DNA of 54,686 nt, taken from contig CAZMXF010000001.1 in NCBI GenBank assembly GCA_964570015.1, positions 1 through 54,686 on the forward strand, in the 5' to 3' direction. Below are positions 1 through 54,686 of this stretch, one piece after another (positions within the stretch are counted from its first letter, which is position 1; each line of letters opens with the position of its first letter). The stretch comes from an uncultured Oscillospiraceae bacterium (GTDB taxonomy: Bacteria > Bacillota > Clostridia > Oscillospirales > Oscillospiraceae). A model generated the notes under the pieces. The model was not told the origin of the DNA. It worked only from the letters and a program-made list of their open reading frames with translations, and did not search any database. A program made the position numbers and the translations under genes.

Positions 1-1
1 G

Positions 2-394
2 GATGCCGAGGGCGGGCTTGGTGCCTTTACCTCGAAGGGTGCAGCGGCGGCAGCGGCATTCAACACAAGTCTCCCTGGTACGCTGGGCGGCAAGATTATT
101 GAGTTGAGCCTGCTCTTCTTTGCATTGTCCACCATCCTATCTTGGGCATACTACGGCGAGAACTGCTGGTTCTACCTCACAAAGAGCAGCACGGTTGTGC
201 TGATTTACAAGGTGCTCTTCTCTCTGGTGTGCATTGTGGGTGCAGTCGGCTCGGGCACGCTGATGTGGGATATTGCGGACACGCTGAACGGCCTGATGGC
301 CATCCCGAACCTGATTGCGCTTCTGATGCTCTCCGGTACGGTTGCGGCGTTGACAAAGAAGTACTTCTCCACGCATTTGCTGAAGGATAAATAA
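2..394 (+). CDS. alanine/glycine:cation (sodium:alanine) symporter family protein, C-terminal part; 5' end outside window
   Basis: Frame is open from the window edge to the TAA at 392-394. The hydrophobic C-terminus (..STILSWAYYGENCWFYL..) is typical of AGCS transporters. The region is visibly more GC-rich than everything right of ~600. Confidence 0.7.
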   Translation, partial: DAEGGLGAFTSKGAAAAAAFNTSLPGTLGGKIIELSLLFFALSTILSWAYYGENCWFYLTKSSTVVLIYKVLFSLVCIVGAVGSGTLMWDIADTLNGLMAIPNLIALLMLSGTVAALTKKYFSTHLLKDK

Positions 395-426
395 ATCTCT
401 CATATTTTTCTCCTTTTTACGTCTTG

Positions 427-456
427 GCACCCGTTGTCCTGGTGGGCAACGGGTGC
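427..456 (+). terminator. stem-loop downstream of symporter gene (weak intrinsic terminator)
   Basis: GCACCCGTTG (427-436) pairs with CAACGGGTGC (447-456) around a 10-nt loop. The downstream T-tract is poor. Confidence 0.4.
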
Positions 457-469
457 TGAAAGTTTGTTG

Positions 470-498
470 TAGACAACGGAAGAAAAAAGTGCTATAAT
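470..498 (+). promoter_or_regulatory. sigma-A type promoter for the tRNA
   Basis: -35 TAGACA (470-475), 17-nt spacer ending in TG (490-491), -10 TATAAT (493-498). The tRNA starts 14 nt downstream. Confidence 0.5.
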
Positions 499-511
499 AC
501 GTTTTGCAACT

Positions 512-585
512 GCAGGGTTGGTATATCGGTATTACTCCAGCTTCCCAAGCTGGCTAGGCGGGTTCGACTCCCGTACCCTGCTCCA
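512..585 (+). tRNA. tRNA-Gly (anticodon CCC), CCA encoded
   Basis: 74 nt. Perfect 7-bp acceptor stem GCAGGGT/ACCCTGC. Anticodon arm CCAGC-TTCCCAA-GCTGG. T-arm GCGGG-TTCGACT-CCCGT. Discriminator U followed by CCA. Confidence 0.85.
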
Positions 586-593
586 ATGAGAGC

Positions 594-624
594 CTCCCAG
601 AGTGATCGATTCTGGGAGTTTTTT
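594..624 (+). terminator. intrinsic terminator after tRNA-Gly
   Basis: CTCCCAGA (594-601) pairs with TCTGGGAG (611-618) and is followed by TTTTTT (619-624). Confidence 0.65.
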
Positions 625-699
625 CTTGTATTTTTGCAATTATTATGCACTTTCAACCTGCATGGCATACATAAATTCTTGTATACTGACAAGTCCTTT

Positions 700-740
700 T
701 GCACACGAGAGACCAAAAAGTGCACACGAAACTGCACACG
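700..740 (+). repeat. three direct copies of TGCACACG (candidate integrase/Xis arm-type sites in attL)
   Basis: TGCACACG occurs at 700-707, 721-728 and 733-740, in the non-coding stretch between the tRNA terminator and the first phage-side gene. Confidence 0.35.
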
Positions 741-747
741 CTTCATC

Positions 748-957
748 TCATTTTTCTTTCTTTGTACGAAAGTCTGCTCCATAAAAACCATAATTTTCCA
801 CGACCTGAGCTATTTTTCCGCATTCTGGGCAGCTTTCATGATAACTGCTCAGACGAATAAACGAAACATCTTCTATATTTACTTTCTTAAAGAAGCACTC
901 TTCGCAAATATAATGATTTATTCCACAAGTAGGTCTTTCAGACTCATTTAGTAGCAT
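748..957 (-). CDS. small zinc-ribbon protein (69 aa), function unknown
   Basis: ATG at 957 is preceded by GGAGGAC. The protein has two Cys pairs (CGINHYICEEC ... CPEC). Its start overlaps the upstream stop by 14 nt. Confidence 0.5.
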   Translation of the reverse strand: MLLNESERPTCGINHYICEECFFKKVNIEDVSFIRLSSYHESCPECGKIAQVVENYGFYGADFRTKKEK

Positions 958-1228
958 AAAGGTCCTCCATGTGCTCATCGATCTTCTTAGCGAACTCATT
1001 TTTTGCCTTAAATCCAATAAGATCAGATAATCCAATAGAACCATCAGTACAAAAATGGCTTGTTTTTTCTAAAATAGGCCCTCCAAGAATTGACCTGCTC
1101 ATTCTAGCTTCTTCATTAAGACCAATCGCTGTTAAGCACTCTAATGGAATATTTCTATTTCCTGTTCGGCCAGTCTCAAAAGTCATTCCACAAAGTCTAC
1201 ACCTATACGTTGCTTTGTATATTACCAT
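944..1228 (-). CDS. small Cys-containing protein (94 aa) whose C-terminus mimics an integrase C-terminus
   Basis: The ATG at 1228 abuts the IS end. The sequence has CRLCG near the N-terminus. The C-terminal ..EFAKKIDEHMEDLY matches the integrase tail ..EFAKRIDDHMEELY. Confidence 0.45.
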   Translation of the reverse strand: MVIYKATYRCRLCGMTFETGRTGNRNIPLECLTAIGLNEEARMSRSILGGPILEKTSHFCTDGSIGLSDLIGFKAKNEFAKKIDEHMEDLYATK

Positions 1229-1231
1229 TAT

Positions 1232-2914
1232 CCTGAATCCGTGAAACTCATTTTTCAAAATAAGCTCGCAAGATCTTTACGGCAAAATCTATGCGAGTTG
1301 TACACAAAAGTTTGATGAGCATACAGCTTCAGCAGTTTTTGTGCGCAACAATACGAGCCCTCTGTTGAGAGCAGTGGTTTCTGAAATCAGTATTTGCATT
1401 CAGATTGCAGCAAACCTGAGCCAGGTCTGCATAAACGCAAATCGCCAGGTATTACTTCGACCGAGCGCCATGAGTGTTTCTCGCGCATGAGTAGTCACAT
1501 GACTCGCCAGTAGGATCAGATTTCCAATGACAGTCCGAATTCTGCGGCGTTTTACACGCTTCTTCTGATCCGGTTTGTGCTTCAGAGACTCCTGGCCAAT
1601 CATACGAAGCAGATTGTATGCAATGATGGTCAGTTCAAGGACCAACTCATTGGTTTCAAACTTCCCTGAGGGGAGACGTTCAACGTCCATATCTGTCTTG
1701 ATCTCGCTGTGATACTGTTCACATTCCCCGTGAGCATGGTAGGAAGCAATAATTTCATCATCTGTCCAACCGAGATTCGTCCAAAAGGTGTTTACCTCAA
1801 TATCCGGTTCCATCAGAATCTGTCCATGCTTGTTAATGCTTCGTTCAATAACCTCATATACGATACGCATGCAGATTACTTTGAGCTCCCCATCCTCTGT
1901 AACATACTCCACATCTTTCCAGGAAGAGCCAACATATACTATCTTTCCCTCACGGGGATTCCGTACATCTGTGCAGCATTCCTGAACCAACTTGAGCCAA
2001 TCTTCTTTTGTTTCGCCTCGGCGAAGATTCCGCTTTACAATGAACCAGTCTCCGTCCTCCAGAAGAATACCGAGATTTTCTTTTGCATCATTGCCGGAGT
2101 CCAAACGAATCAGAAGTTGCTTATCCGTCATTTTGTGGCTCAGGCGAAGAGTTTCCCTCAGAAACTCCGGCATTCCTTTTTGGCAGTGCTGGCTTCCTTC
2201 GTGTAATTCTGTATTGACCAGGAATCCCTCTGTGCCAATATATGCCATGGGTGGAGCGTAGCCATCAAAGCCCTTATATGTTTTGGATACTCCGTCTTTA
2301 TGTGATTTGGAGTTGTCCATGGGGGTTACATCCATGTCTACGGGGACCTCACCTGTATCCAGTGCAGATGGTTCTACTCCGTGGGTACGGAACATATCCA
2401 CATTGGCTTCCAATATCTGTGGCCGCAGGCTTGAACCAATATCATCCATACGCTGACGCAGCGTTTCAGCCGAAGGGATACTTCTTGTGACGCCAAGTGC
2501 GCTCTCAAAGAAATCCGGATCATCCTGAAATTCTCGTACTGCATCAAACTGGGGCTTTCCTTGGCAAAGCAGACCAATATAGGTGAGCAGGATGTCTCCA
2601 TCTTTTATTTGCGGCTCACTGCGTTTCTTATCCACAGGAATCCGATTGCACCGCTTGACAAAATTGCTCTTCCCGAGCATTCCGCCAATGATATTCAATC
2701 CGCTCGGTGTGATAAGACGTTCATTGGAAAAAACAACTCTGATCTGTTTAGACATTGTGTTGACCTCCGGTTTAAGGGTGTCAACAGTATAACATATATC
2801 GGTCTTTTACGCACCTGTTAGGTGCACGACAATCTACTGTCCTGTGAACCTTAAATGTCCATTTTTCACGGGGCTTCCTGTGATTATCTTACATTTGAGT
2901 TTCACGGATTGAGG
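1232..2914 (-). mobile_element. complete IS1380-family insertion sequence (1,683 bp)
   Basis: Terminal inverted repeats CCTGAATCCGTGAAACTCA (1232-1250) and the reverse complement of 2896-2914 match at 18/19 positions. A 5-bp direct repeat ATTAT flanks the element (1227-1231 and 2915-2919). It contains a single 451-aa transposase ORF. Confidence 0.8.
1400..2755 (-). CDS. IS1380-family DDE transposase
   Basis: 451 aa. The blocks ..KTYKGFDGYAP.., ..IRLDSGND.. and ..YHAHGECEQYHSEIKTDM.. follow the layout I recall for ISEcp1/IS1380 transposases. Confidence 0.8.
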   Translation of the reverse strand: MSKQIRVVFSNERLITPSGLNIIGGMLGKSNFVKRCNRIPVDKKRSEPQIKDGDILLTYIGLLCQGKPQFDAVREFQDDPDFFESALGVTRSIPSAETLRQRMDDIGSSLRPQILEANVDMFRTHGVEPSALDTGEVPVDMDVTPMDNSKSHKDGVSKTYKGFDGYAPPMAYIGTEGFLVNTELHEGSQHCQKGMPEFLRETLRLSHKMTDKQLLIRLDSGNDAKENLGILLEDGDWFIVKRNLRRGETKEDWLKLVQECCTDVRNPREGKIVYVGSSWKDVEYVTEDGELKVICMRIVYEVIERSINKHGQILMEPDIEVNTFWTNLGWTDDEIIASYHAHGECEQYHSEIKTDMDVERLPSGKFETNELVLELTIIAYNLLRMIGQESLKHKPDQKKRVKRRRIRTVIGNLILLASHVTTHARETLMALGRSNTWRFAFMQTWLRFAAI

Positions 2915-3982
2915 ATTATATAATTCCTCCATATGATCATCGATTCTCTTAGCGAACTCATCTTCCTTGTCAGGAATCGTATGCTGATAAACTGTTTTGA
3001 GCATATTATCTGTCGCGTGCCCCATTCGTTTCATGGCATATTTGTCGGGAACTCCAAGAGTATGAGCTTCTGATGCTGCGAAATGCCTCAGATCATGAAA
3101 CCTGTAGTGCTGAACTCCTGCCTGCTTACAGAATCTCACGAACGCCTGATAAATAAGATCTGACTTGAACGGGAATAGATACTCTTCATCAATTGACGTG
3201 ATTTTAGATCCTGTAAGATGATCAGCTCTCATTACTTCAAGTCTGGCAACCTTCAGATCGTCTATCATCTTATCGATAGTTTCTGGTAAAACGATCCAGC
3301 GATCACCTGAAATTGTTTTAGTGAGTTTCTCAAATGCTTTGCCCTTGACTCCCCTAACAACTGCTCTCTGAATATGCAGCCTTCCATTTTGAATGTCGCC
3401 ATACTTGAGCCCCTTGATCTCTGACATCCTCAAACCAAGCCATGACGCAAGCAGAATCGGAAGTTCATATCTAGTTCCCTTTGCCTGTGTCCAGATCAGC
3501 TTCATTTCCTCTTCTGTAGGGATTTGAACTGAACTGGGTTTCTTTTGCGGCAAACGGGTTCTTACTACAAAGTTTGGGCGATACTGTTTTAGTACAGCGG
3601 TTAAGAGTCCATGAGAATTCTGAATAGATTTAGGACTCTTACCTTTTGCCTGATCTTCACTAACCGCAATCTGAATCTGCATCTGATCAAGGTCTGAGAT
3701 ATTAATCTCCATAAGAGACTGCAGATCGTTTTTTCGAATCGTTTTGTATCCTCTGACTGTTGAAGGTGACAGAACTTTTTCTTTAGATTCGATGTAAAGA
3801 TCCATTGCCTTGCCGACTGTTAACGGAATACGCTCTTCTGCTTCGATCCCAGCAAAGAGAAGCTTAGCTGCGTCCTGAGCTTCCTTCTTAGTCCGGCCTG
3901 TGCAGGAATAGCGTTTTCCATTTACCTGAATCTGGCATCTCCAACTTCCAGACTTAAGCTTTTTCGCTGTTGGGCTCTTCAT
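2834..3982 (-). CDS. int: tyrosine recombinase / phage integrase; last 26 codons supplied by the IS
   Basis: GGAGG lies 5 nt before the ATG at 3982, which forms a TAATG overlap with the upstream stop. The N-terminus is arm-binding-like (SGSWRCQIQVNGKRY). The catalytic region reads ..FHDLRHF.. ..GHATDNMLKTVYQH... Codons from 2914 down to the stop at 2834 lie inside the IS inverted repeat. Confidence 0.85.
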   Translation of the reverse strand: MKSPTAKKLKSGSWRCQIQVNGKRYSCTGRTKKEAQDAAKLLFAGIEAEERIPLTVGKAMDLYIESKEKVLSPSTVRGYKTIRKNDLQSLMEINISDLDQMQIQIAVSEDQAKGKSPKSIQNSHGLLTAVLKQYRPNFVVRTRLPQKKPSSVQIPTEEEMKLIWTQAKGTRYELPILLASWLGLRMSEIKGLKYGDIQNGRLHIQRAVVRGVKGKAFEKLTKTISGDRWIVLPETIDKMIDDLKVARLEVMRADHLTGSKITSIDEEYLFPFKSDLIYQAFVRFCKQAGVQHYRFHDLRHFAASEAHTLGVPDKYAMKRMGHATDNMLKTVYQHTIPDKEDEFAKRIDDHMEELYNPQSVKLKCKIITGSPVKNGHLRFTGQ

Positions 3983-4620
3983 TAATACCTCCAATATCTC
4001 GTCGACCGTGTTGCCACAAAATCTGTTCTTAGTACGATGTCATTGGAAGTCCAGTCCATATAAACATATTCATTTGAGCATGGTCTTCCAGTTCCTTCAT
4101 GCCAAATGGTAAGTTCCTCTTTGGCAATTTCCTTTAATTTGCTGAGAACATCATTGTCTGCGCTGTATCTCATCCACTGATTCGGCTGATTAATAACATC
4201 ATCAAGTGTAGATCCAAAGATCGGATTCGGATTATCTACTCTGTTAAATACACACCAGCAATAAGTTCTAAGGTCATCCGTTGAGTTATCCTTGACCCCA
4301 TATAAAACCTTTGCTAGAGAATTCGCCTCCAGGTCAATCTGCTCCTGAAGACTTAAAGGCATTGCTGCTTTTCTTGCGTCTTCAGCATCTCTTTCCGAAA
4401 TATAATTCTGAAGCTGAACTTTGTACTCTGCTGCAGCCCTCTTTTCTGCTCTGTTCTCTGAAATAGTCCATAATCCGACAGAATATAATACGAAGACCAT
4501 CAGAACACAGACCCACTTGATACCAACCTCGATCCAAAAAAGTTCTTTTTCGGAGAGTCTGATCTCCATTTTTTCTGCCATGAGTTCGATGCGCTGTTTC
4601 ATACTGCTTTTTCCTTTCAT
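3982..4620 (-). CDS. membrane-anchored cell-wall hydrolase, SleB/CwlJ (Hydrolase_2)-like; candidate endolysin
   Basis: An N-terminal TM segment (IKWVCVLMVFVLYSVGLW) is followed by ..LAKVLYGV..CWCVFNRVDN..TLDDVINQPNQW.., which resembles the Hydrolase_2 core. Confidence 0.55.
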   Translation of the reverse strand: MKGKSSMKQRIELMAEKMEIRLSEKELFWIEVGIKWVCVLMVFVLYSVGLWTISENRAEKRAAAEYKVQLQNYISERDAEDARKAAMPLSLQEQIDLEANSLAKVLYGVKDNSTDDLRTYCWCVFNRVDNPNPIFGSTLDDVINQPNQWMRYSADNDVLSKLKEIAKEELTIWHEGTGRPCSNEYVYMDWTSNDIVLRTDFVATRSTRYWRY

Positions 4621-4695
4621 TTTGAATTTATATAACCAAAGAGAAGAGGAGCTGCTGTAATTACAATTCCTCTTCCCTTCTGTTACCTCCTTTAT

Positions 4696-4779
4696 TTAGA
4701 TTTGAGTCGTAACAATCACGAATCCGCTGATAATTCCTTCCGCAAAGTGTTTCCAGAATTCTTGCCACTTATCTTTCAT
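4696..4779 (-). CDS. 27-aa hydrophobic-tailed peptide (not in ORF track)
   Basis: AAGGAGAG lies 8 nt before the ATG at 4779. The peptide is MKDKWQEFWKHFAEGIISGFVIVTTQI. It follows motif copy A directly. Confidence 0.35.
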   Translation of the reverse strand: MKDKWQEFWKHFAEGIISGFVIVTTQI

Positions 4780-4810
4780 GTCTATAACTCTCCTTAATTT
4801 TCAGTTAGTT

Positions 4811-4839
4811 TCTCACTATAGAAACTGTGAAAATTACGA
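4811..4839 (-). promoter_or_regulatory. type-1 promoter-like motif, copy A
   Basis: Minus strand reads TCGTAATTTTCACAGTTTCTATAGTGAGA. It lies immediately after a T10 run and before the RBS of the 27-aa ORF. Confidence 0.45.
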
Positions 4840-4840
4840 A

Positions 4841-5003
4841 AAAAAAAAATAGTCGTTGTGAGAGTTACGAGCTTCGAACTCGCGTCTCCAATTTAATCCA
4901 CTTATTGGCGTCGGGAACCGTTTCCGGCTTGGTGTCCTACCATTGGACGATTACGTAGTCTAGGCATCTCAGCCTGGCCCGCATAACCGGACCTATCTAC
5001 TCC
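4841..5003 (-). ncRNA. candidate structured non-coding RNA (~160 nt) with tRNA-like D-arm and T-arm modules
   Basis: No ORF is present. The locus is bounded by motif copy B upstream and a T10 run (4841-4850) downstream. It contains GTCC-AATGGTA-GGAC, the GNRA hairpin AGCCG-GAAA-CGGTT, CCAAT..ATTGG, and GCGAG-TTCGAAG-CTCGT. Confidence 0.4.
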
Positions 5004-5033
5004 TCTCTACTATAGGAGCTGTTTTTATTACGA
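5002..5033 (-). promoter_or_regulatory. type-1 promoter-like motif, copy B
   Basis: Minus strand reads TCGTAATAAAAACAGCTCCTATAGTAGAGAGG. It lies directly after the terminator hairpin at 5042-5085. Confidence 0.45.
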
Positions 5034-5041
5034 GTAGCAAA

Positions 5042-5085
5042 GAAGGGGCAGTTTGAGCTCTCAGGCTACTTTTAACTGCCCCTTC
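5042..5085 (-). terminator. intrinsic terminator after the lysis-end operon
   Basis: 12-bp stem GAAGGGGCAGTT/AACTGCCCCTTC (5042-5053 and 5074-5085), followed on the minus strand by TTTGCT. Confidence 0.55.
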
Positions 5086-5141
5086 TAAATTAAGGAGGAT
5101 CCTATAATTGTATTCTTAAAAGATCTCTTTTAAATTTAAAG

Positions 5142-5297
5142 TTATCCTTTAGCAGGTGCGGGAATCGGACAAGCATCTTTTGAGCACTTGTCTTCATCTG
5201 CTTTCGGTTTTGTCAGTTTATGGTCATGCTCGCAAAACCAGCAGACTTCATGATCCTTTGCGCAAGGTCCTCCACAGATTTTGCATCTGGCAATCAT
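5142..5297 (-). CDS. 51-aa Cys-rich (zinc-ribbon-like) protein (not in ORF track)
   Basis: ATGA start/stop overlap with the upstream gene at 5294-5297. The protein is MIARCKICGGPCAKDHEVCWFCEHDH... Confidence 0.5.
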   Translation of the reverse strand: MIARCKICGGPCAKDHEVCWFCEHDHKLTKPKADEDKCSKDACPIPAPAKG

Positions 5298-5605
5298 TTT
5301 AACTCAAACGCCACCTTATAGCCAAGAGCACTCATAATCTTGACAATCGATGTAAACTTCGGATCGCATTCCCCTTTTTCAAGTGCAAGAATCGTATGAC
5401 TGCTCACGCCAGACATCTCAGCAAGCTTCTTAGCGGAAATTCCCTTCTGGAGACGCATTGCCTTGATCGGAGGGAGCTTCACAGAGGGTTTTACAGATTT
5501 CTTAGCCGGGGATTTTTTGGCTTCTGCTTTTGCAACGGGTTTCTTAGCAGGAGCTTTTGCCGGTGCAGCCTTCTTAGCTGTGGATTTCTTACTCTTCACT
5601 TCCAT
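5294..5605 (-). CDS. XRE-type HTH protein with Lys/Ala/Pro-rich histone-H1-like N-terminal tail
   Basis: Start reassigned to ATG 5605 (GGAGGAAATTCAAAATGG). The N-terminus reads KKSTAKKAAPAKAPAKKPVAKAEAKK. The C-terminal HTH reads ..ISAKKLAEMSGVSSHTILALEKG... Confidence 0.6.
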   Translation of the reverse strand: MEVKSKKSTAKKAAPAKAPAKKPVAKAEAKKSPAKKSVKPSVKLPPIKAMRLQKGISAKKLAEMSGVSSHTILALEKGECDPKFTSIVKIMSALGYKVAFELK

Positions 5606-5963
5606 TTTGAATTTCCTCCTCGTCATCAAAAGTGACTTTTCCTTCAGATACAGAAAGTTTCAGTGCTTTCTTACCTATCATGTCATTGAAGTTCAGTTCG
5701 CCGAGATCAATGTCTACTTTCGGATCTTCAGGATCATTGTTGTCAATAATCATGCTGCCTTCAACAATTCCAGCCTCCGGAATACCGACAGCAATGCTCT
5801 TGAGGATCGAATAGACAGCTGCCACCGCTGAAACAGAGAGAATGTTCAGCCAGTCAACCTCTTTGATAGTTGCGCCGATCGTAAACATACCAAGAGCTGT
5901 CTGAGCTGCCGTGTGAAGTGCACGAATGAGAATTTTCTTTACGAAGTCCCAATTGAATGTCAT
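5589..5963 (-). CDS. holin (LL-H / r1t-like type)
   Basis: The N-terminus ..KKILIRALHTAAQTALGMF.. is followed by two further hydrophobic segments and an acidic C-terminal tail. Position is at the lysis end of the prophage. Confidence 0.55.
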   Translation of the reverse strand: MTFNWDFVKKILIRALHTAAQTALGMFTIGATIKEVDWLNILSVSAVAAVYSILKSIAVGIPEAGIVEGSMIIDNNDPEDPKVDIDLGELNFNDMIGKKALKLSVSEGKVTFDDEEEIQNGSEE

Positions 5964-6448
5964 GATTCTTCTCCTTCTTTCAGAAAACTATTTTCTTGTA
6001 TGCATTTGTCATTTAGTCTGCGGATTTCCCGAATGGCGGCAGAAATCACACCATTCTTGACCTTGTTCTTTTCAATGTAGATCTCATACTCATCACATTG
6101 CTTTAAAACGAAGTCAAACTCTTCCTTGGTATGTCGTCTGCCGTTCATGCAGGAATTACAGAAATCCAGAATGTCTCGCCGAATGTCCTGAAGAGATTTG
6201 TCTTCTGAGTCAGTTATGTGCTTTTTAAGTTCATTCTGCAGAAGCTCAACTTTAGAAGATAGCTCATCCACTTTAGCAATTGTTCTGGCATTAATTTTGG
6301 AGCCGATCCACTCCAGTAATGTGCTCCAGGGTTTCCATTTGATCTTTGGGATAATCTCAATCCCGATAGACATAAGAAAGGCAACGACTCCCCAAAATGA
6401 GAAGCCGCTGCCGAATCCAATGGAGGCTATAAATTCTTTAAAGGTCAT
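5960..6448 (-). CDS. membrane-anchored coiled-coil protein, function unknown
   Basis: 162 aa with an RBS GGAGG. An N-terminal TM segment (FSFWGVVAFLMSIGIEII) is followed by a helical region. Confidence 0.6.
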   Translation of the reverse strand: MTFKEFIASIGFGSGFSFWGVVAFLMSIGIEIIPKIKWKPWSTLLEWIGSKINARTIAKVDELSSKVELLQNELKKHITDSEDKSLQDIRRDILDFCNSCMNGRRHTKEEFDFVLKQCDEYEIYIEKNKVKNGVISAAIREIRRLNDKCIQENSFLKEGEES

Positions 6449-6479
6449 TTGATGCCATCCTCCAATATGGAAAAATCTA

Positions 6480-9419
6480 TTATGTGCTTTTAAAATTTAC
6501 TTGACGAATTTCAACAAGCTCTCCTAATTGGTCATCAACACCATTATACGCTGGTGCTCCTATCCTTACTGCTGAGATCACCCTGTTTCCTTTATCTACT
6601 ACAAAAACGTCAAAAGCTTGCTCTTCTTTTGTACCAGATTCTCTTGGAATAAGAATGTCTGGGTCATCTTCAGTTACATAATAGATACCATTCTTGTCGC
6701 ACGCTGTAATAATAATAGGAACTCCATTAGGCGTTGATGTTATCTTGTCTCTATGAGCATGACCAGCTATTATTGCAATGATTTCTCCGTTTCCAGAATA
6801 ACTGTCCACTATAGAGCAGAGTTCATCCGTGACACCGTTTATTTTCCATCTTACGGGATTCGTTGCATTCCCAATTTCGTAAATGGCATGGATAAATATA
6901 ATTGCTCCCCATCCAGCTTCAAGATTAAGTGCCGTGTCCCTTAACCAGTTTTGCTGAGACTGCTCAAAATAAACTGAAGGCTGATCACCGCCGTCTGTAT
7001 ACGCATTTAAAATGATGTACCTATTCTTCTGAGCCTTATTATCGACATAGTAGTAGCTTCGGCCAGCATCTCCAATTACAATATCATCATGCATTGAATT
7101 GAGAATTGTCCAGACAGCAGGGTCAGTCATATAAGTACCTTTGTACTCATGGTTTCCCACAACATTATAGATTTTCCCATCGAAACCAGACCGAATAAGT
7201 TGTAATGCTTCATCATCATAGTAAGCGTTCCAGTCATTATGCATGTCTCCACCATTAAAGAGGCGAACAATATTCAGCCTTTTTGCCAAATAGCGGATTA
7301 GTGCAGGACTATGAAGCTGATTCCATTCATAATGGAAATCTGTGATGAAGAAGAACGCATCATACCATCCAGAAGCGTTGAACATCAGTTCACGGATAGA
7401 GGAAACCTTGTTTTCAAGATAACCACCCTCAAAATAATAGTCTGGAATCTGAAGCCTTGGGTCTCGCACCTTTTCATAATCTACAGCTTTTGAGATGTCA
7501 AAAGTTGACTCGTAGGTTGTTGCAGCTCCACCTATTTCAAGTTGTGCATCCTCTGGTACTATCTGACTGTATGCGGTGCTTTCATTGCTCCAGAACTGAA
7601 TCCGAATATATCTAGTTGTCGGCCTCGTCTTGAATCTCAGCTGACGAATTCGTTTAGCCCATGCATCACGAGCTTCATAATCCGACAAAAATGTTCCATC
7701 TTCGGTGTAACCATAGATATTGAGGACAACATAAAGCTGGTTCATCTTCCATGAAAATGTATACTCAGTATTTGGCTTGACAGGAATCCATTTCTTTGTT
7801 GCTGTGAACTGAACGGATGTGCTTGGTACAAAGTCCCCAGATGAATTAACGCTACCCTGTTTAAATTCCGAAACAAACAGATTCTTAGATGAATCGATGT
7901 CCCTCACAATCCCAGAGTATTCAGAGAGCTGTCTCCGTCCCAGAAATACGCTCTCTTTAATCTGCGTATGAATACTGGTATCATCAGCGAGAACATAAAA
8001 CTCACTTATGGTTATCTGAGTATTGTTGCTTGTTGGAGATAGGTTAAACATGAACCGAAGAATAATCTGGTTCGCATTGCTAGGCGGCAACAGGTTATAG
8101 GTTTCATTCAGTCTGTTAAGGTACAGATTGCTCCCTATTGCTGTGCCATCAGCCGCCCACTGGTATTGCACAAAGTTGTTTGTTAATGCAGTTCCATTGT
8201 ATACAATATTTCCTAGGTAAATAAGAAGGTTGTCAGTATTTGCTGGAATATCAACAACCTTTTCCATAGAACTCCATGTTCCAGCCGTTGATCTTAGGAA
8301 TACCCTATTCTTATAGTAGGCAAGCGCATTGCTCTCAGCAAATGATGTTCTTACTGTATCCAAAAGGGTAACATTAAATTCTGATGCATCTGTACCATAA
8401 ACAATCAGTTCAGAAACAGTTGCCGAAGTATTTACTGCACTAGCATTGTTTACATACACATCAATCCGAATATGTGTTGCTTGCGTATTTACAGCTATGT
8501 TTGTATCGGAATTGGATTTTATGTCAATATAAGATAATTGTGTAGTCCCCTGCAGTTGAGCTACTCTGACTTGAATGCTGGTAATTGTCTCAACATCATA
8601 AGTGATCTGTCCGAGATGTACAGAAATAAATTTCAGACCACTCGGTAAAGGGAATACTGTTCCTATATTTGCCCATGTGCCATGCGGGTCTGGTTTAAAT
8701 GTGCGACCACTTAGATTTGCGATAATATTTGTTTCGATTGCGCTGTCAAACTCCGCTTTGAAATTGCCTACGGATTTTGCATCACCAGCTGCACCAGAAA
8801 TTGAAAGAGACTCATCAATCACTGGATTTGTAGGATTCGTAATATTCGATGACAGCCAATCACCTACCAGTGTAGGTATTGTGGTCTCTGTTAATCTGTT
8901 TGCCGCATCTTCTGCTCGATCTGCCGCATTCTCTGCACGGTCTGCCTCATCTGCTATAGACATTGTCTGGATAGCGGCTTTAAGTGTTTCAGTGAGTGCA
9001 TTATAGTATTCGCTTGAAACAATATCGCCATCTTCAACTGCCGACTTCTGGACTTTGATGATAAATGAGAATGCTGAAACACGTTCGCCGAAAGAATTAT
9101 AAAAATTGATCTGCGCACTTACATTCCCAGCAGTAGTAAGCACCTGTAATGCGAGGGCAATATTTACGGTTGTTCTGTTGTCCTCAAAGGATATGGCATA
9201 ATTCCCATTTTCATCTGTATCATAGAACCCACCATTGCGATCAGATTTTCTGTATCTTATGACAGGGTACACTCCAGTTGGAACTGCCCAAGGTTCGCCA
9301 TTATTGAGAAGATGCGCCTTCACAATCCGTCCAGAACTATCAAATTGTACGGCATTCACCACTTCAGCATTTGGATGAGCCATGTCCAAATTGATTCTTG
9401 TTATAACATTAAAAGCCAT
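6480..9419 (-). CDS. baseplate/receptor-binding protein: BppU-like N-terminus plus C-terminal calcineurin-like metallophosphoesterase domain
   Basis: 979 aa. The N-terminal Ig-like module resembles baseplate upper proteins. The C-terminus has the motifs DFHYE, GGDMHND, GNHEY and GHAHRD in canonical order. Confidence 0.7.
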   Translation of the reverse strand: MAFNVITRINLDMAHPNAEVVNAVQFDSSGRIVKAHLLNNGEPWAVPTGVYPVIRYRKSDRNGGFYDTDENGNYAISFEDNRTTVNIALALQVLTTAGNVSAQINFYNSFGERVSAFSFIIKVQKSAVEDGDIVSSEYYNALTETLKAAIQTMSIADEADRAENAADRAEDAANRLTETTIPTLVGDWLSSNITNPTNPVIDESLSISGAAGDAKSVGNFKAEFDSAIETNIIANLSGRTFKPDPHGTWANIGTVFPLPSGLKFISVHLGQITYDVETITSIQVRVAQLQGTTQLSYIDIKSNSDTNIAVNTQATHIRIDVYVNNASAVNTSATVSELIVYGTDASEFNVTLLDTVRTSFAESNALAYYKNRVFLRSTAGTWSSMEKVVDIPANTDNLLIYLGNIVYNGTALTNNFVQYQWAADGTAIGSNLYLNRLNETYNLLPPSNANQIILRFMFNLSPTSNNTQITISEFYVLADDTSIHTQIKESVFLGRRQLSEYSGIVRDIDSSKNLFVSEFKQGSVNSSGDFVPSTSVQFTATKKWIPVKPNTEYTFSWKMNQLYVVLNIYGYTEDGTFLSDYEARDAWAKRIRQLRFKTRPTTRYIRIQFWSNESTAYSQIVPEDAQLEIGGAATTYESTFDISKAVDYEKVRDPRLQIPDYYFEGGYLENKVSSIRELMFNASGWYDAFFFITDFHYEWNQLHSPALIRYLAKRLNIVRLFNGGDMHNDWNAYYDDEALQLIRSGFDGKIYNVVGNHEYKGTYMTDPAVWTILNSMHDDIVIGDAGRSYYYVDNKAQKNRYIILNAYTDGGDQPSVYFEQSQQNWLRDTALNLEAGWGAIIFIHAIYEIGNATNPVRWKINGVTDELCSIVDSYSGNGEIIAIIAGHAHRDKITSTPNGVPIIITACDKNGIYYVTEDDPDILIPRESGTKEEQAFDVFVVDKGNRVISAVRIGAPAYNGVDDQLGELVEIRQVNFKST

Positions 9420-9443
9420 ACACTTTTCTCCTTTATATGTGGT

Positions 9444-10508
9444 TTATAGCGGACAGCTAAAGAATATGGTTGCATATTCATTTGCCGCCATATCCGGAAG
9501 TGCTACATTCCCACTTGTTGCATAGTATGCCCTCCCAGTTCTTAGAGCATCTCTTGCCCACTGACTAGCCATTATATAAACAGGCTGAAAGTCATAAGCT
9601 GCTTTAGTGGGCATTTTAAATGCCTCTCCGTCATTAGCTCCGTGAGCAGTTACGCATTTAAGTGTAACTGAACCAAACAAAAACGCATCATTTAGCGTTT
9701 TTGTTGAATACGTTACAAGCTGAAAATGTGAGTGAATATCTGTTGGAGTAACTACAACAATATTCTCAACAGCCGCCTTCAAGTCAGCTATATCTGCTGA
9801 ATTATCTGATACATCGTTTTGCAAATTGCTAACGGCGGTTTGCAAATTTCCTATATTTGTCTGGTTCGTTCCTACATCAGTCTGTAGCGTAGAAACATTG
9901 GATTGTAAATTTCCTATATTTGTCTGGTTCGTTCCTACATCAGTCTGTAGCGTAGAAACATTGGATTGTAATGAACTTACATCGGTCTGCAAAGTTGTAA
10001 TATCACTAAGACTGATCTTTTTCCATGCATTCCATGAATTACTATTGCCGTTCCTCTGATAAATGTTGAACTTCGTACCATCAGTGTTGAAAATAGTCTG
10101 TAAACGTGTCGTTCCAACAGATGACACCATCAGAACAGACCAAGTTACTCCAGACGGGCAATTAGCTGGTTGTGTTCCTCCAATGCGATAGAGCCCTACC
10201 CTTGTGACAGTATCAAGGTCATCCGAACTGATCAGCGGATTATCCGAAACAACGAACATAACACCATCTGCGATAGGGTGTCTGTGATCTTCTCTGGCAT
10301 AGTCATTTGAAGAACCAACTGATGCGTTTCTTCCATCTGGCAGTGGCGTCGCTGTTCCAGCATTCGCCAAATTTACAACCCCTGTAATTTGCTCTCCATT
10401 CGCCGCATGCGCTGTTGCTCCGGCTAACATAGTCTGAGGGGTTACTGTATCAGAAGTCAAATCAATCAAAGTAGTCCCATCAGCTAGCTGTACTTTATTA
10501 TTTGCCAC
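9444..10508 (-). CDS. tail fibre protein with coiled-coil repeat
   Basis: GTG start after GAGAGGTG. The N-terminus (KVQLADGTTLIDLTSDTV..TAHAANGEQITG) is shared with the next ORF. Also has a YAREDHRHP box and a 21-aa tandem repeat. Confidence 0.65.
   Translation of the reverse strand: MANNKVQLADGTTLIDLTSDTVTPQTMLAGATAHAANGEQITGVVNLANAGTATPLPDGRNASVGSSNDYAREDHRHPIADGVMFVVSDNPLISSDDLDTVTRVGLYRIGGTQPANCPSGVTWSVLMVSSVGTTRLQTIFNTDGTKFNIYQRNGNSNSWNAWKKISLSDITTLQTDVSSLQSNVSTLQTDVGTNQTNIGNLQSNVSTLQTDVGTNQTNIGNLQTAVSNLQNDVSDNSADIADLKAAVENIVVVTPTDIHSHFQLVTYSTKTLNDAFLFGSVTLKCVTAHGANDGEAFKMPTKAAYDFQPVYIMASQWARDALRTGRAYYATSGNVALPDMAANEYATIFFSCPL
9844..9969 (-). repeat. perfect 2 x 63-bp tandem duplication inside tail fibre gene
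   Basis: 9844-9906 equals 9907-9969. The repeat encodes LQSNVSTLQTDVGTNQTNIGN twice. Confidence 0.9.
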
Positions 10509-10540
10509 TTAAAAGCACCTCTCAAACTTCCATTTTGATT

Positions 10541-11140
10541 TTATGCAGCAGAGCCAATAGTAACTGTCTTGCCGCCAGCTGCGTTATCAGAGTAAGTTAC
10601 GGTAATCGGGTTAACTGTAACCTGAGAAAGGCAGTTATAGTCCGGAGAATCAGGTGCAATTACCTGCTGAGTAAATGTCGGCGTCACTGTCTTAGCCTGA
10701 GGAGACATACCTTCGGACCCAGACATAGTACCCTCGACACCGAGAATTGTAATACCCTCACGGATATTCGTTGCGATAAGTTTGGCCTGCTCAGCTGCTG
10801 CAATACTAACTTTACCGGAGCCATCGTGATAACCCTGAGGAATTGTATACTCCTGAGCCTTTGTAGCAATAGTTCCGGTAACTGCTCCCCTGTTCGGCAT
10901 GGTACCTGTAAGCTGAGCGCCACGAGCATGAGCAGTTTTACCAGCAAGAATTTCACCAACTGTCGCCGTATCATCAGAAGTATCACTATCATAAGTGCAG
11001 ATACCTGTAATCGGAGCACCATTAGCCCCATGAGCAGTATAACCACTTAGCAAATGAGCTGCGTCAACAGTATCTGTTGTCAAGTCCATCAAGACGGTAC
11101 CGTCAGCAAGGACTACTTTAGAATTGTATGTGTTAGCCAT
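10541..11140 (-). CDS. tail fibre / fibre-associated protein (paralogous N-terminus)
   Basis: 199 aa. The N-terminus KVVLADGTVLMDLTTDTV..TAHGANGAPITG parallels the 9444-10508 product. Confidence 0.6.
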   Translation of the reverse strand: MANTYNSKVVLADGTVLMDLTTDTVDAAHLLSGYTAHGANGAPITGICTYDSDTSDDTATVGEILAGKTAHARGAQLTGTMPNRGAVTGTIATKAQEYTIPQGYHDGSGKVSIAAAEQAKLIATNIREGITILGVEGTMSGSEGMSPQAKTVTPTFTQQVIAPDSPDYNCLSQVTVNPITVTYSDNAAGGKTVTIGSAA

Positions 11141-11145
11141 TTAAA

Positions 11146-11424
11146 TTAGCCTCCTATAATAACTGTGTTCCCGCCTTGGGGATTTGTAACTGTGTTTACT
11201 GGAATTCTTGACACAAGAATGTTTGTTCTGATCTTTTTGTTAGCAGTTTCAAACATCGTCCCAACAAAATCCGGAACAAAAAAAGTAGAGCCTTCATAAT
11301 ATTCTGCATCATCTATATGCAGTACCTGAAGACTCTCAAATTTAACATCGAGGTGAACCTCGTCATCCAGCATAGTAACAGGAAAGAAACTTTCGGTTTC
11401 TTCAAAGCGAACGTCAAGCTTCAT
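11146..11424 (-). CDS. hypothetical tail-module protein
   Basis: 92-aa ORF, overlap-coupled to its neighbours within the tail gene block. Confidence 0.6.
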   Translation of the reverse strand: MKLDVRFEETESFFPVTMLDDEVHLDVKFESLQVLHIDDAEYYEGSTFFVPDFVGTMFETANKKIRTNILVSRIPVNTVTNPQGGNTVIIGG

Positions 11425-11768
11425 TCCAGCACCTCATCATTCAGAACATCAAGCACTGAAAAACGCATCTTATTTGAAGCCATGACATTCCCCTCAAAGT
11501 CGATAGCTCGCACCTGTACGCTTACTGTACCTACTGGATCACGTGAAAATGCATTCGCTTCTTCCTGAGTAAGCGTAATTGTTGCATGATAATGAGTTAC
11601 TGTTTCCTCTCCGGAAGTAATTTCTTCAGAAGTAATAACAAGGTCCTCTTTTCGCTTCTCCAAGACAATCGCATCATTCTGTACGTAAGTAATCAGAATC
11701 TCTTTGAAATCATTCGGGTCAGTTGTCCCAAAGCAAAACTTATGAGTAGGTGTAGTGCCTCTATACAT
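11421..11768 (-). CDS. hypothetical tail-module protein (Ig-like N-terminus)
   Basis: 115 aa. Starts MYRGTTPTHKF.., similar in style to BppU-type Ig modules. Confidence 0.6.
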   Translation of the reverse strand: MYRGTTPTHKFCFGTTDPNDFKEILITYVQNDAIVLEKRKEDLVITSEEITSGEETVTHYHATITLTQEEANAFSRDPVGTVSVQVRAIDFEGNVMASNKMRFSVLDVLNDEVLE

Positions 11769-11808
11769 TTATAAACCTCCTTCCCTGTTTTTACTTCCTT
11801 TTTGATTT

Positions 11809-12072
11809 CTATTTTCGAAGAACAATCATTAAAGTAGTATCTCCGCTAGCAGGAGTTAATTTTATTTCTCCAAGCGTTTTATAGCCATAATAAATGCTAT
11901 CTTCATCATCTGTTGTTACCGTAATTGTTTTCAGTGCTTCAGAATCGCTAAATACTGCTGCCGCCTCAGCAAAGGACATGGAATCGGTATTAATTAGTAG
12001 ATCTGAAGCAACACCGCGTTCAATATGAAGAGCCGGTATAGTTTTATCATTGGCAAGTTTTACAGTAATCAT
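11809..12072 (-). CDS. hypothetical tail-module protein
   Basis: 87-aa ORF, overlap-coupled with 12069-12383. Confidence 0.55.
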   Translation of the reverse strand: MITVKLANDKTIPALHIERGVASDLLINTDSMSFAEAAAVFSDSEALKTITVTTDDEDSIYYGYKTLGEIKLTPASGDTTLMIVLRK

Positions 12073-12383
12073 AGCGGCTGGACCTCAATATTTTTTCTAA
12101 GAACTATCATGACCATTTTTTTATCGTCCATAAATATTAAAGGTTTTTGAACTGCAAAGATCTCGTTAAAACCCTTCATAATATGAGTTTCTTCAACTTC
12201 CTTAGTATCGTCATTTAGTTTAGTTATAGTAAGTCGTTCCATGTTCTCAGCATCATCAAAAAATGTATATGCCTGAATTGGAGTAAGTTCGTTTGTATAA
12301 ATCTGTAGCATATTATCCATAGGACCTTTTGCTACTAATCGACATTCTATTTGTTCATTAGTACTTTTAGATACTATATACAT
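12069..12383 (-). CDS. hypothetical tail-module protein
   Basis: 104-aa ORF directly downstream of Tal. Confidence 0.55.
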   Translation of the reverse strand: MYIVSKSTNEQIECRLVAKGPMDNMLQIYTNELTPIQAYTFFDDAENMERLTITKLNDDTKEVEETHIMKGFNEIFAVQKPLIFMDDKKMVMIVLRKNIEVQPL

Positions 12384-12394
12384 AGGCTCTCCTT

Positions 12395-14218
12395 TTAGTC
12401 TCCGCTATGGTTTTTATAACCAAGATATCTCAACCGATAAGTTCTAGGCAAAACATTTAACGAAGGCTGCGAATAATAGAATTGATAATAAACGTATGGA
12501 CAATTTACATAATAGTTATCGCCTTCCTGATATACTTGCATTTTATTATAGCTTGCTCCTTGCTGGGCACTGAATCCACCACCGGAAAGCGAAACACCCG
12601 CTACAACATCCAAAGAAACTGGCCAATCAACATATTCATTTCCGCCAACAACTAAATGATCTCCATAAAGCCAAGTGCCTTTTATATGGCCAGTCGTGAT
12701 CCAACCATATTCACCCTGATCAGCATAAATTTCACTTGCAAATATTAATTCTGCTTTCAACCAGAATGTATAAAAACCAGCAAGTTCATCACTTAAAGTA
12801 GCAAGATCAACTGCTTTGTCATCAATTTTACCAAGTTCAACAGCCTTGGCTTTAATCTTTTCTGCTGTAATTGCATCTACTGCGACTTTTTCTTCAACAA
12901 TTGCGCCGTTTTTAATCTTGTACTGTGTGACAGAATTTTCTGCTAATTTTTCTTCTGTAACTGCTTTTTCACGTAAATGCCAGTTTCCAACAGCATTGCC
13001 TTGAATTTTACCACCTGAAACACCTGCGTTTGAAAGTGCAGCATTTCCTACTGATCCATTCTGTAGCTGCTGGCTTGTAATACTTTTATTTTGAATTCTT
13101 TTTACGGGAATAAGACCCTTTTTAAGGCGAGAAGCATCTTCGAGACTAAACATCGAGCTCGCTTTTGTTTTTCCAATTTCTATTTCAACGGGTCTTTCTG
13201 CAAGCACATCATATTTGTAAGAACTAACTTTTGACTTAACATCGATACCCATACGCGGAAATCGAACTGTAACCGCATCATGTAATCTTACATCCTGTCC
13301 AAGCGTTGCATAGCTTACAACTAACGAAATAATCGGATGGCCGACATCACTTTCGCGGATCCATTCCTGAGCTCTTGAATTAAGTTCTGAAGCTGATGGG
13401 TAAGTTCCCTGCTCATAATTTGGAAACTGATCAGTTAAGTCAAGAGGCTGAATATTTTCTTTTTCAAAAGTACCATCTATGTACTGAATATTACCGTAAG
13501 TAACGTAATCAGTCGTATCGCCATAAGTAGCAGATTCACTATCTTCATCTGAAACATTGTATCTAAAATATGGAAGCACTCCAGTTATCATTTCTGAAAT
13601 GCTCTCTTCCATATCAAGATCTGTAATGTCTACGCCATAGTCAAGAGTAACTCCACGATCCTGTCCTGCCATTTGCAAAAGCGAGACACTAAAATTATTA
13701 AAAACAAGGTCTCCGCCCCAAGCACCTCGAATGCTGTCATTACCATCCAAAAGTAAAGCTCTGATAGATTTCGGAGCGTCACTTTTATACTTATGCTCTT
13801 CAGCATGCGGAAGCCTTTCGATGTCAGTAGTAAAAGTGAACGGACACTCTATAAAAGCCTGTGATTTTGCAAGACTCAAAGCAGAAGAACATGAAGTAAT
13901 GTCTTTCATTTCTTTTGTCGGAATACAATGTAAATCGTAACTTATATGCTGGCAATTAACGGTTTGAATGCCCTTTATTTCTTTTTCATAGCCGTAAATT
14001 CTGAATGCCTGCCACGGATCATAATCATTAGCTTTAACATAGACAATTCGATTAATTTTTAATTCCGAGTACATTGGTGCACTAACCGGATACTGAAATG
14101 CCATTTCATATTCGCCATCGGCATTGCACGTAGCTTCACAGGTAATACAGTCAATCAGATCACCAAGACCGTGGCCAGTAAAATCAGTGGCGTCATGTTC
14201 AAACAAAATTGGGATCAT
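12395..14218 (-). CDS. tail-associated protein Tal (prophage tail endopeptidase-type N-terminus)
   Basis: Start reassigned to ATG 14218 (ATGA overlap with the Dit stop). The N-terminus MIPILFEHDATDFTGHGLG..C..A.. is typical of siphovirus Tal proteins. Confidence 0.7.
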   Translation of the reverse strand: MIPILFEHDATDFTGHGLGDLIDCITCEATCNADGEYEMAFQYPVSAPMYSELKINRIVYVKANDYDPWQAFRIYGYEKEIKGIQTVNCQHISYDLHCIPTKEMKDITSCSSALSLAKSQAFIECPFTFTTDIERLPHAEEHKYKSDAPKSIRALLLDGNDSIRGAWGGDLVFNNFSVSLLQMAGQDRGVTLDYGVDITDLDMEESISEMITGVLPYFRYNVSDEDSESATYGDTTDYVTYGNIQYIDGTFEKENIQPLDLTDQFPNYEQGTYPSASELNSRAQEWIRESDVGHPIISLVVSYATLGQDVRLHDAVTVRFPRMGIDVKSKVSSYKYDVLAERPVEIEIGKTKASSMFSLEDASRLKKGLIPVKRIQNKSITSQQLQNGSVGNAALSNAGVSGGKIQGNAVGNWHLREKAVTEEKLAENSVTQYKIKNGAIVEEKVAVDAITAEKIKAKAVELGKIDDKAVDLATLSDELAGFYTFWLKAELIFASEIYADQGEYGWITTGHIKGTWLYGDHLVVGGNEYVDWPVSLDVVAGVSLSGGGFSAQQGASYNKMQVYQEGDNYYVNCPYVYYQFYYSQPSLNVLPRTYRLRYLGYKNHSGD

Positions 14219-14925
14219 ATCGTCCACCACCTCGGAATTATCTTAACACCTGTTATTCCTCCAGACCAGCTAATCTGAGTCTCTTTTCCAAGTACAAGAT
14301 ATTCATATAAACCTTGGATCATTGAGCTTCTATTAGTGCTTCCTTCATAAGCAGTATGTTGTTTAGTGTCGAGTATAAGTTCAGACGGAACCTCACTAAT
14401 TGAAACAATATAGCCGCCAAATTGCAGATAACCTTTGTTTCCATTTCCGTTTAATTTTATAATAGGCTTTGCAGGAAAACTTGAAGGATTAAAAAGTTTC
14501 TGATTCTTGGTCAGGGTGATCTCTTCTTCTCCCATTTTGAAATATTTTTCCGGAGCGCAATTAAACGTCAGAGTTCCGGAACCATACTCATTGAAAAAGC
14601 TTGTAAATTCCAGAGCGTTAACCACATAAGCCATTCTGTAGACATCCGGGAAGTATGTGTCTTCAAGCCTCTGATAACCCCTATTGCCGAGAAGCCAGTC
14701 TGAGACCTTTGGAATTACAGTATTAAGTCCACCAAGTTGTTTTGCATCCAAGAAGCAGTCATACTGCTGCTCATAGTTTTCAAATGTATCAAATTCAATT
14801 ACAATGTCACCGCTTCTGCCCGGAACTGCCTGAACTTCACGCTTCCTGGCCGGAATAATGACTTTGGGATAGTGCTGAATGACCATCCCGACATCTTCAC
14901 TACTGGTTCCTGCCCAGATAATCAT
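14215..14925 (-). CDS. distal tail protein (Dit)
   Basis: 236 aa. Position is between the tape measure protein and Tal. The N-terminus ..GMVIQHYPKVIIPARKREVQAVPGRSGD.. is typical of phage tail-family proteins. Confidence 0.7.
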   Translation of the reverse strand: MIIWAGTSSEDVGMVIQHYPKVIIPARKREVQAVPGRSGDIVIEFDTFENYEQQYDCFLDAKQLGGLNTVIPKVSDWLLGNRGYQRLEDTYFPDVYRMAYVVNALEFTSFFNEYGSGTLTFNCAPEKYFKMGEEEITLTKNQKLFNPSSFPAKPIIKLNGNGNKGYLQFGGYIVSISEVPSELILDTKQHTAYEGSTNRSSMIQGLYEYLVLGKETQISWSGGITGVKIIPRWWTI

Positions 14926-14940
14926 TAAAACACCTCTTCT

Positions 14941-14979
14941 TAATAAAAAGGGTAGCCCCTGGATTATCCAAAGGCTACC
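14941..14979 (-). terminator. hairpin plus T-tract spanning the tape-measure stop codon
   Basis: GGTAGCC (14973-14979) pairs with GGCTACC (14951-14957), followed on the minus strand by CTTTTTATT. The loop contains the TAA at 14964-14966. Confidence 0.35.
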
Positions 14980-17900
14980 GATCTTCTACTTGTTTTTGCT
15001 GAGATACGATTAATTACGCTATCTGCAATAGATTCTTCACTCTGACCTTCTGCGGCATAAACATTAACCACAATATTGTCGCCATTGGTATTAGAGCTTG
15101 GCTGCGGATTAATATTAACGGTATTAGCAGCGCTACGAACATTACTCATACTGCGGGATATGCCTGCTGAAAAATCAAGAATACTACTACGACTTCCAAA
15201 CAAATTATTGAATTCTGTTGCGCCATTACGAACATTAGACATATCAACTACCGGAGTAATTTGTGGCTGGAAGTCAAAGTTCTGATTTGCAACATCGGCA
15301 ACCTGACGCATAGAATTCTGAATTGATTCGATCAGCCGATCACCAAGACTAATTACTGATTGAACAGCAGTATTAACATTGCTCTTCACGCCCTCAGCAA
15401 GACCTGCCGGCAAGTATTTGCCTATATCTGCAAACGCTTTAGACGGCGAATGAACTTCCAAAGCACTATTCGCAGTATCTACAATGGCCTGACACATTTC
15501 TGCAGTAGCCTGAACCGGCAAACTAGCATTTGCATAAATACCATTAGCCAGACCGATATCAAGATTTCCACCAATTGTGTAAAAGTCTTGCTCGGCACCG
15601 GCTGTGGCATTAGTAGCACCTGCAGTAACTTCACTTACAGAACCATCAACTACGGCGCTATTATTCTGGATACCTTGTGCAATTCCTGTGTCAATATCGG
15701 CGCCAATTACTTCTCCTGCGACAGAAGAATCTTGTGCTGCAAATTGGCTGAGGACAGAATTCAATACTTCACTCGTTGTTTCACCGATGCTCTTCAAGCT
15801 TTCAATATACGTATCTATGTTGCTTTGAATACCATCAGCAAGCTTTTGCGGAATTTGTGAAGCCATTGAAGCGATATTCTCAAGATCAGCTTCACTAAAG
15901 AGTGAATTTCCAACTGATTCACTTCCATTTTGAATTGACTGGAAGGAAGTAATTGCATTTTTAACTGCTTCAAGATTAGCTAAAGCTGTCTCAGCACCGC
16001 TAATTCCATCAGAAAACTCCTGGAATTTCGTACCGATTGTAGACATTGCATTCAAAGTCGTTAGAAGCGTGGATTCTTTATCTCCTGCAAACAGATTTCC
16101 AATGCTTTCAAATATACTACCAGTCCGTTTCATTTCTTCCATAAACTGACCAATAGAGCCTATTACAGCAAGAGCTTCTTCAGTTGGGGCGTCTTCTATT
16201 CCTTGAATACTATCTGCATAGGTTTTTAACGCGCCACCTAACAAGCCAATATTCGTTGCAAAAGTGTTTAGGTTTCTTTCACCAGCAAACCATTTAACAA
16301 CGCTACTACCAGTTCTTGTAAGGGAATCCTGAACATCACTCAAATTCGTAGCAATTTCTATTGCTCTTGAAAGGTCGTCTTCTGACGCTCCAGAAATTCC
16401 ACTGATTGAAAATGCATACGTCTTCAAAGACCAACCAAGACTATCAATTGACTTTCCGAAATTGGCAAGATCTTTCTCACCAGCTATTGCTTGAATGACA
16501 CCTTGAACTCTCGGAAGATCCTCCTGCAAATCTGCCAAACCTTTGCCAATGGATTTAGCTCGTTTGATATCATCATCGCTTGCAGCACTACTAATTCCAA
16601 AGATTCCAAAAGCATAAGATTTAAGCCCAGATCCAAGAGCCTCAAGTTGATTACCGAATGCACTAAGATCCTGATCGCCAAAGATTTTGCTTACCCAGCC
16701 ACCAGATTCTGGAAGACTGTTCTGTAAATCTGTCAATCCTTGTGCCATTTTCTTAGCCGTTTTGGTATCATCTTCATTTGCTAAACCACTAATTCCGGAA
16801 ATTGACTCTGCATATTGCTTAAGGCCCTTACCGAGTGTACCTATGCGAATTCCAAAAGCTCCAAGTTCTTTTGAGCCCATCCAATGCTGAAGAATACCAC
16901 CTTCATCTGGCAAACTATTGTTCAGTTCAGACAATCCTTGCGCTGCACGCTTTGCTGACTCAATGTCTTCCTCGTAAACTGTAATTCCTGCAATGCTCTG
17001 AGCATAAGCCTTCAGATTTTCACCAAGTTTCGTAATACGAATGCTAAATGCTCCAAGATCCTTATAGCCTGCGATCTTCTGCCAAATGCCATTATCAGAC
17101 GGCAGAGAATTAACTAATTCAACAAGTCCTTTTGCAGCGGTCACGGCATAATCAATATCGCCTGAACAGTCTGTAATTCCGCCCATGTTACTTGCAAACG
17201 CATTCAAGCAGCTCGCTAAACCGGCAACGTTTTCCTGGAAAATACTAATCGTACTTTTGCCATTTCCAAACAAATTAACAACTGCACTAATAAATTCTCC
17301 AGCTGCTATTTCAAGAATCGCTCCTGTAAGTTTGCCGATTCCGCTAAAGTCAGCACCTTTAAGGTTCTTACAGCCATCAACAAAGCCCTGAATATTTTCC
17401 ATAAATCTTGAAAGATCCGTGCCAAGTTTTGCAAGATTAAAGCCTCCAGTCGTTTCATTCCAGATACCATTAATAAAAGCACCGATCATCCCACCAAGTG
17501 CTTTTGCAACTGCTTCCATAATTTCTGCGCCATCCTGAATTGTTGCAAGCATATCGCCCATTCCAAGATTCTGGAATAGCTGTCTAAGTCCACCAAGGCC
17601 CATTGCAAGTGCGCCAACTGCTATAAGAAATACAGCAAACAATCCAATTACTTTAAGCCCAGCTACAAACGGAATCGGAGCCAGAGACTTAATCATATAT
17701 CCACACGAAATAGCAACTTCTGCAACAGCTGTAGTAAACTTCAGAACATTTGTAAAATCAGTGTTTTGTTCATTCAGATACTTAAATGCAAAATAAACTC
17801 CGGCAAGCAACCCTGCAATCACGATAAGCGACATAATTCCGGAACCAAATGAAAGACCTTTAATGTCTTTAATCATAGTGCCAAAGGCTTTCATGATTAC

Positions 17901-20900
17901 ACCGAGAGTTACTACGCCTTTAAGAATGCTCCAGAGATCCATTTTGCTAATCGCCCACAGAGCCGCCACAAGAATGCCAATAGAAATAGCCTGACTGATG
18001 ACACCATTTGTCTTGCCATTGCCCATTGTGCTTCTGATCAGAGCACCAAACTCAGCCATAAGAATACCAATACCAATTAGACCTTTTGCTATGGCACTAA
18101 TATCCATTTTGGCAATAGACTGCATCGTTTTGGAGAGAATCCAGATTGCAGCTGCCATTTTGATAAATCCACCTGTATTAATATTGCCATTAGTAGATTT
18201 AACAAATGCACCGAATTCTGCCATAACAATGCCAAGACCAATCAGGCCCTTAACCATAGAACCAAAGTCCATTCTTGCAAGGGTCTTCAAAGGCCCCATT
18301 AAAATCCAGAGTGCAACAGCCAGCTTAATAAACGGAGCACTGAACTCAAACTTGCTTCCTGAGAACTTAGAGAATGCTGCAAGTTCAGCAAGCAGCAAAC
18401 CGATTCTTACAATTCCTTTATAGAAATCCTCAATCGGGAACTTTGTAATCACATACAGAGCACCAATCAGAATTCCAAGACTGATTGCCATTTTCAGCAT
18501 AGGAGTAGCATCAAAGCCAAACGCGTTCAGAATTGTAAATGCAATTGCAAGACCAACCAAGCCGCCAGCAATCTCGACAAGAACAATAAGAGATTCTTTA
18601 ATCTTGTCAGGTTCAAGCTTTGTCAGAACATAAATAGCTCCAACCAGAATAGCAATGCTGCCTGCGATTTTCAGAATTGTAGTGCCTATGCTGTCATAGT
18701 TCTTATGCTTAATCGTGAAGCCATTCTTCAATGTGTCCTTAATGGCATCAAACAGACTATTTATACTGTTCTTACCATTTCCGAAGAAATCAGCAATTCC
18801 CTTTGTAATTGCTTCAAGATTCTTAGAAACGGTCTTATTCTGAGCAAAGTCTTTGATTGATTTGCCGAATTCTTTAAAGCCTTTACCGAGCGAACTAATG
18901 CCTTTGAAGACAGAACTAAATGCCTGAAGCCCTTTAAACGTCATTGCAAGTTTCGCAAAACGCATTACTTTATCAAATATGCCATCCCAATCAATAGGCG
19001 GAAGCATAGCCAATGCATTCTGGAAATTCGTTAAGACATTTTCGATTGGCTTCAGAATACCGGATAGTGCATCTTGAATCGTCTCCGGAAGCCATGAAAA
19101 CGGTCCATCTGCCTGGGTAAGCAACGGATTTGATCTTGTGATAGACTCAGCTCCAGCACCTTTTCCGCTAAACAAAGATATAATAAAATCTATTATTCCC
19201 TGCCAGGCTTCAGATAATTTCGGTTTAATTGTTTCAAGCCAGGCAATAAATCCATCAATCTTTTCCTCAAGTGCAGCTTTAATCGGCTCAAACCAATCTG
19301 CAACATCAGCTCCGAAGTCTTTGAACGCACCTGTTATAATGTCAGTAACATCTTTGAATGTGGTTCCCTCTTTGAGCTTTGTCCATAAAGTAGAGAAAGC
19401 GGTTCCAAGTTTTTCAAATGCAGGTTTAGCAGTTTCAATAAACTCAGAAATCTTATCTTTTGCCGGACCAAACCAAGTAATTACAGACTGACCAAAGCTA
19501 ACAATTCCATCTTTAACAGAAGTCAGAATATCTTTTAATGTGGCACCTTCAAACATATCAAGGAATTCCTTCAACGCCGGATGTTTTTCCGCAAGCTTCT
19601 GGAGTTCCTGATTAATCAAATATAATGCGCTGTGCCCCGTTGCCTTCAAGGACATAAAGACTTTCTCAAGTGTTGAAAGCTCTTCATTGTCCTTAAGCTG
19701 CTCCATACGCCATTTGAATTCTGTGATTCTGTCCGTAATAGGAGACAGGAATCCGAAAATCTTATCTTTTACCGGAGCAAAAGCAGATTGCATGGAACCA
19801 ACTATCGGATTCAAATCGATGCCGAGTTTAGCGAATTTTTCTTTAATGAAGTTATAGGCATCAACTACTGCTGCTTTAATATTTTTAAAGCACTGTTCAA
19901 CTGAATTTGATGGGCCGATAATTGCTTCAAGTCCTTTGCCAAGACTATCAATGATTTTAATGACAGTATCGTACAAATTCAATTCGCCGAAGATTCCTTT
20001 AATAAAATCGAAAACCTTATTTAAGGGTTTAAAGATATATCCAAGTGTTCTTAATAAGAAATCAAGGAGCGGTTGGACAATAGATGTATATAGTTTTCCA
20101 AGGATGCCGATTGTAGCTCCGGCAATTTTTCCTACGGCGTTCCAAGCTGAAAAGACTAAATCAAATACTGATTTCAGTCCTTTCATGGCCTCTTCAGAAA
20201 AGCCAAGTTCAGTGGTCCACTCTCGAAATCTCTGAGTTAATGTCGCAAGTTTTTGGCCTGCTGATTCAGCATCATCAAATCCAAAAGCTTCTGAAAAAGC
20301 CTGTGTTATTGGATGAACAAGTCCTTTGATAGCCTCAACAATGTTCCAAAGAGCTCCTCTAAAACCTTCAGCATCTTTTTCAACACCGAGAAGAGCTTCT
20401 CTTCCTCCACTATCATGCCATGCTTTTAACAGGGAGTTCCTAGTATTACCCCATTCAGCAAACGTTTTATAAAATAAATCACCGACTTCACTCCAGAGTT
20501 CTTTTGCTTCAAGAAAATCGCCGATAATGTACTTAAAAGTTTGCATCCAGCCAGAGCTTACAGCATCTTTCGTCGCATCAACAACATCCTGCCATGTCTT
20601 ATACTCCTGACCCATACGAAAACCTGTTTCGGAAAACTTCCATTGCGTATTGTCAAGAGCTTGGATTAATCCCAACAGTTCATCTTTTGTAACATTTAGT
20701 CCTTTAGCATATTTTTCCCAATCTTTCCAATCAGCGCCATGCTCACGATAATAATCTAGTAATTCAAGAGCATTAGATGCTGTTAATTCTTTTCCACCAA
20801 GTTCTTCTACCTGTTGTGTTGTTTCATATAGCTTTTCAGAGAATTCACCATAGCGCTTAAATACCTCGGTCATTACTTCGGTATCGAGCCAGCCATCTTT

Positions 20901-21824
20901 AAGACTTTCACGCATGTTCTTCCAGTTGAACATAGCGTCTTCTTCTTTTTCGGTTAACTTCTGAATATAACCAGCAGCATCGTATCTACTTGGATCAACA
21001 ATTGTCGAATAAAAGTCATTTGTTGAATCGTCCCCATCTTTGGCAACCCTTGACAATTTGCCCATATCTGCAGCAACTTCAAGAACATTCTCCTTAAATT
21101 CTTTCGTTGCCATATTCAGGTTTTCAAGGGTTTTCCAGTCCTGAACTTTCATGGAGCCGGTTCCCATTGCCTGGGCTATTGAATACTGCATAGCATGCGA
21201 GACATCTGTTGGCTTTGCACCAGCTGAGGCGCCCCATGATGCAATACCCATCATAGCTGTAAATGCATCATCTATGTCAACGCCAGCAGCAAGAAACTTA
21301 CCAGCTGTTGCAACCATATCATTGAAATTATAAGAAGTTTCATCCGTATACCATAGCATTTTATCCAGATAGGCATTAATGGCTTCCATTTGCTGAATTT
21401 CATCATAGCCCATATCTGCATAATAATCTTTAGTAGCAGCCATAATAGTCTGTGTTGATTCAGCTAAAGTTGTATACTTATCCCAACCGGCACTAATCTG
21501 ATCAACAGTTAATGACTTTATTGTTTTTTTTCCAAAATTATAGACATCATCTGCTAAATTCTGAATTATTCTACTTGCAAAAGCAGCCTTACTAGAAATA
21601 CTGTCAACAGCTGTACTAAAGCGCTCCGCAATCGGAGTCGCATCAAACCTGTTCACAGCTTTTGACATATCATCAATAGCCGAGGAGTCACCTTTTAACT
21701 TTAATGCCTTTTCAAGCTTTTGCAATGTGCTTATAGTCTCTTTTGCGCCTTTTTCGAAATTGTCATTGTCTATGCGCATTTCTACTACGCGTTCGTCAAG
21801 CGTAGAAGTATCATATCTAGGCAT
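14964..21824 (-). CDS. tail tape measure protein (2,286 aa)
   Basis: Giant ORF between the chaperone genes and Dit. It has helical N- and C-terminal regions, an internal block of repeated hydrophobic units, and five ~65-aa repeats (LPxxGGxxxxxxGxKDLxxFGxxIxxLGxxLKxYAxSIxGI). Confidence 0.85.
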   Translation of the reverse strand: MPRYDTSTLDERVVEMRIDNDNFEKGAKETISTLQKLEKALKLKGDSSAIDDMSKAVNRFDATPIAERFSTAVDSISSKAAFASRIIQNLADDVYNFGKKTIKSLTVDQISAGWDKYTTLAESTQTIMAATKDYYADMGYDEIQQMEAINAYLDKMLWYTDETSYNFNDMVATAGKFLAAGVDIDDAFTAMMGIASWGASAGAKPTDVSHAMQYSIAQAMGTGSMKVQDWKTLENLNMATKEFKENVLEVAADMGKLSRVAKDGDDSTNDFYSTIVDPSRYDAAGYIQKLTEKEEDAMFNWKNMRESLKDGWLDTEVMTEVFKRYGEFSEKLYETTQQVEELGGKELTASNALELLDYYREHGADWKDWEKYAKGLNVTKDELLGLIQALDNTQWKFSETGFRMGQEYKTWQDVVDATKDAVSSGWMQTFKYIIGDFLEAKELWSEVGDLFYKTFAEWGNTRNSLLKAWHDSGGREALLGVEKDAEGFRGALWNIVEAIKGLVHPITQAFSEAFGFDDAESAGQKLATLTQRFREWTTELGFSEEAMKGLKSVFDLVFSAWNAVGKIAGATIGILGKLYTSIVQPLLDFLLRTLGYIFKPLNKVFDFIKGIFGELNLYDTVIKIIDSLGKGLEAIIGPSNSVEQCFKNIKAAVVDAYNFIKEKFAKLGIDLNPIVGSMQSAFAPVKDKIFGFLSPITDRITEFKWRMEQLKDNEELSTLEKVFMSLKATGHSALYLINQELQKLAEKHPALKEFLDMFEGATLKDILTSVKDGIVSFGQSVITWFGPAKDKISEFIETAKPAFEKLGTAFSTLWTKLKEGTTFKDVTDIITGAFKDFGADVADWFEPIKAALEEKIDGFIAWLETIKPKLSEAWQGIIDFIISLFSGKGAGAESITRSNPLLTQADGPFSWLPETIQDALSGILKPIENVLTNFQNALAMLPPIDWDGIFDKVMRFAKLAMTFKGLQAFSSVFKGISSLGKGFKEFGKSIKDFAQNKTVSKNLEAITKGIADFFGNGKNSINSLFDAIKDTLKNGFTIKHKNYDSIGTTILKIAGSIAILVGAIYVLTKLEPDKIKESLIVLVEIAGGLVGLAIAFTILNAFGFDATPMLKMAISLGILIGALYVITKFPIEDFYKGIVRIGLLLAELAAFSKFSGSKFEFSAPFIKLAVALWILMGPLKTLARMDFGSMVKGLIGLGIVMAEFGAFVKSTNGNINTGGFIKMAAAIWILSKTMQSIAKMDISAIAKGLIGIGILMAEFGALIRSTMGNGKTNGVISQAISIGILVAALWAISKMDLWSILKGVVTLGVIMKAFGTMIKDIKGLSFGSGIMSLIVIAGLLAGVYFAFKYLNEQNTDFTNVLKFTTAVAEVAISCGYMIKSLAPIPFVAGLKVIGLFAVFLIAVGALAMGLGGLRQLFQNLGMGDMLATIQDGAEIMEAVAKALGGMIGAFINGIWNETTGGFNLAKLGTDLSRFMENIQGFVDGCKNLKGADFSGIGKLTGAILEIAAGEFISAVVNLFGNGKSTISIFQENVAGLASCLNAFASNMGGITDCSGDIDYAVTAAKGLVELVNSLPSDNGIWQKIAGYKDLGAFSIRITKLGENLKAYAQSIAGITVYEEDIESAKRAAQGLSELNNSLPDEGGILQHWMGSKELGAFGIRIGTLGKGLKQYAESISGISGLANEDDTKTAKKMAQGLTDLQNSLPESGGWVSKIFGDQDLSAFGNQLEALGSGLKSYAFGIFGISSAASDDDIKRAKSIGKGLADLQEDLPRVQGVIQAIAGEKDLANFGKSIDSLGWSLKTYAFSISGISGASEDDLSRAIEIATNLSDVQDSLTRTGSSVVKWFAGERNLNTFATNIGLLGGALKTYADSIQGIEDAPTEEALAVIGSIGQFMEEMKRTGSIFESIGNLFAGDKESTLLTTLNAMSTIGTKFQEFSDGISGAETALANLEAVKNAITSFQSIQNGSESVGNSLFSEADLENIASMASQIPQKLADGIQSNIDTYIESLKSIGETTSEVLNSVLSQFAAQDSSVAGEVIGADIDTGIAQGIQNNSAVVDGSVSEVTAGATNATAGAEQDFYTIGGNLDIGLANGIYANASLPVQATAEMCQAIVDTANSALEVHSPSKAFADIGKYLPAGLAEGVKSNVNTAVQSVISLGDRLIESIQNSMRQVADVANQNFDFQPQITPVVDMSNVRNGATEFNNLFGSRSSILDFSAGISRSMSNVRSAANTVNINPQPSSNTNGDNIVVNVYAAEGQSEESIADSVINRISAKTSRRSVAFG

Positions 21825-22197
21825 CCTTCGTGACCTCCTTCCAGGCTCGATCTGCTATTTCATCAAAAATTGGCTGAATGGTAGGATCTATAAAATGCCT
21901 ACCTTCAATCCAAGCGCCGCGTCCATTACCATGCCCTCGATCGAGCAGAATAACGATGCAATTCCCTTTAACAACGTTTGTGTTCTTATAAATAAGAGAA
22001 ATACTTCCCGGAGACTTCTGAATCTCATAAGTCCATGACGCAGCTGTTTTTCCTGTTCTTACAGGAGTAACGGAGATGAGAGCTTTAAGTCCCACCTCCG
22101 CATATCGTCTTAAAATACTATTGAAATCCAGCTTTAAAGCACGCTTCAGGAAACTTTCAGTATTCTTGAAATCTCCTTTAACAACATACCGGATCAT
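21817..22197 (-). CDS. HK97 gp10-like tail component
   Basis: 126 aa. Contains ..GLKALISVTPVRTGKTAASW.., which resembles the gp10-family core. Confidence 0.5.
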   Translation of the reverse strand: MIRYVVKGDFKNTESFLKRALKLDFNSILRRYAEVGLKALISVTPVRTGKTAASWTYEIQKSPGSISLIYKNTNVVKGNCIVILLDRGHGNGRGAWIEGRHFIDPTIQPIFDEIADRAWKEVTKDA

Positions 22198-22209
22198 AGT
22201 ATTCTCCTT

Positions 22210-22791
22210 TTATCCATTCGTATGGAACATTTCCCTTCTACGGGCATTTTCTGCTGCTATACGATTAATGGCATCTCTTTCGGCCCTCTTGCCTTTTTTC
22301 TTCGGCGCTTGCTTCTCTTTCTCAATAGAAGCCACCTGAATAAGAGCCATCAAGTGGTTGTAATGCCACTTCTGGCAAGGGTCGAAAGGTATATTTAATT
22401 CAGTCATCCAGTAGTAAACTATCTCATTTGTGATAATTTGCTTTCTGGATGACTTCTGTTCTTTCTTCTTAAAAGTTGTTCCGGTCATTGGATCTTCAAT
22501 GTAATTGCGAATCTGATTTACAGCTTTCTGGTCAAGAGCATAAAAAACCGTATCATCAACGCCATTCGTAAGACACATACAGCGAATATAATCGCGCATT
22601 TTCTCTTCGATTTCAGGTGTTGGCTTGCGCACATTTATCATTGACATGAACGATTCATGCCATCTTGCTTCCCATTTTGAAATGCTGAGAAGCGAATGCT
22701 CAAAGGTCAGAGTCTTTTCAGAAACTGTAATAAATCGTCTTGCTTTATGATCGTAAAGTTCCTGGGCCGGAATCTGAATTATTAAAGGCAC
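22210..22791 (-). CDS. tail assembly chaperone-like protein (position-based)
   Basis: 193 aa with a GTG start. It is in the same frame as the upstream ORF but separated from it by TGA TGA CGT. The C-terminus is basic. Confidence 0.5.
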   Translation of the reverse strand: MPLIIQIPAQELYDHKARRFITVSEKTLTFEHSLLSISKWEARWHESFMSMINVRKPTPEIEEKMRDYIRCMCLTNGVDDTVFYALDQKAVNQIRNYIEDPMTGTTFKKKEQKSSRKQIITNEIVYYWMTELNIPFDPCQKWHYNHLMALIQVASIEKEKQAPKKKGKRAERDAINRIAAENARRREMFHTNG

Positions 22792-22797
22792 ACGTCA

Positions 22798-23274
22798 TCA
22801 GCCCTTTGAGGTAATCTCATAGAGGGTCGGAGCCTGTTCCTTCATTGCTTCTTTAGCATCTTCCTCCTTCAGCCCTTCGGGAAGCGGAGGCATCACACCT
22901 TTTGTGAACTCTTCAAGAGATTCTTCACCGGTCAGAAGTGCCCAGACATAGGTTTTGTATGCAAGAGACTGCTTGAAACGATTGGAGTACGGACGATTAT
23001 TCTCGTCATATTTCAGGAACAGAGTTGGATCATCTTTCGGACGAATACCGAAGGACTTCTCAACCATCATGCTGACAAAATCAACGACCGGCTTCCGGGG
23101 AGGCTCGCCATTGATCTTCTCTTCCATGAGGGCGTTCAGCCGGCCAATCAGTCCGCCTTCTTTTTCATATTCCAGATTGAGGTCCATAATTTCCTGCGGC
23201 TCAAAGCTGAAATACGCAGTTACTTCAGTGTCTTTACCGTCATAGTCCTTGAACTTGATAACTTTCTTAAGCAT
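22798..23274 (-). CDS. tail assembly chaperone (position-based)
   Basis: 158-aa acidic protein directly after the major tail gene, with RBS AAAGGAGAG. Confidence 0.55.
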   Translation of the reverse strand: MLKKVIKFKDYDGKDTEVTAYFSFEPQEIMDLNLEYEKEGGLIGRLNALMEEKINGEPPRKPVVDFVSMMVEKSFGIRPKDDPTLFLKYDENNRPYSNRFKQSLAYKTYVWALLTGEESLEEFTKGVMPPLPEGLKEEDAKEAMKEQAPTLYEITSKG

Positions 23275-23291
23275 TTTCTAAGCTCTCCTTT

Positions 23292-23331
23292 CAAAAATAA
23301 AAAGGGCAGCCCTTTCTCAGAGAGCTGCCCT
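23292..23331 (-). terminator. intrinsic terminator after major tail gene
   Basis: AGGGCAGC (23303-23310) pairs with GCTGCCCT (23324-23331), followed on the minus strand by TTTTTATTTTT. Confidence 0.65.
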
Positions 23332-23348
23332 AAAAATATTAGTGCGTA

Positions 23349-24176
23349 TTAGCCATTAGAAACCGTCAGAAGAGAAATTACTTCATCAGGAAGCGGAAGA
23401 CGTGCAGTTGTTGCGCCAGTGTAGCTCACCGTATAATAAGTCTTCTGGCTGTTATAGGTTGTGTCAGTCGTCTTAGTATAGACATAGTTCGGATCAGTAC
23501 CGGTTCTCTCATAGTAGTCCGTTCCTTCAACGAACGCACTGCCGCTGAATTCAGTGTAAGTCGGAGCGCCATCCGTGCCGTACAGAATGTCTTCGAAAGC
23601 AGCAAGAGCAGCCCTCTGAGCTTCTGTCTTGAACTTGGTAGAGTCGATTTCCATGTGAGCGGTGGCTTTGTGGCCAGTCACGTTCACAGGAATAGTATCG
23701 AATTCCCAGCTGAAGGGTTCCGGTTCAGGAGACTCGTTAATAGTTTCATGAGTCTCTTCAGACGGAGAAACGGTGCAGCCCCAGACCAGGTTGATCTTGT
23801 AGCCATAGTCCTGGAAGTCAACATCGTTACCAAGAGAAGTCTTGTAAGCGAAGCCGAATGCCTTACGAGCCTGCTGGCCGATCGTAACGCCATTCACAAC
23901 TTCAACTTCACCATTACAGGCTTTGAATTCATCCGGATAATAGAAAGCTTCAATTGTGCCCTTGAAGTTTTCAACAGAACGGATGGAAAGGTATTTAATA
24001 TCATCAGCATAGATATCGTTGGACTCAGCGCCATCAGGAGACTCCTGGACAGAGCTCAGACCGTTCCATGCCACACCATTCGGGTAGACATTGTTTTCAA
24101 TAGGATAGAGAACGCCATTACGGACGCCGATCTCAAAGAAATGTTCACCAACGGCATCCCATACGAGTTTAGCCAT
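23349..24176 (-). CDS. major tail protein
   Basis: 275 aa. The N-terminus MAKLVWDAVGEHFFEIGVRNGVLYP...NGLSSVQESP is typical of phi13/TP901-type major tail proteins. A strong terminator follows. Confidence 0.75.
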   Translation of the reverse strand: MAKLVWDAVGEHFFEIGVRNGVLYPIENNVYPNGVAWNGLSSVQESPDGAESNDIYADDIKYLSIRSVENFKGTIEAFYYPDEFKACNGEVEVVNGVTIGQQARKAFGFAYKTSLGNDVDFQDYGYKINLVWGCTVSPSEETHETINESPEPEPFSWEFDTIPVNVTGHKATAHMEIDSTKFKTEAQRAALAAFEDILYGTDGAPTYTEFSGSAFVEGTDYYERTGTDPNYVYTKTTDTTYNSQKTYYTVSYTGATTARLPLPDEVISLLTVSNG

Positions 24177-24191
24177 TATTGTTACCTCCGT

Positions 24192-24518
24192 TTAGTAATA
24201 AATGGTAAATGGAAAGTGGTATAAATTATCAGCCACGTACTGTTTTCCGGGCTTACAGAATTTAAAACGGGTTTGAATTTCTCTTGGAAGTGCTGCGTCA
24301 GGATCCTGCGTGATTGCAATAACCTCATACTGATCTCGAATAAAGTGACTCTGATCATCAGCGTACTGAACACCAAAAGACGTACGCTTATAGACGATCG
24401 CATCATATTTCATTCGAACAGCTTCGGTTGGCTGAAAATAGAGATGCTCTGTTTCATAGCCATATAGATCAGTCAGCAGTTCTCTAAATTCGGCATCAAG
24501 TTTCAGGCGTCGGTCCAT
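24192..24518 (-). CDS. head-tail joining / tail terminator-like protein
   Basis: Start reassigned to ATG 24518 (GGAGG 8 nt upstream). 108 aa, in the head-tail connector block. Confidence 0.5.
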   Translation of the reverse strand: MDRRLKLDAEFRELLTDLYGYETEHLYFQPTEAVRMKYDAIVYKRTSFGVQYADDQSHFIRDQYEVIAITQDPDAALPREIQTRFKFCKPGKQYVADNLYHFPFTIYY

Positions 24519-24825
24519 TGTAGACACCTCCAATAGAAATTCTGAGTCTCGGATGCTCCACCATGACATTCTGGACTTCCCAGCGGGCACCCATAAACTC
24601 AACATATTTCATGGAAGAAAAGTGATTCAAGGCGTATGGATCTGCGACAATGCTGATGGCATTAGAAATGGTAAAATCATCAGCCACAGAGTCAGCCTGC
24701 TTCTGCTTCATATAGTTCTTATACAGGTCGCCGGCGTAAGTACGCTCTTCAATAACCGGAACGTATACACTCGGACGAATCTCTTGTTGCGTAGCGAAGC
24801 CGATTTTTCCATAGAATTTCGCCAT
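24496..24825 (-). CDS. head-tail joining protein
   Basis: Starts MAKFYGKIGF.. at 24825. The gene is preceded by the mini-ORF MEGK*. Confidence 0.5.
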   Translation of the reverse strand: MAKFYGKIGFATQQEIRPSVYVPVIEERTYAGDLYKNYMKQKQADSVADDFTISNAISIVADPYALNHFSSMKYVEFMGARWEVQNVMVEHPRLRISIGGVYNGPTPET

Positions 24826-24856
24826 TGAAGTCACTTCCCTTCCATTTTGAATTGTT

Positions 24857-25243
24857 TTATGCCAAGATCAGGCCATTGAGCCTATACTCCTTGGAAACAG
24901 GTTCAGAACCAGTCTTAGTCGCGGTAAACTTAATCTTCTGTGTTGTATTCTTGATACGTATAACAATAATTCCATCGGCATCGAGTGTAGACGGACCATG
25001 GTCACCGCCAACAACCTCTGCTGTAATAGTAACGCCTTCGACATCCGGAACTTCAGCATGCAGACAAATAAAGTGTCCGGTCTTCTCGTCAGGACCGAAT
25101 GCAGAAGAATAGTCATCAATGTAGTTCAGTGTACCACCAATACCGCCATCTCCAACAGTTACGTTGCTCTGAAGATCCGCGATGACTTTGCCAAACAGAT
25201 CTTCATCGGCAGCAACGTCGGTATCAACTGTCAGAGCGATCAA
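24857..25243 (-). CDS. hypothetical head-associated protein
   Basis: 128 aa. The TTG start overlaps the capsid gene stop (TTGA). Confidence 0.5.
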   Translation of the reverse strand: MIALTVDTDVAADEDLFGKVIADLQSNVTVGDGGIGGTLNYIDDYSSAFGPDEKTGHFICLHAEVPDVEGVTITAEVVGGDHGPSTLDADGIIVIRIKNTTQKIKFTATKTGSEPVSKEYRLNGLILA

Positions 25244-27105
25244 GGGTTTGAGACTTCCTCTTCGATGACAATTGCAGAATAGACACGAGTATTAGCACCG
25301 GAAACGCGAGTCTCGATCAGGCTCTCCAGCTGGTTGAACTTGATCTCGAAGTCGGTGAAGTGAGTGATCTCGCCGCCCTTTGTAGAACCAAGAGCATAGT
25401 CAGCCAGGTTCACGATGATAGCATCGAGAGCCATGGTCTTAGCAGTAGCGCCACTTCCGGAAATACGGGTCTTGCCAGCAAACTTGGACACAGGATAAAT
25501 GTTGTTCACACCGAGAGCGGTTGCAAGCTCACTCTTGTTGTTGTAAATGCGGCGGCCATTCAGGTCACGAGCCAGAAGCATCTTATTGAAGAACTGCTGG
25601 GTACAGAACATATCAAGAGAGCCGGAGCCACGGTAATCAATCATAGCATCGAGCATGGCAGCAACCATTGCTTCAGAATACTTGTAGTTATCGCCGAAGT
25701 TGTCGGAGAAGTCGCCATTGATCTCACTGAGGAACGGAGTGAGGTTCTTGTGAATGGTGTAGAGATCATCGTCAGTCCAGATCGGACGAACGTGGTCCTC
25801 TTTGATCTTGTACTGGGCGCCTGCAGTACGACCGTCACCGATCAGGATAGCGGTAGCAAGCTCTTCCTCAAGCTGAGCACGGTCAATCTTGTACTGATAT
25901 GCAACGTAATCGAAGTCGGTGATGTCAATAACATCATCACGGTTCAGAGCGCTAAATACATAAACAGTCTGAGGATCGGTTTCACGTCTCACGAGCTCAT
26001 AGTTACCGGAGAGAGCTTTCTGAGTGCCCTTCTCGTAGCCTTTTGCACGGAGCTCCTCAATATTGCGGATATCGACCTGGCCGGTACGAATGCGACTGAA
26101 CGGGCTCTTGTGAACCTTGCCAAGAACTTTCTTAACCCAGTCAAGGTCATCGGTAATGAGCTCCGGGGCGCCGCTGCGAACGTCATGGTACTCAGGGAAG
26201 AGTGCATCCACGCCAGCGGGAGTGGCGCCAGAGGGATAAGAGGTGAAGCCACTTACATCAAGGCCATCGTGAGCCAGATTATTCTGATCAGCGAAGTCAG
26301 CAAGAGCCTGCTTGAAAGAGCCGGACTTCTTTGCAGCCTCAAGAATAGCAGCTTCATCAGAGTGAGAAAGGTAGTACCCGTCCTGAGAGGTCGGGCCTTC
26401 GAAAGCGTTGTAATTCATGTTCATATCTCCTTCATCGGAATGTTCAATTTCTTCTTTGCCGCTTTTACCAGCTTCAAATGCTTTGCCGGCGATTTCAGCG
26501 ACTGCCTTCAGTTCATTTTCATCCAGGCTATCAAGGAAGTCCTGGATAGAGCTGTTTTCATCCATTTTTTTCTTTTCTCCTTTTTCTTCGTCTTCATCAT
26601 CGGAGTGCTGGAGATCTTCACCGGGTCCAACTGTGAACTGGCAATTCTCTCCCATACACATATATGCTTCCTCCATGTACTGCTCATACTCATCGCCATG
26701 AGCAATAATCGGATAAACAATCTGTGCTTCTTTGTTCGCTCCGGCCAGGACAAGGCTTACTTCTTTTATTACGCCATGGAGAACATCTCCGCCTTTCTGC
26801 TTGAGCTGATTTGCCCAGATGGAAAGTGCACTAATGTCTCCATGCATAATGTTATTCTTGGCAGCTTTGGCCATCGGGTTATCGTTCAGATAGCCATAAA
26901 CGAAAACGCCTTCCGGACGGTTCTCCAGAAAGCCGTGGCCGATCACTGCTTCGGCAGTATCGTGATTATGCCCCCAGACCAGAGGAACCTGTTCCCCATC
27001 CTGCTGAGCAAACGCATCACGTCGGATAATGCGGCCGTCTGTGCATTGGACATCGTTCCGAGTAGCCCAGCCGCAAAAGTCATATCCAGTATGTTTCTTG
27101 GACAT
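25240..27105 (-). CDS. prohead protease - major capsid protein fusion (HK97-type)
   Basis: 621 aa. The N-terminal ~140 aa are prohead-protease-like (..VPLVWGHNHD..ISALSIWAN..). This is followed by an acidic linker (DDEDEEKGEKKK) and a C-terminal HK97-fold capsid-like region. Confidence 0.7.
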   Translation of the reverse strand: MSKKHTGYDFCGWATRNDVQCTDGRIIRRDAFAQQDGEQVPLVWGHNHDTAEAVIGHGFLENRPEGVFVYGYLNDNPMAKAAKNNIMHGDISALSIWANQLKQKGGDVLHGVIKEVSLVLAGANKEAQIVYPIIAHGDEYEQYMEEAYMCMGENCQFTVGPGEDLQHSDDEDEEKGEKKKMDENSSIQDFLDSLDENELKAVAEIAGKAFEAGKSGKEEIEHSDEGDMNMNYNAFEGPTSQDGYYLSHSDEAAILEAAKKSGSFKQALADFADQNNLAHDGLDVSGFTSYPSGATPAGVDALFPEYHDVRSGAPELITDDLDWVKKVLGKVHKSPFSRIRTGQVDIRNIEELRAKGYEKGTQKALSGNYELVRRETDPQTVYVFSALNRDDVIDITDFDYVAYQYKIDRAQLEEELATAILIGDGRTAGAQYKIKEDHVRPIWTDDDLYTIHKNLTPFLSEINGDFSDNFGDNYKYSEAMVAAMLDAMIDYRGSGSLDMFCTQQFFNKMLLARDLNGRRIYNNKSELATALGVNNIYPVSKFAGKTRISGSGATAKTMALDAIIVNLADYALGSTKGGEITHFTDFEIKFNQLESLIETRVSGANTRVYSAIVIEEEVSNP

Positions 27106-27186
27106 TTTTGTTAACTCCTTTGCGTTAGTAGTATGTTTTCTTCCATTTTGAATTTTCCTTTCGCCATTGCGGTATCCGTCTTACAG

Positions 27187-28458
27187 CTACTTGTAGTATT
27201 CATCAGGGATGTCTGCATACTCTGGATTACCTTCCGGAGTCTCTGCTGCGACAGGATTGCCGGTCATAGGATCTATTGGCTGGTTGATGTTCTTATTGAC
27301 AAGAGCATCCGCATCAGCCTGGTCGGAAGGTTTGAAACCAATAATTCCACGCATTTCGTTAGACGAGATAATAGCGTTACGAGTAAGCGTATCAGCGATC
27401 TGCGCAAGATCAGAGACAGGAATCAGCTTGAACGGATCATCAAAGAACATGATCGACTGCTTCTGAGTACGCGCCGTCTTGGTAAGCCACTTGCGTTTTA
27501 TCTCATCCACCAGCGTGGAAACTAAAGGTTCTATAATGTTGTTGATATAGTTTGTTTCAGCTTTCTCATCCGCAGAGCCGTTCAAGATCTCAGCTGAAAC
27601 GCCGATCTGATCCTGAAGCTGCTTTGTCAAATTCTCGATCTGTTCCTGCAGATTATTATCCAGAGACCGGTTAAGCTGAATAACCCGTTCGCTTGCGTCA
27701 ATGTAAGCAATTCCATACTTGGATCCGGAGAGCTGAACCTCAATGTCTCTTCTACGCTCCTCTGCCCTCTCCTGCTGCGTCGCATGGCGAGTGGAGTATG
27801 GCAACTGAATGATCATGTCCAGTTTGCCGGAAGCATTACGCTCATCGATTTCGTCCAGAAGAGCCATTTTTCTGCGAAGCCGTGCCATCAAAGAGTTTGG
27901 AGCGTTCATGGTCTCATAGAAAGGATTCTGCAAAATGAGGCAGAGAGACTTTTCCATTCGAGTGTTTTCTCTTCGTCCGGTCTCTTCGTTGTAAAGCTCA
28001 ACGTCGATATGCTTTGGATACCAGTTCAGTATCTTGCCAACTCTGGCTGAAGCAATGTTGTTAACTGTCATAGTAGAGAAATTCACATCTGCATCAATCG
28101 GACAAACAGCGATGTAGCCTTCATCAAGGAGCGACGCATAGATGTCTTTCTTAAACTCTCTTGCCGTCTGGTCAATGTTTGCTTCAAGTGTGAAGAGATC
28201 ATTCAGAGGTCCTTCGATATCTTCCTTGTAACGCTTCTGATCATCGAGTTTTACATGTCGGATATCTACAGCCGCACAGTCAACGGCGATCCGATTGAGA
28301 ATGGGCGTAATAATAGACCGTTCGCTTCCCGGTCTAAACGTTCGGCGATCCGGCCTATAGTAGGAACCTGATCCATAGTATGAAAAAGTGCTTGGCGTGG
28401 GATCTTTATTACGAAAGGCGTTCCAAGCCTTTTGAATTCGTTCAATAATGTTTGGCAC
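27187..28458 (-). CDS. portal protein
   Basis: 423 aa with a GTG start after GGAGG. Position is between TerL and the capsid gene, and the C-terminus is acidic. Confidence 0.6.
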   Translation of the reverse strand: MPNIIERIQKAWNAFRNKDPTPSTFSYYGSGSYYRPDRRTFRPGSERSIITPILNRIAVDCAAVDIRHVKLDDQKRYKEDIEGPLNDLFTLEANIDQTAREFKKDIYASLLDEGYIAVCPIDADVNFSTMTVNNIASARVGKILNWYPKHIDVELYNEETGRRENTRMEKSLCLILQNPFYETMNAPNSLMARLRRKMALLDEIDERNASGKLDMIIQLPYSTRHATQQERAEERRRDIEVQLSGSKYGIAYIDASERVIQLNRSLDNNLQEQIENLTKQLQDQIGVSAEILNGSADEKAETNYINNIIEPLVSTLVDEIKRKWLTKTARTQKQSIMFFDDPFKLIPVSDLAQIADTLTRNAIISSNEMRGIIGFKPSDQADADALVNKNINQPIDPMTGNPVAAETPEGNPEYADIPDEYYK

Positions 28459-28489
28459 TGGAAATTACCTCCGTACTTCCATTTTGAAT

Positions 28490-29728
28490 TTATCTTTTGG
28501 GTCTACGCCTGTAATCATTGTTACTTACAGGGCCACCAGCAACAGCTTCACCCTGCTTCTGAGCTTTATTGCCTGTTCCGGAATAGTTGCGGCCGGAGGA
28601 TGAGCTTGAAGACTGAGATGGCGCTTCAGTTTTTTTACCAAACAGATTCTTGAGGAAAGCACTGCCGGTAGCAAGAGCGGATGAGCCTTTCTCTTCAATG
28701 TTAGCGAGAGTGTTAATGGCCCATTTATTTCCAGCTTCAAGCTGATTCTTAAGCCACTGAGCACCCTGTTTAGCAGAACCAGAAGCATCGTCGATCATAT
28801 TATCAAGAGCATTAAGAGCTTTAGAGGCTTTATAAGCAAGGCTCTTCTGCTCTTCTTCGGCTTTACGATACTGCTCTTCACCGAGTTTCTGCTTTTGCTC
28901 TGCTCTATCATAGTCACTACGCAACTTATTGGCTTCATCGTTATTTTTGTCTATAAGTGAATTCGACTTCTCAAGATCACGTTTAGCAATAGCTTCGTAG
29001 CCTTTAACTTTTTTATCAGCTCGTGCGCTTGCTTCTCTTGCTGCATCTTCTTTAGACGCTAGTTCAGACTGGTATGCTGTCTCTTCATCGTACTTTTCCT
29101 TGGCAACTCTATATTGTTCGGACTTCTTGCCGTATACCTGTTCTGCAGCTTCAAGATTTTCTCTTGCCTTTGAAACTTCGGCACGATGTGCGTCTCGCTC
29201 TTTTATAGCTTTCTCAGCTTCTTTTCTGGCAGTTCTAGCTTCTTCTGCAGCTTTTCTGTATCCTTCAATCTGTTTATTTTCTTGCTCACTTCTATTCGCA
29301 TACTCTTTTCGATATGTCTCAATGTTTTTTTCTTGATTAGATTTTATCTTTTGTTTTTCTTTCAGATTTTCCCGAGCATAGTTCCCAGCAGCTTCTTTCT
29401 GAGCATCGACTTTCTTGGAGTAATTCTTGAAGTCTTTAGCAGCATTTGAAACATTCTGTTTGGTAGCTTTGTAGCCTGCAGAAATGTCTTTATCAGCACT
29501 CTCAGCTACTTTTTTAGCTCCTTCACGGCCATTTTTCAGGTATTCCTTCGGAAGCTCATACAGATATTTCCATACGCCACCAATCAGACGTTTGTCGATG
29601 TACTTATGGCCTTTCTTCCATTCCGATCCCTTGGCTGAGTGCATCAAATAGCCACCTTGCATGGAACTATTGGACATCATATAGTTTCCATGACATGAGG
29701 CGTTATTTGATCTCATATAATACGCCAT
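28490..29728 (-). CDS. Lys/Glu-rich coiled-coil head-module protein (scaffold or ejection protein candidate)
   Basis: 412 aa. The N-terminus reads ..YLMHSAKGSEWKKGH... A long charged helical region follows, and the tail is Ser-rich. Confidence 0.6.
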   Translation of the reverse strand: MAYYMRSNNASCHGNYMMSNSSMQGGYLMHSAKGSEWKKGHKYIDKRLIGGVWKYLYELPKEYLKNGREGAKKVAESADKDISAGYKATKQNVSNAAKDFKNYSKKVDAQKEAAGNYARENLKEKQKIKSNQEKNIETYRKEYANRSEQENKQIEGYRKAAEEARTARKEAEKAIKERDAHRAEVSKARENLEAAEQVYGKKSEQYRVAKEKYDEETAYQSELASKEDAAREASARADKKVKGYEAIAKRDLEKSNSLIDKNNDEANKLRSDYDRAEQKQKLGEEQYRKAEEEQKSLAYKASKALNALDNMIDDASGSAKQGAQWLKNQLEAGNKWAINTLANIEEKGSSALATGSAFLKNLFGKKTEAPSQSSSSSSGRNYSGTGNKAQKQGEAVAGGPVSNNDYRRRPKR

Positions 29729-29755
29729 TTTAATTTTCTCCTCTCTGACATGAGA

Positions 29756-31501
29756 TTACTCAAACATATCTTTATTTGCTTTGTAAGCGACATACGCATC
29801 CATCAATGCTGACACGTTGTCGATCTTTTCTTCACGCCTCTTTTTAAGAAGCTTGCGGTTTCCGTTGGTGTCCTCGATCGTGATACAGTTGCCCATACAG
29901 AAACTCATAATCTCTTCATCAAAGAGGAGTTCTCTTCTTTCAGCCAGAATCTTCAGTTCGCCAAGCGGCACCGACTCCGTCTTCACGCCCTGAGGAACTT
30001 TCACGATTCCATACGGCCCGTTATCGATCTCCCACTGATTAATGAAAACCGGAGCATTGTAAGGGTCGTAACCGAGACACAAAACATCGTATTTCATGTC
30101 CTCAATAAACTGAAAGAGGTCTTCATACACTTCACCGATATCGAGAACCGTCGACTCCATGATAATTAGGCTACCCTCACGGATAAACTTTTCATACTCG
30201 GAGCGAAGAGCTCTTGGCAACTTTTGGAATGTATATGAAGTAATATAGCTTCGCGCCTTGATTCCGAATCCCCTACCCTGCAAAGGAAACAGAAACGTAA
30301 AGGCGCAGAAGTCATCGCCCTGCGAAAGGTCCATACCCATCGCGCAAGGCATGCCATTGTAATACTGAATTCGATGTGGCTGGGTTTCTTCGTAAGTAAA
30401 GAAGTAAGTGTAGCCCTCCATCGGAATGCCGAATCTCTTTGCCAGAGTATCATTCCTGACGGATGGACTTTTCTCAGCTCGCTCCAATTCTTCCTGATAA
30501 GTTTCAAAGCTTACGGTCTTCCCGAGGTTCGGATTCGCCTTCACCCACATTGCCGGCGTGTTCAGCTCTTTGATGTCATCAAGCCGATACCACCAGATTG
30601 ATACATGCGGATTGAAGTAGTCCCCTTTCAGGATTTCCATAAGTTCCATCTTAATGGAATCTCCGGGGCCGTTTCGAACCGTACCCTCAGACGACGTTGC
30701 CACGATCAACCAGTCATCGACCTTAGATGCACCTTGCTCCAGAGCGCCTACGACATCTTCCCGAATTGCACCGGAAAGCCATTCATCGACAGTTGCATAC
30801 TTGCATCTTGCACCCTGAAGCTTATCAATTCGCATTGGTCTACTTTCGATAATTGAATTGGTGACAAAGTTTTCGATACCCTTCTTGGTCGAAGCTATTT
30901 TGACTCGATCTGCTTTGTTGCCCGTGGTATTCTGGATAGAGCCTTCCGTCATAAACTTGAAGACCGGACCGCGTGCTCTGGTGATGGCAATCTTCAGCGG
31001 CAGAGTTGTTTCCTCTGATTGTCTGACGGTCGGAGCGGTAACAATCTGGTCTGTCGCATCCGGATCCACAACCAGACCATATGCCTGGATGCAGGTATCA
31101 TAAAGGCTCTTTGCTGCGCCACGCCCGATGATCAGATACTGCTTATGCCGAAGACGCTTCTTGATATACCGAGTCTCGTAATGTCCACCTGAATCAAATC
31201 CATTCGGCACCCAGACGCTTCGTTTCACAAAGTAATACCAGCCAAAGACATCCTCGCCCCATAGCTTGAAGGAATCCAGAAGCTGAAGATCTCCGCCATC
31301 AGTTAGTGTCAGTTCTCTTTCGCAGAATCTGATCCAGCCTTCTACGGCATCGCTGTCATAGTAAAACCGGGGATCCTCAATCAGGAAGTCGATCAGATTC
31401 ATCTGCATGGAAACTTCTCTACAGACAGGGATCTCTCCTCGTATAACGGCATCTCGAAACATGCCGTAGTATTTTGGTACAGCAGTGTTCGATAAAGCCA
31501 T
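29756..31501 (-). CDS. terL: terminase large subunit
   Basis: 581 aa. Has a Walker-A-like ..IIGRGAAKS.. and a C-terminal nuclease-like half. The portal module follows. Confidence 0.8.
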   Translation of the reverse strand: MALSNTAVPKYYGMFRDAVIRGEIPVCREVSMQMNLIDFLIEDPRFYYDSDAVEGWIRFCERELTLTDGGDLQLLDSFKLWGEDVFGWYYFVKRSVWVPNGFDSGGHYETRYIKKRLRHKQYLIIGRGAAKSLYDTCIQAYGLVVDPDATDQIVTAPTVRQSEETTLPLKIAITRARGPVFKFMTEGSIQNTTGNKADRVKIASTKKGIENFVTNSIIESRPMRIDKLQGARCKYATVDEWLSGAIREDVVGALEQGASKVDDWLIVATSSEGTVRNGPGDSIKMELMEILKGDYFNPHVSIWWYRLDDIKELNTPAMWVKANPNLGKTVSFETYQEELERAEKSPSVRNDTLAKRFGIPMEGYTYFFTYEETQPHRIQYYNGMPCAMGMDLSQGDDFCAFTFLFPLQGRGFGIKARSYITSYTFQKLPRALRSEYEKFIREGSLIIMESTVLDIGEVYEDLFQFIEDMKYDVLCLGYDPYNAPVFINQWEIDNGPYGIVKVPQGVKTESVPLGELKILAERRELLFDEEIMSFCMGNCITIEDTNGNRKLLKKRREEKIDNVSALMDAYVAYKANKDMFE

Positions 31502-31507
31502 TTTGAA

Positions 31508-31536
31508 TTGACACCTCTAGTTGAATGTGGTAGATT
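31508..31536 (+). promoter_or_regulatory. sigma-A type promoter of the plus-strand moron
   Basis: -35 TTGACA (31508-31513), 17-nt spacer ending in TGG, -10 TAGATT (31531-31536). The ATG lies 25 nt downstream of the -10 after the purine-rich stretch GGGGAAAGGTGGTGGAAAAGG. Confidence 0.55.
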
Positions 31537-31560
31537 TATGGGGAAAGGTGGTGGAAAAGG

Positions 31561-32307
31561 ATGAATGAATATATGGTTCGCTTAATTCTCTTGATACTTA
31601 TTGTTGGCGCAATTGTATATAGAAAGCAACTTGTCGAACTTATATCTTCCAAAAGAAAATATTCTGCAAAAGACGCCTTCGATAACATAATCAAATATTC
31701 AGATCCAAATCTGCCAGCCCAACGACCAGTGACAAAAGAGACTTTGCATGAAGAACCTCAAGAGCGATCTGAGCCTTCACCTGTACCGTCAAAACCAAGA
31801 ACAATTCCATCTACTTGCGGAAAATGTGGAGCAAATCTGGAATTAGATTTAGAACATTTAATAACATTTTGTCCTTACTGTGGAACAAAACTATTAATAG
31901 ACATTGATCTCGTCGAAAAGTTTTATGCTGAACGAGAAAAAACAAAACGAGAAGAACTTCAGCAAACTTTTAATCTCGAAAAAGCTAAGATAGATGCTGA
32001 AGTAAATGAACGACTTGAGCACAAGAAAGCTCTTATTAATGCCAAAAAAGAACGTCAATTAGCTCGCGAGAAGGTCAAACTTGAACGAAAGCTAGCGAAA
32101 GCAGAGATTCAGAAAGAACGTGAACGCGTTAAAGCTGAAACCCTAAAAGAAGTCATGATCGAACGAGAAAAACATACGAAAGGTGTTCGAATTCTAGTAA
32201 CTATCAGCGCTTTAATTATTGGCATTCCAGCAATTCTGCTTTTATTAATCTGGATGGCAACAGACGGGCTATTGTCGTCACTAACAAATTTCTTTTCGTC
32301 CTTCTAA
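31561..32307 (+). CDS. bitopic/two-TM zinc-ribbon coiled-coil membrane protein (moron; function unknown)
   Basis: This is the only convincing plus-strand phage gene. It has an N-terminal TM segment, the zinc-ribbon pairs CGKCG...CPYCG, a long K/E coiled coil and a C-terminal TM segment. Confidence 0.7.
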   Translation: MNEYMVRLILLILIVGAIVYRKQLVELISSKRKYSAKDAFDNIIKYSDPNLPAQRPVTKETLHEEPQERSEPSPVPSKPRTIPSTCGKCGANLELDLEHLITFCPYCGTKLLIDIDLVEKFYAEREKTKREELQQTFNLEKAKIDAEVNERLEHKKALINAKKERQLAREKVKLERKLAKAEIQKERERVKAETLKEVMIEREKHTKGVRILVTISALIIGIPAILLLLIWMATDGLLSSLTNFFSSF

Positions 32308-32311
32308 TGAA

Positions 32312-32878
32312 TTACGATTTTGCTTGTTCAGCTGCTTTCTTTTCTTTCTTTGATCTCTTGTCCTCAAGAGCTTTTCTAAAGCTGCTGTAGGTATTATAAA
32401 TTCGCCAGCTGTCTCCTGCGACGTTGGCAATCGTATTAAGTGTCTTGGTTACTTTCTCCATATTCCGTTTGTTCTCGGAGTCAGAGATATCTTTGACTCG
32501 ACGATCCCAATCAATCTGTCTCATGATCTCATCAACTTCTTCCTTGGTGAGATCATTTCTATGCTTATAGAGTTTTTCAGGATGGGCACGAAGATCGTCT
32601 TTTAAAGCCCGGCGCTCAGCAGCTGCCTGTTCAGCAGATTTAGCGGCTCTGGCTTCCGATTTGGCCTTACGCTTTGCCTGTGCTCTAGCTTTCAGTTTCC
32701 CAGCAGCATTACGGAGGAGCGGATACGGAGGTCCATGCCTGACTCCCCACTGCATGCCGGTAACCCCTTCATGTGCCAAATAATTCTCATCGTAAATGTA
32801 ATACATATTTTCACCTCTTTGATTATTCCTTAGAGGAATTGTTATCGGATGCCCACGATTTCTATATTCTGAAGCCAT
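32312..32878 (-). CDS. hypothetical protein with H-x-G-x-x-G-x-x-W-G N-terminal box
   Basis: Start reassigned to ATG 32878 (GGAGGAATTCAAAATGG). Contains ..YLAHEGVTGMQWGVRHGPPYPL.., followed by a basic helical region. Confidence 0.6.
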   Translation of the reverse strand: MASEYRNRGHPITIPLRNNQRGENMYYIYDENYLAHEGVTGMQWGVRHGPPYPLLRNAAGKLKARAQAKRKAKSEARAAKSAEQAAAERRALKDDLRAHPEKLYKHRNDLTKEEVDEIMRQIDWDRRVKDISDSENKRNMEKVTKTLNTIANVAGDSWRIYNTYSSFRKALEDKRSKKEKKAAEQAKS

Positions 32879-32892
32879 TTTGAATTCCTCCA

Positions 32893-33591
32893 TTACTGTT
32901 TGAGGTGATTCTGGAACATATAGACAGCACCTTCAGTCAGTGGGCCAAACTCGCCATCTGCATCCAGATCATTGCCAAGATAATTGAGCACCGCCTGGAG
33001 TGCTGTTACAGCCCAACCGACATCACCATTCTGGACTGTTGGCATTCTTTTACAGAGTTCTTTCCAGGTTTCAGGTCCGCAGATGCCGTTAAGCTTCTGG
33101 AGATCATTTTTGTCGGTAATTACTTCTGCGATCTCTTCAGATTCTTCTTTTGTCTCTTCCGGATACCGAAGCACCTGATTCCACGGATAATTGAAATACG
33201 TCTGAACAAGAAACTCTCGTCCGTTCTGATCCCCGGAGATTTCATTCCCTTCGGAGGATCTGGCATGGACGAGTTTATTGTTTCCTATGAACTGAGCCGC
33301 ATGGAGATCTCGGTTTATGAGAACGTCTCCACGCTTCAAGCCAACGCCAGAGCTCAGATTTACAGTGCTCGTGACATCCTTGAAGCCACACTTGAGAAAT
33401 GCTTCTCTCATGTTACCAGTCCAAGCTGCTCCGCCATGAGATTTTACAGGAACACCTGCTTTCTCCCATGCGTCGATCACAGCGTGGCCGCAGTCAAAGT
33501 CGTATGGACCCCAACCGCCCCAGAGATAACCATAGCGATTGTCATTGGCTTCCATTTCAAGGATCTGGGTCGCTTTTTCTACTTTACTCAT
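32893..33591 (-). CDS. NlpC/P60-type peptidoglycan hydrolase with C-terminal PG-binding domain
   Basis: Has a catalytic-Cys context ..YDFDCGHAV.. and His ..HAAQFIG..HA... The C-terminus ..ALQAVLNYLGNDLDADGEFGPLTEGAV.. is PG_binding_1-like. Confidence 0.65.
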   Translation of the reverse strand: MSKVEKATQILEMEANDNRYGYLWGGWGPYDFDCGHAVIDAWEKAGVPVKSHGGAAWTGNMREAFLKCGFKDVTSTVNLSSGVGLKRGDVLINRDLHAAQFIGNNKLVHARSSEGNEISGDQNGREFLVQTYFNYPWNQVLRYPEETKEESEEIAEVITDKNDLQKLNGICGPETWKELCKRMPTVQNGDVGWAVTALQAVLNYLGNDLDADGEFGPLTEGAVYMFQNHLKQ

Positions 33592-33773
33592 TTTCCAAGT
33601 GGCCCTCCTATGAAATTCATTTCTTTAATGCATTCGGGACAAATACCGATATCATTCTTTCCGGAGCTTGGGTACTCTCTTCCGCATTTCTTACACGTCA
33701 AGATTTCGCAATGCTTGTTTGCAAAGATTCGGAAATGATCTTTAAAAAAATCGACAAAGCTATTAATGATCAT
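33588..33773 (-). CDS. small zinc-ribbon protein
   Basis: Contains CKKCG...CPEC. ATG 33773 lies 8 nt after GAGG. Confidence 0.5.
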   Translation of the reverse strand: MIINSFVDFFKDHFRIFANKHCEILTCKKCGREYPSSGKNDIGICPECIKEMNFIGGPLGK

Positions 33774-33783
33774 TTCTGTCACC

Positions 33784-34140
33784 TCAGTATCCGAATCGGG
33801 CGACTTCTTTCAGCGTCCATTCCAGCATATCGATCTGCTTCTGTATGGCATCAACAACAGTTCCGCTAGCAGGAGTATCAAACATCATCTTTGTCTTGAG
33901 ATAAACGTACTGGACAATATCATCAGACATATTGCCGGGGATAAATTCATCCCATGTTTCATCCTGTCCGGTTATCCGGAACGGAGACTCCGGACCTACT
34001 CCAAGCTGGCAGAGTCTTGAGAATGCGGAATTGATGTGAATGATCAGATCAGTGTCAAAGACATCATACTCAACACTCGGACCAATCATCTTGCGGATTG
34101 TCAGCAGTATACTTTCGCCTTTATCAGTGCACGAAGCCAT
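33784..34140 (-). CDS. hypothetical protein (possibly gp6-like head-tail connector)
   Basis: Start at ATG 34140 (GGAGGTGAATTCAAAATGG). 118 aa. The family assignment is tentative. Confidence 0.5.
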   Translation of the reverse strand: MASCTDKGESILLTIRKMIGPSVEYDVFDTDLIIHINSAFSRLCQLGVGPESPFRITGQDETWDEFIPGNMSDDIVQYVYLKTKMMFDTPASGTVVDAIQKQIDMLEWTLKEVARFGY

Positions 34141-34147
34141 TTTGAAT

Positions 34148-34579
34148 TCACCTCCAGGGGCAAGTATCATTTGGTTTTCTTGGATTGTATTCGAAAGGGA
34201 GAATCAGAGACTCGTCCCCGTAGTGAATTGCTCTGTGAGTTCGATCACGGCAAGAGATTACATACTCAGGATCCATCAGGTACCGAGTCTGATAAACAAT
34301 GTCTTCTGTCTTAATCGGATTCATATGATGGATTATAATGTTCTCGCCATTTGCAAACTCATGATCGAGATCGGCCAGATCGCAGCCATGGTCCCGTATG
34401 ATGATCTGCCGACGAAACGCTTTCCATTCTTCAGACCTATAGAACTTCTGATTGATGTAGCGTTCCCAGCCGAAGGTTTCTCTCCCGACCTGGCCGCCAA
34501 GCATTAAGTATTTAAAGCGGCCAATATAATCAGGAATCTGCATAAGCTCAGTATACGTACGGATCTGTTGGGTAGTCAT
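34148..34579 (-). CDS. HNH endonuclease (terminase-associated type)
   Basis: Contains ..IIRDHGCDLADLDHEF..IIIHHMNPI..THRAIH... It is adjacent to the TerS-like gene. The start was chosen at MTTQQ (34579) to limit overlap with that gene. Confidence 0.7.
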   Translation of the reverse strand: MTTQQIRTYTELMQIPDYIGRFKYLMLGGQVGRETFGWERYINQKFYRSEEWKAFRRQIIIRDHGCDLADLDHEFANGENIIIHHMNPIKTEDIVYQTRYLMDPEYVISCRDRTHRAIHYGDESLILPFEYNPRKPNDTCPWR

Positions 34580-34919
34580 CGGTAGACTCCGATCTGTAGG
34601 AACTGAGAGCAGCAATGACCTCTTTGTAAGATTCCGCTCTATCTCTCTCAGATTCAATTGCTTCAGTCTTTGCCTTCAGAAGAGCATTCTCCTTCTGAAG
34701 TTTTTCCATTTCTTCCCGCTGACGAATTGATCCTGCTTTTAGAAAATGAACGTATTCAGCAGCTGTAGCGGTCCCGCTCAGGATTCGCTGCTCAACTGCG
34801 TCATAAGATAAAGCAATGAGCCGATTTTCACGTTCCTCCGGGGTCATTGCTGGAGGCGATTGCATGATTGGCTCATTAGTTTTGGTAGACTTTCTTGCAG
34901 CCAAACCACAGTTCGCCAC
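34548..34919 (-). CDS. terminase small subunit-like protein
   Basis: About 105-123 aa; the start is uncertain (GTG 34919 or an internal ATG). The region ..EERENRLIALSYDAVEQRILSGTATAAEYVHFLKAGS.. plus a coiled coil resembles small terminase proteins of Firmicutes phages. This is the first gene after the cos-like region. Confidence 0.45.
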   Translation of the reverse strand: MANCGLAARKSTKTNEPIMQSPPAMTPEERENRLIALSYDAVEQRILSGTATAAEYVHFLKAGSIRQREEMEKLQKENALLKAKTEAIESERDRAESYKEVIAALSSYRSESTDDYPTDPYVY

Positions 34920-34945
34920 CTTTCTTCATGAGTTAATACCTAGTT

Positions 34946-34971
34946 TTATAGTCTTTTCGGTGAGTATAGTG
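34946..34971. repeat. left arm of 26-bp inverted repeat
   Basis: TTATAGTCTTTTCGGTGAGTATAGTG. Its reverse complement matches 35080-35105 at 25/26 positions. Confidence 0.9.
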
Positions 34972-35079
34972 GTGGTTGAGAGGTTTATCATGAACTTGAA
35001 AGGAGAGCCCGAAAGAAAAAGCAGCCAGCCGAGGTTGTATGTTCAAGGAGGTTACGCAGTATGAAAAAGACGTACGAAG

Positions 35080-35105
35080 CACTATACTCACGGAAAAGAC
35101 TATAA
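35080..35105. repeat. right arm of 26-bp inverted repeat
   Basis: CACTATACTCACGGAAAAGACTATAA. The arms are separated by a 108-bp spacer (34972-35079). Confidence 0.9.
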
Positions 35106-35123
35106 GGACTAAAAATATAATTA

Positions 35124-35190
35124 AACCCCCGGAGGAAAAATTGAGACCCCCGCGATCAGGGGGTGGGGGTGCTTTTTAAATAACCCCCGG
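35124..35190. other. candidate cos / terminase recognition region
   Basis: Direct repeats AACCCCCGG (35124-35132 and 35182-35190) flank the palindrome CCCCC-GCGATCA-GGGGG (35147-35163). The region is non-coding and lies upstream of TerS-like/HNH. Confidence 0.4.
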
Positions 35191-35399
35191 TAGGGGCCTT
35201 TATGAGTACTTTTCAGGGGCATTCGGGGCCGGATTGGGTCCGAATTGTCCTTTTCTGTACTCATTTGAATGCAAAACGTGAAAGAATTGTATAAAAAGAT
35301 GCTTCAAGTCAAGAAATACTATGCATAAACACACAAAAAGCATAATAAATCTCAACTCAAAGCATCTAAAACAAAAGGAAAACAACACAAAAGAACTAC

Positions 35400-35675
35400 T
35401 TACTGATCAACTACTTTAACATAACTGACTTCCTTGCCTGTGACAGGACTTTTCAGTCGAATGTCCAGCTTTAAGAAGTCATCAATTGCACCTTCGATAG
35501 ACGAATCCATTTCGCGAGGCGTAAAATCCGGTGAAGTAACAGCTATACGAGCCAACAACGAGCTCGAATAGTAGCCGCAAACAGCTTCATCATAAGACGC
35601 CCATGTATCATACTGCTTGAAAGGATTATACGGGTTATCGGAGGTCGATAACATAGTGCGAGCCATGAGCATCAC
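35400..35675 (-). CDS. hypothetical protein
   Basis: 91-aa ORF overlap-coupled to the stop of the 966-aa gene. The start could be one of three ATGs between 35675 and 35666. Confidence 0.6.
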   Translation of the reverse strand: MMLMARTMLSTSDNPYNPFKQYDTWASYDEAVCGYYSSSLLARIAVTSPDFTPREMDSSIEGAIDDFLKLDIRLKSPVTGKEVSYVKVVDQ

Positions 35676-38572
35676 TCTCCTCTCAAATTGAATTGGCTAA
35701 GATCGATCTCTTTGGCAAGCGTAGATCTGGAAATGCCAAGTTCCTGAAGAATATCAGGCACTTTTGCTCCATTTCGAAGCATTGAAAGGGCATGATTTTT
35801 CTTTGCTGCACTCAATCCAGTATCTTTTTTTGGCGTGAATTGCTGCTTTAGCTCGTTTTTATCAGCATATTTCAAAAGTTTCTTCAGACTAGTCTTTGAA
35901 ATAGCGCCCGCATTGATTGCTTCCACTTCTCTGTCTGAGAAAGTGACCTTATAGCGTCTCTTATGCGTAGGATCATCACGAGTTGAACCATAAACAAGAT
36001 CTCTGGCCTGCTCGATCATCCGGCTGGAGATCTTTTTAAGCTTATCAGCATTCTCTTTGCTATTAAGATCAGGATTTGCCTGCTTTGCGGCATCAATCTG
36101 ACTTTTTGCAATTGCCTGGGCCTGCCGTTCTTTCGGAGCTTCCAGTTCCGCTTTTACAATCTTATTATTTAAACTTTCAACTTCATCCTTGTAAATTTCT
36201 TTTGCCGATTTGTTAACTTCCAATTCCTGCGTACTTCTGGATTCTTTTCTCGCTTCATTTCCTAAAGCTTTTAATCTGTTGGAATGATCAGCATAAATTT
36301 TTTCTTTCCAAGTTCCAGACGAAAGTTCATGCGCATCATCAACATAATCCAATTTCTCAACTTTTTCAGTTGCTTCCTTAACTTTTCCGGTTTCTCTGTA
36401 AACTTTTTTGCCTTTATTGTATCTTTCCAACTCAGCTTCAGTCATAATGGAAGGATCCGTAATCTGCTTTGTCTCTTTGTAAGTACGATTTGTATTACGA
36501 TAGATCTTTTCACCATTGTTATATCTTTCCAATTCTTCCGGGGTCATATCATTCTTACGGGTGATTTCTTTTCTTTCCGGAATAACCATTTCGCTCTTGG
36601 CTCTGGATATCAATGTTGAAGCGCCACCACTTCCATCATCGTTTGCATGCCGTTGATATTTGTCTACAAGCTCCTGAATTCTGTTGTCTTCATAACTTTT
36701 CTGCCAATCCAGATTGTGCTTTTCGGCATCGATAACGACCATGGAATGCTTAACCGCTCTGACAATTTCATCAGAATCAAGCTCAGCGCCTTTAATAGTC
36801 ATGTCTGTAATAAGATTCGAGATCTTACCCATTTCCATGCCTTTATTGAAACTATCGCCAACCATTCCATCACGGCTTTTGCCAGTACAACGCTGTGTAT
36901 CTGGATTTCTAGCATATTGATCATTTGGATTAAAATTAATCAGTTCATCAATTGCCGGATCGGTTTTAAAGTTTTCGCCTTTTGTCGGAATGACAAGAAC
37001 CGTATCGCCATCACAGTCTGCACCGGAAAGTTGTGCTCTTGTTGTCGGATTAACACCTATTGCATGTTCCGGATACTGTCCTATTTTATCAATGCCTTCC
37101 TGATTATTATTATTAACAGTCAGTTTCGGAATCTCAAATGTACCGGCATGTGGATGACGAATCAGAATTACTTCTTCACCATCTTCATACATTGGAGCAT
37201 AAACTTCGTTCTTTCCAAGAGAATTTACAGGCATTAAGACTTGCGTACTTTGTCCAGAAAAACTTGCGCCTTTTAAGTCCACAGCTGCAGAATCACATTT
37301 TGAAGCGAATTCATCCATCATTTCTTTTCGAATGGTTGGATTTGAAATGTCTTTTATTTCATCAAATTCACGCTCAAATTCATCATATTTCTTGTCAAGC
37401 TGTTTCTCGATAGTTGATGGATATTGTTTACTTAAAAATTGTGAAGATGAAGTGTTTGCCCATTTGTCCCAGTCTTCATTATCATTGACAATATTAATTG
37501 GCGAAGTATGCATTTCTCCATCAGAACCTTCATAATCCCACTGACGAAATGAAGCTCCAAATGGATTTGACGGGTCATTCTTCATATGCTTCAGAACAGT
37601 ATCATCGCCTTCTCCAAGCATTGGCGTGCCTTCGTGCTTATTAGTGTTAAACATAATATCAACGCCATCAGGCCAATCTTTTAGCGATTCTTCTGTAGCG
37701 TAATGTGCCATACCTTTCAGGTAATGACTATCATCAACAGCGATGCGAACCTGTGCATAGCGATTCTGTCCTAAAGTCAGATCTTCAACGCCTGGACGAA
37801 TCTCAATTGTTCCGTCACTGTCAGTGCCACCCTGTTCGTCATATCGAACAGCAACACGACTAGAATCAACACTTTCAATTGGCTTTCTCAAGACCGGCGT
37901 TTCGCCGTAATCTTTAAAATATAATCCATCAGGAGAGGTTACTTCACCAATATTGTCAAAGACTTCCTGTCTGGTCGTCTCGCCATCACAGAGAATCTGC
38001 ATGGTTGTCTTCTGTTTTGGATTGGAAGCCTGAGGAAGCTGAATATTATAGACGTTGTAGCCCTGATCCTTCAGAATGACACGAGCTTGTTCCAGCTGCG
38101 TTTCACTGATGCCAAGCTGACGATGAACGCCTTCACCAATATCAAGATAGGGCTTTTGCTCCAGCATATTACTCAAATTCTCAGCGATGCCGGACAAAGT
38201 CTGTTTATTCTTCTGCTTATTCGGATCAAGCCAGTTGCCAATGGTTTTATCAGTGACGCCAAGCTCTTTAGCAATTGCAACATTACTCCAGCCTTTATTT
38301 TTCAGCTTCTGAGCCTTCATAAGGGCTTTCATGTCTTCCTGCTCTCTGAAATATCTTTCATAAGCACGAAAGTCATTTGTGCTCAGGCCAAAGGCTTTAG
38401 CAATATCTTTCTCTTTTAGCCCCATTTGCTCAAGCTCTTTTGCTCTTGTCAGAAAATTCTTATTTCGCTGTGGATTCTTGCCGGATCCCCAAGGGTATCT
38501 TCCGGAATGGCGTGGAGTGCCGTACCATAATCCGTCCTCACCCTGGACGAATTCCATCTGCTGAAATATCAT
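35672..38572 (-). CDS. candidate single-chain double-psi beta-barrel RNA polymerase (YonO/RdRP-like) with HTH modules
   Basis: 966 aa. The region ..VILIRHPHAGTFEI..(30 aa)..NPTTRAQLSGADCDGDTVLVIP.. contains DCDGD, encoded at 37004-37018. HTH-like segments are GWSNVAIAKELGVTDKTIGNWL (N-terminal) and VPDILQELGISRSTLAKEI (C-terminal). Confidence 0.6.
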   Translation of the reverse strand: MIFQQMEFVQGEDGLWYGTPRHSGRYPWGSGKNPQRNKNFLTRAKELEQMGLKEKDIAKAFGLSTNDFRAYERYFREQEDMKALMKAQKLKNKGWSNVAIAKELGVTDKTIGNWLDPNKQKNKQTLSGIAENLSNMLEQKPYLDIGEGVHRQLGISETQLEQARVILKDQGYNVYNIQLPQASNPKQKTTMQILCDGETTRQEVFDNIGEVTSPDGLYFKDYGETPVLRKPIESVDSSRVAVRYDEQGGTDSDGTIEIRPGVEDLTLGQNRYAQVRIAVDDSHYLKGMAHYATEESLKDWPDGVDIMFNTNKHEGTPMLGEGDDTVLKHMKNDPSNPFGASFRQWDYEGSDGEMHTSPINIVNDNEDWDKWANTSSSQFLSKQYPSTIEKQLDKKYDEFEREFDEIKDISNPTIRKEMMDEFASKCDSAAVDLKGASFSGQSTQVLMPVNSLGKNEVYAPMYEDGEEVILIRHPHAGTFEIPKLTVNNNNQEGIDKIGQYPEHAIGVNPTTRAQLSGADCDGDTVLVIPTKGENFKTDPAIDELINFNPNDQYARNPDTQRCTGKSRDGMVGDSFNKGMEMGKISNLITDMTIKGAELDSDEIVRAVKHSMVVIDAEKHNLDWQKSYEDNRIQELVDKYQRHANDDGSGGASTLISRAKSEMVIPERKEITRKNDMTPEELERYNNGEKIYRNTNRTYKETKQITDPSIMTEAELERYNKGKKVYRETGKVKEATEKVEKLDYVDDAHELSSGTWKEKIYADHSNRLKALGNEARKESRSTQELEVNKSAKEIYKDEVESLNNKIVKAELEAPKERQAQAIAKSQIDAAKQANPDLNSKENADKLKKISSRMIEQARDLVYGSTRDDPTHKRRYKVTFSDREVEAINAGAISKTSLKKLLKYADKNELKQQFTPKKDTGLSAAKKNHALSMLRNGAKVPDILQELGISRSTLAKEIDLSQFNLRGE

Positions 38573-39141
38573 TTGTCATCCTCCTGCAAAGATTCCTCTA
38601 CCCATGAATCCCGTTCTTTGATCAAGAATATCAATTCTTCCATTCTGTCTTTATCCGGAGCAAACTCCTGAACGTCATCATTCTGGTAGATTCTAAGATT
38701 TACTTTTGTATTTGCAGGATTCACGCCAAACACCCGTTCATACTCCATTAAAAAAAGAGCAGCATAAATTTCAAGCTGCTCCATATGAACCGGTCCGGAT
38801 CCTGTTTTCAGGTCGTGCACTCTCAGCACACCACGATCTAAAGAAATCGCATCTGTATGCCCAAAGCAATTGTCGGTATACTTTAATGCCACTTCGGGAG
38901 TCATGCCATAACCAATGGCATCATTCACAAAAGCGGTAAGGGTCTGCGTAGAACCTCTAAGCTTTAGTCCCTCTCTGATCAGATTCTCAGCAAGCTCATG
39001 CAGTCTGGTTCCTCTCGCAGCAGCCTGTTGAGTGTAAATATAATTGCGAATCTGGTCACGATCATAGTTCAGCCAGTAAGGTTTACTCGGGCTAAGAATT
39101 GCATGCTTATCCTTTAACTCCCAATGTTTGATAAAGTTCAT
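38569..39141 (-). CDS. PD-(D/E)xK family nuclease
   Basis: Start reassigned to ATG 39141 (MNFIKHW..). Contains ..GHTDAISLDRGVLRVHDLKTG.., which fits a D...D-x-K motif. Confidence 0.55.
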   Translation of the reverse strand: MNFIKHWELKDKHAILSPSKPYWLNYDRDQIRNYIYTQQAAARGTRLHELAENLIREGLKLRGSTQTLTAFVNDAIGYGMTPEVALKYTDNCFGHTDAISLDRGVLRVHDLKTGSGPVHMEQLEIYAALFLMEYERVFGVNPANTKVNLRIYQNDDVQEFAPDKDRMEELIFLIKERDSWVEESLQEDDK

Positions 39142-39412
39142 TAAGAACCTCCTGTTTATTTTCAGGAAAAATAAAACGAGCAAACGACATCTGATTTGCT
39201 TGCTCAACATAATAATCCTGATTCGGCTGGTGGCTTGCTTTTTCATAAGCTTTGCATTCCAACAGTGCCCAATGTTTCTTATAAAGAATGGTAAGATCAG
39301 GAATGCCCTGCTTCCATTCATTCTTAAATATCCATGCACCCGGCAAAGCTTTCTCCAGTTCTTCAATTAAATCGGACTGGAACTCTTTCTCCAATTCTTT
39401 TTCTGATTTCAC
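39107..39412 (-). CDS. VRR-NUC / Holliday-junction-resolvase-like PD-(D/E)xK nuclease
   Basis: 101 aa with a GTG start after GAGGT. Contains ..GIPDLTILYKKHWALLECK.., which fits PD...ExK. Confidence 0.55.
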   Translation of the reverse strand: MKSEKELEKEFQSDLIEELEKALPGAWIFKNEWKQGIPDLTILYKKHWALLECKAYEKASHQPNQDYYVEQANQMSFARFIFPENKQEVLNELYQTLGVKG

Positions 39413-39460
39413 AATTTTAACCTCGAAAACTTAAAGAAGTCGTCAAAAAAGGCGTATCTT

Positions 39461-39494
39461 CTCTCTCTACTATAGGCGTTGTGAAAATTACGAA
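39461..39494 (-). promoter_or_regulatory. type-1 promoter-like motif, copy C
   Basis: Minus strand reads TTCGTAATTTTCACAACGCCTATAGTAGAGAGAG. The TAA inside TCGTAA is the helicase stop codon. Confidence 0.45.
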
Positions 39495-40735
39495 TTTTTA
39501 GACCGAAAAAAGGCACTTTCATTGAAATTTCTCTTTCTTTTCAATGCTCTGGAGATTGCAATATCAATCGGAGCATATGTCTTGAAAGAGTAATAATATA
39601 AATCATGAAAAGGCGTGTTCCTTCGATCAATTCGTCCCATTGCCTGTTCAGTTGTCTTGTAGGAATAACTTGGCGAATAAAATAGGATCGTGTCTGTCCG
39701 AATACAGTTCCATCCTTCGGCTCCTGCTGTGTACTGCACGAGATAAACCCACCGCTCTGTATCAGGAATGTTTTGGTGCCGATGGCCATTCCATTCAGCA
39801 AAGGCTGTTCCTTCAGGCCATTCAGCATTTCTCAGAATCTCAAGCTCATAATCGAAATTGTAAAATATAATTAATTTCGGGTGGATTTCAGCAATTCTGA
39901 TAACTTCAGCACAGCGGCTCGGATCAGCATTCACAGTCTTTCGAAGCAAGTAACATAGTTCACTAACGTTTTCAATTGGTTTATTCTCATAGAAGTTCCA
40001 TCGATCACGCATCAAACGCCGATATGATTCTTTGTCATAATCAACCAGAATCTGTTCCATATGTCGCTCTGTTTGTTTATTATATTCGATATCAACTAGA
40101 ATGCTGTCTCGCATTTGCTCAAGATCCCGTTCATTGAAATACTGGTCAACCTTTGGAAACTTGGAATATCTTGAATAGATCACATGCCTATTAACGAAGT
40201 CGCTCTTATTTTTAAAGAACCCATTTGCTATAAAGATAGACAAATAGTCCATCCAGCAATCGCCTGGGGTTGCACTCAAAAATATCCATCGGTTTCTCTT
40301 TGAGATCTTGATAAAGCTCTTTGACCATTTGCCATAACCTACAACACGCTGCTCATCAAAAAGAAAGAAAGAGTCTGTGACATCGATGTATTTCTCAATA
40401 TTATTCCATGAATCCACGACGACTTTGATCTTATCCCGATAATAATTAATTTCAGGATCGCTGGATAAAAGGAATGGGGACATCTCGTGCTCCCATTCTC
40501 TATTATCTCGTTTTTTCGCAGTTGTAATAATATAAAGATCCAAAGGACGTTTCATAGGCACATAATCACTTTCATAGCCGTGATCCTTACCATTGATCTT
40601 TCCGCCACAGACTTTGCAGAAATAATAGGCAAGGCCGGCCCGACTTTTGCCGGAACCGACCCCACCGCATAAAATATTCCCATTTCTTAATTTCTGAACA
40701 GCTTCAATCTGTCCGGCATCAAGCTTGGGATTCAA
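39488..40735 (-). CDS. superfamily-2 (SNF2/DEAD-like) helicase
   Basis: 415 aa. Walker A is ..GGVGSGKS.., the DExx box is ..LFDEQR.., and the C-terminal helicase motif is ..QAMGRIDRRN... Confidence 0.7.
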   Translation of the reverse strand: MNPKLDAGQIEAVQKLRNGNILCGGVGSGKSRAGLAYYFCKVCGGKINGKDHGYESDYVPMKRPLDLYIITTAKKRDNREWEHEMSPFLLSSDPEINYYRDKIKVVVDSWNNIEKYIDVTDSFFLFDEQRVVGYGKWSKSFIKISKRNRWIFLSATPGDCWMDYLSIFIANGFFKNKSDFVNRHVIYSRYSKFPKVDQYFNERDLEQMRDSILVDIEYNKQTERHMEQILVDYDKESYRRLMRDRWNFYENKPIENVSELCYLLRKTVNADPSRCAEVIRIAEIHPKLIIFYNFDYELEILRNAEWPEGTAFAEWNGHRHQNIPDTERWVYLVQYTAGAEGWNCIRTDTILFYSPSYSYKTTEQAMGRIDRRNTPFHDLYYYSFKTYAPIDIAISRALKRKRNFNESAFFRSKNS

Positions 40736-40751
40736 TTATCATCACCAACTT

Positions 40752-41288
40752 TTAGAATGGTGTATTTTCCTCATTCATATTGGCATAGCGATCAGCAAAA
40801 TAGCTTGGAACAATTTCTGCCCAAATCTGAGAAGCAAACAGAGGATTGTAAACTGTTCCATTCTGATGCGTCTTCTCTTTGCCAACTTCAAGGACAAGAC
40901 CGAGATTCTTAAACTCAGCATTATCAAGAACTCCAACATGAGCCTCATCAAGCAGCGTGTCCACGCCGGTACTCGCGGAGATCATATGCACTTCAACAGG
41001 CTTCATATACCAGGATACATTAACTGATACATAAGGTCTTGCCACATCATTATCGTCACGAGGACGGGTGTACTTCACTTCACAGCCAAGGGTCTTGAAC
41101 TGCTCAGCTGAAGCTTCGTCAAGATAGAGCAGAAAATTTCTTCTTCCGGCAGTGTTAACAACACGGCCTGTCTCCTGGTTACGTTTCTCTTCGCCTTTAA
41201 AATTTCTGGAACGAGCTTCATTATCTTTAATCTCATCCACAATAACACTGGTCTTAAAACCGATCTTGTTTACTTCAACAATTTTCAT
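40752..41288 (-). CDS. hypothetical replication-module protein (possible ssDNA-binding protein by position only)
   Basis: 178 aa with RBS AAGGAGA. It lies between the helicase and polymerase genes. No motif was recognised. Confidence 0.6.
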   Translation of the reverse strand: MKIVEVNKIGFKTSVIVDEIKDNEARSRNFKGEEKRNQETGRVVNTAGRRNFLLYLDEASAEQFKTLGCEVKYTRPRDDNDVARPYVSVNVSWYMKPVEVHMISASTGVDTLLDEAHVGVLDNAEFKNLGLVLEVGKEKTHQNGTVYNPLFASQIWAEIVPSYFADRYANMNEENTPF

Positions 41289-41348
41289 AATTCTTTTAAA
41301 TCTCCTTAATAAATTTTATTGTTGACAAAATATAATTAAAAATGACCA

Positions 41349-44300
41349 TCAATGAACGAATTCGTCAAACGAACCGAACTTGTTGATGGTCTCTTTGGCT
41401 TCTTCAGCCAATGTTTCGAAATAGCTCATATCAATATCGTCTTCTTTGTGGAACTGCTGAACGTACTCAGCTTCCATCCAACGATATCCTTTTGAACCTG
41501 CCGCATAAGCATATTTTCCATTATTCTCTCGAACGAGTCTTCCGCCGCCCGTTCCGGGCTTCATCGGGCAGAAGAGACCCGCTCTTCCAACAAAGTGACA
41601 ATCATGGCCTCGTCTAATTTCATCTCTGACTTCAGTCAACCGAATATAATCAGCAAAGTAAGCATCCTTCGTATACTGCTCCAGCTTTTTGTCAGGAATA
41701 TCAACAAGCCTCGGGGCTTCGCCATCAACCAGCTTCTTGTGATTCTCATCATTGAGATCAAAGCCAGCTTTTGACCATTTCTTCAAGAGCTTATCTTCTT
41801 CTTTTTCAACAGCTGTACAATCTCCAAGATCTTCATCCATGTCCAAATATAATCCGAGACCGACCTTTACAGTCTGCGTAACGCACAGATCTCTAAACTC
41901 AAGAGGCTCATGGCTAAATAAAGTTTTGAAAACATACGGATTGCTTGCTTTCTTGAATTGGTCCCCAGTGCCTTCCCACTTCCCTGCCGACTTACCATTC
42001 GCTTTGTCTTCCGTATATTTGCAAATATAAACAGCATCATTCACAAGGCAAAGGCGATCAAACTTATGTTCAATCTCAAACGTGTAGCCAAACTTCTTGC
42101 CATAGTCATAGACAAACTGGAATATCTTTTCGTCAGGATGATCAATCTTAATACTGTCGGTCTTCACATGAATAACCTTGTATCCACGCTTCTGAACTTC
42201 CGTGAGCAGATCAATCATGAAGAGCGCTCCGCGCTTGGCAACCCAGTTGTCGACATTTCTCGGATCATGCAGTTTGTTCTCAAAGTGCGCCGCTGTCAAA
42301 CCATACACAGAGTTAATCGCGATCTTCAATGCGTATGAGAGCGCTGCAGCATCTTCCTCTGAAGTGAGATAAGGCGCAAGCGCCCCATTATAAAGCTTTC
42401 TGGCCTCATCAAACTGTTTATGCTTGATCATGAGTCTCAGATCTAAAAGACGCTTAAAGTTTTCTGTGTAAGGTCCAAAGCCATTCTCCGCTATAATCGA
42501 TGACGGATGGTGCGATGCACTGTCGTAGCATTCAGCGTCGTAGTACATGCCTGGTTCAGCATAGACAAAGCCGCCTTCTCCAGGGTCATAGCCTTTATAG
42601 ATCGATTTCCCAGATATAATTACATCTTCCGAAATATAACGGCTCCGATCGATGCCAAATGGATTAAACTCGTAACCAGGAAACTCTTTGCTGAGATCCG
42701 GATAAACAAACTGAGCCTGAGGATTCTTTTCATTGCCGACAATGAGCTTTGTGGTCAGAGTATTTGTCGTGTCATTTACGGTACTTCCAGGTCCAACCAG
42801 AATATTTGCCAGGTCAGCCAGGATCTGGCGTCCTTTAAAGTCCGCCTGGTTTGCCAGAAAGACAGCTTCAGTTGCAACAACGTCATTGATACAATACTCG
42901 GCAACCTGTTTCCACCTATCCTTCGGAACGGGCTGATCCCATGGAAGTCCTAGCTCCTGGTGATGAATGCCAAGCTCAATCTCCCATTTCTTCAAGCTCT
43001 GCTTCTTGGCACAGAAATCATAGACATCCGTGTAAGATAGATTGTAAGCTTCACGAATCTTATAAACATTCTTGCCTTTGGTCCCGCCTATAATGTTCTG
43101 TGACCTGACAAATAGTTCATACGGAGTTTCGCCCATAATGAGAGCCATTGCAATATGGTTATCGTAGTCTCTATTATTAAACCCGATCACGTTAAAGTCT
43201 CTGAATATCCTAAGGACTTCATCCGATGACGGATTTATCATAGAGAACGCCTTTTCATGAAGAGGTTTAACACAAAGAACAATCAGATTGGGAAACACCT
43301 CAAAATCAATGAACACAATCTTTTTGTCTTTTGTCTCCGGTATGATCTCAGATGGCTCTTCACTTCTGAACTTCATAGTTTCAACCTTGTCCAGACATTC
43401 CAGAGAGTGATGATGTGATGAAGCAGCAAATGCCAGCACAGATGATTTCATATCAGAAACATCATAGTGCATTCCACGCTCATAAGCATCATTTAGTACC
43501 TTTTCTATAAAGCTCACACAAGTAACTGTATAACCAGGCTCAACTTCTTTTCTTAAAGCTTTCTTAATTAGTGATCTTAAATGTTTTTCATCTTCAATTA
43601 CATAATCTTCGACCAATTTTACCTCCTTTTTAAGCGGCAAACCGGAACTGATCGTTGCAATCGGAATATCATTGCATCTGCTCAGCTTTCGTCTCAATGA
43701 CGACTTTCCGGTAAATACCTTAATCTCAACATCTTTTTCATAAACTGATGCAAGCTTACTAACATCTCCTGTGTAAACATACTCTAAATGAATCGCATTC
43801 CCACTCTTACTGAGTTCAGCATAAGTAGGCGGCCACTTGGAAGCGGCCTCCAAATTTAGCTTTAAAGACTTCTCCCCTGTCTCAGGATCCTTCTTGTCAA
43901 AGTCCACCGTAATATAATTATCAGGTGGCATGACATAGTGAAGTTCGGACGTATTAATGTCCGCAAGACAGGTTTCACATTTGTCCCAGGCAACTGATGG
44001 CTGATCACTTCCATCTGTCCGAATATAAGCTGTCTGGGCCGGCCACGAGGCACCAACCTTATCCAGCAGGCTCTCCGTCGTATTAAACTTCAGCCAACCC
44101 TCAGACTCTTCTTCTACCTGTTTCTCAAATATCCCGAACTTTTCAAGCTTCAGACCGCCATACCAGTTTCGAAGATACTTGTCTCCTTCATTGTAGCGTT
44201 CTTTAAACACTCTAAAATAATTTCGCAGTTCTTCTTTAAAGATTCGCTTTGAATAAGGATATGGAACTTTTGCATCACTTACATAAGCGTTATACTTAAA

Positions 44301-45329
44301 CCAAGCATCATTTAATGTTGTAGAGTCACTTTTTTTGAAGTCATCAAAGTATTCTTCCATAAAGTTATAGAAGTCATTTGTTGCTCCAATCATCACCTTT
44401 GGAATATAACTATCATAATAATGAGGATCCTCTTCGTAAACTCTAAGACAATGTTCAGCTATAGCGCCAAGTTCAAAATCAATGCCCTTGAGTAACTGAT
44501 TGTACTTTCTTAAAGGTATCAATTTTCCCGTAGGACTAACATCGATGAGTCTTCTTATAATACCTGACTTGGAATCTGTTATCTTTACGGGTCTATTTGT
44601 TCCAAGAAACAAAAATGTATGAAACGCCATGCCATACATTTTTCCATACTTAGTATTAACCGTCAGAGTCTCATGAGAAACCAGACTATTCAGCAAAGTA
44701 TTATCTTCAATTCTACTAAGATCGCCATCATGCTCAATCGCCACAAGCGGATTATCTTTTAAAGGCTCAAGAGCAAAATCATTGTTTGCACTACCAAGTG
44801 ATTTTGATTTAAACGGGGCGCAATAGCCATCAAACAGCTTTTCTATAATGTGAAGCACCGTTGACTTACCTGTTCCTGAATCTCCATAAAACACAAGAAA
44901 CTTTTGTATCCATCGAGAATCGCCGGAAATTATAGCACCTATTGCCCATTCTATCTTTCGCTTTTCTTCAGGAGCATAAAGAGTCCCAACAAGTTCATCC
45001 CAGCATTTATGGTCGCCTGGTTCAAGCGCATAGTTCAACCGTTTTGACGAATAATTTTCTCGACTTACAGGAGAATTAGAAAACACCAAAGTATCATCTA
45101 ATGGATGAAAATTTTCGTTCGCTTGTTTTTGAACGTATTTGTTCCATTTATCAATAGACCCTGAATCAGTATCCCACAAATATAATACTTTTGCATTTTC
45201 AAGAACTGCATTTGCCTTTTGAAACTTGTCCATTTCGGCATCAATTAAATCAGTAGCATCATCCGGGTCAGTTGACCAACGTCCTTTATCGGCATCCCAA
45301 ATTGCATAAAAGTCTCCGCCTCGAATCAT
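41349..45329 (-). CDS. fusion protein: D5-like SF3 helicase + AEP primase-polymerase domain + family-B DNA polymerase
   Basis: 1,326 aa.
- Helicase: Walker A ..FYGDSGTGKST...
- AEP motifs: ..ITVDFDKKD.. and ..SGNAIHLEY...
- PolB exonuclease motifs: Exo I FIDFEVF, Exo II GFNNRDYD, Exo III YCINDVVAT.
- PolB polymerase motifs: motif A YDSASHHPSSI, motif B KIAINSVYG, motif C HVKTDSI. Confidence 0.75.
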   Translation of the reverse strand: MIRGGDFYAIWDADKGRWSTDPDDATDLIDAEMDKFQKANAVLENAKVLYLWDTDSGSIDKWNKYVQKQANENFHPLDDTLVFSNSPVSRENYSSKRLNYALEPGDHKCWDELVGTLYAPEEKRKIEWAIGAIISGDSRWIQKFLVFYGDSGTGKSTVLHIIEKLFDGYCAPFKSKSLGSANNDFALEPLKDNPLVAIEHDGDLSRIEDNTLLNSLVSHETLTVNTKYGKMYGMAFHTFLFLGTNRPVKITDSKSGIIRRLIDVSPTGKLIPLRKYNQLLKGIDFELGAIAEHCLRVYEEDPHYYDSYIPKVMIGATNDFYNFMEEYFDDFKKSDSTTLNDAWFKYNAYVSDAKVPYPYSKRIFKEELRNYFRVFKERYNEGDKYLRNWYGGLKLEKFGIFEKQVEEESEGWLKFNTTESLLDKVGASWPAQTAYIRTDGSDQPSVAWDKCETCLADINTSELHYVMPPDNYITVDFDKKDPETGEKSLKLNLEAASKWPPTYAELSKSGNAIHLEYVYTGDVSKLASVYEKDVEIKVFTGKSSLRRKLSRCNDIPIATISSGLPLKKEVKLVEDYVIEDEKHLRSLIKKALRKEVEPGYTVTCVSFIEKVLNDAYERGMHYDVSDMKSSVLAFAASSHHHSLECLDKVETMKFRSEEPSEIIPETKDKKIVFIDFEVFPNLIVLCVKPLHEKAFSMINPSSDEVLRIFRDFNVIGFNNRDYDNHIAMALIMGETPYELFVRSQNIIGGTKGKNVYKIREAYNLSYTDVYDFCAKKQSLKKWEIELGIHHQELGLPWDQPVPKDRWKQVAEYCINDVVATEAVFLANQADFKGRQILADLANILVGPGSTVNDTTNTLTTKLIVGNEKNPQAQFVYPDLSKEFPGYEFNPFGIDRSRYISEDVIISGKSIYKGYDPGEGGFVYAEPGMYYDAECYDSASHHPSSIIAENGFGPYTENFKRLLDLRLMIKHKQFDEARKLYNGALAPYLTSEEDAAALSYALKIAINSVYGLTAAHFENKLHDPRNVDNWVAKRGALFMIDLLTEVQKRGYKVIHVKTDSIKIDHPDEKIFQFVYDYGKKFGYTFEIEHKFDRLCLVNDAVYICKYTEDKANGKSAGKWEGTGDQFKKASNPYVFKTLFSHEPLEFRDLCVTQTVKVGLGLYLDMDEDLGDCTAVEKEEDKLLKKWSKAGFDLNDENHKKLVDGEAPRLVDIPDKKLEQYTKDAYFADYIRLTEVRDEIRRGHDCHFVGRAGLFCPMKPGTGGGRLVRENNGKYAYAAGSKGYRWMEAEYVQQFHKEDDIDMSYFETLAEEAKETINKFGSFDEFVH

Positions 45330-45456
45330 AAGATCTTTACTTTTCTTAGCAATAAACTTAGGATAAATTTCAGGTCGTGCATCTTTTTTCGCTCCTGGCC
45401 TGCATTCAATTTTAACGAAATCCGTAATTTAACCTCCTTCCTTCAAAAATTGGTTA

Positions 45457-45548
45457 GTGTCACTTTTGTCTGTTTTTTTCCGTACTCTTTTATATAAAAA
45501 TACTTTTTCTCACGCAATAGGAGCAAAAAAAAGTGACAAAAGTGACAC
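45457..45548 (-). promoter_or_regulatory. promoter of the replication operon bracketed by inverted operator-like sites
   Basis: On the minus strand: -35 TTGCGT (45512-45517), 17-nt spacer, -10 TATAAA (45489-45494). GTGTCACTTTTGTC (45457-45470) is the reverse complement of GACAAAAGTGACAC (45535-45548). Confidence 0.5.
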
Positions 45549-45561
45549 CTAGCACCGATTT

Positions 45562-45762
45562 TTATGCATTTTCGCCTTCATTTTTCAAACGTTGCTTACG
45601 AAACTCCCGAATTATATAAATGAGTGCTTCGTCTGTTTTGAGGCCAAATTTGTTCTTAACACGAAGTATTTCTCCATAATCTCCAAGTCTCACACTGACG
45701 TCTCCAAGTCTGGCGGTTTCATCATATTCGTATTCTTCATATCCAACATCTTTGTCAAGCAT
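45562..45762 (-). CDS. small acidic/basic protein, possible regulator
   Basis: 66 aa with RBS AAAGGAGA. It lies immediately upstream of the operator-flanked promoter. Confidence 0.55.
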   Translation of the reverse strand: MLDKDVGYEEYEYDETARLGDVSVRLGDYGEILRVKNKFGLKTDEALIYIIREFRKQRLKNEGENA

Positions 45763-45774
45763 TTCGGTCTCCTT

Positions 45775-46293
45775 TCAATGATAAAAATTTTCAATACAAT
45801 ACTGATTCAGCTGCCACCAAAGGTCCATTTTCCGCATATCAGTCTCGATTCCTGAGCACGGAAACATTCCTCCCTGCCCATCTTGAGCATATTTTCTATG
45901 CATAAAAACGTCCAAAATATAATCGACTGCACGGGCGTTATAACCATAGTCATCATAAATATCAAGGCCCAGATTCTCGATCATCATCCAAAACCACGAC
46001 CTTGTCTGATCCCCAACCAAAGGATCATACATGATATCACTATCGGTCTTTCGCGCCAGTGCAATCATCATTTCCAGGACACTACATCCCATGGCCATAC
46101 TGAAGTCAGGATAGCCGATTTCCTTTCCAAATAACTTGCGAAGATTGAGTCCTCCTGCCGCACGATTTTCGTCGTAATCAACCTCCCATACAAACTCTGT
46201 TATATAAAGATGATACAGAAGTTTCTGATAGTTCATTTGCAAGTATTCATCATCCAGGAGACCGACTAACCAACGATAATATGCGTCATCCAT
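45775..46293 (-). CDS. hypothetical protein
   Basis: 172-aa ORF with RBS GAGGAGG. No motif was recognised. Confidence 0.65.
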   Translation of the reverse strand: MDDAYYRWLVGLLDDEYLQMNYQKLLYHLYITEFVWEVDYDENRAAGGLNLRKLFGKEIGYPDFSMAMGCSVLEMMIALARKTDSDIMYDPLVGDQTRSWFWMMIENLGLDIYDDYGYNARAVDYILDVFMHRKYAQDGQGGMFPCSGIETDMRKMDLWWQLNQYCIENFYH

Positions 46294-46299
46294 CGGCTA

Positions 46300-46899
46300 T
46301 CAATCCTCCTCTACAAAGTCTCCATACTCATCAGAATATAATCCATCCTCGACTCTGATTTCATTTATGAGGCTAAGCTGTTTGTCATATACAAGCGACG
46401 TTGAGTCAAATATAATTCCGATATACTGATCCCAGTCCTTGCCGAGAACCTTATCCGGATTTCTAATGATCGTGCCATCTTCTAAGCAGACAGTTCCATC
46501 GCCCTTATAGAAAATATAATAACCTCTTCCGTAAGACTTGTCGTCCAGCTCACTCTTGTTAACAACTGGCACAAAACGCTCATCATCTGGCAAATCAGAA
46601 ACAACTTCAGGAGTAACAGGAGTCATATCAAGATCCCTCACGAGAGCTGAGTAATTGGTCTTATGAGTGTCCGGTTTTACCCTTTTTTCACTAATTTCAT
46701 GAACTTTTTCGCCCATAATGAACGGAACCTCATCAGTGCCCTCTAAATCCTCTGAAATGGCCTCAGAATCGCTTGTACGGGCATTTTCAACGTCAGTCGA
46801 TATCTCGCTCAGCTTTTTCTTAATCTCCTTACGCAGGCATATGAGCGTAATTCCGGCGCCTACCGCACAACCACCAAGAAATATAATTAGATTCTTCAT
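46300..46899 (-). CDS. N-terminally anchored membrane protein
   Basis: 199 aa with a TM segment at residues ~4-22. ATGA overlap with the upstream gene. Confidence 0.65.
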   Translation of the reverse strand: MKNLIIFLGGCAVGAGITLICLRKEIKKKLSEISTDVENARTSDSEAISEDLEGTDEVPFIMGEKVHEISEKRVKPDTHKTNYSALVRDLDMTPVTPEVVSDLPDDERFVPVVNKSELDDKSYGRGYYIFYKGDGTVCLEDGTIIRNPDKVLGKDWDQYIGIIFDSTSLVYDKQLSLINEIRVEDGLYSDEYGDFVEED

Positions 46900-47852
46900 C
46901 AGATCATTCCTTTCAGCGGATAGAAGTTAAAATCGAGTCTGAGACACGGTTTATACACAAAAGAGTTCTTCTCCACATCCCAGATCTTTTCGTAGCCTTC
47001 CAAACGGGTAACTTCAAGTCGCGCTCCTTTTCTTGAACAGCCAACGTCGATAAGATCTTCAGTAATATATTCTTCTCTGAATCCGAGCTGTCTTAGAATC
47101 TCTGCCCCTGAATAGAACTTGGCAACGCCAACTTCAAGGTCCTTTCGAATGTTTTCAACTCTCGAATCCAGGAAATAATCAGCATAGGACCGAATATCAA
47201 ACGCATCGCAGGTCAGCTCATTAAAGTTCCTTGCATAGATCGACCCCGGCTGATTAATAAAGACATCGGCTTTTTTCTCAACGATTTTCTCCTGACCGGT
47301 TACAGGATCTTTCTCAATTACCTGAACCATGCCTTCCTGGGCGCCAAGATAGATTTTTTCCTCGGTTTCCTTACCAACAGCATCCTGAACTCTGCCACGG
47401 TATTCGTTAAATAGTTGCTGAACTGCCACAGAATTCGCTAAAAGCCGTGTATTTCGCACTCTAAGCTCTTTATGAGCCCCAAAGACACTCAGAGCACCAG
47501 CACTCCACAAAAGCGCAGGAACAGCGTAAATACGGCCAATTTTGAGACCGGCTTTCAGGTAAATTCCCAGATATCTCTTACCTTTCTCAGCCTTTTCTGC
47601 CTTTGTGAGTTCTTTCTTTTCCGTGCCCTCACAGACTTCGTCGAGCCTTTCCTGGGCTTTGATCGCATCATTAGTAGCATCGATAACTTCCTTCGCTTCC
47701 GGAGTTTTCATGCATGCATAAACAGTTCCAACCAAAAGGGATACACCGCCGGCAATAAGCATGAGTTCAGGTCTCGTTTCGATAACCTTTCTTCCAACGA
47801 CTTTCATTGTGGATTTCCATGCACCGGACTTAAAGTAATTAATAGGATTCAT
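46899..47852 (-). CDS. two-TM paralog family member 1
   Basis: 317 aa. Architecture: TM1, then K-T-P-E-A-K.., a charged helix, a Gly/Ala-rich TM2 (..WSAGALSVFGAHK..), and a variable C-terminal domain. Confidence 0.7.
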   Translation of the reverse strand: MNPINYFKSGAWKSTMKVVGRKVIETRPELMLIAGGVSLLVGTVYACMKTPEAKEVIDATNDAIKAQERLDEVCEGTEKKELTKAEKAEKGKRYLGIYLKAGLKIGRIYAVPALLWSAGALSVFGAHKELRVRNTRLLANSVAVQQLFNEYRGRVQDAVGKETEEKIYLGAQEGMVQVIEKDPVTGQEKIVEKKADVFINQPGSIYARNFNELTCDAFDIRSYADYFLDSRVENIRKDLEVGVAKFYSGAEILRQLGFREEYITEDLIDVGCSRKGARLEVTRLEGYEKIWDVEKNSFVYKPCLRLDFNFYPLKGMI

Positions 47853-48115
47853 TTTCGCTCTCCTTCATATAAAATAACGTCCTCTGTTTGAGGGTTGTAA
47901 AATATAATTTCATAGCCTGCTTTTTTGGCTATATTGCGGATTTCTTCAAAGGTGAAACTGTTAGACCATAATTTGTGGACTACAGAATCTTTCGTGAAAT
48001 GCATAGCGGCGGCAAGAGTTTTGTTTGTTAATCCTGCCTTCTTTTTAAACTTTACAATGAGTTTTGATAACGGACGATCTTTGTAAACGTCGTAATACTC
48101 ACTTTCGGTTGCCAT
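47849..48115 (-). CDS. small HTH-like protein
   Basis: 88 aa. Contains ..GLTNKTLAAAMHFTKDSVVHKLW.., which resembles an HTH. Confidence 0.55.
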   Translation of the reverse strand: MATESEYYDVYKDRPLSKLIVKFKKKAGLTNKTLAAAMHFTKDSVVHKLWSNSFTFEEIRNIAKKAGYEIIFYNPQTEDVILYEGERK

Positions 48116-48119
48116 ACTT

Positions 48120-48734
48120 CTACCTCATCTGATTAATACTCACAGGAGGCGGGAAGTCAATAATCCACCGGCCATTAGACGTTGGTACAGGATGAGCAGT
48201 TTCAAGGTTATACCAGCCAGTTCCCTGAATCGTCCAGTTTTCTACAGGAGGTGTATATCCGACATCCGCATAAAAATCAGCAATACGTACTTTCCCATAC
48301 TTCGCGATCATAGTTTTCAGGCGATCGATCTGATAGAGTGCATTGTCTTTGGAATCGAAGGAAATATCATTGATTCCGTAGCCATACTGTCCGCCATATA
48401 CAGCTCCCTGAGTCTGCGCATAAAACTGTCCGCCCTGCCCACGAGCCATTGCTGAGTAATCTCTCTGAGCACCACCATACTTTCGCTCAAGCGGGTTTGC
48501 TGTGTCACGAACAGATCCGTAAACAGCCATCCCAGCAGCACCGATAATAGATTTGTAAATAAGGTCACGAATAGCCGGCCCCAGTACGTCGTATGTAATA
48601 TAATTGCCAATACTATCGATCTTATCCGAGAAGAGAAAATCTACAACTCTCTTCAGAATAGGCTTTTTCTCCACTTTAAACTGTCCTCGGAGTTTGTTTT
48701 CTTCCATAACAGGTTCTTTATTATAGTCTGCCAT
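48120..48734 (-). CDS. hypothetical protein
   Basis: 204 aa with a Gly/Tyr/Gln-rich centre. No motif was recognised. Confidence 0.65.
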   Translation of the reverse strand: MADYNKEPVMEENKLRGQFKVEKKPILKRVVDFLFSDKIDSIGNYITYDVLGPAIRDLIYKSIIGAAGMAVYGSVRDTANPLERKYGGAQRDYSAMARGQGGQFYAQTQGAVYGGQYGYGINDISFDSKDNALYQIDRLKTMIAKYGKVRIADFYADVGYTPPVENWTIQGTGWYNLETAHPVPTSNGRWIIDFPPPVSINQMR

Positions 48735-48918
48735 TATTTTCCTCCTTTTGCTGGCTTCTGAAACCTACCTGATTAAGCGCCGGGATCAAAAGAAACCATA
48801 ATAATGCCATTTTCTCGAACCAGACCGAGGCAAAAACTATACCAATGGTCATTACTATGTTCTCAATAGCCCGACAAATGATATAAACGTTAAATGAACG
48901 CGTGATTTTGTCTACCAT
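48721..48918 (-). CDS. small two-TM membrane protein
   Basis: Start at ATG 48918, 5 nt after GGAAGGAG. 65 aa. Confidence 0.55.
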   Translation of the reverse strand: MVDKITRSFNVYIICRAIENIVMTIGIVFASVWFEKMALLWFLLIPALNQVGFRSQQKEENNGRL

Positions 48919-48944
48919 TTGGGCTCCTTCCAAAATATAATTGC

Positions 48945-48978
48945 AAAAAGAAAAGGGAAAGTAGCTGTTAAAGCTACT
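48945..48978 (-). terminator. intrinsic terminator
   Basis: AGTAGC (48960-48965) pairs with GCTACT (48973-48978), followed on the minus strand by TTCCCTTTTCTTTTT. Confidence 0.5.
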
Positions 48979-49002
48979 CGCCCTAGATCATAATCTCAAT
49001 CA

Positions 49003-49419
49003 TTAGTCTTCCTTCGGGGATTCCATACTTGCAGAGTCTTCCGTTACAGGAACTGATTCTTCGATCGGCTTCCACTCTGCTTCCTGGGGCGGGAGGGCCA
49101 TAGTCTGATCATCCTCGTCAATGTCTTTCTGATCATTCAGAGCAGAGCTGAGAAGCATTCCACCAGCGATTCCAACTCCAACTGCAAGTCCGATGCCGAG
49201 TTTTTTGCCGAATTTCTTCAGCTTAGACTCTACTTTCGGCTCTTCAGCCTTTGTTTCCTCGCTTTTGGTTTCCTTCTTTGGCTCCTTCTGAGCTTTCCGA
49301 ATTTCCAATCCGAAGAGTTTCACAACCTTTTCCTTCTTAACCTCAGTTTCAACAGAGGTTTCAGCCTCTTTGACTTCCTCAACAACCTGATTCTCGTTCA
49401 TTTCAACTGCGTTTTTCAT
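49003..49419 (-). CDS. Lys/Glu-rich protein with C-proximal TM segment
   Basis: 138 aa with RBS AAGGAG. It is preceded by type-1 copy D and an AATTATATTT box. Confidence 0.65.
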   Translation of the reverse strand: MKNAVEMNENQVVEEVKEAETSVETEVKKEKVVKLFGLEIRKAQKEPKKETKSEETKAEEPKVESKLKKFGKKLGIGLAVGVGIAGGMLLSSALNDQKDIDEDDQTMALPPQEAEWKPIEESVPVTEDSASMESPKED

Positions 49420-49452
49420 GGTTTTAACTCCTTAAAATATAATTATTTGAGA

Positions 49453-49486
49453 TCTCTCTCATCATAATAGCTGTGTTTTTTACGAA
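49453..49486 (-). promoter_or_regulatory. type-1 promoter-like motif, copy D
   Basis: Minus strand reads TTCGTAAAAAACACAGCTATTATGATGAGAGAGA. Confidence 0.4.
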
Positions 49487-49500
49487 TTTTTATCATATGT

Positions 49501-49596
49501 TTAGAGAGGATGCCCACAATAAACGCAGAAATTAGCCGTTAGTACCATCTGCCATTGCCATTTTTTGCATTGAGGACAATAAAACCACTTCAACAT
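49501..49596 (-). CDS. 31-aa zinc-ribbon mini-protein (not in ORF track)
   Basis: The protein is MLKWFYCPQCKKWQWQMVLTANFCVYCGHPL. GAAAGGA lies 7 nt before the ATG at 49596. Confidence 0.4.
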   Translation of the reverse strand: MLKWFYCPQCKKWQWQMVLTANFCVYCGHPL

Positions 49597-49675
49597 AATT
49601 AAATCCTTTCAAAATATAATTAATTCCCGAATTCTGCCTCTCTGGACAGTCCTTAATTCAGGTTTTTTAAGGAGG

Positions 49676-50605
49676 TTATGATGGATAGCGTTCCAAAAGT
49701 TCTGACGATGGAGCCAGATATTCCCGATAATCAATGTAACACAGAACTGGATATGTATTATCAGGATCCATGTACTTCTTGTATGTGAGAATATCGTTCG
49801 GTCTAAGAAGATCAGAATCCCCACGATATGCGCGAAATTCCAGAAGATCGCCAAGTCCTGTTGTCGAAAGTCCCTCAGCCTCGCCAATATCTTCAAGGAA
49901 TACGTTCATTTCTTCCTTAGCACAAATATTAATGTCTTCCATGCCATTATAGTGAGGACTACCATCGCATACGGCAAATGGCAATTCTCTCTTAAATTCC
50001 TGGTTATAGAGAGTTCTCATATGTTGATTAAATTGGGTAATGCCATTCATGACATCAACGATGTTCCCTTTCCATTTAACGCCTGTAACGGTGTCAATGA
50101 AGAGCGTAGTTCCCTCTCCAGGAACGCCAGGAACCCATTTGTCGTAATCTTCCTCAGGATAATCGTTCTCAATAATGTCATTCTTCAGACTGGCGAGTTC
50201 TTTTTCGCCATCGGGTTTCTTGAGAATAGCTTTACGAAGCTTATCACTATCATCGCGATAAAACTGTGTAAGCATATACATTTCAGCAAGTCGAGAAAGG
50301 TCAATCTTATGCGCACCGATAGCGAGCCCGGTCGAGACCACTCCACATGCACCTGCGATCCAACAGTGTTTTCCATAAATTACCGCCTTATCCTTTACAT
50401 TAAGAGGTTCTTTCTCATCCTCTTTGCGTTTGTTCTCTTCATATTCAATTTCCTTCTGTGCGTTCGGAGCTTCTTTAGCCACCAGAATCGCTGTTACCCA
50501 GAAACCAATAATGCTCCCGCCAATCATTATCGACGGGAGATTCTTTTTGCTAAACGTTACTGCACCTTTTGCAGCCTGCTTGATCCAGTTAAGATTCAGA
50601 TTCAT
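49676..50605 (-). CDS. two-TM paralog family member 2
   Basis: Start reassigned to ATG 50605 (GGAGGAG 7 nt upstream). Same TM1 / charged helix / Gly-Ala TM2 (..GACGVVSTGLAIGAHK..) layout as member 1. Confidence 0.7.
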   Translation of the reverse strand: MNLNLNWIKQAAKGAVTFSKKNLPSIMIGGSIIGFWVTAILVAKEAPNAQKEIEYEENKRKEDEKEPLNVKDKAVIYGKHCWIAGACGVVSTGLAIGAHKIDLSRLAEMYMLTQFYRDDSDKLRKAILKKPDGEKELASLKNDIIENDYPEEDYDKWVPGVPGEGTTLFIDTVTGVKWKGNIVDVMNGITQFNQHMRTLYNQEFKRELPFAVCDGSPHYNGMEDINICAKEEMNVFLEDIGEAEGLSTTGLGDLLEFRAYRGDSDLLRPNDILTYKKYMDPDNTYPVLCYIDYREYLAPSSELLERYPS

Positions 50606-50819
50606 TCGTCTGCTCCTCCTTATGTTCTTTGTGCGCATTTCTAACGGCGTCAATCACAATAAATGGCCATTCTAATGATACGAGCGTAATCGCCTCAGCA
50701 AGCTCTGTAATTAACATTTTATTATTCAAAAGTTCTGGTTTATTTTTGAACGTTTCATGCGCACAAATGCAACTGATGATGACACCAATTCCAAGATATG
50801 CTTTCACAAATTTAGGCAT
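50589..50819 (-). CDS. small two-TM membrane protein
   Basis: 76 aa. The leader CATGAACTTGAAAGGAGAGCC is repeated in inverted orientation at 34989-35009. Confidence 0.6.
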   Translation of the reverse strand: MPKFVKAYLGIGVIISCICAHETFKNKPELLNNKMLITELAEAITLVSLEWPFIVIDAVRNAHKEHKEEQTNESES

Positions 50820-50853
50820 TTTCAGGCTCTCCTTTCAAGTTCATGAAATATAA

Positions 50854-51654
50854 TTAAACATACGAATACTTTTGTCCGAGATATACAGGAACAGTATCAT
50901 ACTCAATAGTCTTGATGTACTTATTACCCCATGCCATCTGTCCAATGTGTGCTTTGAAACGATTCTTATTGCCCCAACCTTCAACTGTTCCAAAGGTCGA
51001 GCTCTCAAGTCCAAGCATCGCTCGCCAGTCATTCCACTTGAGAAACGTGATTCGAGAAGCTTCATTTATTGCATCCAGCAGCTGACTTTCTGGAATCTTT
51101 ATGAAATGACCAATGAAAGTATCATAATATTCCGTCCCGTCCCATACAGTATCTTCATCAAACGGGGCTTTATCTGCAGCTTCAGTCGCCTGATCTTCAC
51201 GAACACCATTGATGATCTTCTGATACTCTTCGCTTCTGAGAACTTCTTTGGCTTTTGCTCCAAGTTTCTTGAGTTTATCCTCGCTTAGAGCTAATGCTGC
51301 TGCCAAACCCGCAATCTTTCGTCCATTCAGATAATTTGACAGGAACGACAGAGATCCCGCTCCTGCTGCTGAGAGAATAGCCCAGCGATAACTATAAGCA
51401 ACTTTCAGACCTGTTTCGATCTTCAGGTTCGTGATCTCTCTCTTTTTCTCATCTTCATCCTGTACCTGGGTTTCGATCTCCGCTTTGGAATACTCATACT
51501 CATTCTGAATCTCTGCTGTTCTCTTCGCTGCCTTGTAAGAGAAATATAATGTTGCTGCGATCCCTACGATGGATCCAATCGTGCAAATAGTCGGACCATT
51601 TTCGTCCAATAATTTTGCAAAACCGCCAAAGATCTTTGTTTCCTTGATTTTCAT
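50854..51654 (-). CDS. two-TM paralog family member 3
   Basis: 266 aa. Same layout as members 1 and 2 (..YKAAKRTAEIQNEYE.. ..SAAGAGSLSFLSNY..). Confidence 0.7.
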   Translation of the reverse strand: MKIKETKIFGGFAKLLDENGPTICTIGSIVGIAATLYFSYKAAKRTAEIQNEYEYSKAEIETQVQDEDEKKREITNLKIETGLKVAYSYRWAILSAAGAGSLSFLSNYLNGRKIAGLAAALALSEDKLKKLGAKAKEVLRSEEYQKIINGVREDQATEAADKAPFDEDTVWDGTEYYDTFIGHFIKIPESQLLDAINEASRITFLKWNDWRAMLGLESSTFGTVEGWGNKNRFKAHIGQMAWGNKYIKTIEYDTVPVYLGQKYSYV

Positions 51655-51665
51655 ATATAACCTCC

Positions 51666-52130
51666 TTAATATTCTCTATAGCTCTCATATGGAGCTGGTA
51701 TTGGTTCTATTACATAAACAGACTCTCCCATTTTTTCTGCTATCGAATCATTTCCAATTGTCAGAAGAGTCGTTTTAAGTTCGAGATTGCATGCGTAGTC
51801 TTCACTTGGTGAATATCCATAAAGATCACCAAAGTCAGACTCGGTTATATTCCAGAGACGATAGAGATCATTGTAATTTACGTAATTCCCTTCAAATCCG
51901 ACTTCTTCCTTCTGAATTTTATTCACGTCAGGATCTCCGAAATATAATTCTTTAAAAAACTTAATGCCTTCGTCGACAGCTTCAATACTGGCTCGAAACC
52001 ATCGTCCACCAAATCCATCATAACAAAGCTGATCACCAGAACCGGTATACTCAACACTTGGCCGGTTCATATATTTTCCCATCGGGGGTCCGCATCTCAT
52101 CGCTACATGTCTTGCTGTGCCCTTTTTCAT
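51666..52130 (-). CDS. hypothetical protein
   Basis: Start at ATG 52130, 9 nt after AAAGGAGAA. 154 aa. No motif was recognised. Confidence 0.6.
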   Translation of the reverse strand: MKKGTARHVAMRCGPPMGKYMNRPSVEYTGSGDQLCYDGFGGRWFRASIEAVDEGIKFFKELYFGDPDVNKIQKEEVGFEGNYVNYNDLYRLWNITESDFGDLYGYSPSEDYACNLELKTTLLTIGNDSIAEKMGESVYVIEPIPAPYESYREY

Positions 52131-52165
52131 TTGTGTGTTTTCTCCTTTCAAGTTAAAAAGTAAAA

Positions 52166-52220
52166 GGACAGCGCAACCTCTCTACACTGTCCTCATACTA
52201 AAAGCTGTGAAATTTACGAA
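52166..52220 (-). promoter_or_regulatory. type-1 motif copy E merged with a terminator hairpin
   Basis: Minus strand reads TTCGTAAATTTCACAGCTTTTAGTATGAGGACAGTGTAGAGAGG... GGACAG (52187-52192) pairs with CTGTCC (52166-52171), followed by TTTTACTTTTT. The TAA of TCGTAA is the stop codon of the 52214-52498 gene. Confidence 0.4.
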
Positions 52221-52498
52221 GTGGATTTGGCTTCTTTCATCGACTCGGAGGCCCAGTCACAGGCGTTATTCCAGGATACTATTGCTAAATCCATAACTCT
52301 GTGGAAATTTTTCTCGGTCTTCGGATAGTGAAAGACTGAGCATGGCCTATTCGTCAAAAGAGTTTCTGAACATTCCGCACATTTAATTTCCATCCTACCA
52401 TCAGACCAGGTAGCAAAGTCTGGTTTCTTCTTACAATACGGACACTTCTTGAGTTCGCCACGACGATTCTTAAAGCTGACTTTAAGTGTTTCGTTCAT
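52214..52498 (-). CDS. Lar-like zinc-ribbon protein (possible restriction alleviation)
   Basis: 94 aa. Contains ..KCPYCKKKPDF..IKCAEC.. and the C-terminal ..AIVSWNN.., as in Lar-family proteins I recall. Confidence 0.4.
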   Translation of the reverse strand: MNETLKVSFKNRRGELKKCPYCKKKPDFATWSDGRMEIKCAECSETLLTNRPCSVFHYPKTEKNFHRVMDLAIVSWNNACDWASESMKEAKSTS

Positions 52499-52709
52499 TT
52501 TCTACTCTCCTTTTCTTAATTTCATCTAAAGTATTAATATGATTCGAAGCTATATACTCTGGCAGCAAATTCATGGCCACCTCTATAGCTGTCAGTTTAT
52601 CCATACCTACTTTTTCAAGATCACGAAAAATCTCTTCACGTCTGATAGGATCTTTCTCGACATAGGTTTTAATGAGTTCCTGAATGTAATCGTCAAGCAT
52701 TCTTGTCAC
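52482..52709 (-). CDS. hypothetical protein
   Basis: 75-aa ORF. The start is ambiguous (GTG 52709 or ATG 52700). Confidence 0.5.
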   Translation of the reverse strand: MTRMLDDYIQELIKTYVEKDPIRREEIFRDLEKVGMDKLTAIEVAMNLLPEYIASNHINTLDEIKKRRVENERNT

Positions 52710-52884
52710 TCTTACCCGGATCGTAGAATATAATTAGTGCTTCCCTTGTAAGGCCCGTGCTTGTATACGAGCAGGAATTCACTTTATAGGTAGGATGTTC
52801 GTCGAGATACTTCTGAACCTGCTCTTTAACCGACACCTGATTCGTGATGTCCTGCACAAAATGTTCACAGATTTGTCTTGCCAT
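52693..52884 (-). CDS. hypothetical protein
   Basis: 63 aa with RBS AAGGAG. An AATTATATTT box lies 16 nt upstream. Confidence 0.55.
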   Translation of the reverse strand: MARQICEHFVQDITNQVSVKEQVQKYLDEHPTYKVNSCSYTSTGLTREALIIFYDPGKSDKNA

Positions 52885-52907
52885 TCATTTCTCCTTTCAA
52901 AATATAA

Positions 52908-53297
52908 TTAATAAATTTCATCGAAGTGGTATCCGTAAGCTGTTTTGTAGTCGCCGCTTTTATTTTTCTGATGAATAGCAGACCAAATATTAGCACCGCC
53001 TTTTTCCGGAACTCCAAGAGCTTTACATACGGCCTTGTATCCGTAATAGATCTCACCGGTGTCTTCATTCAGGATTTTTGTCCTTACTCTTTGGTCCATA
53101 GGGAAGCCTTCGAAATATTTGAGATACAGTAAAAAGATTCCTCTAGATGCTTTCCGATTGTTTGAACGATCACTTAGCGTCACAGCACCGTTTTTTCTGG
53201 GCTTAAGAATCCTTCCGGTTTTATTGTTTTTCACCTTTCTGGTATTGCTGATCGAATAGTTCGGATAGTCACTGATTACTTTCCACTCTTCTTTCAC
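52908..53297 (-). CDS. NUMOD4-domain protein (degenerate HNH homing-endonuclease-like)
   Basis: GTG 53297 forms a GTGA overlap with the upstream stop. The N-terminus reads KEEWKVISDYPNYSISNTRKVKN... No catalytic HNH histidines are recognisable downstream. Confidence 0.5.
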   Translation of the reverse strand: MKEEWKVISDYPNYSISNTRKVKNNKTGRILKPRKNGAVTLSDRSNNRKASRGIFLLYLKYFEGFPMDQRVRTKILNEDTGEIYYGYKAVCKALGVPEKGGANIWSAIHQKNKSGDYKTAYGYHFDEIY

Positions 53298-53596
53298 GCT
53301 CTCACAATCTCCCAATCATCAGTTTTAAAGATATCAGAGCTGAAGGTTCTCTCAAACGGTCCTATAGCATGATTTTCATATCTCGCACGAATCGCATAAA
53401 CACCATCATGCGGAATAATCTCCGTGACTTTTAGATAGTCCTTAAGGCAAGCCCCATTCTCCACGCAAGCGGTTTTCCGATAAAAGCGATCACCAACCTT
53501 AACAGGGCATTTGTAAACCCGCTCAGCTACTGCATCGTTCGGAATTCCAAACTCGTCGAGATAGGCATTAACAAACTTTTTCTTATTCTTGCTCAT
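53294..53596 (-). CDS. hypothetical protein
   Basis: Start at ATG 53596, 6 nt after AAAGGAGC. 100 aa. Confidence 0.55.
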   Translation of the reverse strand: MSKNKKKFVNAYLDEFGIPNDAVAERVYKCPVKVGDRFYRKTACVENGACLKDYLKVTEIIPHDGVYAIRARYENHAIGPFERTFSSDIFKTDDWEIVRA

Positions 53597-53598
53597 TG

Positions 53599-53877
53599 TC
53601 AAGCTCCTTTATTCTTTTCCTCGAATTTCATAGGAATTGGTGTTCCCTCGCGAGAGCCATACTCGAGGCATTCATTGCAAGGATCCAGGCGTTCGTCAAG
53701 TTTGTTATACTTACACTTCGGGCAATAAACATCGAACTTGACAACTTTATACTGCGTAGATTCGTTCATATATCTCCTTTCAAATTTTTTATATTTATTG
53801 CGTCTGCTTTTCTTGACAAGATCTAAATACCTCTCACGATCAAGCCCGAGAAACATCCGCAAGTCATTTGGTTCCAT
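53599..53877 (-). CDS. zinc-ribbon protein
   Basis: 92 aa. Contains ..YCPKCKYNKLDERLDPCNEC... Confidence 0.55.
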   Translation of the reverse strand: MEPNDLRMFLGLDRERYLDLVKKSRRNKYKKFERRYMNESTQYKVVKFDVYCPKCKYNKLDERLDPCNECLEYGSREGTPIPMKFEEKNKGA

Positions 53878-53887
53878 TAGGTCTCCT

Positions 53888-53931
53888 AAAAATAGATGAA
53901 GGGGAGTTAAAGCTGCCGCAGTCTCCCCTTC
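53888..53931 (-). terminator. intrinsic terminator
   Basis: GAAGGGGAG (53898-53906) pairs with CTCCCCTTC (53923-53931), followed on the minus strand by ATCTATTTTT. Confidence 0.6.
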
Positions 53932-53963
53932 TATAAGATTTTTGTATGGTAGAAATTATTTAA

Positions 53964-54392
53964 TCACGTATGCATTGAATCACCTCTTACTTTTTCCGCC
54001 TGAACAATCTCAATGAGTCTGTTCTGATAAAATTGAGCCTTCTTTAAATCCTCCAAGCCATTCTTCCACTCATAACGCCATAGATACTTGATGATGTTTC
54101 CTTTGAGGTAACCTTTGTACTCATCGTCAGTCATCGAAGCTCTGATGGCATCCAGGCATTCAATACCGCCTTTAGTATAATGGGGAGGATGATTTACCAT
54201 ATCAGTGAGTTTAACGTCGGATTCTTTGATAGAACCTTCTTTGATCTTTTCAGTTACGACACTTTCCATTGGATTTGAAGTTAAAATTTTTGGAATATAA
54301 TCTGCACAATAATTAACAGTTCCGGTATCGTATTTTGGCGCACAGCCGTTTAAATATTTGCAGCAGGTGGCACATATGGAATCACTTCTCAT
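53964..54392 (-). CDS. DUF3310-like phage protein with N-terminal Cys cluster
   Basis: Start at ATG 54392, 6 nt after GGAGG. Contains ..VNHPPHYTKGGIECLDAI.. and ..GNIIKYLWRYEWKNGLEDLKKA.., typical of DUF3310. Confidence 0.6.
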   Translation of the reverse strand: MRSDSICATCCKYLNGCAPKYDTGTVNYCADYIPKILTSNPMESVVTEKIKEGSIKESDVKLTDMVNHPPHYTKGGIECLDAIRASMTDDEYKGYLKGNIIKYLWRYEWKNGLEDLKKAQFYQNRLIEIVQAEKVRGDSMHT

Positions 54393-54528
54393 TCTCTTCC
54401 TCCAATACAAACTTCTCCGGAGCCGGCTCGTAGTCTATGCACTGATGAATCTTCGCTCCAGGAACTGAGGGGCAAGTTTTATTCTTAAAGAACTTGCAGT
54501 TGTCGCACAGGATCTCTTCGTTAGGCAT
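54382..54528 (-). CDS. 48-aa Cys-rich mini-protein
   Basis: Start at ATG 54528 (MPNEEILCDNCKFF..), overlapping the upstream stop as ATGCCTAA. Confidence 0.4.
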   Translation of the reverse strand: MPNEEILCDNCKFFKNKTCPSVPGAKIHQCIDYEPAPEKFVLEEENEK

Positions 54529-54673
54529 TTGCTTCAGCCCTCTTCTTTTTGAGGATCTCCCGGTGCATACGGATCTCATCCTTCAGAGTGGGAAGCATAA
54601 CAATTCCATTGCCCAGCCACCAGAGCTGCCTCTGATGATTTTTCTTGTTCTTACCTTTTGCTCTGTTTGACAT
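54521..54673 (-). CDS. 50-aa basic mini-protein (not in ORF track)
   Basis: ATG at 54673. The protein starts MSNRAKGKNKKNHQRQLWWLGNGIV... There are only 13 nt of upstream context in the window. Confidence 0.3.
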   Translation of the reverse strand: MSNRAKGKNKKNHQRQLWWLGNGIVMLPTLKDEIRMHREILKKKRAEANA

Positions 54674-54686
54674 TATTAATATCCTT

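Follow-up and report, generated by a model that had tools for sequence, protein, structure and literature searches.

A single-chain two-barrel RNA polymerase homologue with helix-turn-helix modules at both ends, encoded beside the cos site of an Oscillospiraceae phage

The window analysed here, 54,686 nucleotides of DNA from an uncultured Oscillospiraceae bacterium (contig CAZMXF010000001.1), carries on its minus strand an ATG-initiated open reading frame of 966 codons (Table 1), whose product matches phrog_4291 over its full length (E 3.3e-296). This family is annotated as 'RNA-dependent RNA polymerase' and includes ORF75 of Lactococcus phage 1706 (35% identity to the window protein, E 6e-159); proteins of Streptomyces, Arthrobacter, Gordonia and Microbacterium phages are 37-42% identical. 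Most homologues are annotated only as 'HTH DNA-binding domain protein', many GenBank records say RdRP, and that of Faecalibacterium phage FP_oengus is named 'putative RNA polymerase'. The relatives are full-length homologues that share the order HTH-core-HTH and the flanking genes, and their gene too is the last large one ahead of the right cos end. An earlier note, made from the letters alone, had described the frame and its motifs, and all of them are present, with RHPH (residues 472-475) at nucleotides 37148-37159 and DCDGD (residues 519-523) at 37004-37018. The gene encodes, in one polypeptide chain, an RNA polymerase of the cellular "two-barrel" kind to which DNA-binding domains are fused, and the large phage family of which it is a member was already described computationally years ago. 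ORF75 was placed among YonO-like proteins in 2010 (PMC2919709), and the HTH ends and RdRP/DxDGD core of its family were reported in 2021 (bioRxiv 10.1101/842583), so that the combination is not undescribed, as the note had thought it might be. The literature searched yielded no biochemical work on any family member. What our analysis adds is a four-gene block kept across phyla at the right genome end by cos, and a promoter-like motif, not of the sigma-70 type, that likewise recurs across phyla.

The polymerase gene is the third of this block, which runs from a VRR-Nuc-like gene through a Cas4-like exonuclease to a small ORF and closes the right genome arm. The exonuclease likely starts near 39141, and there is a 4-nt overlap between its stop and the start codon of the polymerase gene. 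A small ORF follows the polymerase gene in every annotated relative inspected; the 91-aa window product, a candidate accessory factor, is 34% identical to KeaneyLin gp95, the one counterpart with which homology was compared. The arms of the terminator-like hairpin at the end of the operon are perfectly complementary in the relative L003 and include G-U pairs in the window. Beyond it, three independent metagenome contigs end 516-561 nt past the polymerase stop codon, L001 at window position 35155, and seven isolate genomes have a related G5..C5-TCTGCATCGCC element at their right ends. The predicted position at the boundary between replication and packaging modules is borne out, the boundary being a cos site where the virion DNA ends.

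Table 1. Features of the polymerase locus and copies of motif B in the window
Feature	Position	Strand	Evidence
Motif B copy	52195..52219	-	motif count
Motif B copy	49461..49485	-	motif count
Motif B (TCGTAATTTTCACAACGCCTATAGT, then AGAGAGAG), directly upstream of VRR-Nuc/exonuclease/polymerase operon	39469..39493	-	motif count, relatives
VRR-Nuc-like small gene, opens conserved block	39107..39412	-	48% identical to KeaneyLin gp92, annotated VRR-Nuc
Cas4/RecB-like exonuclease	38569..39141	-	phrog_3953 E 5.9e-60 (residues 76-259 of long ORF), synteny
Two-barrel single-chain RNA polymerase homologue, 966 aa, HTH modules at both ends, phrog_4291 family	35672..38572	-	ORF, PHROGs, AF2, Foldseek
N-terminal peptide YGTPRHSGRYPWGSGKNPQR, residues 17-36, nearly invariant across phyla, predicted disordered	38465..38524	-	invariant columns, pLDDT
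N-terminal helical module, two HTH units, residues ~36-139, second LuxR/sigma-70 region 4-like	38156..38467	-	Pfam, PDB profiles, model helices
First beta-barrel, beta-subunit-like DPBB, residues ~236-363; invariant D253-G254, R276, K286-G287 (YAQVRIAVDDSHYLKGMA)	37484..37867	-	model strands, cross-phylum invariance
Catalytic beta-barrel, beta-prime-like DPBB, residues ~440-530; R472-H-P474-H475, D519-C-D521-G-D523	36983..37255	-	six model strands, invariant residues
Post-barrel conserved helices, MGxxSNLITDMT 581-592, RAVxHSMxVIDAEKH 605-619	36656..36844	-	invariant columns; model helices 577-593, 601-616
Tandem duplication of ~19-aa helix-hairpin unit, lineage-specific, residues 676-694 and 710-728	36389..36547	-	protein and DNA repeat
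C-terminal three-helix HTH, residues ~922-961; G(I/V)SxSTL recognition helix kept across phyla	35690..35809	-	Pfam, alignment
91-aa ORF after polymerase gene, phrog_4303	35400..35675	-	phrog_4303 E 1.8e-21
Terminator-like end of polymerase operon, 26-bp hairpin then U run	35295..35370	-	RNA fold -33.3 kcal/mol, z -9.4
cos site CCCCCTGAT|CGCGGGGG, physical right end of virion DNA	35146..35164	.	metagenome contig ends
Motif B copy, upstream of possible small RNA	5009..5033	-	motif count
Motif B copy, upstream of hydrolase-like gene and integrase	4815..4839	-	motif count

Structure prediction supports the assignment of the core. When the AlphaFold2 model of the protein (mean pLDDT 79.8) was compared with the PDB by Foldseek, all matches with a probability of about 1.0 were two-barrel RNA polymerases, namely QDE-1 (5fsw, E 3e-6), RDR2 and Thermus phage P74-26 gp62 (8f5m, E 1.8e-5), with the largest subunits of cellular RNA polymerases ranking after them; the best full-length matches in BFVD are phage proteins annotated RdRP. 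TM-scores of 0.24-0.37 are low, which a multi-domain model leads one to expect, and the global architecture is therefore not established. Searches of the window protein against Pfam RdRP and PDB sequences gave no match; the Pfam RdRP family PF05183 matches the catalytic loop of 1706 ORF75 (E 7e-5) and KeaneyLin gp94 (E 3e-3), just below the cut-off. All of 64 close homologues keep R472, P474, H475, D519, D521, G522 and D523, and so do 11 sequences from two bacterial phyla, ranging from gut Firmicutes phages to phages of Lactococcus, Arthrobacter, Gordonia, Streptomyces and Microbacterium. In an hhalign alignment to the YonO family (E 7.8e-5), R472/P474 pair with R492/P494 and the Asp triad with D535/D537/D539, and the G..SN motif that follows the catalytic barrel aligns with G593/N597. 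The first barrel has the DG..R..KG order of the YonO family, and K286-G287 pairs with YonO K271-G272 in an alignment that is not significant; its residues are provisionally assigned, by motif order only. The two barrels, one beta-like and one beta-prime-like, would form a single active site from D253, R276 and K286 of the first and R472, P474 and D519/D521/D523 of the second, and the helices at 577-593 and 601-616 are candidate counterparts of a bridge helix and a trigger loop. A nucleotide polymerase of the 1706 ORF75/phrog_4291 family, single-chain, two-barrel and competent for catalysis, is the best explanation of these observations, which uphold the DPBB polymerase fold and intact catalytic signature proposed in the note.

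The proposed fusion to HTH modules likewise proved correct, at both ends. Of three HTH-like segments (residues 56-74, 94-115 and 938-956), Pfam backs the second (residues 88-131: HTH_3, HTH_23 and others, with Sigma70_r4_2 weak) and the third (residues 923-957: HTH_23, E 1.8e-10; HTH_7, E 1.8e-6). The N-terminal module gives PDB profile matches to LuxR-type and ECF sigma HTHs, and in 1706 ORF75 the N-terminal HTH exceeds the Pfam cut-off for Sigma70_r4_2 and the C-terminal one that for Sigma70_r4. The peptide YGTPRHSGRYPWGSGKNPQR at the N-terminus, where residues 1-33 have pLDDT below 50, is found in all but one of the 11 cross-phylum rows, the exception (HotFries) having been taken from an annotated start that lies downstream of the tblastn match. 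The window, KeaneyLin and P162 each contain it a single time, and we would guess that it is a docking motif.

A candidate for the DNA sequence that these modules might recognize is motif B, with the consensus CGTAA..ACA-N5-TATAGT followed by a purine run. It occurs five times in the window, always on the coding strand (0.02-0.12 copies expected), and no TTGACA-like -35 element stands at 16-18 bp spacing from these copies (median 2/6 matches). The copy ahead of the polymerase operon is at the same site in L001 and L003-L005, and in three IMG/VR contigs the motif precedes the polymerase gene by about 0.9 kb; the relatives that keep it before the operon have polymerases 53-92% identical. Arthrobacter phage KeaneyLin has six pattern matches (0.06 expected), in addition to a variant copy ahead of the polymerase operon, and Lactococcus phage P162 has 10 or more copies. 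Actinophages carry a related motif at the same place, and P162 carries one in front of a gene run ending with the polymerase, which is the only gene with DNA-binding domains among those compared across phyla. The window phage has an integrase; we take the isolates in which the motif was traced to be lytic. Motif B is the only promoter-like motif class found, and it stands before early or middle operons and that of the polymerase itself, its copies clustering in the right arm, home of the early and middle genes.

We consider it fairly probable that this catalytically competent member of the 1706 ORF75/phrog_4291 family is the phage's own DNA-dependent RNA polymerase, most likely so among its conceivable roles, with the HTHs serving promoter recognition and motif B as the best candidate promoter. 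The fused HTHs would supply what sigma provides to cellular RNA polymerase. Fold, HTH fusion and catalytic conservation are shown here, as are the gene order, the place of cos and the presence and retention of motif B; we infer a DNA template, an RNA product, reading of motif B by the HTHs and the temporal class of genes transcribed, in part from precedent. YonO of the SPbeta prophage, a proven DNA-dependent RNA polymerase of a temperate Firmicutes phage (PMC5467207), resembles the window protein in being a single polypeptide of similar size, in its R-x-P ... DxDGD barrel and G..SN helix, and in the motif order of its first barrel. It differs in that it has no Pfam-detectable HTH, whereas the window protein carries sigma-region-4-like HTHs at both ends; their similarity is detectable over about 140 residues alone, and tblastn with YonO as query did not reach the phrog_4291 family. 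The third-best structural match, the non-virion polymerase P23-45 gp64/P74-26 gp62 (8f5m_B, TM 0.37 on target), is a minimal single-chain two-barrel phage enzyme with its own promoter motif (PMC10770324); at about 590 aa it is smaller, and serves as early/middle polymerase of a lytic Thermus phage with GC-rich promoters. Motif B also holds a good sigma-A -10 hexamer, so that host RNA polymerase, with or without a phage factor, could read it. Since it precedes the polymerase's own operon, the proposed role requires either some host-driven or read-through expression first or a polymerase carried in the virion. It also speaks against this role that QDE-1 and RDR2, the nearest relatives with solved structures, copy RNA as well.

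But would the enzyme not rather serve the late genes, as the note had proposed? YonO transcribes the late operon of SPbeta, starting it immediately downstream of its own gene, and yonO, like the window gene, lies upstream of and co-directional with the terminase, portal and capsid genes. By this analogy and from gene position, a polymerase produced where the replication module ends would transcribe the packaging, head, tail and lysis genes, which joining of the cos ends brings directly downstream. The late genes of the window are indeed all on the strand of the polymerase gene and downstream of it, a position that mirrors that of lambda Q and other late regulators, located ahead of a late operon running through cos. 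The 47 window proteins scanned with PHROGs or Pfam, a set that leaves aside some 18 late-region ORFs, mostly small, include no sigma factor, no T7-type RNA polymerase and, apart from the protein itself, no other transcription enzyme, as the note had observed for the first two. Against this, the very stable terminator-like hairpin separates the polymerase operon from cos, motif B is absent before the structural genes of the window, P162 and KeaneyLin, and the repeated late-region motif A resembles a translation-initiation context more than a promoter. Polymerase fold, HTHs and adjacency to the packaging module stand from the original proposal, and the late-gene role is the less probable reading.

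Adjacency to the structural module would also suit a polymerase packaged in the virion and injected with the DNA, which would transcribe early genes starting at motif B, in the manner of crAss-like phage gp66 or N4 vRNAP, and the invariant disordered N-terminal peptide could then be a packaging or ejection signal. Copies of motif B before many small early-region genes in P162 and KeaneyLin, without a -35 element, fit this too. We nevertheless regard it as unlikely. The model shows no evident structural-protein features, and the 1706 record labels virion products such as orf71 'structural protein' but not ORF75, a weak argument, since proteins of low copy number readily escape detection. There is an integrase in the window phage, and RNA polymerase injection is not known for temperate phages. 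The virion polymerase gp66 of phage phi14:2 is a two-barrel, single-chain, QDE-1-like enzyme (PMC10770324); unlike the window protein, it belongs to a very large protein of the virion that is injected into the host, and it is absent from the best 50 PDB matches of our model.

The two nucleases of the cross-phylum block, at the end of the replication module, raise the question of a role in replication or recombination, in which the polymerase would act with them by making RNA primers or R-loops or by activating an origin through transcription. Iteron-like repeats lie just upstream of the polymerase block in KeaneyLin and DizzyRudy; in the window, however, they precede the gene for a 1326-aa primase-polymerase (DUF5906), which the phage encodes along with a helicase and an ssDNA-binding/annealing protein. 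As the sigma-region-4-like HTHs moreover point to the reading of promoters, we think such a role improbable.

A true RNA-dependent RNA polymerase, forming dsRNA or antisense RNA for regulation or counter-defence, is what the PHROG and GenBank names imply, and the closest solved structures, QDE-1 and RDR2, together with the weak Pfam RdRP matches of orthologues, agree with them. These names stem from profile similarity rather than assay, however, and QDE-1 uses DNA templates too (PMC2950127). QDE-1 and RDR2 share the single chain and two DPBBs with the window protein, but at 10-12% sequence identity; they act in eukaryotic RNA silencing (PF05183) rather than in a dsDNA phage and lack HTH modules, two of which are fused to the core here, and YonO, the only characterised bacterial-phage relative of the clade, is DNA-dependent. 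We thus hold this reading to be quite improbable.

Finally, a DNA-binding regulator or cos-binding packaging factor with a relic polymerase core would fit the common 'HTH DNA-binding domain protein' annotation, the weak Pfam likeness of the HTHs to terminase small-subunit families and the gene's position next to cos, but is very improbable because some 150 columns besides the Asp triad, the KG motif and R-x-P would not have stayed invariant across two phyla, nor would these motifs, in an inactive core.

The internal tandem repeat seen earlier is present twice, as MTPEELERYNNGEKIYRNT and MTEAELERYNKGKKVYRET, and can be followed at the DNA level (36405-36446 and 36507-36548). The 19-aa unit is single in P0105 and in actinophage orthologues, and the duplication, spanning residues 676-728, sets the window copy apart from them.

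The fold and active site of the window protein are, in our view with high confidence, those of a two-barrel RNA polymerase (RNAP). A 966-codon open reading frame is present at the place claimed by the earlier note, and its RHPH and DCDGD motifs, three helix-turn-helix (HTH)-like stretches and internal tandem repeat were all found where that note had put them. The AlphaFold2 model built from 64 homologues of 53-92% identity (mean pLDDT 79.8, pTM 0.66) contains two beta-barrels of six to eight strands each, and in the second of these RHPH immediately follows one strand while DCDGD immediately precedes the last. When the PDB was searched with this model by Foldseek, the list was led by QDE-1 (5fsw, E 3e-6) and the maize and Arabidopsis RDR2, followed by the non-virion RNAP gp62 of Thermus phage P74-26 (8f5m_B, E 1.8e-5) and, at lower ranks, by archaeal and eukaryotic RNAP largest subunits; no non-RNAP fold was among the matches with E<=1e-3. 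The alignments to QDE-1, RDR2 and gp62 comprise 540-930 columns with probability 1.0, and the best full-length matches in a viral structure library are phage proteins annotated as RNA-dependent RNA polymerase (RdRP). The double-psi beta-barrel polymerase fold predicted by the earlier note is thus borne out by the model, which settles the fold class but, because the TM-scores are low (0.24-0.37, as is usual for so long a model with several domains), leaves the global architecture less certain.

Coordinates of the polymerase, its modelled domains and other features of the window
Feature	Position	Strand	Remark
Polymerase ORF	35672-38572	-	966 codons
RHPH	37148-37159	-	residues 472-475
DCDGD	37004-37018	-	residues 519-523
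Disordered N-terminus	residues 1-33		AlphaFold2 model
Helical module	residues ~36-139		AlphaFold2 model; two HTH units
Small alpha/beta domain			AlphaFold2 model; between N-terminal helical module and first barrel
First beta-barrel	residues ~240-363		AlphaFold2 model
Long helices			AlphaFold2 model; between first and second barrels
Second barrel	residues ~442-529		AlphaFold2 model; six-stranded
Two strongly conserved helices	residues 577-616		AlphaFold2 model; C-terminal to second barrel
Duplicated hairpin units			AlphaFold2 model; between helices 577-616 and coiled coil
Long coiled coil	residues 755-861		AlphaFold2 model
Three-helix HTH			AlphaFold2 model; C-terminal end
Conserved peptide YGTPRHSGRYPWGSGKNPQR	38465-38524		residues 17-36
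91-aa ORF (phrog_4303)	35400-35675	-
Hairpin with U run	35295-35370	-
cos site; end of relative L001	35146-35164		CCCCCTGAT|CGCGGGGG
12-bp site GTGAGTATAGTG	35080-35091
12-bp site CACTATACTCAC	34960-34971
Candidate ORF, 248 aa	31561-32307	+
Iteron-like repeats	45330-45561		GTCACTTTTGTCAC / AAAAGTGACAC
Motif B copy	52219	-
Motif B copy	49485	-
Motif B copy	39493	-	directly 5' of polymerase block
Motif B copy	5033	-	near lysogeny genes
Motif B copy	4839	-	near lysogeny genes
Stretch between two motif B copies	4845-5008	-	~160 nt
Motif A, examples	28476-28490, 27140-27154, 24839-24853, 15922-15936, 5599-5613	-
Context TAATTATATTTTGAAAGGA(G), examples	52892-52910, 49604-49622	-
tRNA-Gly(CCC)	512-585	+
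IS-like transposase	1400-2755	-
Tyrosine integrase	2834-3994	-
Cro/CI-type HTH protein	5294-5629	-
r1t-type holin	5589-5963	-

To judge from the alignments, conservation of the catalytic signature goes far beyond what chance would give. R472, H473, P474, H475, D519, D521, G522 and D523 are invariant in all 64 close homologues, and R472, P474, H475, D519, D521, G522 and D523 are still so in a cross-phylum alignment of 11 sequences (37-70% identity), comprising the window protein, four metagenomic relatives and the orthologues of the phages Lactococcus P162, Arthrobacter KeaneyLin, Gordonia Kenosha, Streptomyces HotFries and Bing, and Microbacterium DizzyRudy. The Asp triad singled out in the earlier note is therefore conserved in both sets. 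Across the same phyla D253-G254, R276 and K286-G287 of the first barrel are invariant, as are MGxxSNLIxDM and RAVxxSMxVIDxEKH in the helices that follow the second. An acidic and two basic residues of the beta-like barrel complete the "eight invariant residues" of two-barrel RNAPs (PMC2919709). Profile-profile comparison (hhalign) of the cross-phylum alignment with a six-member alignment of the family of YonO, the single-chain RNAP of Bacillus prophage SPbeta, gave an E-value of 7.8e-5 over 142 columns (probability 62%) and paired R472/P474 with YonO R492/P494, the Asp triad with D535/D537/D539 and the G..SN helix with G593/N597, R492/P494 and D535/D537/D539 being invariant within the YonO family alignment. 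Significance was reached only with these two alignments; the close-homologue profile against YonO alone found the correct register at a non-significant E-value of 0.44. In the first barrel YonO carries D249-G250, R266 and K271-G272, the same DG..R..KG order as in the window protein, and a sub-alignment of this barrel with the YonO family paired only the KG motif, not significantly (E 0.031, 10 columns).

Pfam and NCBIfam returned HTH-type matches and no RdRP for the window protein, those of Pfam being solely to HTH families at residues 88-131 and 923-957 (the latter HTH_23, E 1.8e-10, and HTH_7, E 1.8e-6). The Pfam RdRP family PF05183 did not match the window protein at E<=1, and in two orthologues it scored 22.1 and 16.7 bits over the catalytic loop, short of the cut-off of 23.8. 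Likewise, a PDB sequence search retrieved no polymerase, the single protein giving no match and the family profile weak HTH matches only. Because Pfam and NCBIfam have no model of the catalytic core, pipelines label the family as a bare "helix-turn-helix domain-containing protein". The annotations of homologues read "HTH DNA-binding domain protein", "hypothetical protein" or "RNA-dependent RNA polymerase".

As to the kind of HTH, the window protein scores 15.9 bits with Sigma70_r4-type models (cut-off 25.7), generic HTH families often doing equally well or better. The N- and C-terminal HTHs of ORF75 of Lactococcus phage 1706 lie above the cut-offs of Sigma70_r4_2 (32.1 bits) and Sigma70_r4 (27.6 bits), respectively, and the C-terminal recognition helix, G(I/V)SxSTL, is kept across phyla in the alignment. 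In addition, the peptide YGTPRHSGRYPWGSGKNPQR near the N-terminus is almost invariant from Firmicutes to Actinobacteria phages, predicted to be disordered and found once per genome; it may serve in docking, packaging or the binding of a partner.

The earlier note had supposed that such a combination would be poorly described or undescribed. This does not hold, as the family has been known by computation since 2008-2010 and was restated in 2021, and the window gene is a further member of it that adds nothing new on the enzyme itself. Its matches to phrog_4291 ("RNA-dependent RNA polymerase"; residues 15-956, E 3.3e-296) and to 1706 ORF75 (BLASTP, 35% identity, E 6e-159) both span the whole length of the protein. 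Ruprich-Robert and Thuriaux (2010) placed the 1706 protein among five families of YonO-like two-barrel proteins (PMC2919709), and a 2021 preprint, which suggested that this same protein has RNA polymerase activity, identified it as the signature gene of an actinophage supercluster and of the Lactococcus 1706/Faecalibacterium FP_oengus group and noted an HTH at either end, the DxDGD loop and, from HHpred, a match to PF05183 (bioRxiv 10.1101/842583). The "RdRP" label is misleading, and a 2026 paper reads it as an enzyme of the RNA-virus type (PMC13587820). We looked in the literature for an experimental study of any family member, including a polymerisation assay, and found none. The window protein is at most 92% identical to any catalogued protein and about 40% to that of any isolate. 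By tblastn, 250 phage records carry a homologue, every one below 60% identity and 249 of them covering at least 80% of the query; Arthrobacter, Gordonia and Streptomyces phages make up the majority, and 13 Lactococcus phages, 2 Faecalibacterium phages and several human-associated siphovirus contigs are also represented.

Of living enzymes, single-chain two-barrel RNAPs come closest to modelling the ancestor from which all cellular RNAPs descend. To our knowledge few have been studied, namely YonO, crAss gp66 and two P23-45 enzymes. The phrog_4291 family, with at least 8000 clusters in a metagenomic protein search and 250 phage isolates, is far commoner than these, and its hosts include those of easily grown Lactococcus, Arthrobacter, Gordonia and Streptomyces phages; it is an unusually accessible system. 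From sequence comparison it is related to the YonO family rather than part of it: tblastn with YonO yields 40 phage records, none of them from phrog_4291, and whereas YonO and a distant homologue lack any Pfam-detectable domain, phrog_4291 members carry HTHs. Whether YonO alone recognises promoters is unknown (PMC5467207), and for this reason the fused sigma-region-4-like modules are the interesting feature of the family. What is new from our analysis is a candidate promoter, the mapping of the virion DNA ends (cos) and a conserved four-gene block; together with the occurrence of the promoter-like motif across phyla, these give concrete experimental handles.

Nearly all genes of the window lie on the minus strand. 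Along the direction of transcription, small early genes are followed by a 1326-aa DUF5906 primase-polymerase, a ssDNA-binding/annealing protein, a helicase, the promoter-like motif B and then a VRR-Nuc-like gene, a Cas4-like exonuclease, the polymerase and the 91-aa ORF. The upstream gene's stop and the polymerase start share 4 nt, the polymerase stop overlaps the start of the 91-codon ORF, and because of these overlaps on both sides the three genes look translationally coupled. The block of VRR-Nuc, exonuclease, polymerase and small ORF is kept in actinophages, and polymerase and small ORF lie at the extreme right end in every relative inspected; two Lactococcus phages have other upstream genes and retain the small ORF and the end position. 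A small ORF follows the polymerase gene in each annotated relative inspected; the 91-aa ORF of the window is 34% identical to its KeaneyLin counterpart and is a candidate accessory factor of the polymerase.

The earlier note had located the gene at a module boundary, and this boundary is the cos site, since three independent metagenome contigs end 516-561 nt past the polymerase stop codon and a related element, G5...C5-TCTGCATCGCC, is terminal in seven isolate genomes; the polymerase is then the last large gene of the virion DNA. L001, a metagenome relative, ends at CCCCCTGAT|CGCGGGGG of the window. The right-end element GGGGGAGGGGGTC...CCCCC-TCTGCATCGCC occurs in Lactococcus, Arthrobacter, Gordonia, Streptomyces and Microbacterium phages (L006-L011 and L014), and the predicted cos site is conserved across phyla. 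Between small ORF and cos lies a 26-bp hairpin with a U run (-33.3 kcal/mol, z -9.4), whose arms are perfectly complementary in the gut relative L003 and contain G-U pairs in the window; that the arms keep pairing suggests that it works as RNA, as a terminator or 3' stabiliser. Past cos follow phrog_4259, an HNH endonuclease, a virion protein, a lysin-like gene and the large terminase.

Motif B, TCGTAA-N4-(C/A)ACA-N5-TATAGT, has five coding-strand copies in the window against 0.02 expected, each followed by a purine run. It is present at the site equivalent to that ahead of the polymerase block in relatives whose polymerases are 53-92% identical, and in three IMG/VR contigs as well, in which the start of the polymerase gene follows it after about 0.9 kb. 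The block of KeaneyLin, Kenosha and Bing has a recognisable relative of it on its upstream side, ACA-N5-TATAAT with a purine run, and HotFries and DizzyRudy have looser forms. P162 carries the element some 5.5 kb before the polymerase gene, at the head of a series of genes of which the polymerase is the last. One generic pattern has 6 coding-strand matches in KeaneyLin (24.8-31.0 kb; 0.06 expected), and P162 has at least 10 copies of TTTTACAYRCCCTATAAT (23.0-46.5 kb). The 5' half reads CGTAA in the window, CGCGTAAA in KeaneyLin, which has CGTAA in common with the window, and TTAAG/TTATG in P162. When aligned by the -10-like hexamer, 27 instances have TtACA at -21 to -18 and a C at -13 in common, and a TTGACA-like -35 element at 16-18 bp is absent from them (median 2 of 6 matches). 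Several copies stand straight after T runs or are followed by 5' hairpins. Motif B looks like a dedicated promoter class.

But which polymerase would read it? Of the genes compared across these phyla only the polymerase has DNA-binding domains, which makes it an attractive if unproven reader of motif B; since the -10 hexamer is a good one, the host RNAP is a possible reader too. Around the YonO-dependent start region of SPbeta we searched for a motif-B-like pattern and found no relevant one. If the HTHs do read motif B, polymerase and promoter would form a compact system with a single polypeptide, and the question of promoter recognition left by the work on YonO would become directly testable.

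On balance we favour the view that the protein is the phage's own DNA-dependent transcriptase, its HTHs choosing the promoters. A bolder version, which we put forward as a tentative possibility only, is that it is sigma-independent and self-sufficient, that the fused HTHs read CGTAA..ACA-N5-TATAAT plus purine run and that enzyme and promoter are inherited together from Actinobacteria to Firmicutes phages. Such a phage lineage would be largely free of host promoter specificity, which could account for its crossing of phyla and for a G+C content about 18 points under that of its actinobacterial hosts, and it would give a first answer as to how YonO-like single-chain two-barrel polymerases find promoters. 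That the enzyme instead serves the late genes in the manner of YonO is unlikely. The gene order is shared with SPbeta and the positional analogy with YonO holds, but the terminator-like hairpin behind the small ORF and the distribution of motif B, which precedes early/middle operons and the polymerase's own operon and has no copy before structural genes, weaken this idea. Less probable are the readings that the polymerase is injected and acts early, that it is tied to replication, that it is a true RdRP, or that it is an inactive relic.

A separate repeat of the late region, motif A (AATTCAAAATGGAAG), has 11 copies with at most 2 mismatches (0.5 expected) between 3381 and 28490, throughout on the coding minus strand and mostly after a stop codon and ahead of the ribosome-binding site of the next gene; its internal ATG opens mini-ORFs or real genes. 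The gut relative L004 has a single copy (16122). In KeaneyLin the related form is TTCAAAAT(A/G)GGAG, in which AGGAG is a Shine-Dalgarno sequence, and P162 shows no enrichment. For these two reasons we dropped motif A as a late promoter and regard it as probably a translation-start context. A different, conserved ribosome-binding context, TAATTATATTTTGAAAGGA(G), occurs about 12 times on the minus strand in the early and replication region (35123-52910), and early and late genes therefore have different leader motifs.

Just past cos lie two inverted 12-bp sites about 110 bp apart, both arms of which are altered in parallel in L004 (GTGAGTATGAT / ATCATACTCAC). A structured RNA leader was considered here and rejected, being no stabler than shuffled sequence (z +1.66), although the slice cut the 5' arm and a two-sequence alifold was uninformative; since the fold is not stable, the sites are more likely bound by protein, perhaps terminase or as part of a late promoter. 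Near the lysogeny genes, the stretch flanked by two motif B copies ends in a T-arm-like GCGAGTTCGAAGCTCGT hairpin plus T11 and has no ORF, tRNA call or Rfam match. With a fold z-score of only -1.4 we did not retain it as a small RNA, though it may be one driven by motif B. The tRNA-Gly, transposase, integrase, Cro/CI-type HTH and holin genes make up a lysogeny/lysis module that lies where the late genes end, and integrase, Cro/CI-type protein and tRNA-Gly fit a temperate lifestyle; no att repeat of the tRNA-Gly region longer than 14 nt was found elsewhere within the window, which may be either an integrated prophage or a circular assembly. Clear candidate ORFs on the plus strand are few; one of them, of 248 aa and with a weak DUF7575 match, interrupts the packaging region and separates the lysin-like genes from the large terminase. 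Finally, iteron-like repeats, which read AAAGTGGC(A/C) in relatives (L003:2983-3190, L004:2317-2568, L005:2427-2724, L007:4427-5119, L010:75-544), lie 5' of the primase-polymerase gene in gut phages and 5' of the polymerase block in KeaneyLin and DizzyRudy, and suggest a replication origin.

Follow-up and report, generated by a model that had tools for sequence, protein, structure and literature searches.

The 54,686-nucleotide stretch of DNA from an uncultured Oscillospiraceae bacterium that was analyzed here (the window) contains several copies of one strand-specific sequence block at gene boundaries, and these raise the question of what the block does and which protein reads it. A preliminary description, made from the sequence alone, regarded the copies as promoters or other regulatory sites for a phage factor and named the product of the open reading frame at 35672–38572 as the suspect. 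From the comparisons presented below, the five intact blocks are probably promoters for the phage's own two-barrel RNA polymerase, encoded by that reading frame, and we assign this interpretation a probability of about 0.7.

Copies of the Motif in the Window

Five intact copies of the motif were found on the minus strand (52219, 49485, 39493, 5033, and 4839) and none on the opposite strand. Their coordinates and sequences agree with those originally reported, and there is in addition a truncated sixth copy.

Copy E, 52184..52219, minus strand: TCGTAA-ATTTC-ACA-GCTTT-TAGTAT-GAGGACAG
Copy D, 49450..49485, minus strand: TCGTAA-AAAAC-ACA-GCTAT-TATGAT-GAGAGAGA
Copy C (the flagged site), 39458..39493, minus strand: TCGTAA-TTTTC-ACA-ACGCC-TATAGT-AGAGAGAG
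Copy B, 4998..5033, minus strand: TCGTAA-TAAAA-ACA-GCTCC-TATAGT-AGAGAGGAG
Truncated sixth copy, 4849..4870, minus strand: TCGTAA-CTCTC-ACA-ACGAC-TAT, then T11 (TCGTAACTCTCACAACGACTAT followed by a T run)
Copy A, 4804..4839, minus strand: TCGTAA-TTTTC-ACA-GTTTC-TATAGT-GAGAAAC
Hairpin GGACAG...CTGTCC with a T-rich tract, 52164..52194, minus strand, from the base at which transcription from copy E is predicted to begin
tRNA-like non-coding RNA of about 165 nt, 4841..5008, minus strand, from the purine run of copy B to a T run

The minus strand is the coding strand for every open reading frame of the motif region, and the five intact copies are thus oriented with transcription, as had been proposed. 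All five are intergenic, and each precedes either a start codon, at a distance of 36–64 nt, or the tRNA-like RNA. Counted from the first base after the hexamer, the next start codon lies at 36 nt for copy A, 56 nt for copy C, 41 nt for copy D, and 64 nt for copy E. The placement behind stop codons or terminators was also confirmed. In copy E the TAA of TCGTAA doubles as the stop codon of ORF 52214–52498 and in copy C as that of the helicase ORF (39488), copy A is preceded by a T11 run, and copy B is sandwiched between a terminator-like hairpin (5085–5042) immediately 5′ and the non-coding RNA immediately 3′. The TATA-like hexamer follows TCGTAA at a constant 13 nt in every intact copy.

Behind copy E lies a unit (51666–52151) of two DUF6353 genes and a small zinc-ribbon ORF. 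The hairpin at 52164..52194 represents a 5′ stem-loop or else an attenuator, and analogous hairpins were found in the relatives L047 and L009. Copy D is followed by a replication unit that encodes a 1326-aa helicase-primase-polymerase, a ssDNA-annealing protein, and a helicase. Copy C is followed by an exonuclease gene, the polymerase gene, and then the structural and lysis genes, with no further copy among them. An orthologous copy occupies the same position in L007/L001, L011, L013, L047, L009, L010, FP_oengus, and Mudcat. Copy A precedes a 27-aa ORF, a 212-aa ORF, and the gene for a tyrosine integrase (2834–3994). The truncated copy at 4870 makes up the 3′ end of the RNA that follows copy B and is probably a decayed tandem copy; the relative L047 has three tandem copies, all intact.

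The RNA behind copy B has a D arm, a T arm, and, at the anticodon region, an insert of 37 nt; its 5′ GAGAG is able to pair with a 3′ CTCTC. A search of Rfam with the RNA after copy B returned a partial tRNA match below the threshold (20.9 bits against a gathering score of 29) and no match to a Y-RNA-like or any other family. Motif copies were likewise found ahead of non-coding RNAs in FP_oengus (a tRNA-like gene), L033, and P118 (hairpin RNAs), and the element is therefore not a translation signal. In FP_oengus the tRNA-like gene starts 0 nt after the box, and in L033 the distance is 5 nt; both genes have abnormal anticodon loops and are possibly processed from longer transcripts.

Statistics and Consensus Sequence

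The core TCGTAA-N5-ACA occurs 7 times in the window, 6 of these on the minus strand, against an expectation of 0.32, and this count was not reached in any of 100 dinucleotide shuffles. A position weight matrix built from the five copies gives scores of 34–39 bits to the copies themselves and 9.6 bits to the best other site on either strand, a comparison that is circular but in which the gap is large. With a refined 36-nt matrix, 5 copies were recovered on the coding strand, 0 on the opposite strand, and 0 in 20 shuffles. These statistics, together with the conservation across phyla described below, rule out chance or repeat debris.

The consensus for the window is AT-TCGTAA-WWWTY-ACA-N4C-TATAGT-purine run, about 35 bases in length. 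The positions outside the originally described blocks were defined with 26 copies from relatives, which were picked by gene content and not by these positions. In these copies, TCGTAA is immediately preceded by AT and followed by a WWWTT spacer; 21 of the 26 have C just before the hexamer, and all 26 have two purines directly after it, with no T among the first five positions behind it.

The Polymerase Gene and Its Neighbor

Two adjacent genes are central to the question of which protein reads the motif.

QDE-1/YonO-type two-barrel RNA polymerase (single subunit, 966 aa), 35672..38572, minus strand, assigned from PHROG, DxDGD, and fold
91-aa protein (phrog_4303), 35400..35675, minus strand, directly 3′ of the polymerase gene

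The 966-aa ORF matches PHROG 4291 with an E value of 3e-296. Its catalytic loop is LSGADCDGD and contains the only DxDGD in a six-frame translation of the window. The loop LSGADxDGD is invariant across 8 lineages, and D.DGD is invariant in 45 homologues as well. An AlphaFold2 model of the protein (pLDDT 77) was compared with known structures using Foldseek, and matches were obtained to QDE-1 (7y7p, E = 1.2e-7), RDR2, and gp62 of the Thermus phage P74-26 (8f5m, E = 1.3e-5), each with a probability of 1.00. The TM-scores are low (0.22–0.35) because of the extra domains. A search of the PDB by sequence gave no match, and the fold search alone succeeded. The original suggestion of a double-psi β-barrel RNA polymerase is thus upheld; the model shows the polymerase fold with its catalytic motif, and sequence and model together support the assignment of this ORF as a two-barrel single-subunit RNA polymerase. 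Helix-turn-helix (HTH) modules are located near residues 40–115 at the N-terminal end and 922–955 at the C-terminal end, and the polymerase homologues give faint matches to sigma-70 region 4.

The position of the 91-aa protein is kept in the 8 genomes or loci compared, and the protein is a candidate for an accessory or specificity factor. No match to sigma, MotA, or AsiA was found in 38 non-structural ORFs of the window that were scanned against PHROGs and/or Pfam, a set that covers these ORFs apart from a few short ones and in which many ORFs have no annotation.

Homologues of the polymerase are numerous, with at least 8000 at E ≤ 1e-10 in one search. Using tblastn (E < 1e-5), the gene was found in 250 isolated phages with hosts that include Arthrobacter, Gordonia, Streptomyces, Lactococcus, and Faecalibacterium, and related proteins come from rumen and gut metagenomes and from one Clostridiales MAG. 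A scan of genome contigs with the polymerase gave no confirmed relative. A megablast search with 11 kb of the window against 50,697 phage records gave no match, and the window therefore has no close sequenced relative among the isolates. Look-ups by exact protein sequence for a kinase-like ORF and for the integrase of the window gave no record, probably owing to the choice of start codon. The same polymerase family was reported previously by Koert et al. (bioRxiv 10.1101/842583), who described the DxDGD motif, an HHpred link to an RdRP Pfam family, and HTH domains at both ends. In that work the polymerase is a signature gene of clusters BI, AM, AU, DJ, CC, and EL, of the Lactococcus 1706-like phages, and of FP_oengus.

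The Motif in Phages That Carry the Polymerase

The preliminary description had proposed that the motif and the polymerase gene should occur together. The motif was found in all 11 of the polymerase-bearing lineages examined, two of which are represented by partial loci with a single variant copy each, spotted by eye. The common architecture is TCGYRW-N5-ACA-N5-TATART-GAGA with lineage-specific variants, and the polymerases of these lineages are 35–72% identical to that of the window. The lineages span two bacterial phyla and include phages of Faecalibacterium, Lactococcus, Streptomyces, Arthrobacter (two clusters), and Gordonia together with oral and rumen phages. Three of the variants are as follows.

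FP_oengus: ACGCGA-N5-nCA-N5-CTTTATG-GAAGG
Lactococcus P118: TTTTAW-GTTTT-ACA-TACCC-TATAAT-GARAGG
Streptomyces Scap1: TCGCAA-GTTTT-ACA-N5-TATAGT-GAGACCCCTAC

Further carriers are the Arthrobacter phages Mudcat and CaptnMurica, the Gordonia phage Untouchable, the oral contig89, and the rumen and gut contigs L007, L009, and L010. In the eight fuller genomes, 62 copies were counted on the coding strand and 0 on the opposite strand. The 8–11 bases after the box are also conserved, with the sequence given above for Scap1 shared by three actinophage clusters. The copies follow stop codons, terminator hairpins, or T runs, and a start codon is found 24–64 nt downstream. In FP_oengus and contig89 a conserved terminator hairpin and a motif copy flank nearly every small early gene, and the motif is not present in the long structural operons. 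In the relatives the copies gather at the start of the early region, with the polymerase gene at its far end. When the HTH recognition helices of 8 lineages were set against the upstream hexamer, the lineages were too few and the changes too many for covariation to be read.

Two scans of a viral contig collection were used to look for the motif outside polymerase-bearing phages. The scanned loci are pieces of no more than 15 kb in which the polymerase gene mostly lies beyond the end, and family membership was judged from neighboring genes. For the full window-type motif, family genes were found in 14 of 25 loci, compared with 2 of 55 loci that have the bare pattern (Fisher p = 2.5e-7). The 18-base actinophage version was found in more than 120 stretches, where our estimate for chance is about 3; no locus has it on both strands, and family genes are present in 51 of 80 loci. 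So far as can be judged from these pieces, the full motif occurs in family contigs and not elsewhere, and to judge from the neighboring genes the motif is tied to the polymerase-bearing phage family.

Probable Promoters for the Phage Polymerase

Both comparative tests support the view that the blocks are promoters for a phage factor, and we infer that the reader is the 966-aa polymerase itself rather than the host RNA polymerase acting with a phage factor. The polymerase would bring its own DNA-reading HTH modules, one at each end, and would contact the duplex at the upstream blocks, first AT-TCGTAA and then ACA one helical turn on. It would then melt the T-A-rich box (TATAGT), and RNA would begin at the first purine right behind it. 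This geometry would be nearer to that of T7-type promoters, with TATA at −4 to −1, than to that of a sigma-70 −10 box.

We infer the start point and the extents of the operons from the positions of the copies. Copy E would serve early genes to which no function is assigned, copy D the replication genes, copy B the tRNA-like RNA, and copy A the small genes and the integrase. Transcription from copy C would include the exonuclease gene and also the gene of the polymerase, and would in this way create positive feedback, and read-through from this copy would supply the structural and lysis block of roughly 34 kb that has no copy of its own. With the copies of the relatives at the start of the early region and the polymerase gene at the other end of it, the polymerase could act first only if it were injected or expressed from a separate host promoter. 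The first molecules could be supplied by the host through basal transcription, for which the sigma-A-like site at 45352–45325 upstream of the DNA polymerase gene is one possible start, or be delivered with the virion.

A bolder form of this proposal, which we regard as possible but doubtful, is that the HTH-bearing polymerase and its promoter of roughly 35 bp form a self-contained, host-independent system in which the enzyme is perhaps packaged and injected, and almost the whole genome is transcribed without the host polymerase. Three HTH units would then be available for the three conserved DNA blocks, in a sigma-like manner. That the copies stand before the earliest genes, with the polymerase gene at the head of the structural module, hints at packaging and injection of the enzyme. 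Packaged and injected polymerases are found in N4, crAss-like phages, and P23-45. If true, a self-contained system would explain how one promoter grammar was kept through moves between Actinobacteria and Firmicutes, in genomes with a G+C content that is often far from that of the host.

Alternative Explanations

The best surviving alternative, which we nevertheless consider unlikely, is that the copies are promoters for the host RNA polymerase. The box would be a sigma-A −10 element, and TCGTAA and ACA would form the site of a phage activator that replaces the −35 contact, as MotA/AsiA does in T4; alternatively, these blocks would do no more than tune a promoter of the −10-only kind. The role of the activator could even fall to the 966-aa protein with its HTH modules or to the conserved 91-aa protein. 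Actinobacterial host polymerases are able to use −10-only promoters, and the host polymerase may thus be the reader where the box is canonical. The pattern TAnnnT fits all five window copies, most lineages, the window among them, have a box that equals the sigma-A −10 exactly (TATAAT or TATAGT), and a perfect TATAAT is found in Mudcat, Untouchable, P118, and CaptnMurica. The 13-bp spacing resembles MotA-box geometry. In addition, the copies of the relatives head the earliest-looking genes, which are the usual territory of the host polymerase, and most copies lie far upstream of the polymerase gene.

Across the family, however, the box varies at key −10 positions. The base most needed by sigma-A is that at position 2, and this position is G, C, or T in Scap1 (TGTAGT, twice), L009 (TCTAAT), L010 (TTTAAT), and all 14 copies of FP_oengus (TTTATG-type), while the rest of the motif is kept; position 6 is C in two copies of contig89 (TATAAC). 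The tRNA-like genes that begin 0–5 nt past the box would be too near for a sigma-type start, which lies 6–8 nt downstream, if they are not processed from longer transcripts, and 8–11 conserved bases after the box are unusual in sigma-A promoters. The window copies have no TTGACA-like hexamer 16–18 bp upstream of the box, where nnnTCG is found, and no TG extension before it. The TTCACA or TTTACA within the motif is 5 bp from the box. The earlier remark that 13 nt is too short for a sigma-A −35/−10 pair was correct, and there is no −35 element at 17 bp. The scanned window ORFs include no homologue of sigma, MotA, or AsiA. The element is also kept in two phyla whose host polymerases differ in their surfaces, and this is better accommodated by a self-contained pair of enzyme and promoter than by an activator, which would have to dock on the host enzyme.

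It appears very improbable that the copies are protein-binding sites other than promoters, namely, asymmetric operators of an HTH protein that mark or block transcription. The stoperators of mycobacteriophage L5 are sites of this kind, in one orientation and in short intergenic gaps, and the many one-orientation copies of the present motif are similarly placed in a phage that encodes HTH modules. Unexplained oriented intergenic repeats are also present in other actinophage clusters (PMC7302621). The 35-nt element, however, has a T-A-rich box for melting and conserved purines at the predicted start, lies at a short fixed distance from ribosome-binding sites and RNA gene starts, and comes after terminators, where a new start is needed. 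It is kept in the strictly lytic clusters AM, AU, and EL, which have no repressor or integrase (PMC5513430, PMC7302621), and no copies occur in the long structural operons, although stoperators would be expected there too. The motif thus differs from the L5 type, which is a 13–14 bp repressor site in early and late operons of temperate phages.

An element that acts in the transcript, as a site processed by an endonuclease, a stabilizer or 5′ leader, or part of a terminator, can hardly be the explanation: in several relatives a pyrimidine run farther downstream could pair with the purine run after the box, and several copies are followed by hairpins with T tracts, but the most conserved blocks (TCGYAA, ACA, and the box) have no mutual complementarity and lie upstream of the foldable region, RNAalifold found only a weak 5′ stem in the leaders with little covariation (−0.89 kcal/mol), and, with copies C and E beginning within the preceding stop codon and copies B and A following terminators, part of the block would often go untranscribed unless there is read-through.

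Significance

Phage-specific promoters for phage polymerases are an already known kind of system. Among the two-barrel single-subunit polymerases, a promoter has been defined in a few cases only, such as P23-45, and reportedly also for the enzyme of phi14:2, a crAss-like phage. No description of the present motif was found in the literature searched, including by its literal sequence, which covered papers available without subscription. Promoters are not mentioned by Koert et al. (0 occurrences; bioRxiv 10.1101/842583) or in the published accounts of Arthrobacter, Microbacterium, and Rhodococcus phage clusters. The literature searched contained no report of an assay of this polymerase family; those assayed are the distant YonO, QDE-1, gp64, and gp66.

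The consensus TCGYRW-N5-ACA-N5-TATART-GAGA and its natural lineage variants make the enzyme directly testable, and the motif provides a rule by which transcription units could be annotated in hundreds of genomes. The motif and polymerase together are a candidate for orthogonal gene expression in Gram-positive and actinobacterial hosts. They also raise the question of how promoters are recognized by a minimal relative of the cellular polymerases that has no separate sigma factor.

Comparison with Known Systems

The middle promoters of T4, which depend on MotA and AsiA, also combine a −10-like hexamer with a phage-specific box in place of the −35 element, and the MotA box is about 12–13 bp upstream of the −10. 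The present motif differs in its third block (ACA), in its conserved start region, and in the variation at key −10 positions across the family, and there is no homologue of MotA or AsiA in the scanned ORFs. An activator/anti-sigma pair of the T4 type was thus not found among the 38 non-structural ORFs.

With the promoters of T7, T3, and SP6 the motif shares a contiguous, conserved, strand-specific block (23–35 bp) that is repeated ahead of gene groups, conservation of the initially transcribed bases, which are predicted ones in the present case, and promoter variants that follow the polymerase lineages. The resemblance to promoters of single-subunit phage RNA polymerases that was noted at the outset holds at the start region and not elsewhere. 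The T7 class III promoters have CTATAGGGAGA at the start region, and the corresponding CTATAGTGAGA of the window is equal at 10 of 11 positions, with a T-A-rich box right before a purine start in each, the start in the window being the predicted one. In contrast, the promoters of T7, T3, and SP6 have no counterpart of the upstream TCGYAA-N5-ACA. The enzymes are unrelated, with a right-hand fold in T7 and a QDE-1/YonO-like two-barrel fold here, and DNA would presumably be recognized here by the fused HTH modules instead of the specificity loop and AT-rich recognition loop of the T7 type.

YonO of SPbeta is likewise a single-polypeptide two-barrel DNA-dependent RNA polymerase from a temperate Firmicute phage, encoded just upstream of late or structural genes. 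The organisms named for the 250 tblastn matches to the polymerase (E < 1e-5; two names left out) include no Bacillus, and YonO is therefore too distant to be detected by tblastn. A late operon of 37 genes in SPbeta is transcribed from one start site (PMC5467207). This very long operon and the unannotated non-coding RNA that its start precedes (PMC5467207) have parallels here in the roughly 34-kb block behind copy C and the non-coding RNA behind copy B. The sequence of the YonO promoter was left undefined in the 2017 paper (PMC5467207), and no later definition was found in the literature searched. The yonN-yonK gap of SPbeta, which is the YonO start region, does not contain the TCGYAA/ACA/TATART motif. 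Two copies of TAATnnTCATTTATGArGGT are present in this gap, one of them within the published primer-extension amplicon, and this sequence recalls the box CTTTATG-GARGG of FP_oengus, a similarity that we offer as a lead only.

The closest solved phage structure is that of P74-26 gp62 (8f5m), a non-virion polymerase and homologue of gp64 from P23-45. The present family has a single polymerase gene, with one DxDGD and no tape-measure fusion, compared with gp96 and gp64 in P23-45. HTH modules are added in the 966-aa protein, and the term "helix-turn-helix" has 0 occurrences in the P23-45 paper (PMC10770324). The motifs of gp96, which is the virion enzyme, and gp64, which is not, are an AT-rich/GC-rich pair found upstream of mapped pre-early and early starts (PMC10770324). 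They are backed by cappable-seq and ChIP-seq, whereas the motif described here is computational. In P23-45 every two-barrel polymerase is matched by a conserved promoter motif of its own, and the loss of a polymerase is accompanied by that of its motif (PMC10770324).

Motif Copies and Gene Order of the Window

The five blocks of the preliminary description were re-read in the window, and their coordinates and sequences were found to be the same as reported. Each contains a TATA-like hexamer (the box) 13 nt after TCGTAA.

Motif copies of the window (minus strand)
4839, copy A: TCGTAA TTTTC ACA GTTTC TATAGT GAGAAAC
5033, copy B: TCGTAA TAAAA ACA GCTCC TATAGT AGAGAGG
39493, copy C: TCGTAA TTTTC ACA ACGCC TATAGT AGAGAGA
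49485, copy D: TCGTAA AAAAC ACA GCTAT TATGAT GAGAGAG
52219, copy E: TCGTAA ATTTC ACA GCTTT TAGTAT GAGGACA

The TCGTAA-N5-ACA core occurs seven times in 54.7 kb versus 0.32 expected, and none of 100 shuffles of the window contained seven or more. Six of the seven cores share the minus strand with essentially all genes. With a matrix built from the five copies, their own scores are 34–39 bits and the runner-up site on either strand reaches 9.6 bits; a refined 36-nt matrix returned five sites on the coding strand of the window, none on the opposite strand, and none in shuffles. The TAA of TCGTAA is indeed the stop codon of the upstream gene in copies C and E, copy B lies directly behind a strong hairpin (5085–5042), and copy A follows a T run. 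The sixth minus-strand core, at 4870, is a truncated copy running into a T11 tract. In a relative with a 53% identical polymerase (L047), three intact tandem copies spaced by ~125 nt lie between the helicase and exonuclease genes (4334–4583, minus strand), the second and third being nearly identical together with their downstream hairpins. The truncated copy beside copy A may be the remnant of a similar tandem.

The window is a siphovirus-like temperate phage with a gene order that runs from right to left. Small early genes at the right end are followed by copies E and D, and downstream of copy D is the replication block, composed of a 1326-aa helicase-primase-polymerase fusion, an annealing protein, and a helicase. 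Copy C, an exonuclease gene, the 966-aa ORF, and a conserved 91-aa ORF come next, and then the late block of connector, HNH, terminase, portal, capsid, 2286-aa tape-measure protein, tail, and lysis genes, closed by a terminator. Behind this terminator are copy B, a noncoding RNA, copy A, small genes, and a tyrosine integrase; a transposase and a tRNA-Gly gene occupy the left end.

Genes of the window
512–585, strand opposite to the integrase: tRNA-Gly(CCC) gene, downstream of copy A
1400–2755: transposase-like ORF, downstream of copy A
2834–3994, same strand as the late genes: tyrosine integrase, behind copy A
35400–35675, minus: 91-aa protein, phrog_4303, directly downstream of the polymerase gene
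35672–38572, minus: 966-aa ORF
41349–45329, minus: 1326-aa replicase, phrog_4210, with a DUF5906 primase-helicase part and a polymerase part
46899–47852, 49676–50653, and 50854–51654, minus: three DUF6353/phrog_2152 paralogues of the early region

Positions 1–4620 have the appearance of a prophage end or attachment region into which an IS element may have inserted. The three paralogues are split between the copy E unit and the copy D unit. The PHROG match of the 1326-aa replicase and synteny with the 1706-like Lactococcus phage P118 suggest that this protein and GP55 of lactococcal phage 1706, the "four-in-one" replicase described in 2025 (PMC12205980), are members of one family.

The 966-aa ORF and Its Neighbor

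The 966-aa ORF had been labeled a DPBB RNAP candidate, and this label is sound because the protein is matched along its entire length by PHROG 4291 ("RNA-dependent RNA polymerase"; E = 3e-296), carries the only DxDGD loop in any frame of the window (LSGADCDGD), and has a fitting predicted fold. The AlphaFold model (45 homologues as input, pLDDT 77) has its best solved structural matches in QDE-1, plant RDR2, and gp62 of Thermus phage P74-26, a nonvirion polymerase (probability 1.00, E of 1e-7 to 1e-5); gp66 of a crAss-like phage and cellular polymerases rank lower. Helix-turn-helix (HTH) domains are located close to both termini. Homologues of 35–42% identity were found in 250 isolated phages, and metagenomic homologues reach 93% identity across the full protein. 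Koert et al. (bioRxiv 10.1101/842583) had previously flagged this family as a putative polymerase and as a signature gene of a phage supercluster spanning Actinobacteria and Firmicutes; promoters are nowhere mentioned in that report.

The 91-aa protein is found at the same position in the eight genomes or loci compared. It has no Pfam match, and its conserved N-terminal motif is ML(S/T)TxDNP(Y/F)NPF..W..(W/Y)D..GY....LAR. It accompanies the polymerase and may act as its cofactor.

The Motif in Relatives

The position of copy C is kept in close relatives. Loci L011 and L013 are nearly identical to the window at this copy, and the counterpart in L007, a rumen/gut contig with 72% polymerase identity, is TCGTAATTTTTACAACGTCTATAGTAGGAGAGG. 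A repeat search in FP_oengus, P118, Streptomyces phage Scap1, and oral contig89, made independently of the window motif, also gave an oriented intergenic repeat of the same build as the top or near-top family. A loose pattern then located the motif in Arthrobacter phages Mudcat (AM) and CaptnMurica (AU) and in Gordonia phage Untouchable (DJ).

Consensus sequences of the motif
Window: TCGTAA ttttC ACA GCTnc TATAGT RRR
Scap1: TCGCAA GtTtT nCn nGCnt TaTAGT GAGACCCCTAC
Untouchable: TCGCAn anATT ACA CGcCC TATAAT GAGACCCCtan
Mudcat: tCGCGt aAAtT ACA nGGGC TATAAT g/aRA
P118: TTTTAn gTTTT ACA TACCC TATAAT GAaAGG
FP_oengus: aCGCGA AAAan nCA gnnTn CTTTATG gaagg
contig89: TCGCGG ATTCT GCA TGGCC TATAAT GAGACCCC

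Eight genomes together contain 62 copies, every one of them on the coding strand. Two partial rumen/gut loci with 41–42% identity, L009 and L010, initially seemed to be without the motif; each has one variant copy in the helicase–exonuclease gap, the position of copy C (TCGCGC-GAAAA-ACA-AGGAC-TCTAAT-AGAAGG and ACGCGC-AAAAA-AAC-TCGCC-TTTAAT-AGGAGAG, respectively). The co-occurrence of motif and polymerase gene, proposed earlier as a test, was found in all 11 polymerase-bearing lineages examined.

The reverse test began from the motif. A collection of viral contigs was scanned with the bare pattern TCGTAA-N5-ACA-N5-TATAGT, and 80 of the 84 stretches obtained were analyzed. The full motif, defined by an A/T-rich first spacer and at least seven purines in the eight bases after the box, was present in 25 of the 80. 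Genes typical of phages with this polymerase were found within the fetched piece for 14 of these 25 versus 2 of the other 55 loci (Fisher p = 2.5e-7), so that within the fetched pieces the full motif is enriched in loci of the polymerase-phage family. Both exceptions among the 55 are near-misses of the purine cutoff, and several of the 11 full-motif loci without family genes in the piece are other pieces of polymerase-carrying contigs. A second scan used the actinophage version of the motif (18 fixed bases, an estimated ~3 chance matches) and matched at least 120 stretches. The 80 loci analyzed (L106–L185) hold 163 copies, never on both strands of one locus; family genes are present in 51, and the remaining loci are short pieces of small early genes.

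Placement of the Motif

The placement of the motif is that of a promoter. Copies come after terminators and stop codons and precede ribosome-binding sites at a short, regular distance (24–26 nt in Untouchable and Scap1; 36–64 nt from box to next start codon in the window). Most of the small early genes in FP_oengus and contig89 have a terminator-plus-motif pair to themselves. A translational role is ruled out because the motif also heads RNA genes.

RNA features behind motif copies
Window 4841–5008, minus: ~165-nt tRNA-like RNA after copy B, with D and T arms and a T-run end
FP_oengus (L014) 2935–3006: tRNA-like gene adjoining a motif copy, 0 nt after the box
L033 13763–13834, minus: tRNA-like gene, 5 nt after the box
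P118 (L015) near 19470 and 23996: two 60-nt hairpin RNAs headed by motif copies, GAGAGG...CTCTC plus T10
Window 52164–52194, minus; L047 4270–4560, minus; L009 9100–9145; L010 8970–9030: hairpins with T tracts

In the tRNA-like RNA of the window, the anticodon region is enlarged by a 37-nt insert and the 5' strand is followed by ~55 extra nt; ARAGORN reports the FP_oengus and L033 genes as tRNA-??? with two- and four-base "anticodons". Odd tRNA-like or small hairpin RNAs lie directly behind motif copies in four lineages. Several copies have a hairpin and T tract that begin a few bases from where the transcript is predicted to start, with a perfect GAAGGAG/CTCCTTC stem and T8 in L009; such hairpins could be 5' stabilizers or attenuators. 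L010 and Mudcat have GGAA(A/T)GTGAC in common in the leader of the copy that precedes the exonuclease and polymerase genes.

Which Polymerase Reads the Motif

The five blocks are predicted to be promoters of the phage's own polymerase, with a probability of about 0.7. Comparative and placement evidence supports the earlier promoter reading with the 966-aa protein as suspect: among DNA-binding proteins related to transcription, it alone, with its own HTH modules, accompanies the motif in every lineage.

Recognition by host sigma-A is possible where the box is a canonical -10, as in the window and most actinophages, but there is no -35-like hexamer at 16–18 bp and no TG extension, and the -35-like TTCACA/TTTACA inside the motif is just 5 bp from the box. 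Sigma-A depends most on A at position 2 of the box, but this base is replaced by G in two Scap1 copies, by C in L009, and by T in L010 and all 14 FP_oengus copies; at position 6, two contig89 copies have C. The flanking blocks are conserved throughout. A sigma-type start would fall inside the tRNA-like genes that begin 0 and 5 nt after the box, although these atypical genes may instead be processed from longer transcripts. The 8–11 bases after the box, predicted to be transcribed, are conserved as in T7-type promoters, and purines fill the first two positions in 26 of 26 copies chosen by gene content. A sigma-A promoter is unlikely: the -35 test failed, and the -10 hexamer, canonical in all five window copies, is not kept across the family. 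A MotA-type promoter was also rejected: neither a sigma factor nor a MotA/AsiA-like protein was found among 38 nonstructural ORFs of the window scanned against PHROGs and/or Pfam. A stoperator was rejected as the identity of the motif.

If the phage polymerase reads the motif, its first molecules would come either from host transcription or with the delivered DNA. In relatives, the early region begins with a cluster of motif copies directly behind tail or lysis genes, and the polymerase gene is at the far end, beside the structural module; in the window a connector gene is 1.2 kb downstream of the polymerase gene. Two overlapping features precede the DNA polymerase gene.

45352–45325, minus: sigma-A-like site, TTGCTA-16-TATGAT, upstream of the gene
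Window 45325–45349, minus; L007 near 3234; L009 near 3647: conserved AAAGATCTTATGATnCGnGGCGGnGA, just upstream of the gene

The conserved element is kept in relatives down to 41% polymerase identity and contains a -10-like TATGAT, the hexamer that provides the -10 of the sigma-A-like site in the window. A host-type promoter and a translational operator are both possible readings of this element. No motif copy lies in the structural block of the window, and late-gene expression would depend on read-through from copy C or on an unrecognized promoter.

Comparison with Known Systems

A literature search, which included the literal motif sequence, returned no description of the motif. It is filed here as the first (predicted) promoter consensus for the large, uncharacterized family of HTH-fused two-barrel phage polymerases, and this putative consensus is conserved across two phyla. 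In phage P23-45, two two-barrel polymerases each have their own promoter motif, validated by cappable-seq and ChIP-seq (PMC10770324). YonO of SPbeta uses a single start, located upstream of an unannotated RNA, to transcribe a 37-gene operon (PMC5467207). No window-type motif is present in the YonO start region. The yonN–yonK gap, where YonO starts late transcription, contains two minus-strand copies of TAATnnTCATTTATGArGGT ~145 nt apart (L105, SPbeta NC_001884, 60300–60700), one of them inside the primer-extension amplicon of Forrest et al. 2017. This repeat may represent a YonO promoter; its TTTATG-purine box is similar to that of the FP_oengus variant. The motif is predicted to work like a T7-type promoter, although the enzyme is unrelated.
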